The notes beneath the pieces were generated by a model. That model saw only the letters and a program-made list of their open reading frames with translations, did not search any database and had not been told where the DNA came from. Positions 1 to 64,000 of a stretch of 64,000 nt of DNA are shown here, piece after piece. Where the stretch lies: assembly GCA_973851085.1 (NCBI GenBank), contig OZ316775.1:248001-312000 (forward strand). Reading direction: 5' to 3'. The translations under genes were made by a program, and so were the position numbers. The first letter of the stretch is position 1. Each line of letters opens with the position of its first letter. This stretch comes from Ptychomitrium polyphyllum (taxonomy: Eukaryota).

Positions 1-2029
1 AAGTTTGAATGAATAATTTCCTTTGAATTGAGGCGGATTGGCAATTGAGTGTTATAGAGCTAGATTTATTGTATAATTTATAATTAAACATAGTATAATA
101 TATTTATATAAGAGCTGTCTTAAGAACAGCATGCAATTTTATTTATTAGAGCTTTGTGCAAGTTTTTGAGTTCTTTTTATATATTTTCTTTTGCTAATAG
201 ATTTTTTTGCATCATTTTGAATCTTCTTCTTCTTTATTGAATTAATTTGTATGTCCCTTGGAATCTAGTTTAGATTTGAGAGTAATTTTTGAAGATTATT
301 AAGTGGACAATATTGAAACCATTGTTTCATACTTTTAAATGTTGCCTAGTTGGTTATGCAATGACTTCCTAGTGGGAAATTCCTCAAAAGAATAATTTTT
401 CTTAATTAATTGATGAATCTTGTACAAAAGCGAATTAAAGCCAATTGACTCCTAGCCATTCATAAAATTCATCCATATAAGTAGCCCAAAATCTTTTGCT
501 TTACTTTGATGTCATTTACAAAAAAAAATTAACACTGCTGTATTGTTATAAATGTGATTTGAAGAAAAGTCAAATGCATCTTTTAAAAATGTAGAAAAAA
601 TAGCATTTTATTTAGGAAAGAAAAAAAGGACAAAAATTACAAGAATTGGGAGACCTTTGAAAACATCCAAAATTAAAAAATCCATAAAAGGTTGGTTAAA
701 ACAAAGTCCATTAAAAAAAAGCAATGGCCCAATGGAAATCTAAAATTAAATGAGATTGAATAATTAGAACAACAACAAAAAAAAGCAACAATGAATTAAA
801 TAAGAAAGACAAGAAAAATAAGAAAATTTGACATTCTACTTCTATATTCTAATCCTATACCATGTGGGTGGAGAAAGACAATTCCAACCATACATTAGTA
901 ATTTTTTTAATTCAAGATTTAAACACTTATGTGGTCTTATTCTTTAAAAAGACTCTATTGAAACTTGTTTTAATTTTTCATTATATATTCTATTTTCCAT
1001 TAAGTAGATTGGTGTTTATTATGTGAAGTTATTTCACAATTATAGAATCTTATGAAGCTTAAAGCACACAAATCATTATTTTGAGTAAATTTGTTCTAAT
1101 GTTATTTTAGTGACAAATTTTCATAAAAACTTTCAAGCATTTTAATTGAAATTTTTGTAACAATTATTTATACATTCATTTTTTTCAAAGATAAAAAGAT
1201 AAATTGAACTTAACTGCTTCGAAAACCTCTTTCATCAAGTACTTAGAAAAACTAATAATTCCAAAAATTTAAGAAACATATGTGTTACTATTTACAACTT
1301 ACTACATCTAGGAAATATCCTATCCATTATATTCTTTAATTACATAATCTTGCACCATGCAAACTCTAACACTAAACTCCAAAATATTCAACTTTGCCTA
1401 CAGTAGAGCATCTGCACACGTGCTGCAATGTGGTGGTGATGCAGGTCAGGCTCCTCGTAAGCAACCTTTCGCTTGTCACAGTCACAGATTCAAGCGGCCT
1501 GTACTAAATCCAAACAATAAAAAAGCATTCCAAAAATGTCAACTCCAGGTTCCTGTCGGCTTTATGGTCCTCTCCTCCTCAACCTCCCGGTCAAGTACTC
1601 GCAAACTCCTCCAGGAAAGCTGACCGCGAAAAGTAAGGAAAAGCACTCAACTACGAAAGTGGACAAGTACAGTAAACGTCATCCAAAAGAAGGAACAATT
1701 GAAAGTCGGCACTTTGGGAGCAGTGCGGTGTAAAGGGTCGGGAGGTGCCAACTCGGCAAAGCGAGGCAGGCTATCAGAGCAGGTAACTCATTGGGAGGGA
1801 AGGCGCTGGGAGCTCACGACAGAGCACCGGAGAGTGAGTCCTTGGACCCAAGCACCCTCGTGATTCAATTTACACTCCTGAGGGGCCCTGTACTACCCTA
1901 ACTTGCTCCTTCCACCTTTTCTCTTTTTCATTCCCTTGCGCAGGCGGGGGTGCACTCTTCCGCAGCAGCAGTCACTCTCTCGCAAGCCCGGATATTCACG
2001 GTGCTTGTGTCCTCGCAGGCTCCAATTTC

Positions 2030-2037
2030 TAGGGTTT
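2030..2037. promoter_or_regulatory. Telo-box (TAGGGTTT = AAACCCTA reversed) about 20 nt upstream of the eIF4B start codon
   Basis: Exact motif at 2030-2037. Telo-boxes are known to be enriched near plant translation and ribosome-biogenesis genes. Confidence 0.5.
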
Positions 2038-2056
2038 CGCCACGCAGGTCGGAGCC

Positions 2057-3985
2057 ATGGCCAGGGCGTGGGGCGGTGCGGGCGCGTGGGCGGCCGAGGC
2101 CGAGCTCGCGGACCAGGAGGCCAAGGAGCGCGAGGCGCAGACGTACAAGGCGCCAGGCAGCGTGAAGGAGGAGGCCTTCCCGTCGCTGGGCGACTCGCTG
2201 AGCACCAAGCCCACCAAGAAGAAGAACAAGAGCGTCACGGTGTCATTGAGCGAGCTCATGGTGGGCAAGTACGTCGGGCCCGGCGGCAAGCAGCGCAGCT
2301 CGTACACTGATAGCGCGAAGCTGACGACGGAGGAGCTGCTGTCGCTGCCCACAGGGCCGCGCGAGCGTGCGGAGGATGAGGCGCCGATCGGCGGGCTCGG
2401 GGGCGGGTTCAAGGACTACGGGGGGTTCCGCGGGGGGGCCAACGACCGGGGCGGCGAGAGGGAGGAGCGGCGTGGGGGCTTCGGCGGAGGCTATGGCGGG
2501 GACCGTGATCGGGAGGGCGGTGGTGGCGGGTTCGGGCGCGACCGCAGCCGCGAGCGCGACGATGGGCCGTCGCGCGCGGACTCGGACGACAAGTGGGGGG
2601 CGACGAAGAAGTTCGTGCCGTCGCTGCCGAGCGAGCGGGGCACGGCAGATAGGGGTGGCGAGAGGGGTGGATATGAGGAGGATCGTGGGCGCGGCGGGAG
2701 GCTGAGCGACCGCGACATGCCGTCGCGCGCCGACGAGGTGGACAACTGGGGATCGACGAAGAAGTTCGTGCCCGCGGCGGCTGCAGTGGGGGCGGGCGGT
2801 GACGGATACAATGACCGGAGGTCGTCAGGCAGGTATGAGCGGCGAATGGTGGTTGTTAGGGTTTGGGGGTGCTTGGGGTGGGAGATGGGGAGCGGCAGGG
2901 GTTGCGGAGTGGTGGCAGTTTGAGAGAGGGTGGTGGCACAATGTGGCACATTTGGAGAGATGTTTTGGGCGGGGTTTAGAAAGTGCGTGCAATGTGATGA
3001 CTGGATTAGGGCGTGAATGGTGTTTGCAATGATTTGTGCGTGTGTCCAGGCATTCATTCGGGCACGGGCATGGGCACGAGTGGTAGAGTAGAGTAGGTAG
3101 CGGAGCGTGGTAGTAGAGTTGCGAAGTTGGAAGCTTTGGCAGTAGACCGGGAATGGGTGCAGAGTGGCAGCATTGGAGAGGGTGAGGGCAGTGTCCAAAT
3201 CGTGAGTTTCGGGGTGAGTTGCTGATTTTGGCATATGGATTTACAGATACGAGGAGCGTAGGGTAAGCATGGGGGGATTCGACGACCATCCTCGCAGCGA
3301 CCGGGACATGGTGTCTCGCGCCGACGAGGTGGACAATTGGGGGAAGGGAAAGAAGTTCGTGCCGAGCGCGGTTCCTCCGACCCGAGGCGCGAGCGGTGGA
3401 TTCGACTCGACGTACAGGGAAGCAGGCGCCGATGCCGATCGGTGGGCACGGAAGGAGCCCGTAGCTCGGGATCCGGAACAGCCGCGTGTGTCGGAGAGGC
3501 CCCGTTTGAAGTTGGCACCGCGCAGCGTGCCGGTGGACAGTCCCCCTCGACCGGCTTCGGCCTCAGCGGAGGTGAACGGGGAGAAGGAGGGCGGAGATGT
3601 GGAGCAGCTGTTGAGCCCAGCTCAGAAACCGAAGGCGCGTTTCAACCCGTTTGGTGCGGCTCGGCCGCGGGAGGAGATATTGGCGGAGAAGGGGCAGGAC
3701 TATCGGAAGATTGACGCAGATCTTGAGGTGCCGCGGGAAAGGTTCGGAAGGCCTGGGAGCAGCCACTCGAACCGGCCGGGGAGCAGCCACTCGACACGGC
3801 CGGGGAGCCGGCCTGGGACACCCGGGGGAGTGTCGAGCAGGCCCGGGACTCCCGAAGTGCCCCGATCAAGGCCGAGTCCGTTCGGCGAGGCACGACCAAG
3901 GGATATCAACTTGGTGGAGGCAAGAGGCAAGGATTCACAGACACTGAACGTGGATCTTGAGCGGCGGCTGGCAGAGGAGAGGTAG
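2057..3985 (+). CDS. eIF4B: Plant-type eukaryotic translation initiation factor 4B. Exon 1 2057-2832, exon 2 3247-3985. A possible extra terminal exon 4247-4292 would use the donor at 3982.
   Basis: Plant eIF4B motifs: N-terminal WGGAGAWAAEAE, AFPSL, KKK..SLSE, LPTGPRER, three SRAD(E/S)xDxWG..KKFVP repeats, ERPRLKLAPR, NPFGAARPREEILAEKG. Donor AG|GTATGA at 2833 and acceptor TTACAG|A at 3246 join the 2057 and 3269 ORFs in frame (..GR|YEERRVSMGG..). Confidence 0.9.
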
Positions 3986-6900
3986 TTACGATTACTGCTG
4001 TTGGTGCTTTTGCTTTTTTAGTGGAACTCTTTTGTTTTTGCGGTCCCCTTTTTTCTCACGTTTGCAAGCAGTTGTAGTTTTGGAGTTGATAGTGGTGTTA
4101 TTAATTTGAGATTTGCAGTTTAATTCCATGATGAGTAGGTTCTTGGGGGTCCGACTATTTATTTTGTTAGTTGTATGTGGGTTTTGTTTTGTTTGAAGTT
4201 TGCTTGCGGAGTTTTTGATAGTCATTTTCTTTGTTTATTGTTTCAGTGTTAATGAATGCAGTGATGGAAGTTCTGCTGGTGCTGTGGTGTAAATGAGAAA
4301 GGCAATCGCAGTGTAGGTACAGTTTATGCTATTTTTGTAGTGGAGTATGTGAACCCACATTTTTATCAGAGAGTTAGTTTTGAATTGACCATTAGATTGG
4401 TCATTTGGGAGACACTTGGATCTTAAATTTATTTAAGAGGTCTCTGCATTTTATAGCTGTTGGCTGTTAGTGGCAATGGTTATGATGTTTACGAGAGGTC
4501 AGTGTAATTGTGGGTGCTAGTCTCTTCATCTTTGTAACCTTGGTTACATTCTTCGTTATTTTAGGTCATTCGACTTCAATGCTTAGCAAGAAGCTTCATG
4601 TGGTTATGAGAAGGGCGTCTGTAGCAGTTAGTGGAGATAATTTCCTATTTTGGCACGCTCTTTCTCATTCGGATATTTTGTACTCTTTAAAATTTCTCTT
4701 GATTTCTTCTTGGCACATCTTTGCAAGAGGCAGCAAATTTATTGAATTGAAAACTTGGGTTGCTAGTTGTTGCCATATTTTATTTCTTATTATGTAACTG
4801 TAATTGATACATAATTATGTAACTGTAGTTATGCCATTTTGTTATTTGTGGCATTTAATCTTGTTTGATCAATAAAAAGTGTGGTCCTCATAATTCATCG
4901 AGACTTTCTGGACTTTGATTTTATTGGAGGTATCTCTATCTAATGCTTGATAACATTGTAGTATACTGTTCCTTAGCATGACTGCAGAAAACTTATAATT
5001 TCCTTCTTGTTTATGCCGATGCCTGGATTTTATTTCTGTAAGAATGCTTCAGCAGGGTTGTGACATTCGTAAGCACCAAGACCAACAGGACTAAAAGAGT
5101 ACACCTCTTCTTCCAAGTGGTAAACATTGTCTATAGCTGTATTTGTAGTAGTGTTGCATGTGGCTACAGATGTTATGGTCAAGTTTAGGGAACATTTTTG
5201 ATTTCTCTGAATAGGTGCATGGGCTTTTTGTTTGAATGAGATGTATTTGTGGTCGTTAATCCGTAAAGGTCACTACATTTCTCTCATTTTTAGCATTATT
5301 TTTCTCACATCAGCTTTTGTACTTTCAAGGAAATGCAGTACTTAAAAAAAATATGCAATAAAATATGCAATATTTAAGTATTGCATTTATGAGAATACCT
5401 TTTCTTTCTTTTTGTACCCTATATCAAGATGAAGTAAAATATGTTTTTTGACTTATTCAAATTGGCAAACTTCTCACATCTTTTCATAACTACTAATAAC
5501 CACAAATAACCACAAAGTAGCTCATTTGAATTGTTAACAATTATGTTATTAACAATCTTGATTTATATATTAATATTATGTTGCTTATAATAACTTTAAT
5601 AGTTTTCTCAAATTTAAATCTTAGTTATGCATATCTTCCATTCAAATTACTTAAAAAACGAGTTTGGAATGATAAAATATAGTAAAACTTGAGAGATTTT
5701 AAGAAAAATTATATTCATAAAAAATTTCTAATTAAATTAATTTTTTATGAGAAATTTTGAATCTAAGCAAGTAAAAGGCTTAATTTGGACCTTTATGACC
5801 TTTAAAGATTAAAACAACACATTTGAATTTTTTTTTCTAAAATATGCATAGTAAATGAAATTAATAAGGTGGCCACATGTTGTAATGTTATGTTATTTGA
5901 CATAGGTTTCTATTTAATTGATAAACTAAAAAATTAAAGAAACTAGAAGTAAAAAATTATAAACAATAAAGAAATTAAAAATAAACAAAAATTAGGAAAC
6001 AATAAAAAATAAACAATAAAAGTTTTTAATTAAAAAAATAAAAGTAAACAATAAATAATAAACAATACAAAAAATTTTAAGATAAGAAGGAAAAAATCAA
6101 AAATAAAAATAAGTTTTACAAATATGGATAAATGGACATACCAAACTACAAGGTTTGTTTTGTATTTTGAACAAAAACCTAAAACATATGGCAATACCAT
6201 TTAAATGTATGAATCACTATTATAATTATATATTAAAAAACAATTCCTTGACTAGTATCACGAAGTGTTTTTTGTATAAATGATAATTTTTAGCAATTAT
6301 TGATACAAATATCAAAATACTCTAGGTTTAAAGAATGATTGGAGAAGTTTGGGCACCTATAATAAACTAAGATTTGGCTTCAAAGAGCTTAACTAGCTTT
6401 GAATGGATTGAGCTCTTCAACCAAGTCTTGACATTCCAAAAGCTCTTCATTACTTTATTGAATTCAATTTTTAAATTTGTGTTTATTCCATTTTATAACA
6501 AAAATGATTGTTTTGCAAAACATTCTTTTTGGAGATGTTTTAATAGTTAATTTAAATTATATATTGAAAAAACTATTATATATTATGTGAGATTTGAACA
6601 CGTTTTTATACTACATTAAATGTATTATGCATATAATTGATGTCAAGAGATACATCATTAAGTGCCAAGCCACATTGAATAACTATAATATATAGTTTAA
6701 TGAAAAACCTTATTCATCTGTTAAGTGTAATAGTTTTTATAATAGGATCTCATAATTGGATCTATTAAAGCATAAAAGGAAGTTTTTGAATTGTGATATT
6801 TTTTGTGTCACTCATAAATTATTTGGGCACTCTTAATATAATTTTATTTTTATTGTCACAAATCTTATGGCAAACAATTGCAAGAAGGTGCTTGTTGTTT

Positions 6901-7139
6901 TGCTCCATTTTTGAAGTTTGCAGTTTTTTGTTTGAAAAACATGATTTAATTTTGGATTTTTAAATTTTGTATACAATACCTTGCCTTATAATAGGCATTG
7001 TGGCCATCAATTTACGGTGTTGCCATCACTTTTGTATTGTACATGAATTCTATTCTATGTATTTGTCCAAATAATCATTTGTGGAGTAAACTAAGAATCA
7101 ATATTTTCAATCTCTTTCGTCAAAGTACTTGGTGATGTT

Positions 7140-8150
7140 ATTGAGAATTTTGAGCCATTGGTAGAAATCAATAATGCTTTGGAGCTTGTTTTGCCTTTGG
7201 ATACCACCAAAAAGCTTCAACTTTCTAATGAGGGAACATTTGATAAGATGGACAACGACCTTTACAACATGGTGAAGGGTTGGTTCTTAAAGTGGATAGA
7301 GGGCATTTCTTTGTTTTATTCAAAGTTGAAATTTTAAACTTGGATGAAAGAAAAGCGCCAGCAATCCTCTAACTTCAATGACTCATATGTATTTGAAAAG
7401 CTACCATAACATTTGACACATGAAGCACTCCAAACTTATGGGAAATGGAGTGAAGAGCACTTGCTTCAATTGTACAAGATAAAGTGCTATTAGAAATCTT
7501 GTATTGAGCTCATTTTTGCCTCAAGAAAGGTGCTATTGCCAATGTGACTCTTATGGTGCTTAAAAACACTAAGGAGAAGGCCTTAGTGGTTGGACTATCA
7601 TCAAGGAACAATAGTCCATTTACCTTATCATGGATGGCGTAAGTTGTGCATGTGGCTTTTAATTGTAGTAGGATAGCTACCAATGTTTGGTCCATTGTAA
7701 TTATTTATTGCACATTTGGAAATTAGATGTAAAGGCTTTAGATGTAATCAAATGCAATACATTCAAGACTTTCAATGTAAAAAAGAAGATACATCATATA
7801 TTATGTATTCTTATTTGGCACAATTTGTAATGGAATCTAGAGATTTATTTACCAAGAACCAAGATCTTTTTGTCCAAGATTACCGAACAACTTAAGAATT
7901 TGGCTACAACAAAGATCATTTTCAAATATGATGGCAAGGCAACATTAGCAAAGCATTTTTCATAGTTGAAATTGCTAAAGTTGAAAAATGTGGCACATCT
8001 CTTTGCCAATATGATGCCATTGCTATGATTTTTTAAATGATAAATAATGCTAAGACAAAGATGATTGCTACTGCCAACTTGGCAAACATTAAGTTTAAGA
8101 AGATTTTGCACTATAGTGTGATAATGGTAGTGGTAATGGTAGTGATACCA
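7140..8150 (+). mobile_element. Heavily decayed gag relic related to the outer Gypsy element at 38767-54447
   Basis: Colinear nucleotide similarity to about 40145-41190. ACTTGGATGAAAGAAAAGCGCCAGC (~7338) matches ACTTGGATGAAAAAGAAGCGCCAGC (~40339). TTTGTAATGGAATCTAGAG..CAAGATCTTTTTGTCCAAGATT (~7824-7881) matches ~40849-40914. Many stops. Boundaries approximate. Confidence 0.8.
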
Positions 8151-9686
8151 AAGATGTTCCCATTTATTTCAAAAAAGAGGTAAGCTTAGTAAATAAAGAT
8201 TGTTTGAGAAGAATGCAAAGGTAGCAAAGGCATAGGAGAAAATCACAAGAAAAAAGTCAAGTGATCTCATTTTGTTAGGCTTGATTTGTTAGGCTTGATT
8301 AAAGTGAGGATCATTATTTTATTTTGCATCTAACTAGCAACCTATTTTTTTAGAAGGAATACACATAGTACAAGGCATCATATCTTTCTTAATAATATTA
8401 TTGTAAATTAGATTTAAAGTCTTGCAAACAGATCCAAAGGCTCAAAATGCGAAGTGTAAAAAGGTTATTGTGTACATGTTTAGAGGAAGGAGTGGTAGGC
8501 AAAATTCTTGAATAATAGTAATTTAAATTTTGCACATTATTGGGCTATTTGGGTTGATTTTGATACAACTGAAGAGCACTTCAGAAGGAGGCGTGCATAT
8601 TGATGCTTTTACAGCTTCTAAAAGTATAGTATGGAAAATACTGAAGCTTTTAGACTTTTCTACCTGAATCTATGTGGGCCAACAGCACATGGTTTTCTAG
8701 GATTACTGGACGAGTGAAGTCTTAATAATTGACGAATCAGAGGGGGTCGACAATCTCAGAACAAACATCAATATTGAAAGATTGAGTAAATATAAGTGGC
8801 TTGTAAAATCGATGAAGTTGCACGTTACAGTATTATTAATAGTCTTATCTTCGAAAATACAGTATTTTGGGCAATCATATATTCTCATTATTTTGGACGC
8901 AAAAGAACGAAACCTCATTGCAAACCGGCTGACTATTGTACACATGAAACAGTCTAGACAGTGGTTTTCATCAAAACAAAGCGATAATGACACTGATCAC
9001 AAGCCTATTGGACGTTCCAGATTTTTGACTACCGGTAGTTACATATTGTAGAGTACTACACAAAGACCATGCCACCAAACAACATACTGTAAAAATAGGA
9101 TCCTCAATATTGAACACAGTGGTATCTCTACATCGCAAGTCTATCCGTAGAGACGGACACAAATAGTCAAACGACTGGTGTAGGCACTTTTCTTTACATT
9201 GCCAACCAGTTGAACACTACAACACACAGTACCCTGTATTTCAATATGACCATACAAAGATTAGTGCTCCGGGTCTATACGAGGCAATCTACCGAGGAAC
9301 AAGGTCATAAAGAAGTGCTACGAACAAAAAGTTGGAAGAAACGAGCACCACCTAGGTCTTCACCGATAGGTCAGTTCCGACAATGATGAAATTTTTACCT
9401 TCACGTAAAGGCCCGCAAAAATACCTCTAGTGAATACCAAGAAATTCTACTCACCTACGAATTGCAACGCTGGAGTTTACGAACACTAAAGCGCTGCTAA
9501 CTTGTACGTTCAATTTGAGAACTTACTATTCACCTAGAGAAGAAAGCCCGTTTCAAGCTGTATTTCCGAAGAGCTAAATCAGAATGATTAGCAGTAAACC
9601 ATCCTTAATTGGAATTCCTGTTGTAGAACAGTCAAGAGTAGCACCGCATCTGGCTGTAACATTTGCTTGAGACAGTATCGGACAGT

Positions 9687-12600
9687 TTAATTCAGGTCCA
9701 TGATATCCCCAGCGCCCAGTGTGTCACTCTCGTGACGCACTGCATTGTATTTCTCTGCAAGAGAGCCTACCTTGACCACATGGTTCATGAAAGATTTGAA
9801 TCGCAGTGTAGGCTCCCCACTGCCAGATACATCCAGAGTCAGAAACATCTAATACTGGACAATGTGAAAACCAAGCTTCCCAAGAAATTTGGATTGAATG
9901 ACTCAACAGAAGTGAAGGACAGAGTACTTAACTCAACAACACACTTGAAGGAACCAAGATGTTAAAATGTTCCACCAATGGAGGTACCTCTTGTGAAAGC
10001 TACTGGACACGAAAGCCTACCTTATTCGGTTTAGAGAGTCAATTGCACGAAGTGCACTTCGGATCATGTCCTCATTGCGGTCAACCTCTTGCTTCACAGC
10101 ATCAGGTTTTGTCTTGTGTTGAATTGTCTTTTCCAAGGGGTCCACAAGAGCATCCATCACTATATCAAAAGAGCCACTTGTCATGGTCTTTTACTAAAAT
10201 CGGCAAATTTCAGCAGTTCGTGAATCAACATCAAAACCAGCTAAAAATCAGCAATCAAAACTTGAACGTATCTCGCACTTCTACATTAGAAGTCAGAACT
10301 TACCAGCCAAAACTGCACCCCCACACTTAGCTGCCAATTTTGATAGGATTAAGTGGCATGGCATTTTGACATCATAGTGATCTGCACAAACCAAAAATAA
10401 CGGCAATGTGTTGTTCTGAGTCCTATAATTCCAAATGATAGCATTAACAGAGAACACACCGGGTTCTAAACCACAATTCCAGCCCACAATCCGAAATATC
10501 TTCTAAATAGGCTTAAGAAATTCCTTGTTAATGGATTCATATGGAAATATGTCAATCACACAAAATCAGGAACAAACCTGCTAAACCAGACAGCAGGTGA
10601 GGAGTGATGAAAAGTGAAGGATCAATTTTGTCCAGACAGCTGTCAAGCAGGGTATCCACGCATTCAAAAGCTCCCTTTCTAAGTTCCAACCCATCATCCA
10701 CAATATGCTTGAAGGGCCCAAGATCGACTGTCCTAATGAGCTCTTTCTGCACACCCAACAATGTTCAAAAATTTTACGCTAAACTCTTTCTGCATAGAGG
10801 AGAACTGCACAGGAAACAACCAAAAACAATACAAGGCTACAATCCCTTAAAAATCAGACCAAAACCGCCGCAATGAATTAGTTTTATAAAAGCAAGTCCA
10901 TGACCACCACGTAAACTTCCTATGGACTAATCCACAACGGTAAACTTCATGGAGAAGAGAGAACTGATGCACCTTGACTACTGTTTGATCATAGAGGAGT
11001 GGCAATAATGTAGGCAGTAAGTCCTTCACTAGTGCAGGCTTGTTATGAGCTGCTGTACTCAACGCTGACACTGCAGCCCTTCGTACATGCTGCATTACAA
11101 TCCGCGTCAGTCAAAAAGTGCAAGAATTTCCTACTCTGAATCATGATGGGACAGTATAATGACTCGGTACTGTCCCAAGTACTATATCACATATTACATA
11201 TGATGCACCTGACTCTACCCACATTAGAGAGACAAGAACTACGAGCACTTCAGAAGATATAACAGTCGTTAAAATAGTATTTTAGTCATTAGTTTGAAAA
11301 GAATTATCTCTCAGTTCAGTGTAGGCAAAGAAGGTCTTACTCTGTCTTCATCCTTAATGAGAAGCAAAAATGAAGAGATACATGACTTGACGTAGGAGTC
11401 AATAGGTTGTGGTCGCTCAACGATTGTATATTTAATTGCAATAACCACTGTGGCTCTAGTATAAGCTGAAGGACTAGCTGTGCGTTCCTGCAACAACATC
11501 CGATGGACATATATCAGATATTAAAAACTTTAAAAAAATCAATAAGAGTATCAGCAATAGTTGACAGTGAACATTAAAATTGGAAATCTAGTTCAACCAA
11601 CTTAGACAATAAGAAGTGCGCAGAGCCAACCTTAAGGGCTGGTACCAATTTCTCAGGTTCAATGAGTGCCAATTTTCCCAGACACTCCGCTACAACATTG
11701 CGAACCCCTTCCTCTTCGCTTTCGCAATGTGTAAATAGCAAACTCAGAATCTTCTGAACATCTGCGTCTTGCAAATCCATGTTTCCTTTTGCTTCACCGT
11801 CCATAGATTGGCGTGCTATGACCTGGAACACACTTTTTGAGAATAAATACAGTTCAAATTGAAATGAACAAATGGAACAAACTGCTTGACGGGCGAATAG
11901 CTTCTTACCTCTTTCAAGGAATGGAGCAGCAGATATTGAAGTTTAGCCTGACGGTCAATTTGGCTGAGGATGAAAGGCAGATACAAAGCCAGGTTACCAA
12001 CAGCAATATTACCCAGTGCATATGATGCGGCAGCCTTAATCTCCTCGGATGGGGACTGAAAGGATCTAATCACGACACTTTCTATGTTGGGGTGGCCACT
12101 TAAGTCCTTCCGTCTACCAATTTCCCCTAGGCATAACAAAGATAACAGCTGGGTCTGCAGTAGATAACCAGGGATCAATCATTTGAAATATTTAAACAAA
12201 TTGAACATGCAGAAGGTCTATAAACAGCAAGATTCAAACGAGACAACTCTGCAGATTATGTCATGCATAGTTATTTTTAAAGACATATCAATAAGAACCG
12301 CTTAACTATTGAGAAGAATTGAAGGTAGACAACATTATTTGATAAATAAAAACTAAGTAAGGAATATAACTCACTGCATCCGTGCCATTGCTAGTCTTTA
12401 AAGTAGTAACCAACATGCTCACAGTCTGTGAACACATGGCCTCTCCAGCTGCCAAACACAACACAGCCGCACATTGCGCAGTCGAATGGAATGCCTGCTT
12501 GCTGGCAGGCCCACCAGGAGATGCACTCCTTGCCGTAGAAAGTAAAGCTTCTAATAATGTGTCAAAACTTGTATTTGCTGATTGCACCAGGGCCGCAAAA

Positions 12601-15600
12601 AAGGCTTGAAGTGTCTGACATCCATGAGGTTCCGTGTCACACCCACATTAATCTGGGTAATATCTTGTACTTATTATAACGTTGAAAAGAAAGCAAAACA
12701 GCAGACTGTACAGATCATGTATCAGATTACCTAACAATATAAATTACGGTTCACACCAACATAGAAGGGTCATAAACTACAGAAGACCACATGCTAAGTT
12801 GGATAACCATAAATTACAGATCCAGATAATCTAATAATCTTACCTGTAGCGCTTGACCCTGCAGCAACGAGCTTTTTACGAGGACAAGAGCTTGAGGAAG
12901 GACACGTTCTCGAATAGCAGCACCAGCATTAAAGTGGTGTTTTTTATCGACCATCATAGTGCAACATAACTCCAATGTCAATGCTGTCATATGTAAGTCT
13001 GCATCACTGCAAAACCAATAACAACAATAAGCATCCTCAGTAAAGCTTATCAAAATTACAAAAGCATAGACTCAAGGTGAAGACCTTCAGAAGACTACAA
13101 TCCGTCACCAGAAACGCTATTCGGCCTTCGTTCCATTTCAACTATGAAATTGTTCGGTCGCATTACTGCACACTTCAAATCTCTTTTGTTATTAAATGGC
13201 CAACAAACTGAGTTGAATTACTCACCTAATAAGAGAGGATAACTCCGTAACAATGGAATCGTAGCTGGCTGGGCTTATTTTATTGCTGTAAGCAGTAAGC
13301 AGGGAATTGAGTGTGCCCAAAGAGGCCTGTCGCAAAGCCCGGTTAGCCTGTTCAAAACCAGCAAGCGTTAAACTACAGCAGCATTACAACTTCCTTTACA
13401 AACTAACTCGAAAACTTTAAAAATATCATCTAAAAGAGTTTCTACATTATGCATACCTTGCGCAAGAACGTTGTGAGCTCTGTAACAACTTGCTCTAAAA
13501 CTGAAGATAAGTCTATGTTCAAAGGAGACTCAGCAATAGTTGCAAATGCCTGCAATTCAGCACAGTTGTTTCAGGGATCAATTTTGTCATGTCAATTTGA
13601 GCACCCTCTAGGAGTTCACAAACATGATCCAGCACACAACGATGAGGCAGAGACAATAAAATCTTTAATGTTAATGAAGCTTCTACCTTGACAGCTGTAA
13701 GTCTTGTAATTTCATTGCGCAACCGCTCTAACAATAGGGGCAAGCATGTACCCAGCTCCTTCTTGAGATGATCTCCAAGAATAGAAACAACAAGCCCCAT
13801 GCAAGAAATTGCACATTCCTTTACTTCCTGTAATCCACTTCACTACATAAGCTCAAATTACATCAATTATGATCACAGAACCCCAGAAAAGAAACCCTCA
13901 TTGTATGTCACCGCAAGTGAACAGATGTACAACACACATGACTCAAGCACCTGCTTAAATGCACCCCTTCCCACAATCTACAAACCTGGTCTTGATCTTG
14001 AGCCGTCAACCGCTTGAAGATGGCGTTGTATATAGGTTGCACAAATGGAACGAAGTTGAAAGCAGGGGGCTGCAACTTGTAGAAACGATGTGAAGTTTTG
14101 GACATTATCCAATAGATAAATGTTACAAAATACTCAAGTTGTCAGATAGTCACAAGGTTTTATATAAGTATTTTACCATACATATCTCAAAGCTTACATA
14201 ATAAAATTAGCAAATAAAATGATGGATTTCAAATCTTGCAAGTCAACTGCTCACAAACGTGAAATCTGTATAACTGACATCAACTATAGAATTCTTAATC
14301 TAAAAAAACACAAATCATGAGGAATGGCCTTACGTTGTCAAAGTTAGGACGAATCGCTTTGACAAGCTCTCCACAAACTCTTAAAGCCTCTGCAGTCACT
14401 TTGTAATATCTCTCTCCAACGGCAGCAAGCACAGGTGCTGACAAGGCCTAGAACAGCAAAAGGTCAGATGCTCAGGCAGGTATACCCATCCCTTAAAACC
14501 CCTTCACATTCATAATGGCCTGCTTTAAGAGGGCCAAATTCATCATAAGTTATGCATCTATATCAAGAAGAATTGAATTATACAAAAACAAACAGGAGCG
14601 CCAAAGACGTCTGCAGCACTGAGCAATGATGGATAAATATACATGTGTATGTAGAAACTTCAACATAATATACCTTTATGTGTGGGTGAAAGACTGCTGG
14701 TGAATGAGAAGCCATAACCAATCGAGTAAACACCAAAGCTTCGATTTTCAAGTTGGAATTTGATGCCTTATCCTGTATCATAAGAACAGGACATAAGAAA
14801 TCATACCAATTACGTCTACTCAACATAGGCAAATGTTAATATATCATCATCACTTACATTCAATGCCTTCTCAATGCCTGGAACTAAGGAACCCATGTGT
14901 TCAGATAGAGAATTGGGTAGCACTATGACCAGCTCCTTCAAAACAGAGAATGCCCCCACCTGAAGTCCATTAATCAGATTAACCACAACTTTAGGGGTTA
15001 GTACAACCAAAATTTAACAAAATGGGCCAGTTGCAGAAAAGGTTACTCCTAGCACCAGTTGGGTCATACGGTAATTTCCAAAGTGAGAACCTCGACAAAT
15101 TTGGAAAAATTACAGCAGGGAGCTGAAGTTCACCTTCGTCTTCAAAGACTTTTCACGGAGCTGCTTGTTAAGTGACTTAACAACCTTTGGAACTTCCTGT
15201 TGCAGAACATGTAATGGGCTGCCACAATCCAAACAAAGTCAGCCTCAATATCCTATCAGCCCCCCATAGTTAAGCACGTTACATCAATTTGCCCTAGGCT
15301 GCTAGATGGCAAACTGCTGCCCCATCCAAGAAGCTCTAATGTGACCAAGACACAATTGAAAAAATTCATAATAATTGGAGAAGTAGGAGGTAAATAGGCA
15401 CCTGGATGGGTTAGCAAGGCCTCCAGAGCCTTTGGTCACATTCCCTGTTTGCCGAAGTAGATCAATGAAAGCATTGAAGACGTCGATCTGACAAAAGAAA
15501 GCGCCAACTTAGTGGATGAAAAAAATATAAAATTATCCACTGCCTCACGTCAAAAGGTGCCAAAGATATGTACCTTCACATTTTCCTCCCTCTCCTTGAA

Positions 15601-18600
15601 ACGCTCAATCAATTTTGGACTAGCCTGTATCATCACAACGAGAATTATTTGGATACCTTGGATCTTCTAAAGCTAACACTAGGGAGCAAAGCTTGTAAAG
15701 TTTTCTGAGATCGGCATTTCCGAAGTAGCATATCAAGTTCAAATCAAGCAATGTTGTTCAAACACACCACATAGGACATGAAAAAAATCATTTCAGAAAT
15801 ATATTGCGTAGAAAGCAGTCATGCTTGCACATCACATGTCTTGCCGAAAGGGCTTCACAGGAAAAAGAGCAAGGAAAATAAGAGTTCGTACTTTAACATA
15901 AAGTATGGTAATCATCTCGGCTCGAGAAGAGATCACAGCTGACAAGGACTTAGCTGCAGCCCTTCGCACTTTCCAGCTCACATCTTCATCGTCACTGTAC
16001 TCATCGGCACTCTCTCTGCTCAGAACATTCAGGTTTTCAAGTCACCAACCAAGAGAGTGGAAAACCAAGAGATACATCCCCCGAGCTGATTTAGCAATAC
16101 CTAGATGAATAACAGACATCAACGAAGCTGCAAGGTTCTGTCCCATCATTAGCAGGACAAAAATACTAGTATACATATGAAGATGATGTCAGAATCTACA
16201 TAGTATATATATATATATATATGAATACAGAATAGGTAGAACTTTAAGACACAAGCCCTCTGAGAAGATATCAGACTTTGACTCCTTGCTATGGTTGCTC
16301 TAAAAATCAGAGAGAGTGTGGTCGTACTCGTCCTCTTCGTCTTCGCCATCCATATCTTCATCCTGGTCTTCATCCATGTCATCCGTAAAATTGGGGTCGT
16401 AACTTAAATACTCCAAGCTCAAGTCCAAAATCAAGGAGGTATGAGGAGCAACATCTCTGGGGCATCGTAAAATGAAACTCTCCAAAGCCTACACGACAGA
16501 GAAATTTACCTGATAATAGGTTGGAATAGTTCCAATTACAGGTATTGACAACAAATAACATGGAACACCAAGACATTGATGACTCATATTTGCTTCTCAG
16601 GCGTACAACCAAATAACGAGAGCATAAATAAAAACACCAGTGCATGTGAGCTGAAGCCACTGTCAAATTTAGAAGCCATATTCAAGTACCTGCTGCAGTG
16701 TATAACTCAATACACCATAACTAGGATTGAAGCAATATACCTGTAAGCTGTTCTCTCGAAGTTCATCATCGTTCTCAGATGCATTATGACAATAGCTGAT
16801 AAGGAGAGGAACGACTTCGTTTAAATGCGGGCCAAACCGATAACCAACTGCGCGGCTGAAAGCAGAAACCAGAATAACATATGTAAAGTTTAGTACTTAC
16901 ATTTAATATTACTACATCAACGCATTGAAAAATAAAAACAGTACCAATAATGACATAACGCCAGTTCATCTGCCATGCCAAACCTAGCAGAGAAGTTATT
17001 GAGGTCACCAGGTCTACTAATTATCTCAAAAGGCCTTCCCTACAATATGCAGCTATTTGTCTAAAAAAAACTAAAACTCGAAATAGCTGAAAATATATCC
17101 TATGAGGCTATGACTAAAATTTGAAAGCCTAGCCGCTAAGAATATGATTTGTGTCAGATAACCTGTAACACAAGATAAAATTATATGTGCTACCGAAGGA
17201 CACTGCTTGGAGGACCTGCTTGACACTATTGATGCTCGCAACCAGCTGATATATCTGGTAAGTTCCTAAAAGGGAAAAAATATAGTTGAGGTTCTCACCA
17301 GAATGCCCCAATCATTTGGATATTAGTACGTGTCATATCTGGTTTCACATCTTTGTTCTTCAGTATCTGAACAACATTAATAGTTGCCCTTGCAAGAAGG
17401 TCATCAGACATAGTAGCAGCTAAAGTAGCTGCATGCAAAAAAATTCATCAGCACCAATATGCAATGTTCTTCATGGAAATTCACAAGTCCAAGCACAAGT
17501 CCAAACATTAACTGATACTCAATTTTTCATCACATCAGACATCTTCCAGTGAACCTATACACTTACCAAGACACTGAATGGCACGCTTTCGAAGGCCTGC
17601 ACGTTGCAAGTTGAGTTGAACCAGGAGTGCGTTCATCAACTTCTCATGGTCTGCAGTCATTAGACTTCCGAAACGATGGAGAACATCACACAAGATATCC
17701 AGACATTCACTCTTCACCTCTGTGCTTGTGTCCTGCATCAACCATTGTACTCTGATATGAACTCCAGAAGTTATTAACGAAGTATGTTCCAGCATTGAAT
17801 AAAGACGTTACGCACACCACACATGTACTGAATCTAACAGATGTGAAGCCTTTGACACAAACCGGATTTGTGATGCCCTTGATCAGCTTTGGAGTGAGAG
17901 AGACAACAACACACTGTGCTACATTCCCACTAGAAATCTCAGCCACAACCGTCTTCAGTGCTATACTCGCAATATCCCGTTGTTGCTCTTTACTGGTAAG
18001 GAGCTTCTGACACAGGGATTCCACAATCTCCACAACTCTACCTTCATGGACCTTTTTCACCAATGGCGCCAAGCTGCATACAAAAGTGGTATGAATCAGA
18101 AAATAGCTGAGATAAAGTTGCATAACTAGTGTTCGATCAAATACCCTTAAATTAATGACATCCTCTCGAGATTTTGCTCACAACTGTGCTGTGGCCTGCT
18201 TGTTACGCCAATTATCCTATAGCGGCTTTGTAATATTTTGGAAGTCTAAAATTTACCTGCTATCTTCACTACAAAAAATGTTTTGAAAGCGATCTCTTAA
18301 AGCGATAATCCAAGGCACATTCCTGATCACGTCGGTACACCCTAAGAAATTTAGGACCCTTAGGGCCGTATCAAGATCATAGCACGAAACAAGATATGTC
18401 CAGCCAATAATCTGACTCCCTCCAACTCCTTATGCATCATTCTTACAAAACACTCTGCTGAAAACGGCGCTAAACCTGACTTATCCCCTTGAATATCGAA
18501 GTTCTTGTCATAGTTCTCAACCAATTCAGACCAGGAAGCTAAGGACCCTAAGGAGTTTGAACTGTACCCTTAAGGAGGACTATGCAAATAATGACTCCGC

Positions 18601-19493
18601 TTAAAAATCCGATCTGTGCATACAATTCGCTCTAAATACACTATGTATAGTAAACATGCACTCACAAACATGCAAAAAATCCCTGCATTTGCAAACATGC
18701 AACAAAGTCCAGACACCAATGATAAAAAGCTCATGTTTAATAAAAGCTTTGTGCTTTTGTGGTTAGGACCAAAGTGAAAAGAATTTGCACGAAAACAAGA
18801 CAAAGCTTACCACTTGACTGCAAGCCCAGATATATCTCCAGATGCATCATCGAGTTGCTGAAGAACTATTTGTGATACTTTGCGTTCAGTATCTGCATCT
18901 AATTTAAAATTATCTTTCTGAAGCTCGTTCAGTAGGTCGGATGTGGCCATATACCGAAAATCCTTGTCTTTTGAAGCAATCTGCACCAACGACCAGAATC
19001 ATCAGGCTCAAAACAATTAGAAGTAAATAGAGAATAAATATGATTCAAGGCCAAGTAATCTCAGGTCCAGTATTCACGCCCAAGTAAAATCTATTCACAG
19101 ACATGCAACTCATAACTGAGATAAATAATCGAGGAAGAAAGGACCAAAGATCTAAGAGAGGTCCATGACTCCATTTACACTTCAGCAGGTCATTGCATCC
19201 AAAATGCTCATATTTCTGCAGTAATCATGGGCTCTTTGGAGAGGTCTTGAAGAAATCTTCAAATTAAAGGTGAACCATGAGCTAAGTCTGAATTAGACTT
19301 AAACCCGATGTTTGCATAGTGTTAATTCCTTCTATTCTCTTAAATATACACTTCGCTCTGACTCCAGAGCAAAGAACGTCGCTTACAAAGTTCTTTTGAA
19401 CGTCTGACGACAGCCGATCTTACAAAGCAATAAACAAAGTTAGAAAGGAGCATTTACCTTTTCTAAAATCAGGCCCACTGCAAGACTCGCCAT
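9687..19493 (-). CDS. CAND1: Cullin-associated NEDD8-dissociated protein 1 (HEAT-repeat SCF exchange factor), about 28 coding exons
   Basis: First exon 19493-19458 is [12 protein letters not shown]. Later exons include [132 protein letters not shown] and [18 protein letters not shown] (10159-10021). Last exon 9819-9687 ends GDIMDLN-TAA. The GT-AG boundaries I checked keep the frame. Confidence 0.96.
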
Positions 19494-21110
19494 CTTGACA
19501 GAGTCTGTTTGACCTGAGGCCTCTGATATTTGTACCAGGTCTAGAAAGGATAACTGTTCCTGCCAATGCCTCCTGCTGTAATTTAGATCATAACACCAAT
19601 GGAGAGCGCAGTTGCAGTTGCAGTTGCATACAAAGCCAGGAGATGTTGCTCCACCATAAGTTCTGCACAAAGACGTAGAATATATAGTTTGAGTTACAAA
19701 TAAAAGGGCCGACTCAAAAACAGTGCACTTCAATAATTTCTTCGGAATTCAAACCAGAATAAGAACATACATGTCTGCAGCAATGACATCTAAAAGTTAA
19801 TATACAGCACAGCAGAGCTGCGTCGCACTTTCAGCACCAAAAATCTGCTGTAAATCCTCCGCTATGATGTTTTCTTTCAAGTCCAAAATAGAGAAGCATC
19901 TGGCAGTGACTCGAAAAAATAAATGAAACCAAAGTCCACCAAATTTGCCCCAGCAGCAAAACCCTAATCTCAAACCTTAAGATCAACACCCTGCTGACAA
20001 ATTGAGAATGAGATATCTAATCAGCTCTAGACAAGTGCTGAAGAGCATTAAAGTTGAGTGCCAGGACATTTACAGTAGGTTCAAACTTAAGAAACCTTTG
20101 AGGAATCCAGGAAGGTTAAGAAAATCCAATGTAGCCTATAGATGAAGAAATCATGAGAAATCACTCACACTGCACCAACTTTCATTCCCGGTGGCAGTGT
20201 TTCAATCCTACTGCTCTAGACGTACAGCGCCCTAATCATTGTAGTATTAGAACCATCGAGACAACCACTTAGGGCAAGAATCCAACATCAGTTTCAATTC
20301 TTCATCCTGTGAGCCACCTCCGTAATCCAAATCAATCCAGAGCATTTACTGAACACTTTCACGTCCTAAAGGACTCCTAAAAAATTTCTGCAATTCACAT
20401 CACAATGCGAAATGCAATAATCTCGTACATCGTTGTTCTAAATCACAGCATTTGCGTCCAAGTTGACTCAATCAACCAAAATCAAACAACAACAACAACT
20501 CCCGGGTGGCCGCTCTAACCAACCTGAATGCGATCCCACCACACTCCACATTGCCAACTCCCAACTCCCAACTCCCAAGCCCCACACGAGAACTACCGAT
20601 CGCCTCCCTAATCACGAACCACTCCAAAGCACTTCTAGCGCTGCTGACAATCACGTATCACGAAGTCGTCTTCATCAAGCAAGCCTCGCCAACATCAACA
20701 TCCATCGTCAAACAATCGATTTCCTCTCTGTCTCTCAAACCCTAACAACGCATGTCTCCCAAGAAAAACACACTCGAGCTCCGGGAATAGCAACGCTCTG
20801 AATAACTGACGCATCTAGGGGATCTCAGCTGCAGAATGCGCTCTGACATAATCCCTGAGTGCGACTGAGTAAATGAAGAGGAAACACGAGGGCTTCAAAT
20901 GAAAGAAAAGAGGAGCGAGAGCAAGAGCGAGAGGAAAGACCTTGGACGTTTGTTGCAATCGCAGTCGCGATGATCGAGCACAGGTGGAGTCCGCTTACAA
21001 AATCAACTCCAGAGCTTCGGAAGAATGAGGTCTCCCCCACGGCAGTGGCGGTGGCGGTGGCGGTGGCGAGGCTCGTCGTTGTGGTCGTGGTGGTCTCCGG
21101 CATCGCCTGA
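19494..21110 (-). other. Probable CAND1 5' UTR with a ~1.35-kb intron (non-coding first exon ~21110-20941 containing a GCCACC repeat)
   Basis: Minus-strand donor AAG|GTCTTT at 20940 and acceptor-like TACAG/CAG at ~19574-19581. GC-rich segment with (GCCACC)n at ~21041-21068. Transcription start is inferred only. Confidence 0.45.
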
Positions 21111-22879
21111 GAGTTTGCGTTTTGGTTAAGAGTTTCCCTTTGTGTGGACTTTGTCTGTCTAGGAATTTAGGGTTCGCGTCTAAGTCAGTCGTCGGGTCGT
21201 TTCCCCACACTATGCTCTCTGTGTGTCACTTACGAATGTTCACGCTCCCCAGACCCCAACACCGTCCCCTTCACCTCCCACGGTGATCCTGAGCTCCACC
21301 CTTCGTCGGCTTTGGAAATCGGAAGCCAATCTCCACTGGCGCTCCTGTAACTGCACCCTATGTCTACCGCTCGTTTACATTTCACAGCATGTCTGATCGC
21401 ACAAAGGGATCAAATTAGGGATAAGAAAAGGATAAACTAACCTTTCATACCAAGGGAATGTACATGGGCACAAACGTTGGAGTGAACCACACGGGAACAA
21501 ACATCTTACAATCAACCACCATTAGATTGGAGTCCGTCAAATAGGGATAACCATGAATTATGAGGAACCACAAGTGGATGGAACAAATCATGAGGTTCAT
21601 GTTTGAGTAACTTTGCTCATGTAGAAGTGTTACATTATTGCATGAAGTCCTTTACATACTTCCACACTTATGACCACTAAAAATCTCTAACAATTAATTC
21701 CATCACCTTATTAAACCAAAAATTGTTCAAATTGCAAGAAAGTTGTGGCATGCTCAAAGGATTTTCAATTGCATGGATTTTTGAAGAAGGTGCAAAAGTT
21801 TTTTATTATAAAATAATCAATTTCACAATTCAAACTCTTTAAGACCATTTAAAAATGCACTAATTGTTAGGAATATAAGATTTTAGGAACCAAATAAGAA
21901 TTGGTCTTAAGAATTAGCCTCCAAAGCGCTACTTCATATTATTAATTGGTGCAAGAATTTGAAACAAGGAAACAAAAAGAATGTGCTCTATAACTTGTAT
22001 TGGTAAGACTAAGGTGTACCTTATTTTGCTTCCAATTTACATCTAAAGCCTATGCTTCCTAAAATACTTCTAAAAAAGCTTCCAAAAAGACATAGAACAT
22101 TTTGGAGGTCTATAAAACTTCCTTTAATAATTTTTGTAAAGAAATGGAAGCTACTAAAAGTTTCTTTGAAGTAACAAGATGATATTAAAAGCTATCAAAA
22201 TATTCTTCAAAACTATATTGCAATTACATCCATGACATTAGTGCCTTTGAGGCACTTCATTATACTTCAAGCAAATGAATTATTTGTCAAGGCCTTCCAA
22301 ATTTTGTTACAAAAGAATATAAAGTTGTGTGAACTAAAATACCGTTTCACTAATTGAAACGATTCCTAGCTCACATGTTTCTTTTTATATTGATATGTGT
22401 TAAGCATTTTGTAGTATTTGTGATGGATCTCTAGCCTATTTAACTTTTAATGAGCAAGTTTAATGTTTGTTATTTTTGGTAGCCTAACTAGAAATGTTTA
22501 GCTTCAATTCTTTTATATAATTAAGTGGCTAGCAACTACCATTATTAGTGGTCACAAAATGTGAGCCTAATAAGCATTTTAATTTTGGTAGCTTACTAAA
22601 AGTGTTCAACTTATTCTATGGAACTACTTAATTATCAATTGATAACTTTTTGTGAATACTTTATTTTCCACTGTTTGATGAGTCACTTGCTTACAAGCCT
22701 TAATAAAACCTCTAATTGTCATCCAATTCTAATATGGGTCCTCTTGTCTAGTCTACTACCTTCAAATTCTCTAGTTGCAACAGTTAAACCTCCAAGGACT
22801 CAATTAAAACACCGATTATACATAGACTCCAACACAAAAATGTGACTACTCTTCTACAATAATTAAATGACATCAAGGC

Positions 22880-24075
22880 ATGGTTGTTGTCCTTTGGGCC
22901 GTTGTACTTGAGTCGTGTTGAAGTAGATCACCGTGCAATCCTAACTTCCCTTGCTGCCAGTCCCTTCACCGTCTTCTTTTTTCTATTTTACTCCAGTTTT
23001 GCAGATTGCGGTGGATCTTCCGCGTAGCTAGTCTTTGCTGTTAAACCTGGTCGCTTGTACTTGAAACTCCGCCGGTTCCGCAGTCGAGAACCTTGCGTTC
23101 CGACAGAGCTCTTGCCTTTGGTTTAGTGTGGATTCAGTACAGGGCTACCAATTCCTCCGTTGTTTTTTGCTCTCTATTTCACTCCAGCTTCATAGATTGC
23201 GATGGATCCTCACGTAATTGGTCTCTACTCCGCAAATTCCGCCTTCAAAGATTTCAACCTTGTCGGCCTTGCATTCTTCTTGACGCAATACCGTTTCCCC
23301 TCAAACTTGCTCAAGGAAAAGACGGAATAAAAAACAACTACAAAGCTCTAACTAAATTAGGGTTGTCCTCCTCTTCTACACTCTTACAAACACTTGCTAA
23401 CTCTTATTTTACCTATTCCTTCCTAAAACTATTGCATCAATCTTAATTCTTGCTTACTTCTTTTTTACTTCTGCCAAACTTACTTGCAATTCTCTCATTC
23501 CCTCAAAAACTCTTCCTCCAAGACTTTCTTCTAAGAGACTTCTTCCTCCCTTTCTACTACTAATTTAATTATTTGTAATTCTAATCCTCTAAATCTTACT
23601 CCTCCAAACCACTTTCAAACTACTTTAACTACTTCTTAAATACCCTCTTTCAATTCTTGAATTTCCTAACCGAATTGTAACAATAATATTTCTTAACTTT
23701 AGAATTTTTAAATATAGCTGCAGTTCTAAAATCAACAGCTGTTCTAGATTTTAACTATCATTCTAAATTTAATTGCAGTTCTAAAATCAATAGTTATTTT
23801 AGATTTTGACTATCATTCAAAATTTAGTTGCGGTTCTAAAATCAACAGCTATTTTAGAATTTGACTATCATTCTAAATTTAGCTACGGTTCTAAAATTTG
23901 TAGTTGTTCTAGATTTTGACTATTATTCTAAATTTAGTTGCGGTTCTAAGATCAGTAGCAAATGTTTCCAAATTTTAGAATTCACCTTTCTTTCTATAAT
24001 TTCATTCTTGCATTGGCCTTAAGTGTCATGGAGCATGAGCATTTGCCCACTTGCCCTTTATTTCCTTTAATAACA
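22880..24075. mobile_element. Probable transposon remnant (solo-LTR-like)
   Basis: Compositionally distinct island. It contains a diverged ~45-bp direct repeat (22983-23030 vs 23175-23220), a pyrimidine-rich tract and a 56-57-bp tandem array. No TSD could be confirmed. Confidence 0.4.
23715..23960. repeat. Minisatellite, ~56-57-bp unit, about 4.5 copies
   Basis: Consensus approx. GCGGTTCTAAAATCAACAGCTGTTCTAGATTTTGACTATCATTCTAAATTTAGTT, with units starting near 23719, 23775, 23830, 23885 and 23940. Confidence 0.85.
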
Positions 24076-24225
24076 ACTATAATCCAACTTCTTTTGCCTT
24101 AATTAGACCATATCTCTTCTACAATGTTACATTTTGTCATTTTTTAAGAGAAAATCTATAATGAGCTAATTCTATAGTTCACATAAAGCCAACAACTCTT
24201 CCAATAGAACAATTTTTATATAAAA

Positions 24226-24265
24226 AATCATATATTGTGGTATTCAATCATATATTGTGGTATTC
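24226..24265. repeat. Perfect 20-bp tandem duplication
   Basis: AATCATATATTGTGGTATTC x2. Confidence 0.9.
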
Positions 24266-26829
24266 AAAGGGCATAAAAAAAATACAAGGAATTTCAAAAT
24301 ATACTAGTTTGGATTGAATTGGATCCATTATTTGCTCCTCAATGGCACAACATCTTTTATCTTAAAGGAATTATATAACCTTTCCCTATACATTGTCATT
24401 ATTAATAAATTGAAGCATTCGCAATTTTATTTGGTAGATCTTTTAGTGACCATTGTCCAAAATTGAGCATTAAAATGACGAACTTTATTTGGTAGATCAT
24501 TTAGTCATCACCTTCCAAAATTGAGCATTAAAAAAACCAACTACGTTCAAAAAAGAAAACAATGCTTTGCACCATGATTCTGACTCAACAATAAAATCAA
24601 AATCACAACTTTTGCAAAGCCAAATTATTAAATAAAGATTTGGAGGTCTAATGTATAATTCAAGAGTAGACCTACAACTAAGTATCTTGCATTATTGACA
24701 AAGTTCTTTTCTTTAAGCTACAAAAAATCAACATTAACGTGGCTATGGAAGTGGCCACGAATACAAATATTCGTTCATCTTAGTGAAACAAACAATATGA
24801 CACAAATAGCATGGTTCAAGTTAAGTTTACAATTTTATAAGATACACTAGCAAAAGGTGGCCAAGAAAATTGATAAATAGGTTGGATGTACAAATGAAAT
24901 GTATGTGCATTGCAAAATGCTACCAAAACTTGTCCAATGCTATCTTATATAAGAAATAAATCTTCAATGCTTACTTCATTTCTAGATGCAAGAGGAACAA
25001 GCGCTAATTAAGATTTTTAAGAGGAAAAAGAATGTTGTACAAGGCACCATCTATAGAAAGACAAGTGGACAAGAAAAAATAAGGTTAAAGGCAATGAGAT
25101 AGTGTGTAACAAGCACATTAAAGACATTGAAAATAAAAGAATTATGCAACATTGGAATAGACTAGTAGTTGCAAAGAACCTTAATGGTAGGAGAAGTTTG
25201 AAAGTAATTGATATTATGGATATTAGATAGCATATGAAAACAATTAGGGTTAAGAATTAGTCAACAAAGTTCAGATTGTTAAGTTTTGGAACCTTAAGTG
25301 ACCATCTAACAATATGAAAGGTAGTGTAGTAGATAGATTGGCCCATTTCAAAGATATCACCACTCCAATTCAAGTTGGATATAAAATTTCATCTACACCT
25401 AGTAGTAGGAGGCTCAAATGTAAGTAAACATTGAGGGATTTTATTGTTAGGATTAATAATCACCGGACAAACAATTCAAAAATGATATAGCTGAAAGTCG
25501 AGAAGTATAGAGAAAGTATCAAGGCAATAATAAACTAGAATAAAAAATTTTGACATTCAAAACAAAGAAAATGCCAACTTTATTTGAACAAAAACTTCTA
25601 CATTCTAGAAGATTGCAATTTGAATATACATATGTATATATACCTCAATATTTTTGGTAAAGGGTTTTAAATGTAAGTTTAAAGTTCCAAATTCTAAAAT
25701 TTTGGATATGCATAAGTTTCCTTGGATGAATTAATAATGAATAGTGCTAACAACTATCATTCAATAATGTTGAGTTGAAAACTTATATATAATGCCACAA
25801 AGAAGACAATGAATAGTATGTGAATAAGCGTTATTCCATGTGTCTAGCGACAAATTGGACAAGGTTAATTTTGTGGATATATTAAAATAGAAGAATGCTA
25901 TGATTACTGTAGAAAGATGGATTACATGAAGATAATACTTCAAGGCAATGAATGAACCGGATCAGTTGCCCTATGTCAAGGAAAGCTGCTGTCAATGAGG
26001 GCGACGTGAGCTTTAGCTGACCGCTTCTCAAACAACCTCCAAAGATTACTCGCAATAAGTTCTGGTAGCTTTCACTGCAGCTCAAGCACACTGTAATTTC
26101 CAGCCAACATACGGCGAAGCCCTAACTTAATTTAGGCATGCGAGAATGCAGCGGAGAGGTACTTGTTGAACGCAAAGATTCCCTTGCAAGTCTGCCACAT
26201 CAGCAATAATGGGACGTAGGTGGGCCAGACTGGGTTCCAAAATCGATGACCACCAATTCTGGTGGAGCTTCCACTTCAGCAACCCAAGCCGGCCAATCCC
26301 TAACAACTTCTAAATCATAATTATCCCTGTCTCAACCCACTCCTAACCCTAGGTTACACACCCAATCAGTGAGCCAAGTCCTGATTAGTGAAGTCATAAT
26401 AATCACGCTTCCATGCGGGAGCGTCGGAGGAGGACGACGAGACGATGGAGACGAGAGTAATGTTTGCTGAATGGGGGGCGGGCAGGCTCGATTTCCCTAG
26501 AAAGTGAAGTTGAAGTTATTTTATCTTTCCATTACATTGCAGGTGGCTATGGCGGATCACCACTCCTGCTGAGCCCCTCAGGTTCGGAGTCGGAGTCTCA
26601 TGACACGCTCGCCTGCTCGCCTGCCCGCTCCCTCGCACGCCCTGCCGCTGTTCACATGGTGGTGTGCATGGCAGGCAATTAGCTGAGGTTGCTTTTTGGG
26701 GTAGCGGTGGCCAGGGGCATGGTGGCAGCGGAGGGCGATCGTCCCTGGGGTTGATGGGCGGGAAGGTTGGGTGATCTGGTCGTTGACATCGAGCGAGAGA
26801 GAGAGAGAGAGGCGAGGCGGCGGCGCGCG

Positions 26830-29453
26830 ATGGGGAATCAGATGGGGTGCTTCTGGGTCGGCGATGCTAAGAAGAAGAAGCCGCGCGTGGTAGGCGGGTT
26901 GCGGAAGCGCGGGGACTGGGAAAATGAGTTGATCGAGCAGCAGGCCTTGGCGATGGCGTTGCAGCAGCAGCACAAGGCACAGCTGCGCTTCGAGCGGAGC
27001 ATGTCCAACCGAGAGGCTGGCCTAGCACCACCCCGGAAGAGCTACTCGGGCAAGACGGGTGGGGGTGGTAGTAGGGAGGAGTTTAAGCGGAGTGCTAGCA
27101 CTCGTGCCCGTCACATTGATGACTTGATGCTCGATCCTCGTCAGTTTCTTAATGGCTCCAAGGTCTGCTCGTCGGTTTTTCTTATCCAGGATTTTCCCTT
27201 CTTCGGACTTTTTCTTGCATGTGGACAATTGTCCACTGTTTTGCAGCTATTCGGCTGTAGGTTAGGGATACTCATCCACCACGTTAAATGAGTTCTACAC
27301 CTTTCCACATCTTGCCACAGTTGCATGAAAGAGAGGGTGCAGTAGTGTCTCTATTCGAATTTCGCTTCTTAACCACCCTCGATTCACATCTGCAACCATT
27401 GAGCAGCAATTTAGGTTGTAGATAGATGTGGTGTGGTTGCCAAACAGGCTGTCTTAGGACGGCTTTGAGGGTTCTTACTTTCGGCATTGTGTAGGATTAA
27501 GTCATATCATAGTGTTATTGGCAATTGTGTATTAGAGAATAATTCGCTCGGAACTCAATCAAATTGTTAGAGTAACTAGGTGTTGCCATGTAAAAGTATG
27601 GCACTCATTTGGCATACTTAGAGCTTGAAACGTTTGGAGTTTAGAAATGCTCCTGAGAGTATGAGACTGCAGCCCTTCAACGTTCTTGCTATTAGAACCT
27701 GGCTATTCCAGGTTTTTGCATGTCATAGTATGGCTGCGTAGGCGAGGGTGTGATGGATACTTCTCGACTTCTTTAGGGTGGTTGAAGCGATGTCCTGGTT
27801 GAATTCGGACTCGTGTGGTCTCAACATAGTGATGTCTTCTTAACCCCTAAGAAGTTTTTAAGATATTTTTGACTGACTAATTAGTGTGGCGTGCAGGACG
27901 GAGTTGTGAAAGCAAGTATTGAAACAAAGCATTTTGTGTTGGTGCATGGAGGGGGCCTCGGAGCATGGTGCTGGTATAAATCTATAGCGTTGCTTGAGGA
28001 GTCAGGGTTGGTGGCTACAGCCATTGACTTGAAGGGGTCGGGTATTGACTCGACGGATCCAAATCATATCAACAGCCTGGCAGTCTACGTTCAGCCGCTT
28101 ACAGACTTTTTAGAGAAGCTGGGATCTGATGAAAAGGTATAATCTTGTTTTTTGAAGTCCTAGCGAGATTGTCAGTTTCAAAGTCGAGAAATTGACCTCG
28201 AAAGTTTGTTTTTTTCCACCAACGTGCTATTTTGTTAGTTCCTACTCACAGAGGTTGTCATAGGAGACAGGCTCTAAGCATAACATTTTCATGGATGTCA
28301 GAACTTGCTAAGGCGTTCAGAGGAGCCTTAAAAAGTTTTTTATTTGATTGGACCTTTCCTCCTCACAGTGGCTTCAATAATGCAGGTTATTCTGGTGGCA
28401 CACAATATCGGGGGAGCTTGTGTATCGTATGCGATGGAGCGCTTTCCCAGTAAAGTGTCGAAGGCAGTCTTCGTGGCTGCCTCTATGATATCAAATGGCC
28501 AGCGGGCGTTTGATGTGTTTGTGCGGCAGGTACTTCCCACTTTCTCCACCCGATTTCTCATCTGCTTACGATATCTTTCGTTAAGGTTTGAATCTGCATG
28601 CATATTTAAACAGGAACAGCATAGTCCCACATGTAGATACACATACAGTATAAGGAAAATATTGCAAAATCGTAGGGTATGTTGTAACTAACCTAAACAT
28701 AACAGTATTTGATTTGGAGTATTGTTGTTTGGTTTCTTTGCTTTCGATCCTTGGTCCGTTTAGCAACATTTATTGCGTGAGTTTCTACAAGAGTGACTTA
28801 GTTTTAACTGGGTTTGAGATGTGGGTAGGAGAAGAGCGAAGACGACTTGATGCCTAAGGCACAGAAATTCTTATACGGAAACGGAGTTTCTAGTGCACCT
28901 ACAGCGGTGGAACTTGACAGAACTTTAATCAAAGATTTGTTCTTCAATGTTAGCCCGGCTAAGGTATTTTTCATGTAACTTTGTTTACTCTTGTGCATTC
29001 TTTGTGTTCTCCTTTGTGCATTCTTTCTGTGAATCTTAAGGATTATATCACAACAATCAAATTGGCAGTTATTGTTGTTTGAGTTAGGATTTGGGAAATC
29101 TGAAAAAGGACCATGTAAGTCACTCGGTCACTCTTGGATCAACCTTAACCTTTTATAAACATATCGTGCAGGATGTAGCCCTAGCAATGGTGTCCATGAG
29201 GCCCATTCCTTTCTCACCAGCTATGGAAAAGATGGAGTTGACCCTTGAGAATTATGGAAGCGTACGGCGTTTCTACATTGAAACAACAGAGGACCAAGCA
29301 CTACCACCAGAATTGCAACGAAACATCATCAACCAAAACCCTCCAGAACAGGTGTTCACTTTGAGAGGCAGCGACCATTCTCCTTTCTTTTCTAAACCTC
29401 AGTCTCTACATAAAATCCTACTTGACATTGCAATGATTGGTGCAAAAAAATAG
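26830..29453 (+). CDS. Methylesterase-family (SABP2/MES11-15-like) alpha/beta hydrolase with N-terminal extension. Exons 26830-27162, 27897-28136, 28386-28529, 28829-28963, 29172-29453.
   Basis: HFVLVHGGGLGAWCWYK, KVILVAHNIGGACVSYAME, YGSVRRFYIETTEDQAL, GSDHSPFFSKPQSL. All four introns are GT-AG in phase 0. N-terminal MGNQMGC and QALAMALQQQH..RFERSMS resemble the MES11/13/14 clade. Confidence 0.92.
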
Positions 29454-32400
29454 GTGTGCCTTTTTGTTATTCTTGTGATTAGGATTGTACTTTCCAAGGA
29501 ATGTAAAAAGATCATGAAGATACAATAACGCCCCATGTGCATGCACGAGTGACCTATACCTGGAACAGGAACAATTTAGTTGCCTATCAAATTCAAATTT
29601 CAAATAGTGGATTCTGTGTGACATGGTCACAAGATTTGCACTCTACCAGAGTGCCTGTAGATTAATTATGGAGGAGAATGATGTATTCCCTGCTTTGGGC
29701 AAATCATCACTCCTTATAACTTAGTTTTGGATGTTGTGAACAATTGGGACTGGCCAGTCAGGCAGATCGTGAGCATTTGACAATGAAAGCTTTCTTTAAA
29801 GCAGTTTTGTTTGGTAGTGGATGAACGAATGTAGAAACTGCAGAAAGCATCTTTCTCTTGCATGTGAAGAATATCGATTATTAGTGTAGGGTGAATTAAC
29901 GTCTAGAGTTGCTTGTGCCATTGAGCATTCAAAATTGTGAGGTTCACAGATTATGAACATGACTGGTGATACTTATGATAGCATACATTGATGGTATTAT
30001 GGTAATACACTTGTGCTACCTTGATGATACTTAATGTGCTACCTTAATGGTACTCAAATGATATCTAGGTGATATTTGGATGTTAAGGTGTGGATTGTGG
30101 ATTTATGGAGGAAGAATTATGAAATATATATTGAATTTCTTTGAAGGCATTTAACTACAATCTATTTGATGAAGCAAGCTATAATTTGTACAAAATACTT
30201 TCATTGATTATAAGGATAATTTTATATATAAAATCATGGTCTAGTTGAAGCCAAGAAGTTGTTGAATACCTTCTTTTCATTACTCAAGAAGTTGAAACTA
30301 GCATCAATTACTTTAATCCTTTATCTTTATTTAAAAAATCAATACATAGTTTGTTTTTAGAGTAAATTTTATAAAATGTTGCTTTATAGTAAATTGATTA
30401 GTTGGATTAGCAATCTAATGGTATTTTTGGTTGCAATTTAAACTTTTAGAAAATGAATTGTATGCTTTTTATTTTAAAAGGAAGATTCTTCAAACTAATA
30501 TAATTATTTAAAAAGTCAAATTTCCTTATTTAGATATATAATGGCTAAAAAAGAACAAAAAAATTGAACTAAATTATAATTAAATGTTTTTGTAAAAATA
30601 TTAGGTTCTTTAAATACAAATTTGTGTTTGATTTTATACTTAATATATACTTTTTAGAATCAAATATAGAGTACATAATAATTTGTTTTAAACATATAAA
30701 AATTCATGTAAATTGTTATTAGGCTCCTGGATGTTAGACCAAATATTACCGGATTTTTTTTACCGATCTTTCCCTATTGATACTACCAGACATCCTCCAA
30801 TAATATAGGATCTTGAATCTAGTATTTAAACCCTTAACAAAGAAAGTTGAGGATATGTTGTATTTGGCTTTTTTTATGAAACAAGTTATATACTCCATTC
30901 TTTGATTTATTTAAAGTTTTGTTCTTGAATATATGATTATATGTAGGTTTTTCCATTCTAGCAATTTTTATAGTACTTTATAGTTTGTTTTTTAATACTA
31001 CCATGTCTCCTCTATATGGTAGTATCAACTATAAATTTATATTGATTGCTTTTTTCAGATCAAGATTCTATAGTAAGGAACTACCAAGCCTCGATATACT
31101 TGGTAGTTATCAATCATAATACTGGTGTATTTGATCTTTTTGAGATAAGGATTTATAATAAGAAACGACCAAGTTATTGATTACTTAATAATTACTAACC
31201 TTAACCATTGTAGACTATAACAAAAATATAAGACAATATATAAAGTATAATGGATTTTATAAGTGAGAATTTTGTATGCATTTAGAATTTATAGCCTACT
31301 AGTTACATATAATAGTACTTAAAAGGAAATAGATTCTAATATATTAAATGAAATAGAACCTTTAATCATATGCATAATGTTTTTATTCTTAATTTTGATT
31401 TATAAAGTTATAATAGATTTTTTCCATTCTATAGATTTTAATGCGTAGGTGATGTGTTATTGGCTTCAACTAAGCCCTAATTCTTAGTGACATGATGGCT
31501 TTGGTTCTTTATTTTACTTTGGAAGTTGAATTACATACCTTTATATCTAGTTATACAAATGCATAAAAGGAGTATGAATTTAAAATCAACATATAAAGTG
31601 TATTATAACAATTATTTTATATTTTAATGATAAATAAAAATACTTACAGCCAATTCCAAATTTTCATTGTATTTAATTGGAAATAAGGGATTACAATTTA
31701 AAAACCTATGATAGATGAAATTAAGATGAAAAATTATAAAATTCTTGGTATAAAGTAGATTTACAATCTTAACAATCTTAGCACATATATAAAATATTTT
31801 TGAATAATTTGTGGAGTTATGGACAAATAAGCATTGGCAAACCATTTATTTAAATGTGAAAATTGGATCCAAAGAAGAATATACTTACATTGACAACAAA
31901 AAGGTGGTGAAGGAATAAAAACTTAGAGAATGCAAAATTAACTTTTGAAAGAGGAGATCTTTTACATATTACTATATTTAAAACCAATGTCTTATTAAAT
32001 ATAGAAGTTGTTGAACATTCAATTTAATTTTTAAAAATTGTACAATGTTAATATGTAAACAAAATATCCAATAACCATCCATGGATATATTGAAAAAATT
32101 GTAGATTATATAAATTAAATCTACAATTAGTCAAAACGTACATGAAACATATACAGGAGGAAAACAATGCATTTTATAACTCAATTTATGGACAATAATT
32201 AGAATTTAGTGAAAAAAAATTTAAAAAAATAGGAATTTTTAAGTTTCTTAAAATTTTCTTTTGTTTTAAGCCTTAATAGCAAGTGATTAATCTTAGCTCC
32301 CGCAATTTATGAAATTAAATCCTATTAAACAAAATCTATTGATCTTGTATATAACGGTTGAAAATCCAACAAATAAGGATTTTATCTCTTTGAACAAATT

Positions 32401-35400
32401 TTTTTAATTCCACAATTAGTTGATGAAGGTTTGACACATAAGAGATTCATTTTGGTTAGAAAGAATATATTGGTCTTGCATTTAATGGATGAAAGTCCAA
32501 TATAAAATAATAAATGCAAATGGAAGTGTTGAGTGAGTCTACAAATCAAGCATATATCCGCTTAATACTTGTAAAATTGAAGAATTTTAATCAAACAGTT
32601 CTTAAATCTTGCAAGATGAAATCTATATTTGGGCAAGCACGTATTTGAAAAAGAGACATTAAATACACAAAACAAGCTAAGTCATAGATTCCGCCTCACT
32701 TGGTGGTTTATTTTACCTTGCCTAGAGGACTTTCATTGGCAGTTCGCCCAATGTATTTGGATGTACAACTTGTTGTAAATGTTATGTTGTAAATAAATTT
32801 GGCCCTCAATTTTCTATTATCATTTATTCATGTTTTCTACTTCCTAGTATTTACCTTCTCATATGTTTTTGGAACATGGATATTTTGAAAATCTTGGGAA
32901 GACACAATAATATTCATAATAGATCTAGAAGTGGCAATGCTATAAAGGTCTTTCAATCAATGGATGGTTCAACCTTCAACATTCAATAAATGCAAGCATT
33001 TTCTAAGTACCTACTAGGAGGTACTTTATTTTAATGGAAGTTAAGATTTTTCTTCTACTACAATTGGAGGACAATAAAGAACTTATTAATTAAATTTTTT
33101 AGATGTTGGAAAGAAAAAGAACTATATTATAGAGTCAAATTAGATTTTTTAAGTTCATAAGGGGTGCCTTATTAGTTTTGAAGTAGTCTTTTGACTCACA
33201 AAAAAAGGTCAAATTTAGATATGGGCTTTATACAATTACACAATTTTGTTAAAAACAATCATCAAAGATTTGGTAGGAAAAATTGTGATATGTCCACTTA
33301 TAAGGATGTCAATGATACATGACTTTAAGAACATAGGCTCAAGAAATTTGCTTACCTTCTAATAAATTCCAATGCCTTTAATAGCTCAAATGCAATATTG
33401 TTGAACATGCTAATCATTGGCAATATTTTGCAATGGAATGTTTTGAATTATCCTTACAATATCATCCATTTGCCATTTGAATCTTTAATAACGTAGTTAT
33501 TTGATTGGATGAATATAAGTTTTTTAATAATAGATGCTACAATCTAGGCTCCATATTTCCATGTTTTGTATAAAGAGTGATGACGACTACACCTTCCAAT
33601 CTCATCAACATTATCAAATGCATTGTCCCTTACATTAAATGACTTCTTAACTACATTAACAAATCTATCCATTTTTGCATATTTAATTGCATTGTACACT
33701 ATCAAAAAGCCAAGCATAAAAAAAATTATTTGATATAATTTGAAGAATTCTACATATACCTACGTTCCACTTTACAAATGAGGTACTTGCATCCTATTTT
33801 GGATCTAATCTCTAATAATAAGATCAAATAAAAGTTGTCCTTTGCTTTTTACCTTGATTTCTCTAAGCACTTTAGAAACTACCTATACTATTTGAACTTC
33901 ATTTTAAGTTTTTAAGAAGAAATTAATTTAAGAATTTTTTTTAATAAATGAAGTTTTTTTAAATGATATAATTCTCAATTATCAATAGAAATTTTAAAAC
34001 TTCATATGCTATTGTCTTTTTTTCCTTTAAAAAAATTGACTAGTCTAAAATAGAAGTTTTGTCATTTCAAATGTTGTCATTAATATTTTACCTTTTATCT
34101 ATCTCTTGCATGAATTTGGGTCTATACAATATTAAATGTTGCATGCTTAAAGGCTCAAACAAAATTATTGCCAATAAACTATTATAAACAAATAAAATAA
34201 TATTTGAGACATCAAAGTTTAAAATAGTCCATAAGAAGGCCAATAATGTTATTATAAAAATGATTGATGTTATTTGCATATACATTGGCAATCCACATAT
34301 ACAACTTCTTGGCTAGCTCAAATTTCATTGGATGTTTAACTACTTTATCATTTTAATGGCAAGATGCTCCTTTGCTTTAGCAAACAAGCTTATCTAATGA
34401 ACCTTTGAGTGGAAGCCAATTAATCTTAATCCTATTTTAGACACTTGGTACCATTTATTTTGAAAAAGTATGTACTTAAATCGAATGAGTTTATTAGTAT
34501 TATTCCCACACATGTGTAGCACTTTTGCAATTTTCATTACATATGATACAATCAAGTTTGATTTCATTTTTTATATTTTTGTCTATGTTTTTATTTGATT
34601 ATTAATATCTAATATCATCTACTATCACAACATTCACAAATCACTAATGTATAGCATATATGAATAATCTTCATAAAGCTCTTTCTAATTTCAAGTGTTT
34701 ATTATCAAAAGTCGTGCATAATATATTTACATAGGATTCTTTGAATGGCAAATGTAACTTTGTCACTTCAAAAATTTGTACATTGTAAATGAAATGTTAA
34801 CCACATATTTGAATGAAAATTAATAAGAATTTGATTCTTGTAGTTGCACAATTTATAATTTCTATTTACAAATCTTTAAATGCTAATTCTTTCAATGCAA
34901 TTAAATGCATTCTATAGCTTTTACAAATAAACAAAGACATTCTAATTTTGTGGCTAGTGTGCCAATTCACTTAGAATTCCATAATGCCTTATTTATTAAA
35001 ATTCAACCACCACAATATATCTTAGTGTATTTAAATGCACCATTTCAGAACCATCTTCATTGACATTGCAAAATTTTTAGATACATGTATTTCAAAATGA
35101 CACAAAATTCAAAAATAAAAATAAAATTGACTTTAATTAATATTTATTTATTTTATATAAACAAAGCATGAAACCTCATTAGCTATTATAAAGAAAAAGG
35201 AGTTTTCAATCACTTGTCTTAAAAGGGCCCATATATCTCTATATCCAACATGAATTGTAACAATCTCTGCTCATGAGATTTGAATTCAAAAACTGTCACT
35301 CAATCACTACTTATGAACCTTGGACCTCTATGGAAAGCACATTTAAGGGAAAACTTTTTTGGTGCCATGGAGGAGCTTTGTATTCCTACAAAGGCTGAAA

Positions 35401-36053
35401 CTACAAAGACTTGTTTTAACTTGTCTCAAAAGGCACATTTATGGAGCACATGAATTTTGGGAGTTTTCTTCTTGGGATGACTTTAAGGATAACTCTAATA
35501 ATCATTATTGTTATTCCTGCAAATCTTGCCACCCCGAGTTACTTAGACAAATACCGTTCAATGTTAATGCATCTCAAAAAGTAAGTCTATTAATTGCCCA
35601 AATTGTACCAAAACAGGGTTTGGTGCATCGTTGTCTATTCCACACTTCATTTAGTGCCAGCTTCACTCTAAATTCCGTGTATTAGCAGAATATGTGAATA
35701 TTAAACATCCGCTTATGGATAATATCTTGCACTAGCCCTACTGTTTTGAGACATTGGACAAAACTATCAGAAAAGCTAAACTATCTCATCATAAGTAGTT
35801 GGTTGTCATGGTTCTAGTAATCCACAAGTCCTACACTTGTGGACGCTAGATGCAAAAAAAATCTCTCGAAGGCCAACTATAAATGTGAAATTAGCAAGCG
35901 AAATCCAGAAATTGAAGTAATTGGTCTTCACTTATATGGAAAAAAAACTTTCCAGGTTTAGTGTGCCAATTGTCTAGGATACTTTCCTGTACCATTTTCA
36001 CAATGTTGAACAATCCTTAACTACACTGCTTCAACCTATTAATGCAAAAATGC

Positions 36054-37778
36054 CTACTCATCATCGTCGCTGAACGTAATTTTCTTTGATGTAGGCGGTA
36101 TGATGGCTTTCTGTGCGAAACCCAAACAGATTCAAAACGACCGGAATTAACATCTTGTGGGATTCCACTTCCCAGAACGCCAACGATGCAAGCTTGATGG
36201 TTTAACTAAAGGCAAAAAGTGAAAAGATGGATGAACGTATAAATATGGCTGAGGAGAAACGTACCAATTCTGGGTAATCGTAGTCAATGCCAGCATCTTG
36301 GAGATTTTTCCTTCGTTTTTGGTCTTTCTTCACTAACAATCCCAGATGCCGCGACTGCTCCTTTGGGGTCCTCACCTATTGCAACAAGGTTCCAAGCAAA
36401 ATTATCAAAACAGAAAAATAGCCACTTTCAAGATGACCTGCATCATTTTCTAGGCTTTTCGTTTTCCATCACCATATCGAAGCACACACTAAGACCTTAC
36501 AGCGTCTCTACATGAAAACTGCAGCTCGAACCAGAAGCAACTATTTTTGTTCGCAGTCACATACTCTGTTATGTCTTTCGCGTTCCAGCTTTTGCCACTC
36601 AATTGTCCTAAATGGCTTATTCGCTCCAACCCACATTGAAGGTTTGAGCTTCTCAACGGGAACGACCTTCACTTGTAACATTGACTCAAATAAGAGATAA
36701 TTGTGCATAGCTTCAGCCACGATCGGTGCAACCTGCACTTTTTTGAAATCAAGCCAGGCTTATGGATACTTGCATAATTGAGGCAAAACTTTGCTAACTT
36801 GGAATCCAGAACTTTAGAGTGCACGTCACCGTATTTAGCAGAGTTGCAATCTTTCACTCGCAGTGCTAAAAATGGTTTTATACGGAAACTGAATTAGCGC
36901 TCAGAACCTACCTCGGGAGACTCAAACTCGATGAACGCATAATGCTTAGATTTTCCTGTCTGCAAACCGAACGGGAAAATTTGCATAAGATTCACGCTGC
37001 GTATTATCATCTATCACCCAATAGTCATAGAACCCTATAGTCCAAGATTTTGGTAACCCTCCAGGAGGCTACAAGAAACACCCAGTAGCTGATAAACACT
37101 GACCTTCTTGTTCCGAGATAGCCGAAGTCGCTTTATATCTCCAAACTGACTGAAGAAACCTGGCAGAATGAAAGAATCAGCAGACTTGTCAGAAACTAGA
37201 AGCAGAATTGTCTCCCAGGTCACCGGAGCTACAGACACAAACGAAACATACTCCAATCCTTAACGTCTTATAAATCTGCATTGGAAATCAAAGTCCATAA
37301 CCTCTCATCTGGTCTTCGTAAAATCCGTGAGGTATGCGCCCGATATAGATGACAGCAGACTTCCCTGAGGTGGTGTAACTTGAGACCGGAATGACTTTGC
37401 TCTTCTTTCCCCGTTTAGATGCAATTTTCTGGTCTGCTGTGGTATCTAAGGGCTGTTTAACCACCAAACCGATCATAAAATTTAGCGGTTCCTTCTCTGA
37501 TTCAAGATATTCATCAACAGAAAGAAACACACGGTTCAAAATATAACCGAGATTGGGGCGTCGTATCCCCCATTACGGCCAAAACGTACAAAAACCCAGA
37601 AAACTCCGAAAGCCCCAAAGACATCCATGAGATTTCTCACCATGAAAGCGGCGTTATGGATATCATGGTGGGGCTTGGTGGGCTCGAGGGCCGCGGCAGT
37701 GAGGCGCTTCTTCTTGGGGTGAGGGAGTGAGTGAGGTTTTCTCTTGGACCCAAGGGCCATCGTGCGCTGGGCCAACAT
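36054..37778 (-). CDS. Nucleolar RRM protein, NIFK (MKI67IP)/Nop15-like, 7 exons. Alternative start ATG at 37760.
   Basis: VIYIGRIPHGFYEDQMR|GFFSQFGDIKRLRLSRNKK|TGKSKHYAFIEFESPE|VAPIVAEAMHNYLLFE..GIDYDYPEL|KAIIPPTSKKITFSDDDE-TAG (stop at 36056-36054). Exons approx. 37778-37641, 37452-37302, ~37159-37104, ~36959-36912, ~36732-36562, ~36376-36265, 36110-36054. Confidence 0.9.
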
Positions 37779-37934
37779 GGCTGCAAAGAGTGCGGAAAAG
37801 AAATGAAATGAAGAGAAGTTGAAACTGATACAAGTGCTAGCTAAACTCTAAAGAAGCCAAGGCAGAGGCGCGCTGCTTGTTCTAAGCACACTCCACACTC
37901 CACAGCTGACCCACTGCAACGAAAATGAGGTATA

Positions 37935-37942
37935 TAGGGTTT
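37935..37942 (-). promoter_or_regulatory. Telo-box AAACCCTA, followed on the minus strand by a TATA-like TATATA, upstream of the NIFK-like gene
   Basis: TAGGGTTT on + at 37935-37942, with further degenerate TTAGGG units to ~37960. Typical of ribosome-biogenesis gene promoters. Confidence 0.5.
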
Positions 37943-38030
37943 AAGAGTTAGGGCTTAGGTATTTGGCCCCATCTGTACCAAACGAACCGCATGGCGATGA
38001 GAAAACGCACGAGCTGCCCTCGTGCTGGTG

Positions 38031-38100
38031 CATCCTTCATCCTTCAGCCTTCATCCTTCAGCCTTCATCCTTCATCCTTCATCCTTCATCCTTCATCCTT
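38031..38100. repeat. (CATCCTT)n heptamer microsatellite, 10 units
   Basis: catccttcatccttcagccttcatcctt... It accounts for the low-complexity ORFs at 37963-38293. Confidence 0.95.
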
Positions 38101-40077
38101 CGTCCCCAGCATCCCCACCCATGCAGCCCCTGCCACGTCACGACGCCGCAGTCACACAGAGGGGGCTCATCGATGGGCTCCGAGCAACGCCATCGAGTCT
38201 GTGCATGTGCATGGTGTCCAGTACGTAATTGTTCACTTAGTGTGTATTGAATTAATGGCAAACCTTTGCTTAGTGAACATTAAAACAAACTAACAATGTT
38301 GTTGCATACTTACAATTTGAATAAAAATGTGTCATATGGCATTTGAATTCATAGAATTAACAACCTATCATCCTAAATTCCTAATTTTTTTTTTGCTTTT
38401 CAAAATATAAAGTTGCCTAATGCATTAGCATGTTTCTACCACCATCCAAATATAAAACATAATATATATATAAACACATCATTGTTAGCTATTAGAAAGA
38501 TGTTAATTAACACCACAAGATTTTAAGTATCTTGTCTTATTTTCCTAATTTTATTAAACTTTAAAATCCATCATTTTGGAAAACTTAATAATTTTCTTTA
38601 AGACCATGCTTTTATAAAACTTTGGCTAAATGTATGCAAATTTACAAGAACATCTAAGTTACTTATCCAAATTCTGTTATATTTTATATAAGAAACCAAA
38701 TAAGAATTGCACATCAATTAAAAATACAAAACCTGCTAGAAAATCAATTTATAATGAATAATAAGGTGTCACGTGAAGTGACATTGGAGGGCCACATCAC
38801 GTCAATTAGTTTGTTAAATGGACTCTTATAGGAGTCCATGTTATATTTGGATGAGTTTCATCCAAATTTCAAGGCTCATCCACTTTGGGTTTGGTTGTAA
38901 GTAGGAGAAGAGCTTCTTGACTTGACATTGTTGTCAAGTCAAGTCTTGTGAGTGTATTTTTGGAGAAGAAACATATGTTGTTGTTTTATTGTGGCTATGG
39001 TTTTAATAAAGTCTTAAGCTTTCTGCTACATTTGCACTCTTGGATTCTCCCTTTATGAAATGAGAGATAGCTTGACTCTTATGTGAATGATTAATTGCTT
39101 GAGTGTGGAAAAAAATTAAGTTACTTGACAACAATGTTCTCATATTTACTATAGATCTCAAAGTTGAGTTTAAGTAATTGAAGAAAGTTTGTGAGTACTT
39201 ACTATGTTGTTGTAGAGTGCGGTTAGAGAAAGAGAACTCAACAAACGGTGTATGATTTGGACCTAAAATCTTCACATTTCCTAGATTTCAGAATCTTCAT
39301 TTTTGTGGATTTTAGAATCTTCATTTCTGTAGATTTTAGACAGGAGTCCTAAAAGCGTCAAGGACCTAAATTTATCGGGTCCTAAATCCGTCAGGGACCT
39401 AAATCCGTCTCTATACAGCCTCTAATTTCTCAATTACTGCGACTCCATAACTTTTGCAAAAAATGTTATTTTTGAATTTCGTTTGCAGATTTGGGTTCTC
39501 TAGGGGTGAATACATATATTGGGAAAGAAAACTTTTGGTGATAAAAGTTTTTCAAAAATCACATTTTTACGTGTTTGTTTTAAAATAAAAATAAAACTAG
39601 AGTCTAAACTTTGGAGATGGATTGTAAGGATATTTTGACTCAATTTTGAGCAAAATTTGCACATATATTTGGAATTTTAGCCATTTAATCCAATTTTAGT
39701 GTTGGATTGGCTTTGTGGCAAATTGTATTTCCTAGTGTTGCTATTTTCATTGAGAGATTTGTATTTTTGAACACTGCGGCCAAAGTTTCCCACTATCCTT
39801 TTAGTTTAAGATTTGAGATAACACTTTTAGTGTTTTCTTTTGCATTGCAAGTTTTTGCGACTTTGTGGCTATCAGCCGCAGGCATGTGCTACTTGCTCTA
39901 ATCCACTTGCATTTTGCAATTTGTTGTTGGGAAGAAAATCCAGGCTTTGAATTTCTGGTTTTTGTTATGGTATCTTCCCAGGTTGCGAGCATTGTTGCTG
40001 TTGGTTTATAGTGTTGCTCCATTTTGTATTGTCCATTTGTTCTTTAGATAGTTGCAAGTACCCAAGTAGTCATTTTT

Positions 40078-41580
40078 ATGGTGCAGACACGGAGTCGATA
40101 TTATCGATCTCCGTCATTAGACTACTTAAAAGGTGCACACACCAAAGACTTTGAGCTAGCGGTAGATACCAACAAGGCTTTTGAGCCTATTTTGACGTTG
40201 GATACTACTAGTAGGCTTCGGGTTTGGAGTGTCGACACATTTGACGAGATGGATGACGATCCTTGCCATGTCGTAAGGGATCAATTCTCCGGAAGGGCTG
40301 GGGGCATTTTCCTACCCAATTAGAAGCTCAGGTTTTGGACTTGGATGAAAAAGAAGCGCCAGCGGTCTCTGAATTTCAATAACTGGTACGCATTTGAGCT
40401 GTTGCCATAGCATTTGGAGTTTGAGGCACTTTAGACATATGAGGTGTGGACTCATGAGAATGAGCTCCAATTGCGTAAGGTGAAACGCTATTGGGAGGCT
40501 TGTGCGGAGCTCATTTCTGGCCTGAAGGAAGGTGCAGTAGCCAATTTGATCCCTATAATGAAGATAGAAGAGAAGCCTGCAGAAGGGAGTGGCTCATCTT
40601 CCAAAGACACAAAGGACAAGGCTTCGGTAGTGAGTCAATCCTCTGTCACAATATCACAATTGGCGCAAGCTACGCCAGTAGCGTTGTCTGCAATTGATCA
40701 GCCGCCGTTGTTTGAGCCACTTTGCTTGTTCATAGTTCATATGGAGGTTGAGTATGGAGGCTTCAGGCGTGATTAAATGCAACACATCCAAGACTTCTGT
40801 CGGAAGAAGGAAGATATTCCACATACCATGTATATCCAATTGGCGAGGTTTGTAATGGAATCTGGAGGTGTATTTGCAGAGAGTCAGCTTGTCAAGATCT
40901 TTTTGTCCAAGATTGACAAACAACTGTTAGACTTGGCTATACCAAGGGTTATTTTCAACTACCACGGTTGAAAAACGTTGGCTCAAGCATTTACCAAAGT
41001 TGAGATGTGTGATCGATTTCTCTATTAGTACACTGTCAATGATATGGTTTCTTGGATGAGAGATGCTTCCAAGTTCAAAAAGGCTGCTATTGCTACAAGT
41101 AGTTTGGCAAAGACTTAGGCTGAGAAGATTCTCCATTATTGAGGGTGTGGTAAAGCTGGCCATACCAAGAATGATCCTAATTGCCCAAAGAAGAAGAGAG
41201 CTTCAACGTTAGATAAGTCTAAGCAGAGGGCAGATGTGGTTAAGACTGCAGAGAAGGCCAAGAAGAAGCAGTTGAAGTATTCTTATTGTGGCAATCTCAA
41301 TCATGATGATGATCACTGCTTTATTTGACATCCGGAGAAGCAACCTGTTTTGAAAAATAAAAAAGCATTAGAAGCCAAGATTACAGAGTTGGAGAAGAAA
41401 TTCCAGACTATGGCTTCATTGGGTCATGTTACTGACTTTAGAGTGGTTTCTTGGGGTGGAACAAGCACTTCTGCTTCAAATGTTTATATGTTTGGGGCTT
41501 CAAGGGAGATGGTGGCTGCAATTGCCACATGTGCCCAAACAACAGCCAAAATGATGACAACCAACAGAGGTGAATCACAA
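40078..41580 (+). pseudogene. gag of the outer element, with two degenerate CCHC zinc knuckles
   Basis: Fragmented ORFs at 40078, 40444, 40777 and 41350. Knuckles (Y*)GCGKAGHTKNDPNC at ~41137-41184 and YSYCGNLNHDDDHC at ~41278-41319. Many in-frame stops. Confidence 0.75.
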
Positions 41581-42072
41581 TAGAGCGTACGTACGTATCA
41601 TAGTGGTTCATTAGATTAGATTGGCCAAGCCCGGTTGCCATTATCATTTGGCTTGGCAAATGCTAGTTCTGCATGTCGACCAATTCTTCCAGCTTTAGCA
41701 CAAGATGGAGGAACATCTTTTAGAAACTTGGCACACATTTTGGCACACAAGGTGTTGCATATGCCTATTTTCTCCAGTATTGAGTTGACGACACCAAATT
41801 TTCATCCAACTAGGATTTTTCACTTGGTTGGCAAGATATTGGAAGGCAAGGTGGTTATGCCATCTCTTAAAGTGGCTCAAGTAGTCACTAGGCATTCTAC
41901 AAATGAGGATTTGGCTATGTTGCAGGCCAAGCTTGCAGCTAAAGCCATTGCAGCATTTGTTGCAATTACTTTACAGCAAATAAAGCTAAGTCCTTTATTT
42001 GATGAGCCATTGGCTACATGAGTGGCATATTTATCTAACGTTGCAGCTAGGCCTGCTTGAGAATGTCAAAAC

Positions 42073-42459
42073 TTGCAACCAATAGTGGTGCGGCTAGTTA
42101 ATGACAACAATGTACTTGTTATTAGCTCTATTGGTGGCAATGCAACTTGTACTACACCGGTGAGAGTTATTATGGACTTTGGTGCTCAGCCAGTCATGAT
42201 TGGCAAGCGACTTGCTCAAGAGCTAGGTCTAGGTGATGCAGACTTTGAGCCTTGTGCATTTATTATCATCACTTCAGTTGGAGGCACCGAGCATACTACT
42301 GGCTATACTAGACAACCATTGCAATTGATTCTCCGCATAATTTCTGGACCTCTTTATTTACACTTGTCTCTACAATGTACAATAACCACTCCTACCAACT
42401 ATGAAATTTTAATTGATCAGCAGGCACTTTATCCGCTCGGTTTTGGTTTAGACAATTAA
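42073..42459 (+). pseudogene. Aspartic protease of the outer element
   Basis: VIMDFGAQPVMIG corresponds to the retropepsin D[ST]GA motif (TCT>TTT). YEILIDQQAL corresponds to the ILG motif. Confidence 0.75.
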
Positions 42460-42749
42460 ATTGAAGAGGCGTAGATTAAGCTAGGTTGGTCCGCAAGAGA
42501 AAGAAGGAAAGAATTCATTCATGTAGCATTTGCAGCAATTGCCATGACTATGTCGGCAGAGACTTTATTTACTTGCACCGCCTTAGCAGTAGACTTACCT
42601 TGTGGACCTATTCTGCTAAAGGAGAAATTTGCATTATGTCTAGTTCAGTGGAACAACATGGTTTACTACCTTTAGGGGTTCCTGCACAACATTGCAAAGA
42701 TCCATCACTATCTACCTTTGCCCATCCTATTCATTGGCATCCACCAACT

Positions 42750-43465
42750 GAGGGTATTACCCTGGTGGAGCTATTTTCAAGCATTGGTATCGATTTGGCG
42801 GTAGTTTTGGAGGCCGGACTTAAGGTCCGGCGGTACATTCACGTAGATATTGGCTTTGTATCCAATTGAGCAGCCCAACATCACCTCCAAAGGTTATTGC
42901 TTCTATACCCGGAGCAGTTACCTTCATCTGCCATCCGCGCTTGTTTTGGCCAACTCCCTCAAGATATCACTCTCATTAATGATGAGGATTTGAGGAGATT
43001 GGGCCATGTTGACTTATTCATTGTTGGATGGCCTTATTAAAGCCATTCACGTGCCGGAGCAGGTCGAGATTTGGACGACCCCTAGTCAAGTTTATTTGCA
43101 AACTTGATCTGACTCACACACTGGTGGTTTACACACTAAGCTACATCGCTTGTATTGTACACCTCTCCTTGAAGAATGCCCGCAACACTAAGGGCACAAG
43201 GGGGACCCTGGATGGAGGTCCGGGACTTGTGGCGCCGATATTAAAGTGGCCCGAGTAGGCCAACTTTGGAATGCCCAAATTAGAGACATATCCGAGATCT
43301 TTTGCATTCCGAGCATATGGGCCTTGCAGGGTTTGGGATTCACATTCACAAACTCATGAAGAGCCTACTATAGATGAGAGGGAGCGCTATGTAGTTTCTG
43401 ATAGGCACTACAATTGTTCATGATCTCACTAAGGATCAACGTCGCTTTTTTTTGGGCCAAGTTAT
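42750..43465 (+). pseudogene. DNA (cytosine-5)-methyltransferase domain within the outer element's pol. Its C-terminal end continues at 50004-~50070, after the nested insertion.
   Basis: Motif I LVELFSSIG (42762-42788). Motif II-like YIHVD. Motif III-like QDITLI. Motif IV VDLFIVGWPY*SHSRAG (43026-43040, restorable to GWPCQ). Motif V DDP*SSLF. Motif IX EPTIDERER/AM*F. Motif X RRFFLGQ(A)M|DFNTL, split by the insertion. Confidence 0.88.
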
Positions 43466-44036
43466 TGTTAGGGACACAAAAACAAGAAGCAGAAACAAAG
43501 TGTTTCCCACGAATTAGCTTCCAAGGAGCTAATGATTAACAAGAATTTGATACAAAGACTAGAACAAGGCAAGATTCAAGATGATCTACAACTTATATTG
43601 GCAAGACTAAAGACTACCTTGTCTTGCCTCCTATTTATATTATGACGTTTGTATCTCTTAGATTACTTCTAAAAAAGTTGCCTATAAGGCTTAAGAATGT
43701 TCTAGAAGTCTAAGGAACCTTCCCAAGAAATTTTCCAAAGATGTTGGAAGCTTCCTCAGAAGCTTCCAAGGAGTTGAAACCTTCCATGGAAGTTTTCTAA
43801 GATGTTGGAACCTTCCTTGGAGATTCCCTAAGGTGGTAGAATTTTTTAAGGAAGTTTCCTAAGATAATGGAACCTTCCTAGGAAGTTTTCTAAGGTGGAG
43901 GAGCTATCTTAGGAAGCTTCCTAAAAAGATAGAAAGACTATGGAGACATTTAAAAGTATTCTAAGAAGCTATTATAGTATACTAGAAGGTCTTATAATGT
44001 TTTGAGGACTATGTTGCCTGATCTATGTCCGTAACA
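43466..44036 (-). repeat. 3' LTR of the nested chromovirus
   Basis: Direct repeat of 49432-50003. Contains a ~20-30-bp internal array (GGAACCTTCC..GGAAGTTTTCTAAG) at ~43700-43925. Adjacent to the PPT. Confidence 0.95.
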
Positions 44037-44702
44037 TCACCTCCCTATTTAGCGACGAGTCCTATGAAGAACTGTTTCTTTGGCTTGTTTGTCACATTTC
44101 TATCACTTCTAACATTTGTGGAAGGAATGAAGCAACATATTCTGCTCGTTTTTATTTATTCATTGGTTCAACTAGTCCTTGCAAAAAATACCAACAACTT
44201 CCAGCCAAGACTTCTGTTGTTGAAATGTTCCATCTTAAGATTTGATCTTGATTAAGTCCTTCAAAACATCCTCCAAGTAAGATTTCGGGTCCTCTTTGAA
44301 TGACTCGTCCAATTTCTAACAAGATGACTAAAGTACAAGCATCTAAATTAAGACTGGAATGTGAAGGGCATCTAGCCAATACTTTTGCACAAGGTCGTAC
44401 TTGACGTTGGAATGTTCCTTTCATATCTTGGCTTAGATCCTCTGTTTTCAAAGGTTGAGAAAGTTGATTTGGCTCAACAAATGTTGTTGTTGATGAAGGC
44501 ATGGCCGACTGCTCTTCACGCATATCCATAATAACACAAAGATTTGACATGCTAGCTAGGATCTAGAAATGATCTATTTTGGAAATAATATTGTATACAA
44601 TTAGAGGTTTGGATATCTTTCCTCCCTTCTTATACTTGTCTATGAAGGAAAAACTTCTCTATAAAGCTAACAGCTACTGATGATACATCATCACTGACCT
44701 GG

Positions 44703-47700
44703 TTATTGAGGATATCTTTGATGAAATTCGGATACCTTCGCAGATGCATTTGTTACATTCAATGAAGGTTTCCATGTTCGATCATTGATGCCATATCCTT
44801 GCTAATGTATAAAATACTCTACACATCCGTTCTTGATGCGTTAATTCAAGATCTCTTCCACTTCATATTAGATTTCATTATTGATTTCCAACAGAGGAGG
44901 CGGATGGACAATTCTCTCTGGTATACATGATTTGTTATAGCTTTTCAACAACAATACGTGGAATACTGGATGAATTTGCATGCTTGGTAGTGGCTTTAAG
45001 CAATAACTAATCGGATTTATCTATTTGCTGAAATCAAACGGATCCAACCTTTGATAGTTCAACTTCTTTGATGGTCTTTTTGTTTGTATATTTTGTCATA
45101 GGAGCCATACGCTATCTCCAACTTTGAACTCTAAATGATCCTTTCGATGGCGATCTGCATAAGTTTTGTAACAATCTTGAGCTTGTTGTAACTGGGAGGT
45201 AATTTCTTGATGGATTTTAGTAAGTTGAATTGCAAAATCCTTTGCTGCAGGACTTCCAACATGCTTCACTTGAAATGGATCTGCTCGAGGATGATGCCCA
45301 TAGTTTGCAAAGAATGGACTTTGAGTTGTTAAAAAATGCACCGTATTGTTGTAAGCAAAATTTGCCAAAGGCAAGAGATCCATCCAACTGTCTTGTTGGT
45401 AGTTTATGCTACAACAAAGGTACTACTCCAAAATTTGATTCACATATTTGGTTTAACCATCAATTTGCAGATGGTGTGCTAAAAAAAAGTTAATCAATAC
45501 GTGCAACAGCTAGAATAGAGCCTTCCAAAAGTTGGAAATGAACTGCGGCCCTCGATCGGATACAATATCATCTGGTAGTCCATATATGCGGTAGACGTGA
45601 TTTAGAAACAACTTGCCAGTTTCTTCTCCCGTTGCCGTCTTGTTGCATGGAATGAAATATGCCATTTTGGTAAATTAATCCACCACTACCAAAATAGAAT
45701 CCTTAGAATCGGAATTTGAAAGGTCCGTGATAAAATCCATTGATAAAGACAACCATGGACCCTTTGGCACTGGAAGCGGATGGAGGAGACCATGAGATTG
45801 GTGCCTTGGTACCTTGGCTCTTGCACAAGTATTGCATAATCGAATAAAATCCTTCACGTACTTCCACATTTGTGGCCACCAATAGTCTCTTGCAATCAAC
45901 TCCATTGTTTTATTGAATCCAAAATGTCCTGCTGCTGGAAAATCATGACGTGATTGAAGGATCTTCAACCGCAAAGGGCCTAGAGGTAGGTACAAAAGTC
46001 CTTTATAATAAAGTAGGCCCTCTTGGAATTCAAAATCCTCATCGCTATTTGAAGGACCTCCATTATCTTTGAGGCGCTTTTTTATATTTGATACAAAGAC
46101 GTCATTCTTTAAAGCCTTCTGAATTTCGTCAAGATACGATGTTGTCGTTATAATCGTTACTTTCAATTGAAGATTCTCTGGTTTCAATAACATAGTCCTT
46201 TGTTGATTCAAAACATCATCTCCAGGTTGAGGAGCTAAATAAGATCTTCGAGATAAGGCATCTGGCTTACCTTGCAAGCTACCAGATCGGTAGGTAATGA
46301 CAAAGTCAAATCTGGAAAGCGACATACTCCACCTTGCTTGACAGCGATTCAAAACGTGCACACTCATGAAATATTCCAAGTTCTTGTGGTCTGTGTATAT
46401 CGTAATGGTATGTTGAGCTCCTTTGAACAAGTGTCCCCATTCTTCAAACGCATCCACAATTGCAAGTAGTTCTTTATCATGTATATCATAGTTGATCTCT
46501 GCCGCTAAGAACTTCCTTGAACGAAAGACAAGAGGACAAAGTCTCCCGTCTTCATCATATTGTGAGAGTACTGAGCCAAGCGCAAAATCTGAAGCATCCG
46601 CTTCCAAATAAAAAGGCTTTGATGGATTTGGATGAATAAGAATTGGAGCCGACGTGAATGACTTCTTAAGACTTTGAAATGCTTTTTCCGCCTCCTCATC
46701 TCAAATGAAGTTTTGCTTCCCCATAAGACGTATTAATGATGCCGCAATTTTGGAATAATTCTTGATGAATATTCTGTAGAAGTTTGCAAATCCCAAGAAG
46801 CATTAAACATCTCGAATTGATCTTGGCGTATTCCACTCCATGACAGTGCTTATTTTTTTCTTATCCATATGGATTCCTCCTTTGGAAATGATGTAGCCTA
46901 AAAATTCAACCGATGATTCATGGAAAAGGCACTTCTCCAATTTGGCATGTAATCCTCGCTGGGGTAGTTTTTCTAAGACCAATCGCACATGACATTCGTG
47001 GTCTTGTTCATCCTTTGAATATATCAAAATGTCATTCAAGTAGATGACTACAAAATTGTCCAAATGTTCATGGAAGATATCATTCATCATGTATTGGAAG
47101 ACAGTAGGGGCATTAATAAGGCCAAAAGCCATGACATTGTATTCAAAATGACCATACTTAGATCGAAAAGCTGTCTTCCATTTGTCTCCTTCTTTGATGC
47201 GTACAAGATTGTAGGCTCCTCTAAGATCAATTTTGGTGAATATCTTTGCTTGGCCAAGTTGTTGTAGGAGTCCTGAGATTAATGGTAATGGATAGCGATT
47301 CTTTTTTGTTACTTTATTGAGGCCTCGATAGTCCACGCACATACGTAATGATCCATCTTTCTTCTTTACAAATAAAATGGGTGCTCCAGCAGGTGATTTA
47401 GAATGTTGAATGAAACCCTTTCCAAGGTTTTCATCAATATATTCTCTCAAGGCAGCCAACTCAGTTTGTGATAAGTTATAAATAGGTCCAAAAGGTGGTT
47501 GGGCTCCTTCTTGCAACTCAATGGTACAATCGTATGGCCGGTGCTTTGGTAACATGTCCGCATTCTTCTTTTCAAAAACGTCTTTATAATCTTGATATTG
47601 ACGAGATATGTTTGGATTAGTCTCTATTATAGAGCTAGACATTGGTGCGGCATAAATGGTATAAATTAGTTCATGATATACTGCTCTCATGAGTGTTTTA

Positions 47701-48170
47701 GCTCCAATAAATGATGGTCCAAGATTTCTCGTACCTTGGCGTCTTTTCCTTAAGACCATACTCCGTGAGTGCCAATCAATGTTTAGATTATGTAATTCAA
47801 ACCAGGAAAGGCCCGAGACAATAGGACTTGTTCGGCATTAAATGATGTTGAAGACAATCTTAGATGCATGGTCCTCTAAAACAACCTTTAATGGTTGAGT
47901 TTCTTTAATAACGTTGTTAGATGCAAGAGATCGTCTGTCAATAACTTCAACAAGTGCGGGGTATTTTTTGTTCACTAGCACTATGTGATGTTTGGTTGCA
48001 AAATCCTTGTCCATGAAACATGCCGTTGCACCAGTGTCTAATAGAGCCTCACTAACTATTTCATCATTTAACAATTTAATTTTGATAGAAAATGTAAAAC
48101 AAGAGGTAGGGTTTGAAGGTAATAAGAGACCTTGATTTAATGGTCGTTTCCTTCTGGTGTCCAATTGCAT
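44703..48170 (-). pseudogene. pol of the nested chromovirus (PR-RT-RH-INT-chromodomain), with stops and frameshifts
   Basis: ORFs 47838-48170 (PR), 46803-47759 (RT), 45675-46607 (RH and integrase HHCC), 45096-45383 (integrase C-terminal part). Chromodomain YEVEEILN*RIKNGCVEYFIH*QGYGINDRTWKPSLNV at ~44869-44755. Confidence 0.92.
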
Positions 48171-48178
48171 GGTCCCTA

Positions 48179-49195
48179 CTATGACTGGGCAGCTTCATTT
48201 TCCAACTCCAGCATTGTGCTTTGAGCCTTAAAGGTAGTTCTTTTAATTTGGAAATTGCACACTTTATATCCAAACTTGCCACAATACAAATATAGGTTTT
48301 TTCTTTGACGCCTTTCTTTTTCTTCTAGAGCCAAACATCTAAATTGGGCAGCATCAATTTGTGTAGGTTCTGGTCCTTGTGATTGGCTTTCCGATATTCT
48401 TGAAAAAGTGCTAGCCATGTTTTGATGTACTAATTGCCATCCCAAGCATTGTTCTTGGCGCCTTTCAAATAGTCTGTTGTCACATGCTATTGTTTGAGTG
48501 ATGAATTTGTTCAATGTTTCAATTCTTGGCATTGTGAGTATCAAGTCCTTTACATTCTCTCTTAAATTCCATCGGAATTGTTTAACCAAGGCTTTATCAT
48601 TCCAATTAAGGTCGCAAGTTAATTGTCAAAACTCTGCAGCATATGTATTAGCTAAGTGTTGTCTTTGTTGTAGACTTTGAATCCTTGTCTCAGCCCTCCT
48701 CTCTCGGTCGATGTCTCCAAAAATAGATGTCAATGCTTCTATGAAAGCATCTAAGTTGTTTAATAATGGTGACTGCTTTTCCATTAATAGTACAAACTAC
48801 GATAGTGCATTGTTTATTAAAAAAGTGGCTACAAATCCCACTTGAGTTGTGCCATTAAGATAGCAAGATGGATGCAAACTAAGGAAGAACCTTAGTTGTT
48901 GGGCAAAGCCTCTTAATTTTGATCTTGATCCATTGAATTTGGCCGGCATGCAAATCTTTGGCTTTGTATGGGTTTGACGTAAGCCTTCTCTTCCAATATT
49001 GGCCTCTTACAATCAAACAACCTCTTCATATAGGCTTTGAATATCACAATTGGCTTTTTTAGCTTGCCGAGTGTGTTGCTTCAAATTATTGGTAATGTTG
49101 AAGCAAGCAAGTTCCGTTCAAACTGTGTTTAATAACTCTTGAAGGTCTGCAATAGTTGCAAATCTATTCTCTAATGTTCCAGACACGTTATCCAT
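48179..49195 (-). pseudogene. gag of the nested chromovirus
   Basis: ICMPAKFNGSRSKLRGF, QFRWNLRENVKD, GPEPTQID, and a degenerate knuckle LYLYCGKFGYKVCNF. Stop at 48181-48179. Confidence 0.85.
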
Positions 49196-49431
49196 TTCTT
49201 AAGACTATAAAAAACAAGAAGACTATGAGTACTTTCAAAAGAGGGTAATCCACGTCCTTTAAAAGAAATAATACTTAGTTCTAGAAGAAAAAACCAACTT
49301 TATGGTGCCAGCTTAGAGGAGGGTAATCCGCAACCTCTAAGACGCTATGGAATCCTAAAGAAGACAGGTAATCTATAATCTTCTTCAAAGAACCTTAGCT
49401 CTGACAAAGATGAAGAGTATTCTTGCCAAAC

Positions 49432-50003
49432 TATTAGGGATACAAGAAACAAGAAGCAAAAACAAAGTGTTTCCCAAGAATTAGCTTCCAAGGAGCTAAT
49501 GATTAATAAGAACTTGATACAAAGACTAGAACAAGGCAAGATTCAAGATGATCTACAACTTATATTGGCAAGACTAAAGACTACCTTGTCTTGCCTCCTA
49601 TTTATATTATGACGTTTGTATCTCTTAGATTACTTCTAAACAAGTTGCCTATAAGGCTTAAGAATGTTCTAGAAGTCTAAGGAACCTTCCCAAGAAGTTT
49701 CCTAAGATGTTGGAACCTTCCTTGGAAATTTCCTAAGGTAGCGAAACTTTCTTAGGTAGTTTCCTAATGAAATAAAACCTTCTTAGAAAGTTTTCCAAGG
49801 TGGTGGAACTTTTTAAGGAAGTTTCCTAAGATGATAGAACCTTCCTAAGAAGTTTTCTAAGATGGAGGAGCTTTCTTAGGAAGCTTTCTAAGAATATAGA
49901 AAGGCTATGGAGACATTTAAAAGTATTCTAAGAAGCTATTATAGTATACTAGAAGGTTCTATAAAGTTCTAAGGACTATGTTGCATGATCTATGTCTGTG
50001 ACA
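49432..50003 (-). repeat. 5' LTR of the nested chromovirus, with TATA box
   Basis: Copy of 43466-44036. Minus-strand ATATAAATAG at 49607-49598. Confidence 0.95.
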
Positions 50004-50479
50004 ACTATAGACTTCAACACTTTGGTGTAGGTTTTTGGCATATCTCTTGTTGTCCAACAACATCATGATGGCCATTTGCTTTTCCTTAGGTCAGAGAGCA
50101 ATGGTCAGGGGGCAATAGAGCCAAAACTTAGTGAGGTTGAGGAATTTGTGTTAGTTTTTTGCTTGAAATGGCATGCAACAAAAGAGCTACGGGCTCAATG
50201 CGTTTTTTGTTGCTTTGGCATAAGACTTTGGAAAAGCAGATGCCCAAGAGATATTTTCACAGCTCTTTTTGCAAGGTACTCCATATCCTGGTGAAACCGC
50301 CATCTCACACATGGATGATGGTAGTGAAGCTCCTCATTTGGCTTCTAGTAAAGATGATGGAAGCATGGAAGTTGTTTCTGCCACAGATTAGCGGTTAGAG
50401 GCCGTGTTGGTTTATAGTGGTTCTCAATTGGCAAAGAAAGAGACCAAAGAGTTTGATGATTGGCCATTGGAATTAGGGC

Positions 50480-53400
50480 CACATCTTATAGGTGCGGAAG
50501 CACAAAGGATACGAGATTTTATCTACTTGTATTGCAATTGTTATGCCTTTAGTTTCAACGACCTTGATGGCTATAGAAGCAAACTCATTCACATTTAGTT
50601 GGAGGATGATCATCCAATCTTTCGACGGCCTTACAAATTGAGTGCTTCAGAAAAAATTGGTGTTTAAACTCGTTGTCAAGAGTTATGAGCTGCAAGTTTG
50701 ATTGAGATCTCCAATGAAGAGTATGCTTGTGTCTTAGTGATGCCTTCTAAGAAAGATATATTTGGCAAGTGGATAGAAAATTGGATGTGTGGAGATTACC
50801 ATCCAATTAATCAAAAGACTAAGTCAGACCGGTATCCAATGCTAAAGCCAGAGGAGCTATTTGATGCAGTTGGATTCTCTTGAGGTTTCAGCACTTTGAA
50901 CTTGCAATCTGGCTATCACCAATTGCCATTGTTTGTGGAAGACCAAGTGAAGACAGTATTTTGGAGAATTAATCAAGATTACAAGGATCAACTCTATCAT
51001 TGGAAGTTTCTTTCATTTGGCCTGAAGAATGCACTAGCTAAGTTTTAGAGGTTGATGGACCGGATCTTGATTGGCTTACCATTTGCTAGATGCTACATTG
51101 ATGATGTTATCATCTTTAGTAGTAGCCCACAAGAGCATAAGAAGCATTTACAGACAGTGTTTGAGCGATTACGGCAATGGAGATTGCGCTTACACCATGG
51201 CAAGTGTAAATTCTTCCACGACTAATTACCATACTTGGGCCACATGATTTTTCCATGAGATTTGGGCGTGCAGCAAGCAAAGGTAGATGCTTTGCAAAGG
51301 ATTCCAGCTCCTATCAATGTGTCATGGCTTTGAGCTTTTCTTGGCTTGGCAAATTTCTATCGCAAATTTGTCATGAACTTCAGCTTAATTGCAAAGCCTT
51401 TAACCACTCTTACGGGCAAGGACTAGCCATGGACTTGGAGTTGTGAGCAGTAACAGGCATTCGATATGTTGAAGCAAAGGTTGGATTTAGCTCCAGTGCT
51501 TTGACGTCCAGATGCTACTAGACCGTTTCAATTGCATACAGACTAGAGTGCAGTAGATTGGAAGCGGTTTTGGCACAGAAGGATGATGTTGGGCAGGATT
51601 ATGTCATTGCATTTGCTTTTAGAAGCAATAACAATGCGGAGTCCAACTACTCATCTTATGAGGGGAAGCCTTGGCAATAGTTTGGGCCATTGCTCACTTC
51701 CAACCTTATTTATACGGGCAACGGTTTACATTGGTGACTGTCCATCAACCTTTGAAGTGGCTAATGGAGTCAAACAAAACTGTTGGCAAGCTTGCTAGAT
51801 GGGCATTGTTGCTTCAAGAGTATGACTTTGAGGTTGTACATCGAGCAGGCCTCATCAATTTGGACGCGAATGGATTTTTCCGCAATCCAAGTCTTTCAAA
51901 TTAGGACTTGATTAGAGCCAGATGGCATGGAGATTGCAATAGAGAGGCAGTGCCTGGGAGGCATGCGGTAGCATATCTTACTTTGATATCAGGCTCAACA
52001 CATGAGGTGTCTAATCAAGGCTTAGATGAAGAACTTGACAGAATCCAAGTTGTTGGCGATGTGTGGGAGGACCTTGCGGTCTTGCACAAGCTTCAACAAG
52101 GATCATTTCCTTTAGCTATCTCTGCTATAGAGCACAACAGGATTAGTCACTGAGTAGCAAGATTCCGTTGGGATAATGGCTTGCTATTTTGTGTGTGGCC
52201 GGATGGAGCTAGGTGCATAGTTCTAAGGCCAAATTAGAGAGCTTCCTTAGTGCAGCAAGTGCACAAGGACCTTGGACATTTTGGAGTGCGCAGAATACAT
52301 TCTATGTTGCGCAGTCAATATTGGTGGACTAGCATATATCAACAGGTTGCCATATATGTTTCTTGGTGTGAGGTGTGTGACTAAGTTAGGTCCAATTTTA
52401 ACACCTTATCACCTCAGTTGAGACCTTTATCCATCATGGATTTGGGCTACCATTGGTCTTTAGACATTGTTGGGCCACTTGTTGTCATTCCACGTGGAGC
52501 TAAATACATGTTGGTGATGGTGGAGCATTTTAGCAAGTAGATTGAATTTGTGGCTCTACCACAAAATTCTTCCGAGTTGGCAGCCATGGCATTTCTTGAT
52601 CGCGTCTTGGCACATTTTGAAGCACCTGCTGAGGTGTTAACTGATCAAAGGAGAGAGTTTATTGGATCTTTTGAGGCTTTGTGTTCTAAGGCTTTGATTG
52701 ATCATTGTACAATGTCCAAAGATCACCCTGAGGCAGATGGCTTGGCTAAACGGGTTGTTCAGACCGTAAAGCGTGAATTACGGAAGTATGGATTGTTTCA
52801 TGGCAACCATCCTGATTGGAACTTGATGTTACCGTGGATTGCAATGGGTTACTGCTTTAGCAAGCAAGGATCTTTGGCTTCTTACAGTTATTACCAATTA
52901 TTATATAGACGGGAGCTAAACCTACCTAGCTCAGTGCGTGAGAAGTTGGCTCCAGTTGTGGACTTGGATGACCCTAATATTTAGGCTCAATGTCCACACG
53001 ATTGAGAAAAATTCTTCAAGAGGGCTATGCCTATGGCAATGGAGAACTTAGCTATTGCTCAACATTGTGATAATTTACGATATGCTTGTATCCATAGTAA
53101 AGCTTATTGACCTCAGTTGCAAAGATTCTCTAAGGAAAATTATGTGTATCTGCAACGTGAGGCTTCTACAACACTTGATGTTAAGGCGGGGCGCACAATT
53201 CTTTGTGTGAAGGATGTGTTACCTAGTGGTATCTTGTTGCTTGAAGACAAAAATGGACGAGAGTGTCGGAAGCATTCAAAGAATTGTGTTCCATGTCATC
53301 TTCCTATTGATGGTTCTGTACATTCTGAGCTAGCGGTTGTGCCAGATGGCCTTCTTTGTTTTGTATGTCGTGAGAAGAAAAGAGCTGCTACCATGTTATT

Positions 53401-53500
53401 GTGTGACAAATGCCAACGTAGATGGAACATGGCATGTTTGATATCACCCCTTTCAACTCTACCTTCTGGAGATTGAATTTGGCCTTGTTGTCGGAAGTCT
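50480..53500 (+). pseudogene. RT-RNase H-integrase-PHD portion of the outer element's pol
   Basis: RT: MCGDYHPINQKTKSDRYPM, YIDD at 51094-51105. RNase H: FQLHTD*SA, LAIVWAIAHFQPYLYGQRF. Integrase: HKDLGHFG..WCEVC, WSLDIVGPL, VLTDQRREF, HPEADGLAKR. PHD finger at 53357-53491. Confidence 0.92.
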
Positions 53501-55466
53501 TCCAACCATTTGTCAAATGGTGACAAGAGTTGAGGACTTCTTGGAAGTTTGCCACATGTTTTTGTATTGAAGTTGCCATTCAGCTGGTAGATATAAGTCA
53601 TTGGTTCAATGCTAAGCATTAAGAGAAGTTGATCAAGGGATTCAACATCCAAAATCATTGAAGGCGATTAAAAATGGGGCTCATATTGCATCCCGCCTAT
53701 AATCTTTTAGTTATTTCTCCACTCAATTGCTTGATCCTTTGTATTTGCAACAATACCAACATGGATGTGTACAAGTATTGCAGCAACATTATCATGGCGA
53801 TCATCCACAATAACGTATGTGTTTGTTCCTAGCTGATTGGAGGGACTCCTTATTTGCGAGGGGGGGAACTTGAAGGTGTGTTTGTTATGCATTTGGGTTT
53901 GGTTTTGATTTTATATTTGATTATTGATGCTCACACTCAATTTGTTGTGTGTAACGATCTTTGTTTACACGACTGCTGTTACGTAAAGTAACATCAGAGG
54001 GCCACATCACGTCAATTAGTTTGTTAAATGGACTCCAGTAGGAGTCTATGTTAGATTTGAATGAGTTTCATCCAAATTTCAAGGTTCATCCATCTAGGGT
54101 TTAGTTGTAAGTAGAGAATAACTTCTTGACTTGACATTATTATCAAGTCAAGTCTTGTGAGTGTATTTTTGGAAGAGGAAACTTATGTTATTGCTTTATT
54201 GTGGCTATGGTTCAGTAGCCTTTAATAAAGTCTTGAGTTCCCTCCTATACTTGCACTCTTGGATTCTCCCTTTATGAAGTGAGAGATAGCTTGATTCTTT
54301 TGTGAATGATTAGTTTCTTGAGTGTGGAGAGAAATTAGGTTCTTGAGGATGTGCTTGTTATGCATTTGGATTTGGTTTTGATTTCATATTTGATGATTAA
54401 TGCTGGCACTCGATTTGTTGTATGTGACAATCTTTGTTTATACAACAAAGGTGTTTTTTATAGAAAGTATGTGTAATGGCTTTGAAAGAAGCTCTATTAA
54501 AGCCCAAGTCCAATATACATTTAAAAATCGTTCTAAAAGAAGTAGAGAATTTAAAATAACAATGAATTAGATTTATAATAGAAGCAAATTAAAACAACAT
54601 AATGACTATAAACCATAGAAGAAATGGCACTTGAATACAATTAGTATTGTTAGAATAGATGACGATGTTATATTGGTAGTATTTAAGAAATAAAAGTGCA
54701 AAGCAAACAACATCAACATTTATAGCCTTTTGTATTGAAGATTATCAAACACATTTTAAATATATATGTTTAATATTCACATTTGAATACATTTATTAAT
54801 TATATTAAATATATTTTGAATATACTTTATTACATAATTAAAAATATAATGGATCCACCAAATAAAGCATTGTATTTTATAACCCATGGCATCAAGTGCA
54901 AAATCAATAAAAAGAACATATTTTTTATTCTTTCACATAAATTTGTATAAAAATTGTATTAGTACTTGTATTTTGAATACAATCTAATACATGTGTTTTG
55001 ATTCAAAGTACATACATATGCTAAAATATTGAAGTGTCATTTTTACTCTATACTAAATTATAATATTTTCTTTGCTAAATTCCATTAAATATGATAAAGC
55101 TTATGAGTGAAAATTGTATGATATTCAAAAGAACAAAGATACTTCCAATTTCCTAAGAATTATAAATTATTACATATTTTTAATGGCTTAATTTTGCAAT
55201 CATAATTTAAGATATTATAGTAGATATCATGCATCCTAATGTTCTCAATTTTAACTATAGGTATGGCAATATTGGTGCTAGTAGAGCCTTGCAAAATTTC
55301 TATATGCACATCATATATCATAACATATATCAAATGGTAGAAAGAGTATCATTGAACTTTATAACTTAGGAATTTTCAATACAAAAGTGGATCCTTCAAT
55401 TGCATGTATTTTTGTACTACATTATTTAACTGAAACAATTCTCAATCAAAGAGCACCTCAAACTTA

Positions 55467-55586
55467 ACAATACATTAATTTTTTTAATAGAAACATAGTG
55501 GTTGCTGGGATTTGCAAGTGTATGTGACAATACATTAATTTTTTTAATAGAAACATAGTGGTTGCTGGGATTTGCAAGTGTATGTG
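55467..55586. repeat. Perfect 60-bp tandem duplication
   Basis: ACAATACATTAATTTTTTTAATAGAAACATAGTGGTTGCTGGGATTTGCAAGTGTATGTG x2. Confidence 0.95.
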
Positions 55587-56561
55587 AGGCTATGTGTAGT
55601 ATAGTGTGGCAAAGGTTACACCAATAATCCCATATTGTTTAGACTATGTGAAAGAGTACAATTGAAAAACTACAAAATAAATTGGTGTGTAAAGGTGTAA
55701 GTGTTGCTGACAACGCTCTTGTTCACAATGCTCATGTTCACCATGCTTGTGTATATGATGCCATGGATCACAAAGGGGTTTCTGGTGTGGGGTTCAATTA
55801 ATAAAATTTTACACTATGCACCAATTATATACCTAACATATATTTAAAACAAGAAAAGTCAGCTTAATATTTGGCCCTTCAAAAGGACTAAAGTTCTTTT
55901 ATCCAGCCCTATAATATATATCATGGGAACAATTAAAAACAATCCAAATGTACCGCCCAAACATCAACCTGAGTTTGGATATGGATATGTTAAAGGTGCT
56001 TTCTTCCTGTTAATTCAAGTTGCAATCTAGTTACAAATTTGAACATTTCTCAAAATGGAGGAATGCTGTATGATATTGTCCAGTCAATGACATATACCAG
56101 ACATACCAAGCATTTAAGTAGTGTATGATAAAAGATTCATCATCACATAACTTTACAATACCAATTGCCAAGCTTCCTGGAGGATAAAAACGTTGTGTTT
56201 GCTAAATCATTCCTTTCAGTAAATTATAATAGTACAGGCAGGTTGATTGTGGTACTATGTGACATTTCCTGCTTCACGTTGTGTTCTAATTTCTTCGTAT
56301 GCCTTATACTGCATTTTTCACTCAATTAAACCAAATAGTACAAGCAGGTTACAACTACCTGCATCAGAGGCTGAGAACTGCAGCTATGAGAACCCGTGTC
56401 GACCCTAGGCACTTCAATGATAACCGAGCTTTGATGCACTTGTGGAATGGCAAAGACCACGTCCTAAGGAGCATTAGACGTCAAAGAGCTTCTCAGTTGC
56501 CTCCCCAACCTTCTCTGACATCAGAATTGAAGGCTAAGTTACCATAAAGGGATCACATAGG

Positions 56562-59500
56562 TCATAATACAACTCCCGATACCCAAGGTACAATGGAAGG
56601 TGCTGTTGGATGTTGTTGTCTGTATACTTCGTCGTAGTGTCCTTTAAAATTGATTTGTGGTTCATCAGCCTGCCACGAAAAACAACCTTCTTTAGGAGTA
56701 TGCCTTCTATTTATCAAGATGCAAGATGACTTGACTCTAATCGGCTCAGTTAGGTTTATGTAAACCAATTGCATACAGCTCCATAAAATAAGCCCATGAA
56801 GAACACGGTGTGATAGTAATGCAGCGCCAAACAACATTGGTACAATATGACAGCAGCGAGAACTAACCTGCTTGAGCCAGCATTCATGATTCTTGTGGAT
56901 ATATTTATCAGGAGAATGGCATCCACCTTCACTAGGACAGTACACCCAGATACTGCATTTCTTTTGTCCCTCTGTAGCATTTTTGGCCTGATCTAGGCAC
57001 GCTTGGCAACAATCAGCTGCACTTTCTACATGATGCGTGAGCCCCCATCGAACGGCTTCTCCCGAATAATCAGTGTGTATCTCTGCGTGGCATTCTGAAG
57101 GTATTGCTCTCCCTGGTATAATCTTATGTTCTGCACAGAATGGCAGAGATTAAAAAGCAAAAATAATAGTATTAAAAAATCAATAAAACAAAAACAAAAA
57201 ACAAAATTCATTAAAACAAAAAGAGTATTGAAAGGTCTGCCTTCAACTCTAAAAATGTAAGACGTACAGAAGAAGCAAACTTAATAACAAGGAATCACAG
57301 ACAAATAACTCATGTAATCACATACAGGGGTCAATAATCACATCCATCCAGTAGGAAATGAACAATTTGGCATACAACAAAATTTCTTGGACTAAGATTG
57401 GACAAATGCTAGCCAGTAAGAAATAAAACACACCAATGCAAGAACAATACAGTAGTTCACATTGTGAGAAGACAAATATCAATTCTATTTATATGACAGA
57501 AATGCACTAAAATCCTTACAAAATTCATCCTGTTAAAATAAGAATGATTCAAAGGCAACAGGATTTCAAAAAAGACAAGATCGGCTGTGCATATGATAGT
57601 CGCTTGAATTTATGTTTTTGTAACCATGCTTCTTTAACAACATGGCTATTGTTACTACCTTTTACAATGGTAAGTTGCAGCTCTACCCTTCAGAAACAAA
57701 TCCACTAATAACCTAACATCATCTTAAAGCAATAGCTGACACCTGAACCTTATTACACGCAACAACACACCTTTCGAACGAGACTCTCCAAATCAAATTA
57801 CCAATATTCAATTTCAATTAGCAAAAGCGGCCAAAGCAAGACTGGATAGAATCGGCTATGCCCATCTAAATTGATAGCTTTTTGTTTTCATAAGGCATGC
57901 TTCACATAATAACATGTTGGTTAAACACCAAAGGTTTATAAAGACCACTTTCAAAATTATTAAGCTATAGCACTAGCCCTAAAGAATAATTACTGCTAGT
58001 CTAACTCAATTTCAAAAAATGTCCATGTATATATATAGAAACAAAGAAACGGATTCTTTTAACTAGTCATTGCCAATAGATTTGAAATCACTAAGATGTA
58101 ATTATGAAAGACTTTCCAATTAAGTTGACAAAAATACCCACACTTCAACTTCAAATATTTTCTAGCACCTTCATGTGAAACTTAATATAGCTGTTACCTT
58201 CCAAACCTGAAAAATGTAATCCGGCCTAACTTTTCAAGATAATAACAGGACAACGATATAAAACGTTGGAAAAATAGAACCCAAGAAGGGACGGTCATGT
58301 TCTGGACATAAACAAAACCTTAAGACAAACAGCGCATTGATTCAATTACCCATGTCAACTTTCTGAGTCGACTCTCCACTACTACGCTTAATATCCTTCA
58401 GTATTCCTTCGCCAAGAAGTTGAACCCTAGCATCCACTCCTTTCTCTTCACTGCCTGTCACAGCCAGCATATTATAAAAAGTTAAATTTATAGACTCTAA
58501 AGCCATTGCGTTTATTTTAAGAATTGTGCTTTAGATTATGACCAGTATTCTCTTCAGTAATAATAGGAAGTGTTCATCAGAGAGATTTGTTTCTTAGATA
58601 TGATTAGTCCCCTTACCTGGCGTAATATCACTACTTCTCTTCTCCAGCTTTCTCTTCTTCCATTCCTCCAGAGCTACAACAATAGAGCAACGGAGATCAG
58701 TAACCATAGAGCTAATCACTAGGACAGAAGCAAAAAGGTTTAATCTTTTGACAGATATTAAACTGAAGGAGAAATCAACAGAATTTATGATGCTATTATC
58801 AATCCTGTATTTCACCGAGAATGCGAATGTAGAAACAGAATCGGTAGAAATAACTACCTTTTTGAGTAGCCTGACCGTTACTAAGCTTGAGCTCACGTAG
58901 TCGGTTAGCGAGCTCCGAGGCTACCCTTTGCCTCGCTAAATTCAATTCAGCAGTCCTATGAATCTCCAATTCTGTCTCTTCTTCAATCTCCTTCACCTTC
59001 AAGAACCATCCCAGAAAAGCAATCATCCTAAGAGTCCGTACTCCCTCCTTAGGGTTAGGTCATATTCTCGTTGATCAGTTCTTAATCCAGCGAAATTTGA
59101 CGATGAGTATTCTTAATCTTCGTCTCTCAATGACTATCTGGAAAAGAACCTACATTCTCATAATTGTAGTCTAAGTGGTCAGGATATCAAAGCTGGAATG
59201 GACTGCAAGGCGTGATGGTGGAGACGCGGATCAGCCACAAAAGATCTATAACCAGAAGAAAAATATCCTCAAAACCTACCCGCTCAATCAAGTGAACAGG
59301 AAGCAACTCGCGTCGCAGCTGATTGGAATCCTCAATGCGCTCCAACTCTTCCTTCGTTTGCACAACCACTCCTTCCAAACCTGTCATCCTCTATTGAAGT
59401 CAGACTTCTCTCTGCCACGGCGCTAAAATTTCATGACCAGGAACCGCGCCCCAAGACTGAAATCGGAAGCCAAACCACACCGGACTCAACTCGTAACCAC

Positions 59501-59775
59501 AACAGTACCAGAAAACACGGATCACGGATTGCCAGCAAAGCAGATGCCGCTACGATCACGAACACCGAACGCACATCAAGGGACAACAAGCGCGCACCAT
59601 CAGGAGAAACGCTGACACCATCAGGGGCCGGCGACGACGGCAACTCGTAGTAAACAGGAAGGGCAGCCTGCAGCATGAAGAGCGCCACCAAAATATTGGA
59701 TGTGCACAAAATAACAGTCGCCCTCTTGTAGGAACATCGCAACCTCCCCGTCCATTCCCCAGCCGAATGCGCCAT
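56562..59775 (-). CDS. Conserved plant protein with an N-terminal membrane anchor, coiled-coil stalk and C-terminal Cys-rich Apple/PAN-like domain (resembles Arabidopsis At4g33380, from memory). Exons 59775-59619, 59380-59280, 58996-58858, 58673-58617, 58454-58350, 57130-56868, 56669-56562.
   Basis: MAHSAGEWTGRLRCSYKRATVILCTSNILVALFML; CHAEIHTDYSGEAVRWGLTHHVESAADCCQAC..CSIWVYCPSEGGCHSPD..ECWLKQ|ADEPQINFK..VPWVSGVVL. All six introns are GT-AG and the phases are consistent. Confidence 0.85.
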
Positions 59776-60279
59776 CTCCACAAGCACGCACTCACTGAAG
59801 CTACCCCTCGCAACAACCGCAACACTCGAGAAATCCGTCTCCCGGGTCCTCGTCAATATCCATAGGCCACATTCCCCTCTGCAGCCTCCATCGCCAAAAT
59901 CCCACACGTTCGCCACAGCCGAATCTTGGCAACCTGTCCTCCAAAGGCCCCTCTCAGTCGCAGCTAGCGCATCACCAGTTCATCCTCCCCCACATTAACA
60001 GTCTCCCTCCGCTGCTGCATGCCCAACACCAAAAACAGAGAGGCCATCGGCCGGAAACGTGACAAAATCAATTGCGTCCCCAGATCAGATAATGAGCGTC
60101 TCGCTCTCTCCCACTCTCTCGCGCGCAACTCCAACCATCGTACCGGAGGGCCCCAGAATAGACAAAAGACGACCACGATCACCTATGGCATGGGGGCGCC
60201 CCCGTGCCGCCAATCGCCGCACCATGGTCCTGACAGTACGCCCGCAAGTCAAAGCGTTGCCATCGGCGCCGCGAGTGCT

Positions 60280-60346
60280 GGTGATGGTGATGGTGATGGT
60301 GATGGTGATGGTGATGGTGTGGTGATGGTGATGGTGTGGTGATGGT
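60280..60346. repeat. (GGTGAT)n hexamer microsatellite upstream of the Apple-domain gene
   Basis: ggtgatggtgatggtgat..., with two GGTGT interruptions. Confidence 0.95.
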
Positions 60347-63300
60347 GTCTCTCGAGGGATCTCGCTGCCTGTGCCCGCTGAAGCGTCGGCGCCGTATCTT
60401 GAGGGGGCCTAGATGCTACATTAAAACCATATCTCACATGCAACTTTGGCTTTGGTGATATATTCTCTTATTTTATAAGTGTTGCATTTATGTAAATGCT
60501 CAAAGTGTTCCTCCACCAAATATGTTCACATTAGGCAATTTTGTCTATGAATTTCATCTACATGTATCTTAATAGCCAAATTAAATAAGAAGATATTACT
60601 AAAAATTAAAATGTTTTTCTAATTTTTTATTTTACTTTTAAATTTGGATGTATGGCTTCTTCAAAATTTAAGGATTTTAAACTCCAAATTGAGGTACTTA
60701 TACTAAAAGAATGGTTATACTTTGCCTTATAACCAAAATTAATTAAAAAAGAATAAAAAACAATTTGAAAAAAATGGCTTCAATTAAATATACTTTGGCA
60801 ACATCTAATCAACCAAGGGTTCTAATTGATTGGGCTTTTGAATAGGCAACACACAAGAGTTTTATCTAAAAGTTATCTTTTATAATTACTACAATGAATA
60901 TACAATTAAAGTAATTTATTAGTATGTTAGTACTCAAAGCAAATGAATGTTTGTAGATGACTAAATATTTTGAATTTCAATTAAAAGTATAAGTCAAGAA
61001 ATATATATCAATACATATTGCATGTTACAACATAAAATCCATATGTAGCATTGCCAAGAATTTTGGCTTTTCTAGGTTTTTAAGTTTTGTTAAGAACCAT
61101 ATTTCAAAAATTGTAATTCATTCAAAATGAAGAAGTATCCATTATATAATTACATATATTTTAAATACATACGTAAATCAATATCAAATCTATTTTTGGT
61201 AGTTTAAAATGGCCATTTCATTAAAAATCAATAAATCTTACATTTTACAATAAACATAAAGATATAAAATACATGATCTTCTTTTGCTTCAAATGAAGGT
61301 CAAAAAAGAAAACATATCTCTTTGTTATCATTATCATTTATGTATTTATATAGTTTATGTTGTATTTTTTTTTTTAAATCTTTAATTTAGGAGTTAAAAA
61401 GACATTTTCAAATTTAATACATACTTTACATTGAGCATTGAAATGTCTTGCATTACTTTTGTATTGCAATCTATATTAAAATGTATTGCATTTGAAACCA
61501 AAATACACTCCCTTGAGACATGGTTTTATCACATTCATTTTGTACCATAGGTAGTTAGTTTTTCCATGTAAAATGGCATATTTATTGTATGTATAATTTT
61601 CATAATAATTAGTTAAATTTTTTGACTAATTTTATAAAGATTGCATTGTTTCAAAATAAGCTATTGATATATTGATATGTCATACCTATTGTTAGAAAGC
61701 TTCTCTTAAACATTGCACTTATTATTGTAGTTAATGTGCATGATATTGGCCACCTCGTCATGATCATCATGCATTGCACTATAGTTCCTAATTCCATCAT
61801 AAGTGGAAGCACAATAGTTAAGTTGAAACTTGAATTTGAACTTTCCTTCATATTGGAAGTCACATCCTAAGCAACAGTGGTTTTTAATGACCACCAATAT
61901 GATTCCATTCCATGAAGAAGATTTCTTTTTTCTTAAGCCACAAAAACTTACTCAATGTCACAAATCACATTAATGATTATCAACTTGATATGAAGTTGAA
62001 GATGCAATTGGTTATTACATGAGGTTGCCATCCTTTGTCAAAAAAACTCTAAACACCATCAAAACTTTCACAATCTCCACAAAAATTCTAAAAAATACTA
62101 AAAGGATTTCATACTGTACTCCAAAACCTCTCCAAAATCATTCAAAAACTTGGCAAAGAATGTCCAAAATAAGGGACAAGAATGGGTAAGGCACCGGGAG
62201 AAAGGGAGTGGTGGGTAGAACAGAACTAAGGATGGGGGGAGGGCAAACGACAAAATAAGTAGCAGCCAATTTTTTTGAAATTAACTAACGTGAACATGGA
62301 TGCTATTCAATAAGATTCCGCATCCATTAAAGTACCAGCATATGTGTAAGTTTGCCCAAGCCGAACATGGCATGGGAGGCGGCAAGCTGAGACGCCCTAT
62401 TTTCGTTCAGTGGGTGCTAATTTTCGAGTGTTTTGTTTGGTAGAGTGCAATCACGTTCGCCGTAGCTGTATGAAAGTAATGATTACTTCTGAGATCCAGT
62501 TGCTTTGCTGGCCATTCATCATGTTTGGGTTGGGGGTTGGACTCTGAGGGGTGAATTCTACACTACTTCAAGGTTGACCATAAGCATAGGCTCCTCACAA
62601 GGTAAATCCAGCCTCCTATATTCATCATGCCAGGGCTCCCTCTCATTTCTTATTAACTACACTAACTTTCCCTACAACCCTACTGGGTAAACCCCTCCAA
62701 CCACATGAATTAATTCCTTAGTGCCTTACAGTCTCTCAAAATTGACCACTTTAAAACATAACTTGTGCAATTCATCTTCAAAGTTTGTTTTAGTAGCCAT
62801 TTTAGACAATTTTTAGTAAATTATTATATACCAACTGTATGCATACTAGTAAATCTATCTTTACTGTAACCTGTAACCAATATTGTTAAAAATGGTTTTG
62901 ATTTCTTAAGCTTAAATATTTTTTCAACTTCATTGTTGGAAATTCTGTTTTAACAATTTGTAATTTAGAATTCTTTGAATGGAATTCAAATATGAAATTC
63001 TTAGCATTGAATATTTTTGAAATCTCTACGCAATTATATTTAAGGATTTCATTTTCAAAGGACAAATTTGAGCCAAAAAGTTACAACTTTCAATGAAACT
63101 TATTTTCAAATTATTATTTACAAGTTATTAACAAAAAATTGTTGTAAGAACTTAAATTACAACTATAAATGTTCCAAAATTTGGATCCTTAGACAATAAC
63201 AAATTAAAGATGTATAATAACTACCATAGTGGTATTTTCATCTTCAATATAACATGCATATACTAACATACATCATCAAGTTTGCAATAACCACATAATG

Positions 63301-64000
63301 TCATTTTCATGAGACGTTTTGAAATATAAATGTAAAAAATTCAAAAGCTTTTATTCATGTAAATTTATAAGGTTTATATTAATTAATACCATTTAAATAA
63401 ATAAATACTATGCATTAAAAAAATTCACTTCATTAGTGGAAAATGGAAGAATATGTAACAAAAATGTTGAAATTGTAGTGATGCAATGTTATTGGAATAT
63501 GTGTAGCATTGTCATTAAAAAGAGTTAATAATTAGATTTTGATGGTAGAAAGGAAGGTAAAGTGGAATGCAAATATAATAGAGGTAGAAGAAAGGAAAAA
63601 GGAAGTAAGATGTATTGAATTATTGGGCAAACAAAATAAGAAAGGATTATTAAAGGCTAAGTTAGTGGATGGAAGACAATGAAGTTGAGCATTGGCAAAG
63701 TGGAATGGAGTGGTGGCAGGAGCAAAGTAGGATGCATTTGCAATTTGGATGAAAAAATAATAAAGCCAATATGTACATGGCATGGCATAATATGGAACAT
63801 GGACCATGTTGATTTAAATTAATTAGTTAATTGAAGACCTCCATATTATAACTGCAAAATTATATTTATTACATCATGTATACTACACCTCTTTTATATG
63901 CACAATATAATAGATTAAGGGTGACAAAAGTACATTCTATTAAAGTTCATTTGATTTTTTTTCCATAAAATTTTAAACTTTGACATTTTGACGATTCCTT

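Follow-up and report, generated by a model that had tools for sequence, protein, structure and literature searches.

We have found in a moss genome a decayed Ty3/Gypsy-type retrotransposon that carries a DNMT3-like cytosine methyltransferase between its protease and its reverse transcriptase (RT). The element occupies positions 38767–54447 of the stretch analysed here (64,000 nucleotides of Ptychomitrium polyphyllum, hereafter the window) and is flanked by a 4-bp target-site duplication (TSD). By its domains and repeats it is a dead copy of a bryophyte (moss, liverwort) Ty3/Gypsy-type family whose first ORF comprises Gag, a protease and a conserved DNMT3-like methyltransferase, and we regard this identity, with the methyltransferase as a family-level feature, as practically certain. 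Domain order, the stop between the ORFs with its context, purifying selection, repeats, TG..CA ends, TSD and the lack of a tyrosine recombinase were seen directly in the sequence, from which we infer enzyme activity, readthrough of the stop and a circular intermediate. Taken as a whole, a reading that joins the identity of the element with readthrough, self-priming, an end-joined circle and methylation of its own DNA appears fairly probable. The parts of the window copy are:

38763–38766 (no strand): left TSD, 4 bp, identical to 54448–54451.
38767–39122 (plus): repeat A1, whose TG is the left end of the element; 86% identical to 53977–54341.
38925–38939 (plus): predicted RNA 5' end and self-primer inside A1; 15-nt perfect complement of 39123–39137.
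39123–39137 (plus): primer-binding position, a complement of the repeat of the element itself, without a TGG tRNA-type site.
40078–41412 (plus): gag, with premature stops and two zinc-knuckle-like motifs; 65% identity to the Gag of intact locus L008.
42076–42525 (plus): aspartic protease (PF13650, E=0.0016; 77% to L008).
42738–43152 (plus): N-terminal part of the DNMT3-like methyltransferase, motifs I–IV, broken.
43153–43271 (no strand): 119 bp of unrelated sequence in place of 321 bp with motifs VI and VIII of intact copies.
43272–43465 (plus): C-terminal part of the methyltransferase, motifs IX and X, with a 2-bp frameshift.
43466–50003 (minus): nested unrelated Ty3/Gypsy element with two ordinary LTRs of ~570 bp (89% identical) and a 5-bp TSD.
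50009–50388 (plus): end of the methyltransferase and a linker of ~110 codons, the end of ORF1.
50389–50397 (plus): family-conserved in-frame stop TAG between ORF1 and RT; the next six bases are CGGTTA.
50581–51898 (plus): RT and RNase H, with stops and frameshifts (PF00078, E=5e-21; 80–84% to L008).
52232–53161 (plus): DDE integrase with H2C2 zinc-binding domain (PF17921, PF00665; 81% to L008).
53342–53506 (plus): PHD finger, integrase C-terminus (PF00628, E=0.0017; 2.6e-10 in L008).
53856–53868 (plus): G-rich polypurine tract adjoining B1, at the same position in 8/8 elements examined.
53869–53974 (plus): repeat B1; 86% identical to 54342–54447.
53970–53981 (no strand): junction of B, 2-bp spacer and A, a decayed palindromic internal integrase-end site.
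53977–54341 (plus): repeat A2, matching A1.
54342–54447 (plus): repeat B2, which follows A2 without a gap; its CA is the right end of the element.
54448–54451 (no strand): right TSD.

From gag, with its start codon at 40078, to the 3' end the window copy aligns at 81–86% to locus L008, where a single TAG separates two ORFs of the same frame, ORF1 of 1359 aa (Gag-PR-DNMT) and ORF2 of 1047 aa (RT-RNase H-integrase-PHD). L008 resembles a collapsed assembly of several copies and is without A-B-A-B ends; L009 resembles it but is frameshifted upstream of the protease. The original prediction spoke of an LTR retrotransposon, which is right in so far as the element is of Ty3/Gypsy type with a DDE integrase: the order PR-RT-RH-IN, the TG..CA ends and the 4-bp TSD (seen in the window, L034 and L030) are those of canonical Ty3/Gypsy elements, whose TSDs measure 4–6 bp. 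Ordinary LTRs do not form part of the picture, the canonical end-LTR pair and tRNA primer site being absent and the two ends being A and B. The methyltransferase had also been placed inside pol; it closes the Gag-PR ORF instead, with a conserved stop standing between enzyme and RT. Both complete insertions carry the same TSD, AAGG (window 38763–38766, L034 1675–1678), while other left flanks differ, and this sharing is probably due to chance.

The window copy had been called dead, and dead it is, with many stops and small frameshifts, the nested insertion and the loss of motifs VI–VIII. The peptides quoted earlier from ORF 42486–42869 and beyond are present in their places; motif I lies at ~42768, IV at 43026, IX at ~43376 and X at 43452, and the domain resumes at 50009. 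Where the catalytic Cys is expected the sequence reads Tyr, and a stop follows. The nested element falls inside motif X, splitting the domain, and its decayed 5-bp TSD (43461–43465 and 50004–50008) makes the proposed removal of 43466–50008 exact, this being the nested element plus one TSD copy. With X at the stops, the N-terminal piece gives a weak match to PF00145 (E=9e-4), scoring 19.2 bits where the curated cut-off is 22. Besides the 321 bp that L008 has and the window lacks, whose 119-bp replacement has no other match in the window or the fetched loci, the 87 bp just upstream of this loss are also gone. At motif I intact relatives read FAGIG, not FSGIG, the form first proposed. The suspected bias of the defects is real in aggregate: the copy differs from L008 at 1460 sites, and C>T or G>A changes account for 704 of these, vs 281 reverse transitions, a direction that is only relative because L008 is not the ancestor. 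Their rates are 28% at CG, 25% at CHG and 14% at CHH, and the excess at CG and CHG (about twice CHH) is as expected after host methylation. Observed/expected CG ranges from 0.27 to 0.78 in the elements, but as the nested DNMT-less element is depleted too (0.59) this is not element-specific. The LTRs of the nested element (K2P 0.113) have diverged about as much as the A repeats of its host element (0.121), and both insertions are therefore of similar age.

Elsewhere in the window, a related gag relic at 7149–8111 (plus strand, 36% identity to the L008 Gag) has no protease, DNMT or RT match near it; it represents an older member of this group that has been truncated. The window also holds a GC-rich plant eIF4B gene with internal repeats (2033–3985, plus; PF06273), a long multi-exon host gene at ~9000–21000 (minus) which, from its translations, we take to resemble CAND1, an alpha/beta-hydrolase exon (28332–28688, plus), a PAN-domain ORF (56565–57149, minus) and non-coding short tandem repeats with units of 55, 58 and 60 bp (23710–23984, 24423–24538 and 55467–55586).

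The N-terminal methyltransferase piece of the window finds 15 relatives at 61–79% identity among 1116 candidates (best E 1e-61). Among named proteins the nearest is KAH8931579.1 of Sphagnum fallax, which falls into one cluster with P0002, the 79% match. A scan of public metagenomes gave 44 loci, ~35 with the domain in a retrotransposon context and the others weak matches, and a profile search of 1.84 billion representative proteins gave 346 at E<=1e-30. Three layouts were counted among fetched proteins of at least 600 aa. The layout of the window, Gag-PR-DNMT (n=42, with redundancy), ends 82–166 aa past the domain and includes named members from Sphagnum fallax and Marchantia polymorpha (MARPO_0063s0090, MARPO_0008s0049, MARPO_0009s0240). 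In another, a single ORF holds PR-DNMT-RT-RH-IN; 12 of these proteins are complete as far as IN, Klebsormidium KFL_009030040 among them. The remaining one is RT-RH-DNMT-IN-PHD (61 complete), and since the DNMT there lies between RNase H and integrase, the domain has moved within the polyprotein at least once; some proteins of this group (P0067–P0266, L042 566–4711) have G-patch or Tudor domains in addition. In four other public runs, contigs span 26 to 30 of the 30 bins of L008 (60,432 contigs in one run), which shows that some hosts have the family in high copy number. No tracheophyte names appear among the matches listed (15, 61 and 94), most of which carry no host name. Viral contigs gave no match to P0003, and the alignment query retrieved from them only six distant phage-type methylases. 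Some element proteins are filed in NCBI as bacterial, under Candidatus Obscuribacterales and uncultured Leptolyngbya (P0003, at L007 716–2080, and P0052). One with the Obscuribacterales label, HEY9806811.1, matches part of L007 without a difference over all of its 455 aa, and in L007 PR and RT surround this part; these proteins are likely plant DNA in metagenome bins.

Intact relatives, for which a search had been proposed, turned out to be common: 38 of the 42 Gag-PR-DNMT proteins keep all six motifs (I, IV, VI, VIII, IX, X). The enzyme was rightly described as a C5 methyltransferase of linear motif order, I-IV-VI-VIII-IX-X being unpermuted in the relatives, and is more exactly DNMT3-like. 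The family profile matches DNMT3A best (E 1e-23), followed by DRM (1e-13), M.HhaI (5e-10) and DNMT2 (2e-6), and the predicted fold of the L008 domain (pLDDT 87) places DNMT3A/B/C in the top Foldseek ranks (E 3e-19, TM 0.70). The domain is under purifying selection, with dN/dS of 0.10–0.17, similar to the protease, in four of six pairs, the other two being saturated in dS. In a quick DNMT tree, rooted with four phage-type methylases, with no host plant DNMT3 rows and a window row spanning 38% of columns, all DNMT-before-RT sequences form one clade with the Marchantia and Klebsormidium element proteins (46 rows, SH-aLRT 97), which agrees with the suspected kinship with the charophyte case. The 13 stop-bearing elements of the RT tree are also one clade (support 1.0); the Klebsormidium RT (KFL_009030040) falls outside this moss clade, nearer to the RT-RH-DNMT-IN group. 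DNMT and RT trees largely agree: distances are correlated over 94 elements (Mantel rho 0.72, reached in 0/999 permutations), and of 48 supported DNMT splits 32 are shared with the RT tree and 11 are in conflict.

Capture of a host DNMT3 or DRM fragment, once by the window copy or recently by mosses, is most improbable; it could appeal to the host DNMT3 genes that bryophytes have (PMC5890265) and to a tree without any host plant DNMT3, but dozens of relatives, some with identity as low as 45%, have the domain at this very position, as expected of the fixed family feature foreseen by the original prediction. The single clade with the Marchantia and Klebsormidium proteins, the mere ~22% identity to DNMT3A/B and the lack of the permutation seen in DRM point the same way. 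As to function, the original idea that the element methylates its own cDNA or integration site is plausible; the methyltransferase would mark CG in the new DNA of the element, and we consider the chances evenly balanced that its own cDNA is the target. There is a lesser, though considerable, chance that the domain is kept for another job, be it binding of nucleic acid in the particle, RNA methylation or action on host chromatin at the insertion site. The Klebsormidium methyltransferase domain was inactive in yeast, a result which its authors called inconclusive (PMC5890265), CG depletion is not confined to these elements and the domain stands before RT or after RNase H depending on the relative, all of which would suit such a job. 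However, motif IV is kept in 41 of the 42 Gag-PR-DNMT relatives and motifs VI and VIII in all 42, and the related SymbioDIRS-Dnmt3 domains methylate CG de novo (PMC5890265).

The stop that ends ORF1 is present at the same place in 25/25 copies (24 loci and the window), 58–64 codons before the RT anchor; these copies represent about four lineages, and in several cases two of them look like duplicate assemblies of a single insertion. It is followed by CAR-YY in 23 of the 25, vs 6 of 380 other nearby in-frame stops. The contexts are TAG CAACCC (10 copies), TAA CAACCC (8), TAG CAGTTA (2) and TAG CAATCA (2), together with single cases of TAG CAACCA, TAG TAGCCA and, in the window, TAG CGGTTA. The type I (TMV-like) readthrough signal of plant viruses is UAG-CARYYA (PMC5382211, PMC2194720); strict CARYYA occurs in only five copies, CAACCC in 18 and a TAA stop in eight. 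Folding of the RNA after the stop gives z = -2.7 and -3.0 in two of six sequences and values near zero in four, and we claim no conserved structure there. The simplest reading, and a probable one given this context, is that RT-RNase H-integrase-PHD is made by stop-codon readthrough. The methyltransferase would then be made at Gag levels and packaged, and RT and integrase at the lower level of readthrough.

The repeats follow the order A-coding-B-A-B (A1, coding region, B1, 2 bp, A2, B2), complete in the window and in L034, whose repeats are arranged alike but unrelated in sequence; the B-A junction is also found in L008, L009 and L011. A polypurine tract stands directly before B in 8/8 elements, and no TGG follows A in 10/10. 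The sequence directly after A1 complements a stretch inside A, with 10–17 perfect pairs in nine of 11 elements and no such match in the other two. The 15 nt of the window were not reached in any of 1000 shuffles, and a compensatory C/G swap distinguishes the window from L008 within the pairing. In many elements a TATA box lies 26–28 nt upstream of the predicted RNA start, which was itself inferred from the TATA position, and a second element group of unrelated sequence shows the same self-priming geometry, with TATAAA 26 nt upstream in 6/9. The transcript would start inside A and, in the manner of Tf1, pair through its first ~15 nt with what immediately follows A, and such pairing makes it very probable that the element is self-primed with the 5' end of its own RNA.

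The primer site begins at the end of A, and the polypurine tract stops at the start of B. Between B and A, integrase-type TG/CA inverted ends face each other across the 2 bp and make up a palindrome whose intact form, GACAGCTGTC, is found in L009, L011 and L034 and is one base off in L008. From the positions of polypurine tract, primer site and integrase ends, the real LTR would therefore be B+2 bp+A. Ordinary reverse transcription with this LTR would give BA-coding-BA, whose ends are without integrase signals; joining these ends would produce a circle, and integrase opening its palindromic B/A site would leave A-coding-B-A-B. A circle or concatemer is, on these joints, somewhat favoured as the intermediate. 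LTR circles are usually treated as dead ends, and a circle route is unusual for integrase-using elements. The A2-B2 joint links exactly the end of A to the start of B in the window and L034, and A-to-B joints are found in contigs of runs X2, X6 and X12. The joint of L030/L031, likely one rearranged insertion, retains ~10 nt of primer-site sequence plus filler, which end-joining can leave. Right after the CA of B, flanks differ in 163 contigs of X12 and 8 of X6, and in L020 and L023 (right ends only) B1 runs straight into the flank, which makes them no more than candidates for an A-coding-B form. A single hint that this repeat layout is wider comes from L042 (RT-RH-DNMT-IN), where a G-run and a near-palindrome of similar kind occur in the tail. 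No tyrosine recombinase was found; L008 has only two ORFs longer than 170 codons, and the second holds rve.

Both parts of this reading, readthrough and circle, have a competitor. RT-IN could be obtained by splicing, as in Ogre elements, by re-initiation or through a promoter of its own, with the stop never read through. This is unlikely: the +6 base does depart from CARYYA in 18 of the 25 copies and the post-domain linker is weakly constrained (dN/dS 0.36–0.57), but in diverged intact copies one stop alone interrupts a frame that is open on both sides, CAR-YY persists where the flanks can no longer be aligned, and the first in-frame Met beyond the stop is not conserved, lying anywhere from codon 3 to codon 117. 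For the repeats, an RNA running from inside A1 to inside B2, as in Ngaro or PAT, would pass the A2-B2 joint on by inheritance, and the internal B-A junction would only template the ends of a linear cDNA, inserted normally by integrase. The layout is indeed that of split-repeat DIRS elements (PMC5890265, PMC7192593), and most A2-B2 joints are precise, the one imprecise joint being in the rearranged copy, as an RNA-templated joint would also predict. Such inheritance leaves unexplained, however, that in groups of unrelated sequence the end of A coincides with the primer site and the start of B with the polypurine tract, and that primer-site bases are kept in L030/L031, and we find it rather doubtful.

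The PHD finger of the integrase has its nearest solved relatives in CHD4, PHF12, PHF21A and KDM5. Several such fingers, like the ADD domain of DNMT3, read unmethylated H3K4, and the PHD finger of the element may steer integration to nucleosomes with this mark. PHD fingers are common accessory domains of Chlamydomonas transposons (PMC8557442). Tentatively, and with less than even confidence, we may picture an old green-lineage group, abundant in bryophytes, in which an end-joined 2-LTR circle cut inside the LTR would be the normal integration substrate, DNMT3 would be packaged at Gag stoichiometry and a PHD-bearing integrase would replace the ADD domain of DNMT3 as chromatin reader. If this is true, each new copy arrives already methylated.

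A 2019 opinion paper describes methyltransferase-carrying retrotransposons as absent from land plants such as tracheophytes (PMC6338049), and the present family extends them to land plants. By title or abstract start, subscription journals and Repbase aside, we found no report of bryophyte DNMT-bearing Gypsy elements or explanation of such repeats. As mosses and Marchantia are genetically tractable, the question of why a transposon carries an enzyme that normally silences it becomes testable. The bryophyte DNMT3 gene counts, and the 'bacterial' methylases of some MAGs, may include such elements.

Among known systems, the closest is KnitGypsy-Dnmt3, for which de Mendoza et al. (2018) noted DIRS-like repeats with Gypsy domains (PMC5890265). 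Named kin of the family come from Sphagnum, Marchantia and Klebsormidium, and the last is likely KnitGypsy-Dnmt3, K. nitens KFL_009030040 (PR-DNMT-RT-RH-IN, 45% identity in the domain) being likely an element of this type. Both have an unpermuted Dnmt3-like domain under purifying selection in a Gypsy-type element with DDE integrase and the order A-coding-B-A-B. DNMT and RT share one ORF in the alga, whereas a stop separates them in 25/25 copies from our land-plant group, which is therefore a related variant and not the same family. The main text of that paper does not mention a PHD finger, and the parts of it covered here, Fig. 4c and the main supplement aside, give neither self-priming nor a mechanism for the repeats. 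The repeat layout, noted there without explanation, points to circle integration by a DDE integrase. Troyka was considered and rejected, having CG..CG ends and a 3-bp TSD and being known only from animals (PMC12440569), vs TG..CA and 4 bp here.

In Tf1-type priming, RNase H cleavage releases the primer. With Tf1 and sushi the family shares complementarity between the sequence after the 5' repeat and the predicted RNA 5' end, and the lack of a tRNA site; it differs in its pairing of 15–17 nt, a PHD finger instead of a chromodomain, permuted repeats and the methyltransferase. Tf1/sushi self-primed LTR retrotransposons are mentioned in PMC2864245. Split-repeat DIRS elements (PAT, Ngaro and SymbioDIRS-Dnmt3 of Symbiodinium, which also carries a Dnmt3 domain) have the same A-coding-B-A-B order and an internal junction of the two ends, but the moss family encodes a protease and a DDE integrase, is flanked by 4-bp TSDs and lacks a tyrosine recombinase. 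An in-frame stop followed by CAR-YY is shared with type I readthrough, SIRE1, MuLV and Tca2 (PMC5382211, PMC2194720), for the last of which the route past the gag-pol stop was an open question (PMC2194720); the stop of the moss family lies between PR-DNMT and RT, not at gag/pol or pol/env, and its +6 base is often C. Finally, DNMT3A/B are the best match in sequence and fold, with the same motif order, but the element enzyme has neither PWWP nor ADD, and a PHD finger sits on the integrase instead.

What the first reader, a model, noticed from the sequence alone, without database searches (positions are those of the whole stretch)
53357..53491. Integrase of the DNMT-bearing element ends in a PHD finger (reader plus writer in one polyprotein)
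Seen: CFVCREKKRAATMLLCDKCQRRWNMACLISPLSTLPSGD*IWPCC, in frame after the integrase. It matches the C4HC3 PHD pattern CxxC..LLCDxC..(H)xxCL.PPL..P.G.W.C..C, with the His, the Trp and one Cys decayed. Established: PHD fingers of this type read the histone H3 N-terminal tail. Chromoviruses use a chromodomain at this position to target integration. Inference: PHD plus C5-MTase parallels the ADD(PHD-like)+MTase logic of DNMT3, suggesting chromatin-targeted integration coupled to self-methylation.
Basis: partly seen in the sequence, partly recalled or inferred. Interest (0 to 1): 0.8.

Follow-up and report, generated by a model that had tools for sequence, protein, structure and literature searches.

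The report
PHD-tipped integrase of Gypsy-DNMT3 retrotransposon
The stretch is the worn-out remnant of a genuine PHD zinc finger at the tail of the integrase of a dead plant jumping gene that also carries a DNA methyltransferase; in intact relatives the finger likely steers new insertions towards silent chromatin, and the element is a variant of a kind already described.

Summary
It is the last domain of the RT-RNase H-integrase frame of an old, dead Ty3/gypsy element. That element has 86%-identical LTRs, at least 44 in-frame stops and a nested gypsy insertion, and it sits in a non-seed land plant.

Intact relatives carry a complete C4HC3 PHD at the same place (44.6 bits). It is the terminal domain of ORF2 and is under purifying selection (dN/dS about 0.04-0.08). 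It is closest to solved PHDs that bind the unmodified H3 tail (BHC80, BAZ2A, ATXR5, UHRF1, DPF).

PHD and a DNMT3-like methyltransferase go together: 30 of 41 informative metagenome loci, and 32 of 36 long representatives of the wider clade.

In this family the two are not in one ORF. The DNMT ends a gag-protease-DNMT ORF1, which is separated from ORF2 by one conserved in-frame UAG/UAA followed by CAR. Only a readthrough product would hold both domains.

The kind (Gypsy-DNMT3 of Klebsormidium; PHD as a transposon accessory domain) is in print. I found neither the land-plant branch, its ORF layout nor the pairing described in text. Histone binding, integration targeting and self-methylation remain inferred.

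The parts
38767..39128 (+). 5' LTR of the outer (PHD- and DNMT-bearing) gypsy element
   Evidence: Direct repeat with 53977-54346, 86.3% over 372 columns. Starts with TGT in both copies. Target-site duplication not resolved.
40078..42456 (+). Decayed gag with zinc knuckle (41143-41325) and protease (42061-42456), the first part of ORF1
   Evidence: tblastn with intact ORF1 protein P0023 residues 1-853 at 69% identity, 15 in-frame stops. Weak Pfam zf-CCHC_4 and Asp_protease_2 hits, both below cut-off.
42582..43466 (+). DNMT3-like C5-methyltransferase remnant, 5' part (motif I 'VELFSSIG', motif IV 'GWPY'), end of ORF1
   Evidence: tblastn with P0023 836-1228 and with the P0021 DNMT 740-881 (34%, E 2.5e-11). 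No Pfam hit on the decayed frames. Intact relatives hit PF00145.
43480..50003 (-). Nested, younger ordinary Ty3/gypsy element that splits the DNMT region
   Evidence: LTR pair 43480-44036 / 49447-50003, 97% over the 259-nt family D2. PR, RT, RNase H, integrase and SH3_Tf2-1 on the minus strand. L001 is colinear across the gap, 43465 to 50002.
50007..50388 (+). DNMT remnant, 3' part, and C-terminal tail of ORF1
   Evidence: tblastn with P0023 1228-1354.
50389..50391 (+). In-frame TAG between ORF1 and ORF2 (candidate readthrough stop; next codons CGG TTA here, CAG TTA in intact L001)
   Evidence: a stop at the same place in 17 loci (14 TAG, 3 TAA), followed by CAA in 16 and CAG in 1.
50392..51247 (+). 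Start of ORF2 and reverse transcriptase, decayed
   Evidence: tblastn with P0001 5-384 at 78%, 12 in-frame stops. RVT_1 E 3.6e-12 on 51049-51222.
51522..51901 (+). RNase H
   Evidence: PF17917 E 1.1e-17 and 1.7e-5 on two frames.
52238..52981 (+). Integrase: H2C2 zinc domain (52238-52381) and catalytic core
   Evidence: PF17921 E 2.8e-14; rve E 2.2e-4, below cut-off.
53111..53356 (+). Integrase C-terminal region leading into the PHD
   Evidence: Same open frame as the PHD. 85% identical to P0001.
53357..53491 (+). Decayed PHD finger (the finding): 6 of 8 zinc ligands kept, His to Asn, Trp to stop, seventh ligand Cys to Trp
53492..53533 (+). Last 13 codons and TGA stop of ORF2
   Evidence: The PHD is the terminal domain.
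53977..54346 (+). 3' LTR of the outer element

Best explanation
The stretch is the decayed PHD zinc finger that ends the RT-RNase H-integrase reading frame of a dead Gypsy-DNMT3-type LTR retrotransposon. In intact relatives this finger likely tethers the integrase to nucleosomes through the histone H3 tail, most probably one unmodified at K4, which is the job chromodomains do for chromoviruses.

Shown:
- The finger is a real, complete C4HC3 PHD in intact copies.
- It is always the last domain of ORF2 and is under purifying selection.
- It is paired with a DNMT3-like methyltransferase whose catalytic motifs are conserved.
- In this land-plant family the methyltransferase sits at the end of a gag-protease-DNMT ORF1.
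- ORF1 is followed by one conserved in-frame UAG/UAA-CAR stop and then by ORF2.

Inferred:
- ORF2 would be made by stop-codon readthrough. The DNMT would then be produced at Gag level and the integrase-PHD at a much lower level.
- The PHD would guide the pre-integration complex to chromatin lacking H3K4 methylation, that is silent or non-promoter regions.
- The DNMT would methylate the element's own new DNA, as de Mendoza et al. 2018 proposed for retrotransposon DNMTs.

The window's own copy is long dead and does none of this.
For: 1. Identity. Pfam PHD on the window frame. Intact P0001 has RT 124-282, RNase H 345-474, IN_H2C2 611-664, rve 683-776 and PHD 986-1030 (44.6 bits, E 1.4e-11, profile 1-47 of 47). 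L001 and L002 have an uninterrupted ORF2 of 1047 aa ending 4-20 codons after the last Cys.

2. Constancy. 68 of 80 metagenome loci give a PHD tblastn hit. Of the other 12, 8 are cut by the contig end, 1 holds a decayed PHD and 3 break off inside the integrase C-terminus. No locus shows an intact integrase tail without the finger.

3. Selection. All eight ligands are invariant in 9 relatives down to 39% identity. Over the 45 PHD codons, L001 vs L002 has 7 non-synonymous against 19 synonymous differences (dN/dS 0.04); L001 vs L005 gives 0.08.

4. Class. The best sequence matches in the PDB are CHD4, PHF12, PHF21A/BHC80 (E 3e-13), UHRF1, DPF2, KAT6A, KDM5 PHD1, ATXR5 and AIRE. The PHD part of the AlphaFold model has pLDDT 75-85. 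It superposes on BHC80 2puy (rmsd 1.3 over 55), on BAZ2A/B PHDs solved with unmodified H3K4 peptides, on ATXR5 5vab (rmsd 1.0, 45% identity), and on UHRF1 and DPF2/3. No ING, BPTF or TAF3 entry is among the rows listed, ranks 1-50.

5. Pairing with DNMT. Order GAG-PR-DNMT-RT-RH-IN-PHD in 30 of 41 loci that reach 4300 nt upstream of the PHD. The 11 without a DNMT all lack the RT N-terminus as well, so they are 5'-truncated. In the wider clade, 32 of 36 representatives with more than 900 residues before the PHD have the DNMT.

6. DNMT type and state. Closest solved relatives are DNMT3A/B/C (E 4e-8), ahead of M.HhaI at 1e-4. PCQ and ENV motifs are kept in 13 of 13 family proteins, and motif I in 12 of 13; the 13th is N-terminally cut.

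7. Leaky stop. DNMT and RT are in the same frame in 18 of 22 locus comparisons. A stop lies at a fixed place in 17 loci plus the window, in the context UAG CAG UUA (L001), UAG CAA UCA (L002) and UAG/UAA CAA CCC (15 loci). The UAG-CAR-YYA readthrough motif of tobacco mosaic virus is recalled, not looked up.
Against: - No binding, integration-site or activity data exist for this family; all function is by likeness.
- In the loop between the second and third Cys, UHRF1, DPF, KAT6A and ATXR5 carry acidic residues that contact H3 (recalled). The land-plant family has GEKKGAAT or GSKGGAAH there. Only the distant P0021 and P0022 keep acidic residues. The binding mode, or even the ligand, may therefore differ.
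- Outside the PHD the structural model is poor (mean pLDDT 54.9).
- No convincing conserved RNA structure follows the stop (consensus -3.25 kcal/mol). In 15 of 17 loci the context is CAA CCC, which is not the full CAR-YYA motif. Readthrough is untested.
- After protease cleavage, DNMT and integrase-PHD would be separate proteins, so the parallel with ADD plus MTase is loose.
Confidence: 0.6

Rival explanations
1. The PHD does not guide integration. It serves the element's methyltransferase: in the uncleaved readthrough polyprotein, or in a complex, it would bring or license the DNMT on H3K4-unmethylated nucleosomes, as ADD does for DNMT3. The inserted copy, or its surroundings, would then be methylated after integration.
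For: PHD and DNMT are paired in 30 of 41 loci and 32 of 36 representatives. In the distant type both lie in one ORF. The PHD resembles unmodified-H3 readers. The DNMT is of DNMT3 type.
Against: The PHD is always fused to the integrase C-terminus, never to the DNMT. It kept that place when the DNMT changed position between the two element types. In this family a stop codon and the protease separate the two.
Confidence: 0.15
2. The finger reads a different mark (methylated H3K4, another histone site) or a non-histone partner. It would then direct integration to active chromatin, or serve nuclear import or assembly.
For: The acidic H3-contact loop of the closest solved PHDs is not kept in the land-plant family (contacts recalled). 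PHD fingers are versatile (PMC6673714, passage read).
Against: No H3K4me3 reader appears among the rows listed for the fold search, ranks 1-50, or near the top of the sequence matches. The residue two places before the ligand His is Gly in all members; BPTF/ING-type readers carry their cage Trp there (recalled).
Confidence: 0.15
3. The match is chance, or the remains of a host exon lying next to the element and not part of it.
For: The window hit is only 0.1 bit above the Pfam cut-off, and two ligands are missing.
Against: The same domain stands at the same place and in the same frame in intact ORFs and in 68 of 80 loci. It lies inside the LTR pair.
Confidence: 0.01

Closest known systems
KnitGypsy-Dnmt3 ('Gypsy-DNMT3') of the charophyte Klebsormidium nitens (de Mendoza et al. 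2018, PMC5890265; passages read)
   Same: A Ty3/gypsy-type element with a DNMT3-related, intron-less methyltransferase in its coding region, under purifying selection. The DNMT of this family is 38% identical over 347 residues (E 2e-59) to that of the RT-RH-DNMT-IN-PHD protein P0021, which is far closer than either is to DNMT3A.
   Different: Here the host is a land plant. The DNMT lies between protease and RT at the end of ORF1, not inside Pol, and a leaky-looking stop separates it from RT-RH-IN-PHD. The words PHD, Marchantia, liverwort and moss do not occur in the paper's main text, nor PHD in its held supplements. Its figures are not held, so a PHD drawn in Fig. 4c cannot be excluded. Whether P0021 is from Klebsormidium is unknown.
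Chromoviruses (chromodomain at the integrase C-terminus; Gao et al. 2008, as cited in PMC6673714)
   Same: A histone-reader module fused to the very end of a gypsy integrase. For chromoviruses it is shown to direct integration to heterochromatin.
   Different: No Pfam chromodomain hit was found in P0001, P0007, P0021 or P0022. Targeting is untested.
[quoted passage not shown] 2005), Chlamys Penelope-like elements, Rehavkus (as cited in PMC6673714 and PMC8557442; passages read, original papers not held)
   Same: PHD as a recurrent accessory domain of mobile elements, proposed to read chromatin.
   Different: Different element classes or positions. No pairing with a DNMT is reported in those passages.
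EpiLTRs (bioRxiv 10.64898/2026.05.21.726589; passages read)
   Same: LTR elements that assemble several epigenetic domains (DAM, DNMT, chromodomain) in one unit.
   Different: That preprint names Gypsy-DNMT3 of streptophytes only as a separate earlier case.
DNMT3A/B with their ADD domain
   Same: A zinc-finger reader of the H3 tail unmethylated at K4, combined with a DNMT3-type catalytic domain (established knowledge, recalled).
Solved PHD fingers BHC80/PHF21A (2puy), BAZ2A/B, ATXR5 (5vab), UHRF1, DPF2/3, KDM5 PHD1
   Same: Best sequence and fold matches, 36-49% identity and rmsd 0.7-1.5 over 46-55 columns. Several were solved with unmodified H3 peptides according to the entry titles.
   Different: The loop between Cys2 and Cys3 is not acidic in the land-plant family.

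Membership tests
PHD finger (Pfam PF00628) | Score at or above the curated gathering threshold | tested here: met
   Window frame 24.1 bits against 24, a marginal and truncated match. Intact relatives score 29.8-44.6 bits over profile 1-47.
PHD finger (Pfam PF00628) | Eight zinc ligands Cys4-His-Cys3 with canonical spacing | tested here: not met
   The window copy keeps 6 of 8 and has an in-frame stop, so it is a dead remnant. The feature is met in relatives: 33 of 80 loci have an uninterrupted C-x2-C-x11-C-x2-C-x4-H-x2-C-x14-C-x2-C.
PHD finger (Pfam PF00628) | PHD fold | tested here: met
   AlphaFold model of the L001 tail has pLDDT 75-85 over the finger. Foldseek rmsd is 0.7-1.5 to many solved PHDs.
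Readers of the unmodified H3 tail (H3K4me0-type PHD) | Binding to H3 1-10 that is abolished by K4 methylation | not testable with these tools
   Likeness only. The acidic contact loop is not conserved.
Ty3/gypsy LTR retrotransposon | LTR pair and Pol order PR-RT-RNase H-IN | tested here: met
   LTRs 86.3% identical; domain order. Target-site duplication, PBS and PPT not resolved.
Gypsy-DNMT3 retrotransposons | DNMT3-related C5-MTase encoded within the element's own coding region | tested here: met
   Intact L001 ORF1 holds gag, PR and DNMT.
Gypsy-DNMT3 retrotransposons | [quoted passage not shown] | tested here: not met
   In this family the DNMT precedes RT and ends ORF1, ahead of an in-frame stop. 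The distant type P0021 has it between RNase H and integrase.
Chromovirus | Chromodomain at the integrase C-terminus | tested here: not met
   A PHD takes its place; no chromodomain hit.
Programmed stop-codon readthrough (TMV type, UAG-CAR-YYA; recalled) | Conserved in-frame stop with the CAR-YYA context | tested here: inconclusive
   The stop is conserved in 17 loci, always followed by CAR. YYA follows in L001 and L002 only; the other 15 have CCC. No conserved downstream structure. Readthrough itself is untested.

The most novel reading that the evidence does not exclude
A large, old clade of green-lineage gypsy elements carries its own two-part 'DNMT3 kit': an H3-tail-reading PHD on the integrase and a DNMT3-type methyltransferase. 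With it the element picks H3K4-unmethylated chromatin and methylates itself on arrival. In land plants (bryophyte-grade hosts) the methyltransferase has moved into the gag-protease ORF ahead of a leaky stop. It is therefore made in Gag amounts and probably packaged into the particle with the cDNA. This would overturn the printed view that land plants lack transposon-encoded DNA methylases.
Probability: 0.25. Interest if true: 0.75.

Novelty: new variant of a known kind. Interest (0 to 1): 0.5.

Why it matters
**If the reading holds.** These elements would be a natural case of a parasite carrying both a chromatin reader and a DNA-methylation writer. It is directly testable: peptide arrays, insertion-site maps, a readthrough reporter, and methylation assays in yeast as done for the Symbiodinium elements.

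**Host range.**
- It extends DNMT-bearing retrotransposons from a charophyte alga to land plants.
- The family is abundant and apparently alive. The 90% cluster of P0001 has 226 members, many of them full length at 1043 aa. There are 399 representative clusters at E below 1e-30.

**Practical point.** Intact copies are filed in public databases as proteins of cyanobacterial metagenome bins. This is likely plant DNA contaminating those bins.

**The window's own copy.** It is an ordinary dead insertion.

Tried and rejected
- **Own genome:** none is held, so family members had to be found through protein and metagenome searches.
- **Earlier scan notes:** look-ups by place and by sequence gave nothing.
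- **Sequencing runs:** names are coded and no RNA holder is listed. I laid no reads.
- **RNA structure after the ORF1 stop:** no convincing consensus.
- **Target-site duplication and exact LTR ends of the outer element:** not resolved.
- **Pfam on the decayed DNMT frames of the window:** no hit at E up to 0.1. The domain was recognised only through relatives.
- **Pfam on the 110-500 aa tails after the PHD in the distant type:** nothing at E up to 0.5.
- **Structural model outside the PHD:** low confidence, so it was not interpreted.
- **Papers not held:** Perez-Alegre et al. 2005 could not be opened. What I say of REM1 rests on citing passages.
- **Literature:** None returned a text describing a PHD-tipped, DNMT-bearing gypsy element in bryophytes. 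Figures and bioRxiv supplements are not held and may bear on this.
- **Chance match or neighbouring host exon:** rejected.
- **ESM Atlas:** the nearest clusters are PHD-bearing proteins of Chlorophyta and Streptophyta. An integrase-plus-PHD cluster in molluscs scored 0.77. These are leads only.
Full report
**What is at the coordinates**

The 121-codon open frame that contains it (53111-53473) hits Pfam PHD (PF00628) at E 3.7e-5. The score is 24.1 bits against a cut-off of 24, over profile positions 1-33 of 47, and the match ends at the in-frame TGA. This was the only PHD hit among the 69 plus-strand frames scanned in that call.

Upstream on the same strand lie decayed remains of several domains:
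- reverse transcriptase (RVT_1, E 3.6e-12)
- RNase H (E 1.1e-17)
- the integrase zinc domain (E 2.8e-14)
- the integrase core (rve, E 2.2e-4, below cut-off)

**The element around it**

- A direct repeat, 38767-39128 and 53977-54346, is 86.3% identical and frames the whole unit.
- Inside it, on the minus strand, a second and younger gypsy element is nested at 43480-50003. Its LTRs are 97% alike over a 259-nt stretch, and it has ordinary PR, RT, RNase H, integrase and SH3 domains.
- The outer element is dead. Against intact relatives its ORF1 shows at least 23 in-frame stops and several frame changes. Its ORF2 shows 21 stops and two frame changes.
- The host is a land plant. The window holds a plant-specific eIF-4B gene, CAND1/TIP120 and an alpha/beta hydrolase.
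- The best named relatives of the eIF-4B exon are liverworts (Calypogeia, Riccia) and a lycophyte, at 48-54% identity. That search covered only proteins of 519 residues or more.
- No whole genome is held for the window.

**Intact relatives**

A search with the 121-aa frame among longer proteins gave 22 hits, and 20 of them carry a precomputed PHD domain.
- The closest, P0001 (1043 aa, 85% identical), has RT, RNase H, integrase zinc domain, integrase core and a full PHD at residues 986-1030. The PHD scores 44.6 bits, E 1.4e-11. P0007 has the same layout.
- P0001 aligns to window 50416-53530 at 78-86% through the stops.
- Fragments occur in Marchantia polymorpha and Calypogeia fissa.

A metagenome scan with an alignment of these tails found 110 relatives, of which 80 loci were kept.
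- L001 (9317 nt) is colinear with the window element at 75-87% nucleotide identity, 82-87% over the long coding segments. The colinearity holds on both sides of the nested insertion.
- L001 is intact. ORF1 runs 976-5085 (1369 aa) and ORF2 runs 5086-8229 (1047 aa). L002 has the same ORF2.

**The finger is constant, terminal and constrained**

- 68 of 80 loci give a PHD hit. Of the other 12, eight end before the finger could appear, one holds a decayed finger and three break off within the integrase C-terminus.
- The frame always stops 4-20 codons after the last Cys.
- 33 of 80 loci keep an uninterrupted C4HC3 with identical spacing.
- In an alignment with 9 relatives down to 39% identity, all eight ligands are invariant. 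Only the window copy departs: His to Asn, the conserved Trp to a stop, and the seventh ligand Cys to Trp.
- Over the 45 PHD codons, L001 and L002 differ at 7 non-synonymous and 19 synonymous positions (dN/dS 0.04). L001 against L005 gives 0.08. Comparisons between subfamilies give 0.2-0.3 with saturated dS.

**What sort of PHD**

By sequence, the intact finger is closest to solved PHDs of the following proteins:
- CHD4, PHF12, BHC80/PHF21A
- UHRF1, DPF2, KAT6A
- KDM5 PHD1, KMT2D, ATXR5
- ORC1b and AIRE

An AlphaFold model of the L001 tail is poor overall (mean pLDDT 54.9) but good over the finger (75-85). That part superposes on these entries:
- BHC80 (rmsd 1.3 over 55 columns)
- BAZ2A/B PHDs solved with unmodified H3K4 peptides
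- ATXR5 (rmsd 1.0, 45% identity)
- UHRF1, DPF2/3, KDM5B PHD1 and CHD5 PHD2

No ING, BPTF or TAF3 entry is among the rows listed, ranks 1-50. By recall, these nearest neighbours read the unmodified H3 tail.

Two cautions apply, both resting on recalled structures:
- The acidic residues that UHRF1, DPF, KAT6A and ATXR5 carry between the second and third Cys are replaced by GEKKGAAT or GSKGGAAH in the land-plant family. P0021 and P0022 keep acidic residues there.
- The position two before the ligand His is Gly in all members. BPTF/ING-type H3K4me3 readers carry their cage Trp at that position.

**The methyltransferase and its pairing with the finger**

- The window frames at 42582-43466 and 50007-50388 hold DNMT remnants: 'VELFSSIG' for motif I and 'GWPY' for the PCQ motif. 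These are split by the nested element.
- A search with the read-through frame (one X at the TGA) found 14 proteins, 13 of them with PF00145. Seven are 1330-1354 aa long, and the ones I read are gag, zinc knuckles, protease and DNMT in one frame.
- The catalytic PCQ and ENV motifs are kept in 13 of 13 family proteins, and motif I in 12 of 13.
- The closest solved enzymes are DNMT3A, 3B and 3C (E about 4e-8), ahead of M.HhaI at 1e-4.
- Among the 41 loci that reach at least 4300 nt upstream of the finger, 30 show GAG-PR-DNMT-RT-RH-IN-PHD in that order. The 11 without a DNMT also lack the N-terminal part of RT, so they are truncated copies.

**Two reading frames and a leaky-looking stop**

- In L001, L002 and the window, ORF1 and ORF2 are in the same frame, separated by a single TAG.
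- DNMT and RT share a frame in 18 of 22 locus comparisons. A stop lies at a fixed distance before RT in 17 loci: 14 TAG and 3 TAA.
- The following codon is always CAA or CAG. The contexts are UAG CAG UUA in L001, UAG CAA UCA in L002 and UAG/UAA CAA CCC in the other 15. The window has CGG UUA.
- The first two contexts fit the tobacco-mosaic-virus-type readthrough motif UAG-CAR-YYA (recalled).
- No conserved downstream RNA structure was found.

I infer that ORF2 is made by readthrough. Gag-protease-DNMT would then be the abundant product and RT-RH-IN-PHD the rare one.

**The wider clade**

- A profile of the integrase tail plus finger finds 399 representative clusters at E below 1e-30 and 1918 below 1e-10. 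At E below 0.001 there are 11497, but many of those will be unrelated PHD proteins.
- Of the best 150, 36 have more than 900 residues before the finger. Of these, 32 have the family's DNMT about 830-860 residues upstream of it, between RNase H and integrase. P0021 has this layout too.
- The four without it include ORF2-only proteins of the land-plant type.
- The DNMTs of the two layouts are 38% identical over 347 residues (E 2e-59). This is far closer than either is to DNMT3A, so I infer one transposon-borne ancestor whose position later changed.
- Many of the distant proteins carry 110-500 further residues after the finger with no family match.

**Comparison with what is known**

- de Mendoza et al. 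2018 (PMC5890265, passages read) describe KnitGypsy-Dnmt3 in Klebsormidium nitens. Its DNMT3-related domain sits in the Pol ORF and is under purifying selection, and the authors propose self-methylation of new copies.
- The words PHD, Marchantia, liverwort and moss do not occur in that paper's main text. PHD does not occur in its held supplements. Its figures are not held.
- A 2026 preprint mentions 'Gypsy-DNMT3' of streptophytes only in passing.
- A 2019 opinion paper states that land plants lack transposon-encoded methylases.
- PHD fingers are known accessory domains of transposons: CR1, REM1, Chlamys and Rehavkus.
- Chromoviruses use a C-terminal chromodomain for targeting.
- Two earlier reports of this scan, from other genomes, reached the same reading. 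They are not independent evidence.

**Verdict**

The window copy is a dead, ordinary insertion.

The family is a land-plant variant of a described kind. Three points were not found in print:
- the constant pairing of PHD and DNMT
- the DNMT inside the gag-protease ORF
- the conserved in-frame stop

Function is inferred from likeness and position only. That covers reading of the H3 tail, integration targeting, readthrough and self-methylation.

Noticed in passing
window 50392-53530 compared with L001 and L002: Substitutions private to the window copy are strongly biased. There are 100 G>A and 79 C>T against 90 of all other kinds. 29% of ancestral CG-context C/G sites are hit, 12.6% of other C/G sites and 4.9% of A/T sites. 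The L001 lineage shows no such bias. This looks like deamination of methylated cytosines in CG and non-CG contexts after the copy was silenced.
   Followed up: partly
window 43480-50003 (minus strand): A younger ordinary Ty3/gypsy element (LTRs 97% alike over a 259-nt stretch; PR, RT, RNase H, integrase, SH3_Tf2-1) is nested inside the DNMT region of the outer element.
   Followed up: partly
window 53869-53973 and 54342-54446: A 105-nt segment occurs on both sides of the 3' LTR (86% alike). It has no copy near the 5' LTR. It may be the trace of a rearrangement or of a second, lost copy; unexplained.
   Followed up: partly
P0057 and P0026 (clusters of P0001 and of the DNMT): Intact family proteins are filed in public databases as proteins of an 'uncultured Synechococcales cyanobacterium' and of a 'Candidatus Obscuribacterales' metagenome bin. 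Given the plant-type retrotransposon content, these are likely plant contigs mis-binned into bacterial genomes.
   Followed up: no
P0021 residues 1645-1768 and the tails of P0186, P0193, P0212 and others: The distant RT-RH-DNMT-IN-PHD relatives continue for 110-500 residues after the PHD with no Pfam match. By eye the P0021 tail has the look of a small beta-barrel reader (Tudor- or chromo-like); untested.
   Followed up: partly
P0009 (Marchantia polymorpha MARPO_0060s0038): This gene model runs from the integrase tail and PHD into a stretch with the DNMT motif 'VWPCQ'. It is probably a chimeric model across decayed element copies.
   Followed up: no
P0268 residues 1184-1223: One distant family member has a G-patch domain (E 2.7e-7) between the DNMT and the integrase.
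   Followed up: no
window 55467-55586: Two perfect tandem copies of a 60-nt AT-rich unit lie just downstream of the element (family D7).
   Followed up: no
window 2033-3982 (+), 10555-18177 (-), 27885-28688 (+): Host genes: plant-specific eIF-4B in two GC-rich exons (65% GC over 2001-4000), CAND1/TIP120 in many small exons, and an alpha/beta hydrolase.
   Followed up: no

What the first reader, a model, noticed from the sequence alone, without database searches (positions are those of the whole stretch)
53858..54454. Split direct repeats (A...B-A-B) on a DDE-integrase element
Seen: the 5' end begins with block A (38767-~39128) and then diverges. The 3' end reads PPT (53858-69), B1 (53871-53973), short spacer, A2 (53977-~54346), B2 (54344-54447). 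No B occurs upstream of A1. The unit TG(38767)..CA(54447) is flanked by AAGG (AAGGTGT if the TGT is included). The B1|A2 join CACGAC-TGC-TGTTAC resembles the junction formed by joining the two element ends. Established: A1-coding-B1-A2-B2 is the layout of PAT/Ngaro-type tyrosine-recombinase retroelements, not of canonical Gypsy elements. Inference: either this family replicates by a non-canonical route, or this copy arose by template switching (CTTGA microhomology lies at both B starts and at the A1 divergence point).
Basis: partly seen in the sequence, partly recalled or inferred. Interest (0 to 1): 0.72.

Follow-up and report, generated by a model that had tools for sequence, protein, structure and literature searches.

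The report
Gypsy retrotransposon with internal integration site
This decayed plant Gypsy retrotransposon has split end repeats (A...B-A-B), as do many related copies, likely because its DNA copy is joined end to end and the integrase then cuts an internal palindromic site instead of using the ends.

Summary
The layout is real and lineage-wide. The window element (38767-54447, 4-bp TSD AAGG, nested LTR element inside) is a decayed Gypsy with gag-protease-Dnmt3-like methylase, UAG, RT-RNaseH-DDE integrase-PHD and no tyrosine recombinase. In 80 related metagenome loci, 31 (23 independent insertions, two other families) end PPT-B-A-B; five show the whole A...B-A-B. None of 14 5' ends has B upstream, so ordinary LTRs were never seen. 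B1|A2 is a fixed CA-GC-TG palindrome; A2|B2 varies in length between copies (9/17 vs 0/17 in one family), with primer-site and PPT remnants. A Tf1-like self-primer pairs with the sequence just behind A1 in all three families. Best reading: ordinary self-primed reverse transcription makes linear [BA]-internal-[BA]; its ends are joined anew each cycle; the integrase opens the internal palindrome. The layout itself is published once, in a figure legend, for Klebsormidium KnitGypsy-Dnmt3; the mechanism was not found in ten searches. The mirror product (A-B-A...B) is missing and unexplained, and no intermediate was observed.

The parts
38763..38766 (.). left target-site duplication AAGG
   Evidence: same 4 letters at 54448-54451
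38767..39122 (+). A1: left repeat, starts TG; holds the predicted promoter and transcription start
   Evidence: 89% to A2 without gaps; 6 X1 contigs have unrelated flank before the A start
38924..38939 (+). predicted 5' end of the transcript = self-primer
   Evidence: pairs over 16 nt with 39123-39138; closes the minimum-energy fold of 38924-39145 (z -2.1); compensatory change in L001
39123..39138 (+). predicted primer-binding site (self-priming, no tRNA TGG)
   Evidence: 9 X1 contigs of other copies continue from A into this sequence without B
40078..43465 (+). ORF1, broken by many stops and frameshifts: gag, zinc knuckles, aspartic protease, first part of a Dnmt3-like C5 methyltransferase
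   Evidence: 67-78% to the open ORF1 of L001; PF00145, E 2e-13 in L001; best PDB hits DNMT3A/B
43466..50003 (-). nested unrelated Gypsy element with ordinary LTRs (about 570 nt, 90% alike), inserted in the methyltransferase; decayed 5-bp TSD
50004..50391 (+). end of ORF1 and in-frame TAG (50389-50391) before pol
   Evidence: L001 has ORF1 (1369 aa), one TAG, then pol (1047 aa) in the same frame
50392..53530 (+). pol, broken: RT, RNase H, H2C2 zinc finger, DDE integrase core, PHD finger
53860..53868 (+). polypurine tract (G7-AA)
   Evidence: a G run abuts B1 in both other families
53869..53974 (+). B1: predicted left end of the linear cDNA; ends in the CA att half-site (T at 53974 here, A in other copies)
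53969..53982 (.). B1|A2 junction, CA-GC-TG palindrome: predicted integrase cleavage site
   Evidence: 2-nt spacer in 23 of 23 independent B-A-B insertions
53977..54341 (+). A2
54337..54347 (.). A2|B2 junction: predicted join of the two cDNA ends
   Evidence: length varies in 11 of 24 relatives; no gap in the listed bridging contigs of the window's own family
54342..54447 (+). B2: right terminus, ends CA
   Evidence: 4+5 X1 contigs have unrelated flank behind 54447/8
54448..54451 (.). right target-site duplication AAGG

Best explanation
This is a decayed copy of a lineage of Dnmt3- and PHD-bearing Gypsy retrotransposons whose members share the A...B-A-B layout, and it likely integrates from an end-joined cDNA that the integrase would open at an internal CA-GC-TG palindrome. 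Steps: (1) RNA starts inside A1, about 30 nt behind a TATA box, and its first 11-16 nt prime the minus strand at the site just behind A1 (pairing shown, priming inferred). (2) The plus strand is primed at the G tract before B1 (position shown). Ordinary strand transfers then give linear [B-A]-internal-[B-A], whose true ends (B start, A end) carry no usable att sites (inferred). (3) The right end of A is joined to the left end of B in every cycle, by host end-joining or by an RT end-to-end jump (variable junction shown, agent unknown). (4) The DDE integrase cuts both strands after CA in the B|A palindrome, which yields two CA-3'OH ends with 2-nt 5' overhangs, and inserts with a 4-bp TSD: A-internal-B-A-B (termini, lost spacer and TSD shown, cleavage inferred). 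Cutting at both palindromes, or later B x B recombination, gives the common A-internal-B copies.
For: Lineage-wide layout: 31 of 80 loci end B-A-B (29 of the 60 with 800 nt or more behind the match); 0 of 14 independent 5' ends (13 in loci plus the window) have B upstream. Termini are always TG.. of A and ..CA of B with the 2-nt spacer lost; 4-bp TSD exact in 8 of 12 two-ended copies, one mismatch in 2, none in 2. B1|A2 spacer is 2 nt in 23 of 23 B-A-B insertions, GC or its C>T/G>A decay in nearly all. A2|B2 differs in length in 9 of 17 family-2 and 2 of 7 family-1 insertions (read by eye; Fisher p 0.0009 and, pooled, 0.0002); variants include 1-2 nt matching the primer site, a G or CG matching the PPT end, a 19-nt insert and deletions; five sister copies in one supported clade (96/92) have five different junctions. 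B1 and B2 of one copy are closer (0.072) than B2 to other B2 (0.114) or B1 to other B1 (0.102). Primer/PBS pairing of 9-20 nt in three families with unrelated sequences, TATA at about -26 to -32. L018/L019 (one insertion): A2 continues into a PBS copy, folds back at the primer site, runs as inverted A and ends exactly at CA, which shows that the PBS is copied behind A2 and that the palindrome half-site is what ends up at the terminus. Precedent: foamy-virus integrase cuts a palindromic 2-LTR junction with 2 nt between the CAs (PMC1180852); Tf1 cDNA keeps PBS and PPT tails (PMC11042837).
Against: A symmetric circle has two equal palindromes and should also give A-B-A-internal-B; this was seen in 0 copies against 6 A...B-A-B (p 0.03), so an asymmetry must be assumed (e.g. 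the left palindrome becomes double-stranded first). In the window's own family the listed contigs that bridge A|B show no gap and no junction indel is tabulated. The modal junction still covers 7-8 of 17 and 5 of 7. The tree is largely star-like (4 of 26 inner branches well supported), so non-inheritance of junctions is shown only weakly. Family-1 pairing beats shuffles poorly (0 of 4 above the maximum of 40 shuffles). Two two-ended copies (L028, L039) lack a TSD. No circle, cDNA, transcript start or cleavage was observed. The loci come from few metagenome sources and two families.
Confidence: 0.6

Rival explanations
1. No circle: the integrase assembles on the left palindrome of the linear [BA]-internal-[BA] cDNA and inserts it, leaving B on one chromosome arm and the A end on the other; the host then joins these two free ends. 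Same product, same variable junction.
For: Everything on termini, TSD and junction variability fits equally. The snap-back copy L018/L019 shows that a linear molecule with two separate half-sites can be inserted.
Against: Repair of a chromosome break would be expected to delete more; most junctions differ by 0-2 nt. It does not explain the missing A-B-A...B form either.
Confidence: 0.17
2. PAT/Ngaro-like templating: the RNA runs into B2, both junctions are copied from the parent, and B1-A2 serves only as template to rebuild a circle junction, which the DDE integrase opens.
For: Same layout as tyrosine-recombinase elements (PMC5890265; PMC2685390). Many copies share one modal A2|B2 junction; no junction indel listed in the window's family.
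Against: PPT sits before B1 and a self-priming site behind A1, as in ordinary LTR replication; A2|B2 varies among sisters while B1|A2 does not; B2 groups with its own B1 rather than with other B2s.
Confidence: 0.15
3. One-off rearrangement of an ordinary LTR element by template switching at CTTGA, or a solo LTR next to a truncated element.
For: CTTGA occurs at both B starts and just behind A1 in the window; tandem LTR structures are common in plants (PMC11899658 abstract).
Against: The layout recurs in 23 independent insertions of two other families without CTTGA and in other copies of this family; ordinary two-LTR copies were seen 0 of 14 times.
Confidence: 0.02

Closest known systems
KnitGypsy-Dnmt3 of Klebsormidium nitens (de Mendoza et al. 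2018, PMC5890265)
   Same: Gypsy domain set, Dnmt3-like methyltransferase in the polyprotein region, repeats arranged as in DIRS elements (A-coding-B-A-B) per the Fig. 1e and 4c legends.
   Different: The text read gives no junction, TSD, primer or mechanism, and does not mention PHD; there the methylase is in the Pol ORF, here (L001) it ends ORF1 before an in-frame TAG. No Klebsormidium sequence was available, so common descent is untested.
PAT-like / Ngaro tyrosine-recombinase retrotransposons (split direct repeats)
   Same: A...B-A-B layout; probable circular or end-joined intermediate.
   Different: These lack protease and integrase and use a tyrosine recombinase (PMC2685390); this element has protease, DDE integrase, TG..CA ends, 4-bp TSD and no recombinase.
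Tf1/Sushi group and plant Tcn1 self-priming Gypsy elements
   Same: No tRNA PBS; 5' end of the RNA pairs behind the left repeat (PMC6317226); ragged cDNA ends reported for Tf1 (PMC11042837).
   Different: They have two ordinary identical LTRs with att sites at the cDNA ends; Tcn1 carries a chromodomain, this lineage a PHD finger.
Foamy virus 2-LTR circle cleavage (PMC1180852); IS3/IS30-type circle junctions (recalled, no call)
   Same: A DDE enzyme opens a palindromic junction of two abutted ends with a 2-nt spacer that is lost on insertion.
   Different: There the junction is made by joining the cDNA or transposon ends; here it is a permanent, inherited site inside the repeat, and the end-to-end join is a second, sloppy junction carried into the insertion.

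Membership tests
Ty3/Gypsy LTR retrotransposons | gag, protease, RT, RNase H, integrase in this order | tested here: met
Ty3/Gypsy LTR retrotransposons | TG...CA termini with a short TSD | tested here: met
   4-bp TSD exact in 8 of 12 two-ended copies
Ty3/Gypsy LTR retrotransposons | two identical LTRs, the right one directly behind the PPT | tested here: not met
   0 of 14 5' ends carry the B that follows the PPT
Ty3/Gypsy LTR retrotransposons | RT phylogeny inside Ty3/Gypsy and placement among named plant clades | not tested
   no reference RT set was at hand; the only tree built is within family 2
PAT-like / Ngaro elements | split direct repeats A...B-A-B | tested here: met
PAT-like / Ngaro elements | tyrosine recombinase; no protease or integrase | tested here: not met
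   no recombinase family in the two main ORFs or the 7 other frames of 120 aa or more of L001; protease and rve integrase present
KnitGypsy-Dnmt3 type | Gypsy domains with DIRS-like repeat arrangement | tested here: met
   against 6, 38, 43
KnitGypsy-Dnmt3 type | Dnmt3-related methyltransferase in the polyprotein | tested here: met
   PF00145; top PDB hits DNMT3A/3B, E 7e-8; found in 21 of 24 sequences scanned
KnitGypsy-Dnmt3 type | common descent with the Klebsormidium elements | not testable with these tools
   no hit named Klebsormidium; named relatives are Marchantia, Riccia, Calypogeia, Sphagnum, Coleochaete
Self-priming (Tf1-type) elements | RNA 5' end complementary to the sequence just behind the left repeat | tested here: met
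   above all 40 shuffles in the window, L001 and 7 of 7 family-2 copies; not above them in 4 of 4 family-1 copies, where a 9-11-nt match and the snap-back copy support it
Self-priming (Tf1-type) elements | transcription start at the primer's first base and cleavage by RT/RNase H | not testable with these tools
   no RNA reads laid; TATA spacing only

The most novel reading that the evidence does not exclude
A whole green-plant Gypsy lineage has moved its integrase attachment sites from the cDNA ends into an inherited internal palindrome, so that an end-joined (2-LTR-circle-type) cDNA is the obligatory precursor of every replication-competent insertion; split direct repeats in general, including those of tyrosine-recombinase elements, would be circular permutations of an ordinary two-LTR cDNA.
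Probability: 0.45. Interest if true: 0.88.

Novelty: new variant of a known kind. Interest (0 to 1): 0.76.

Why it matters
Whether end-joined 2-LTR circles are real integration precursors is an old dispute for retroviruses; here a natural lineage appears to depend on such a join, with young intact members (L001; open ORF1 and pol proteins) that could be assayed. It offers a concrete route by which split direct repeats arise from ordinary LTR replication, and a reason (ragged ends left by self-priming). In practice, LTR finders that demand two near-identical TG..CA LTRs (PMC6317226 methods) will miss or mis-bound these elements, and their Dnmt3-like domains occur in Marchantia gene models named 'hypothetical protein'.

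Tried and rejected
No whole genome is held for the window, so the genome-wide copy census and the empty-site check could not be made. IMG/VR: no match to an A motif and no relative of the integrase. Earlier findings of the scan: nothing by place, words or sequence. First idea, that A1 is a full LTR that lost B by a private deletion: rejected, other copies run from A into the same internal sequence. B-A-B as a TRIM inserted behind the PPT: rejected, no TSD around it, fixed position in three families. Summed contig depth over A and B is about 2-4 times that over pol, which would fit solo A-B units, but the tool says depth is no copy number; not used. X3 laid nothing; X1 and X2 are one sample and may be the source of the window, so they show other copies, not independent support. 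L001 reads internal-B-A-internal and is probably a collapsed assembly; not counted as a form. Dropped before counts: 16 loci without a family-1/2 repeat hit (11 with under 350 nt behind the match; L001; L022, L050, L052 and L047-type ends interrupted or unrelated), duplicates by flank, loci with a cut B (L025/L064, L040, L041), L073 (deletion across B|A), L055 and L065 (A2 cut). L023 ends inside B2 and was counted as independent on sequence alone. A pairs look more diverged than B pairs in 4 of 5 copies, but transversions do not differ (p 0.30). The REM1 paper was not held.

Full report
Observation. Self-alignment of the window confirms A1 (38767-39128) to A2 (53977-54346) at 86% and B1 (53869-53973) to B2 (54342-54446) at 86%, with no further B. 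The unit starts TG, ends CA and is flanked by AAGG. The window is eukaryotic, with intron-bearing plant genes; named relatives of the element's proteins are from liverworts, Sphagnum and Coleochaete, so a bryophyte host is likely (inference).

Coding content. The host element is badly decayed but reads gag, zinc knuckles, protease, C5 methyltransferase, RT, RNase H, H2C2, integrase core, PHD. A nearly open relative, L001 (81-86% DNA identity over the coding part), has ORF1 of 1369 aa with PF00145, one TAG, and pol of 1047 aa in the same frame; the methylase is closest to DNMT3A/B among solved structures. No tyrosine recombinase was found in any frame of 120 aa or more. An unrelated Gypsy element with ordinary LTRs is nested in the methylase (43466-50003).

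Other copies of the window's family. Laying contigs of two runs of one sample: 9 X1 contigs continue from A into the sequence that follows A1, without B; 6 have unrelated flank before the A start; 4+5 have unrelated flank behind the B end; 53974 is A in 4 of 4. So A-without-B at the 5' end is the family norm.

Relatives. An integrase-PHD alignment of 12 proteins fetched the best 80 of 546 confirmed metagenome loci (49-86% protein identity to the query). Two families with repeats unrelated in sequence to the window's account for 64 of them. Forms behind the PHD: B-A-B 31, B only 26, B-A cut or altered 5, A-B 1, 5' end only 1. After merging by flank: 23 B-A-B and 19 intact B-only insertions (plus L023). 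Five loci hold a whole A...B-A-B and six a whole A...B. None of 13 independent 5' ends in the loci, nor the window's, has B upstream. TSD: 4 bp, exact in 8 of 12, one mismatch in 2, absent in 2.

Three junctions behave differently. PPT|B1: B starts right behind the G run throughout. B1|A2: CA, two letters, TG in 23 of 23; the two letters are GC or its deamination products in nearly all, giving a short palindrome whose halves are the element's termini; the spacer is absent from the termini. A2|B2: length differs from the mode in 9 of 17 family-2 and 2 of 7 family-1 insertions (scored by eye; Fisher tests), by -2, -1, +1, +2, +19 nt or larger deletions; the +1/+2 letters match the primer site behind A1 and the G/CG letters the PPT end. 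A1|internal shows no length change in 7 of 7. In a supported clade of 8 copies the five B-A-B members have five junctions and B-only copies are mixed in, though most of the tree is unresolved. B1 and B2 of a copy share subfamily variants and are closer to each other than to their counterparts elsewhere. Against this: the bridging contigs listed for the window's family have no gap.

Priming. No tRNA-type PBS follows A1. Instead a stretch in the middle of A pairs with the sequence at A's end in all three families: 16 nt in the window, 20 nt with a compensatory change in L001, 13-16 nt in 7 of 7 family-2 copies (all above 40 shuffles), weaker in family 1. A TATA box lies about 26-32 nt upstream in L001 and both families (degenerate in the window). 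RNA begun at 38924 folds with this duplex as closing stem. One insertion (L018/L019) has A2, a PBS copy, then inverted A from the primer site back to A's first base, ending in CA at the flank: a plus strand that carried the PBS folded back on the primer site, and the palindrome half-site became the terminus.

Mechanism. PPT before B1 and PBS behind A1 define, by the standard LTR pathway (established knowledge), a linear cDNA [B-A]-internal-[B-A]. A...B-A-B is the circular permutation of that molecule joined end to end and opened at the left B|A palindrome. Cutting after CA on both strands across a 2-nt spacer gives the recessed CA-3'OH ends with 2-nt overhangs that retroviral-type integrases use (follows from the geometry; shown for foamy virus in PMC1180852). 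Only this form has A sequence at both ends of the RNA and can be copied again (inference). Shown: layout, termini, TSD, junction patterns, pairing. Inferred: start site, priming, the join, its agent, the cleavage. Unexplained: no A-B-A...B copy (0 vs 6).

Literature. de Mendoza et al. 2018 (PMC5890265: passages, section 9, search of 3 supplementary text files; Fig. 4c itself not seen) state that KnitGypsy-Dnmt3 has DIRS-type repeats with Gypsy domains; 'KnitGypsy' occurs in no other held paper. Also seen: PMC6317226 passages, PMC11899658 abstract, bioRxiv 2022.06.16.496473 passages (PHD-bearing Gypsy-7a of Chlamydomonas, whose left LTR lacks the last 8 bp), PMC1180852 abstract and section 9, PMC11042837 passages, PMC2685390 passages; PMC1905944, PMC4372172 and PMC7192593 only as search listings. 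No description of this lineage in bryophytes, or of the internal att site and variable join, turned up in searches; subscription journals, theses and Repbase notes are not covered. The likeness to IS3/IS30 circle junctions and the UAG-CAR-YYA readthrough motif are recalled, not from a call.

Verdict. Real, lineage-wide, layout known from one algal family, mechanism apparently undescribed and directly testable. Interest 0.76.

Noticed in passing
window 42732-43478; L001 3760-4730 and most long loci: The lineage carries a Dnmt3-like C5 methyltransferase between protease and RT; 62 relatives found, several annotated as hypothetical genes of Marchantia. A bryophyte counterpart of the charophyte Dnmt3 retrotransposons.
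   Followed up: partly
window 50389-50397; L001 5083-5091: Single in-frame TAG between ORF1 and pol followed by CAG-TTA in L001 (CGG-TTA in the window), a readthrough-type context (motif recalled); other relatives have one continuous ORF.
   Followed up: partly
window 43466-50003: Younger nested Gypsy element on the minus strand, LTRs 90% alike with internal 31-bp repeats, inserted in the methylase gene; its 5-bp TSD decayed in both copies from the sequence still seen in L001.
   Followed up: partly
L018 3363-3880, L019 1414-1930: Snap-back insertion: A2, primer-site copy, inverted 5' half of A ending at CA.
   Followed up: yes
window 6880-8114: Older fragment of a related element (5' region and gag, 64-67% to the host element and L001), without recognisable repeats.
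   Followed up: partly
window 21540-22150: Fragment related to the nested element (integrase piece and LTR piece, about 68%).
   Followed up: no
window 38916-38943: The primer site lies in a local palindrome (hairpin); family 1 has a similar hairpin at its primer site.
   Followed up: no
window 11000-19750 (minus strand): Multi-exon gene with HEAT-like pieces resembling CAND1 (name recalled, not tested); a methylesterase-like gene at about 26750-29450 on the plus strand.
   Followed up: no
P0096: A 1043-aa pol of this lineage is labelled as from an uncultured cyanobacterium, probably plant DNA in a bin.
   Followed up: no
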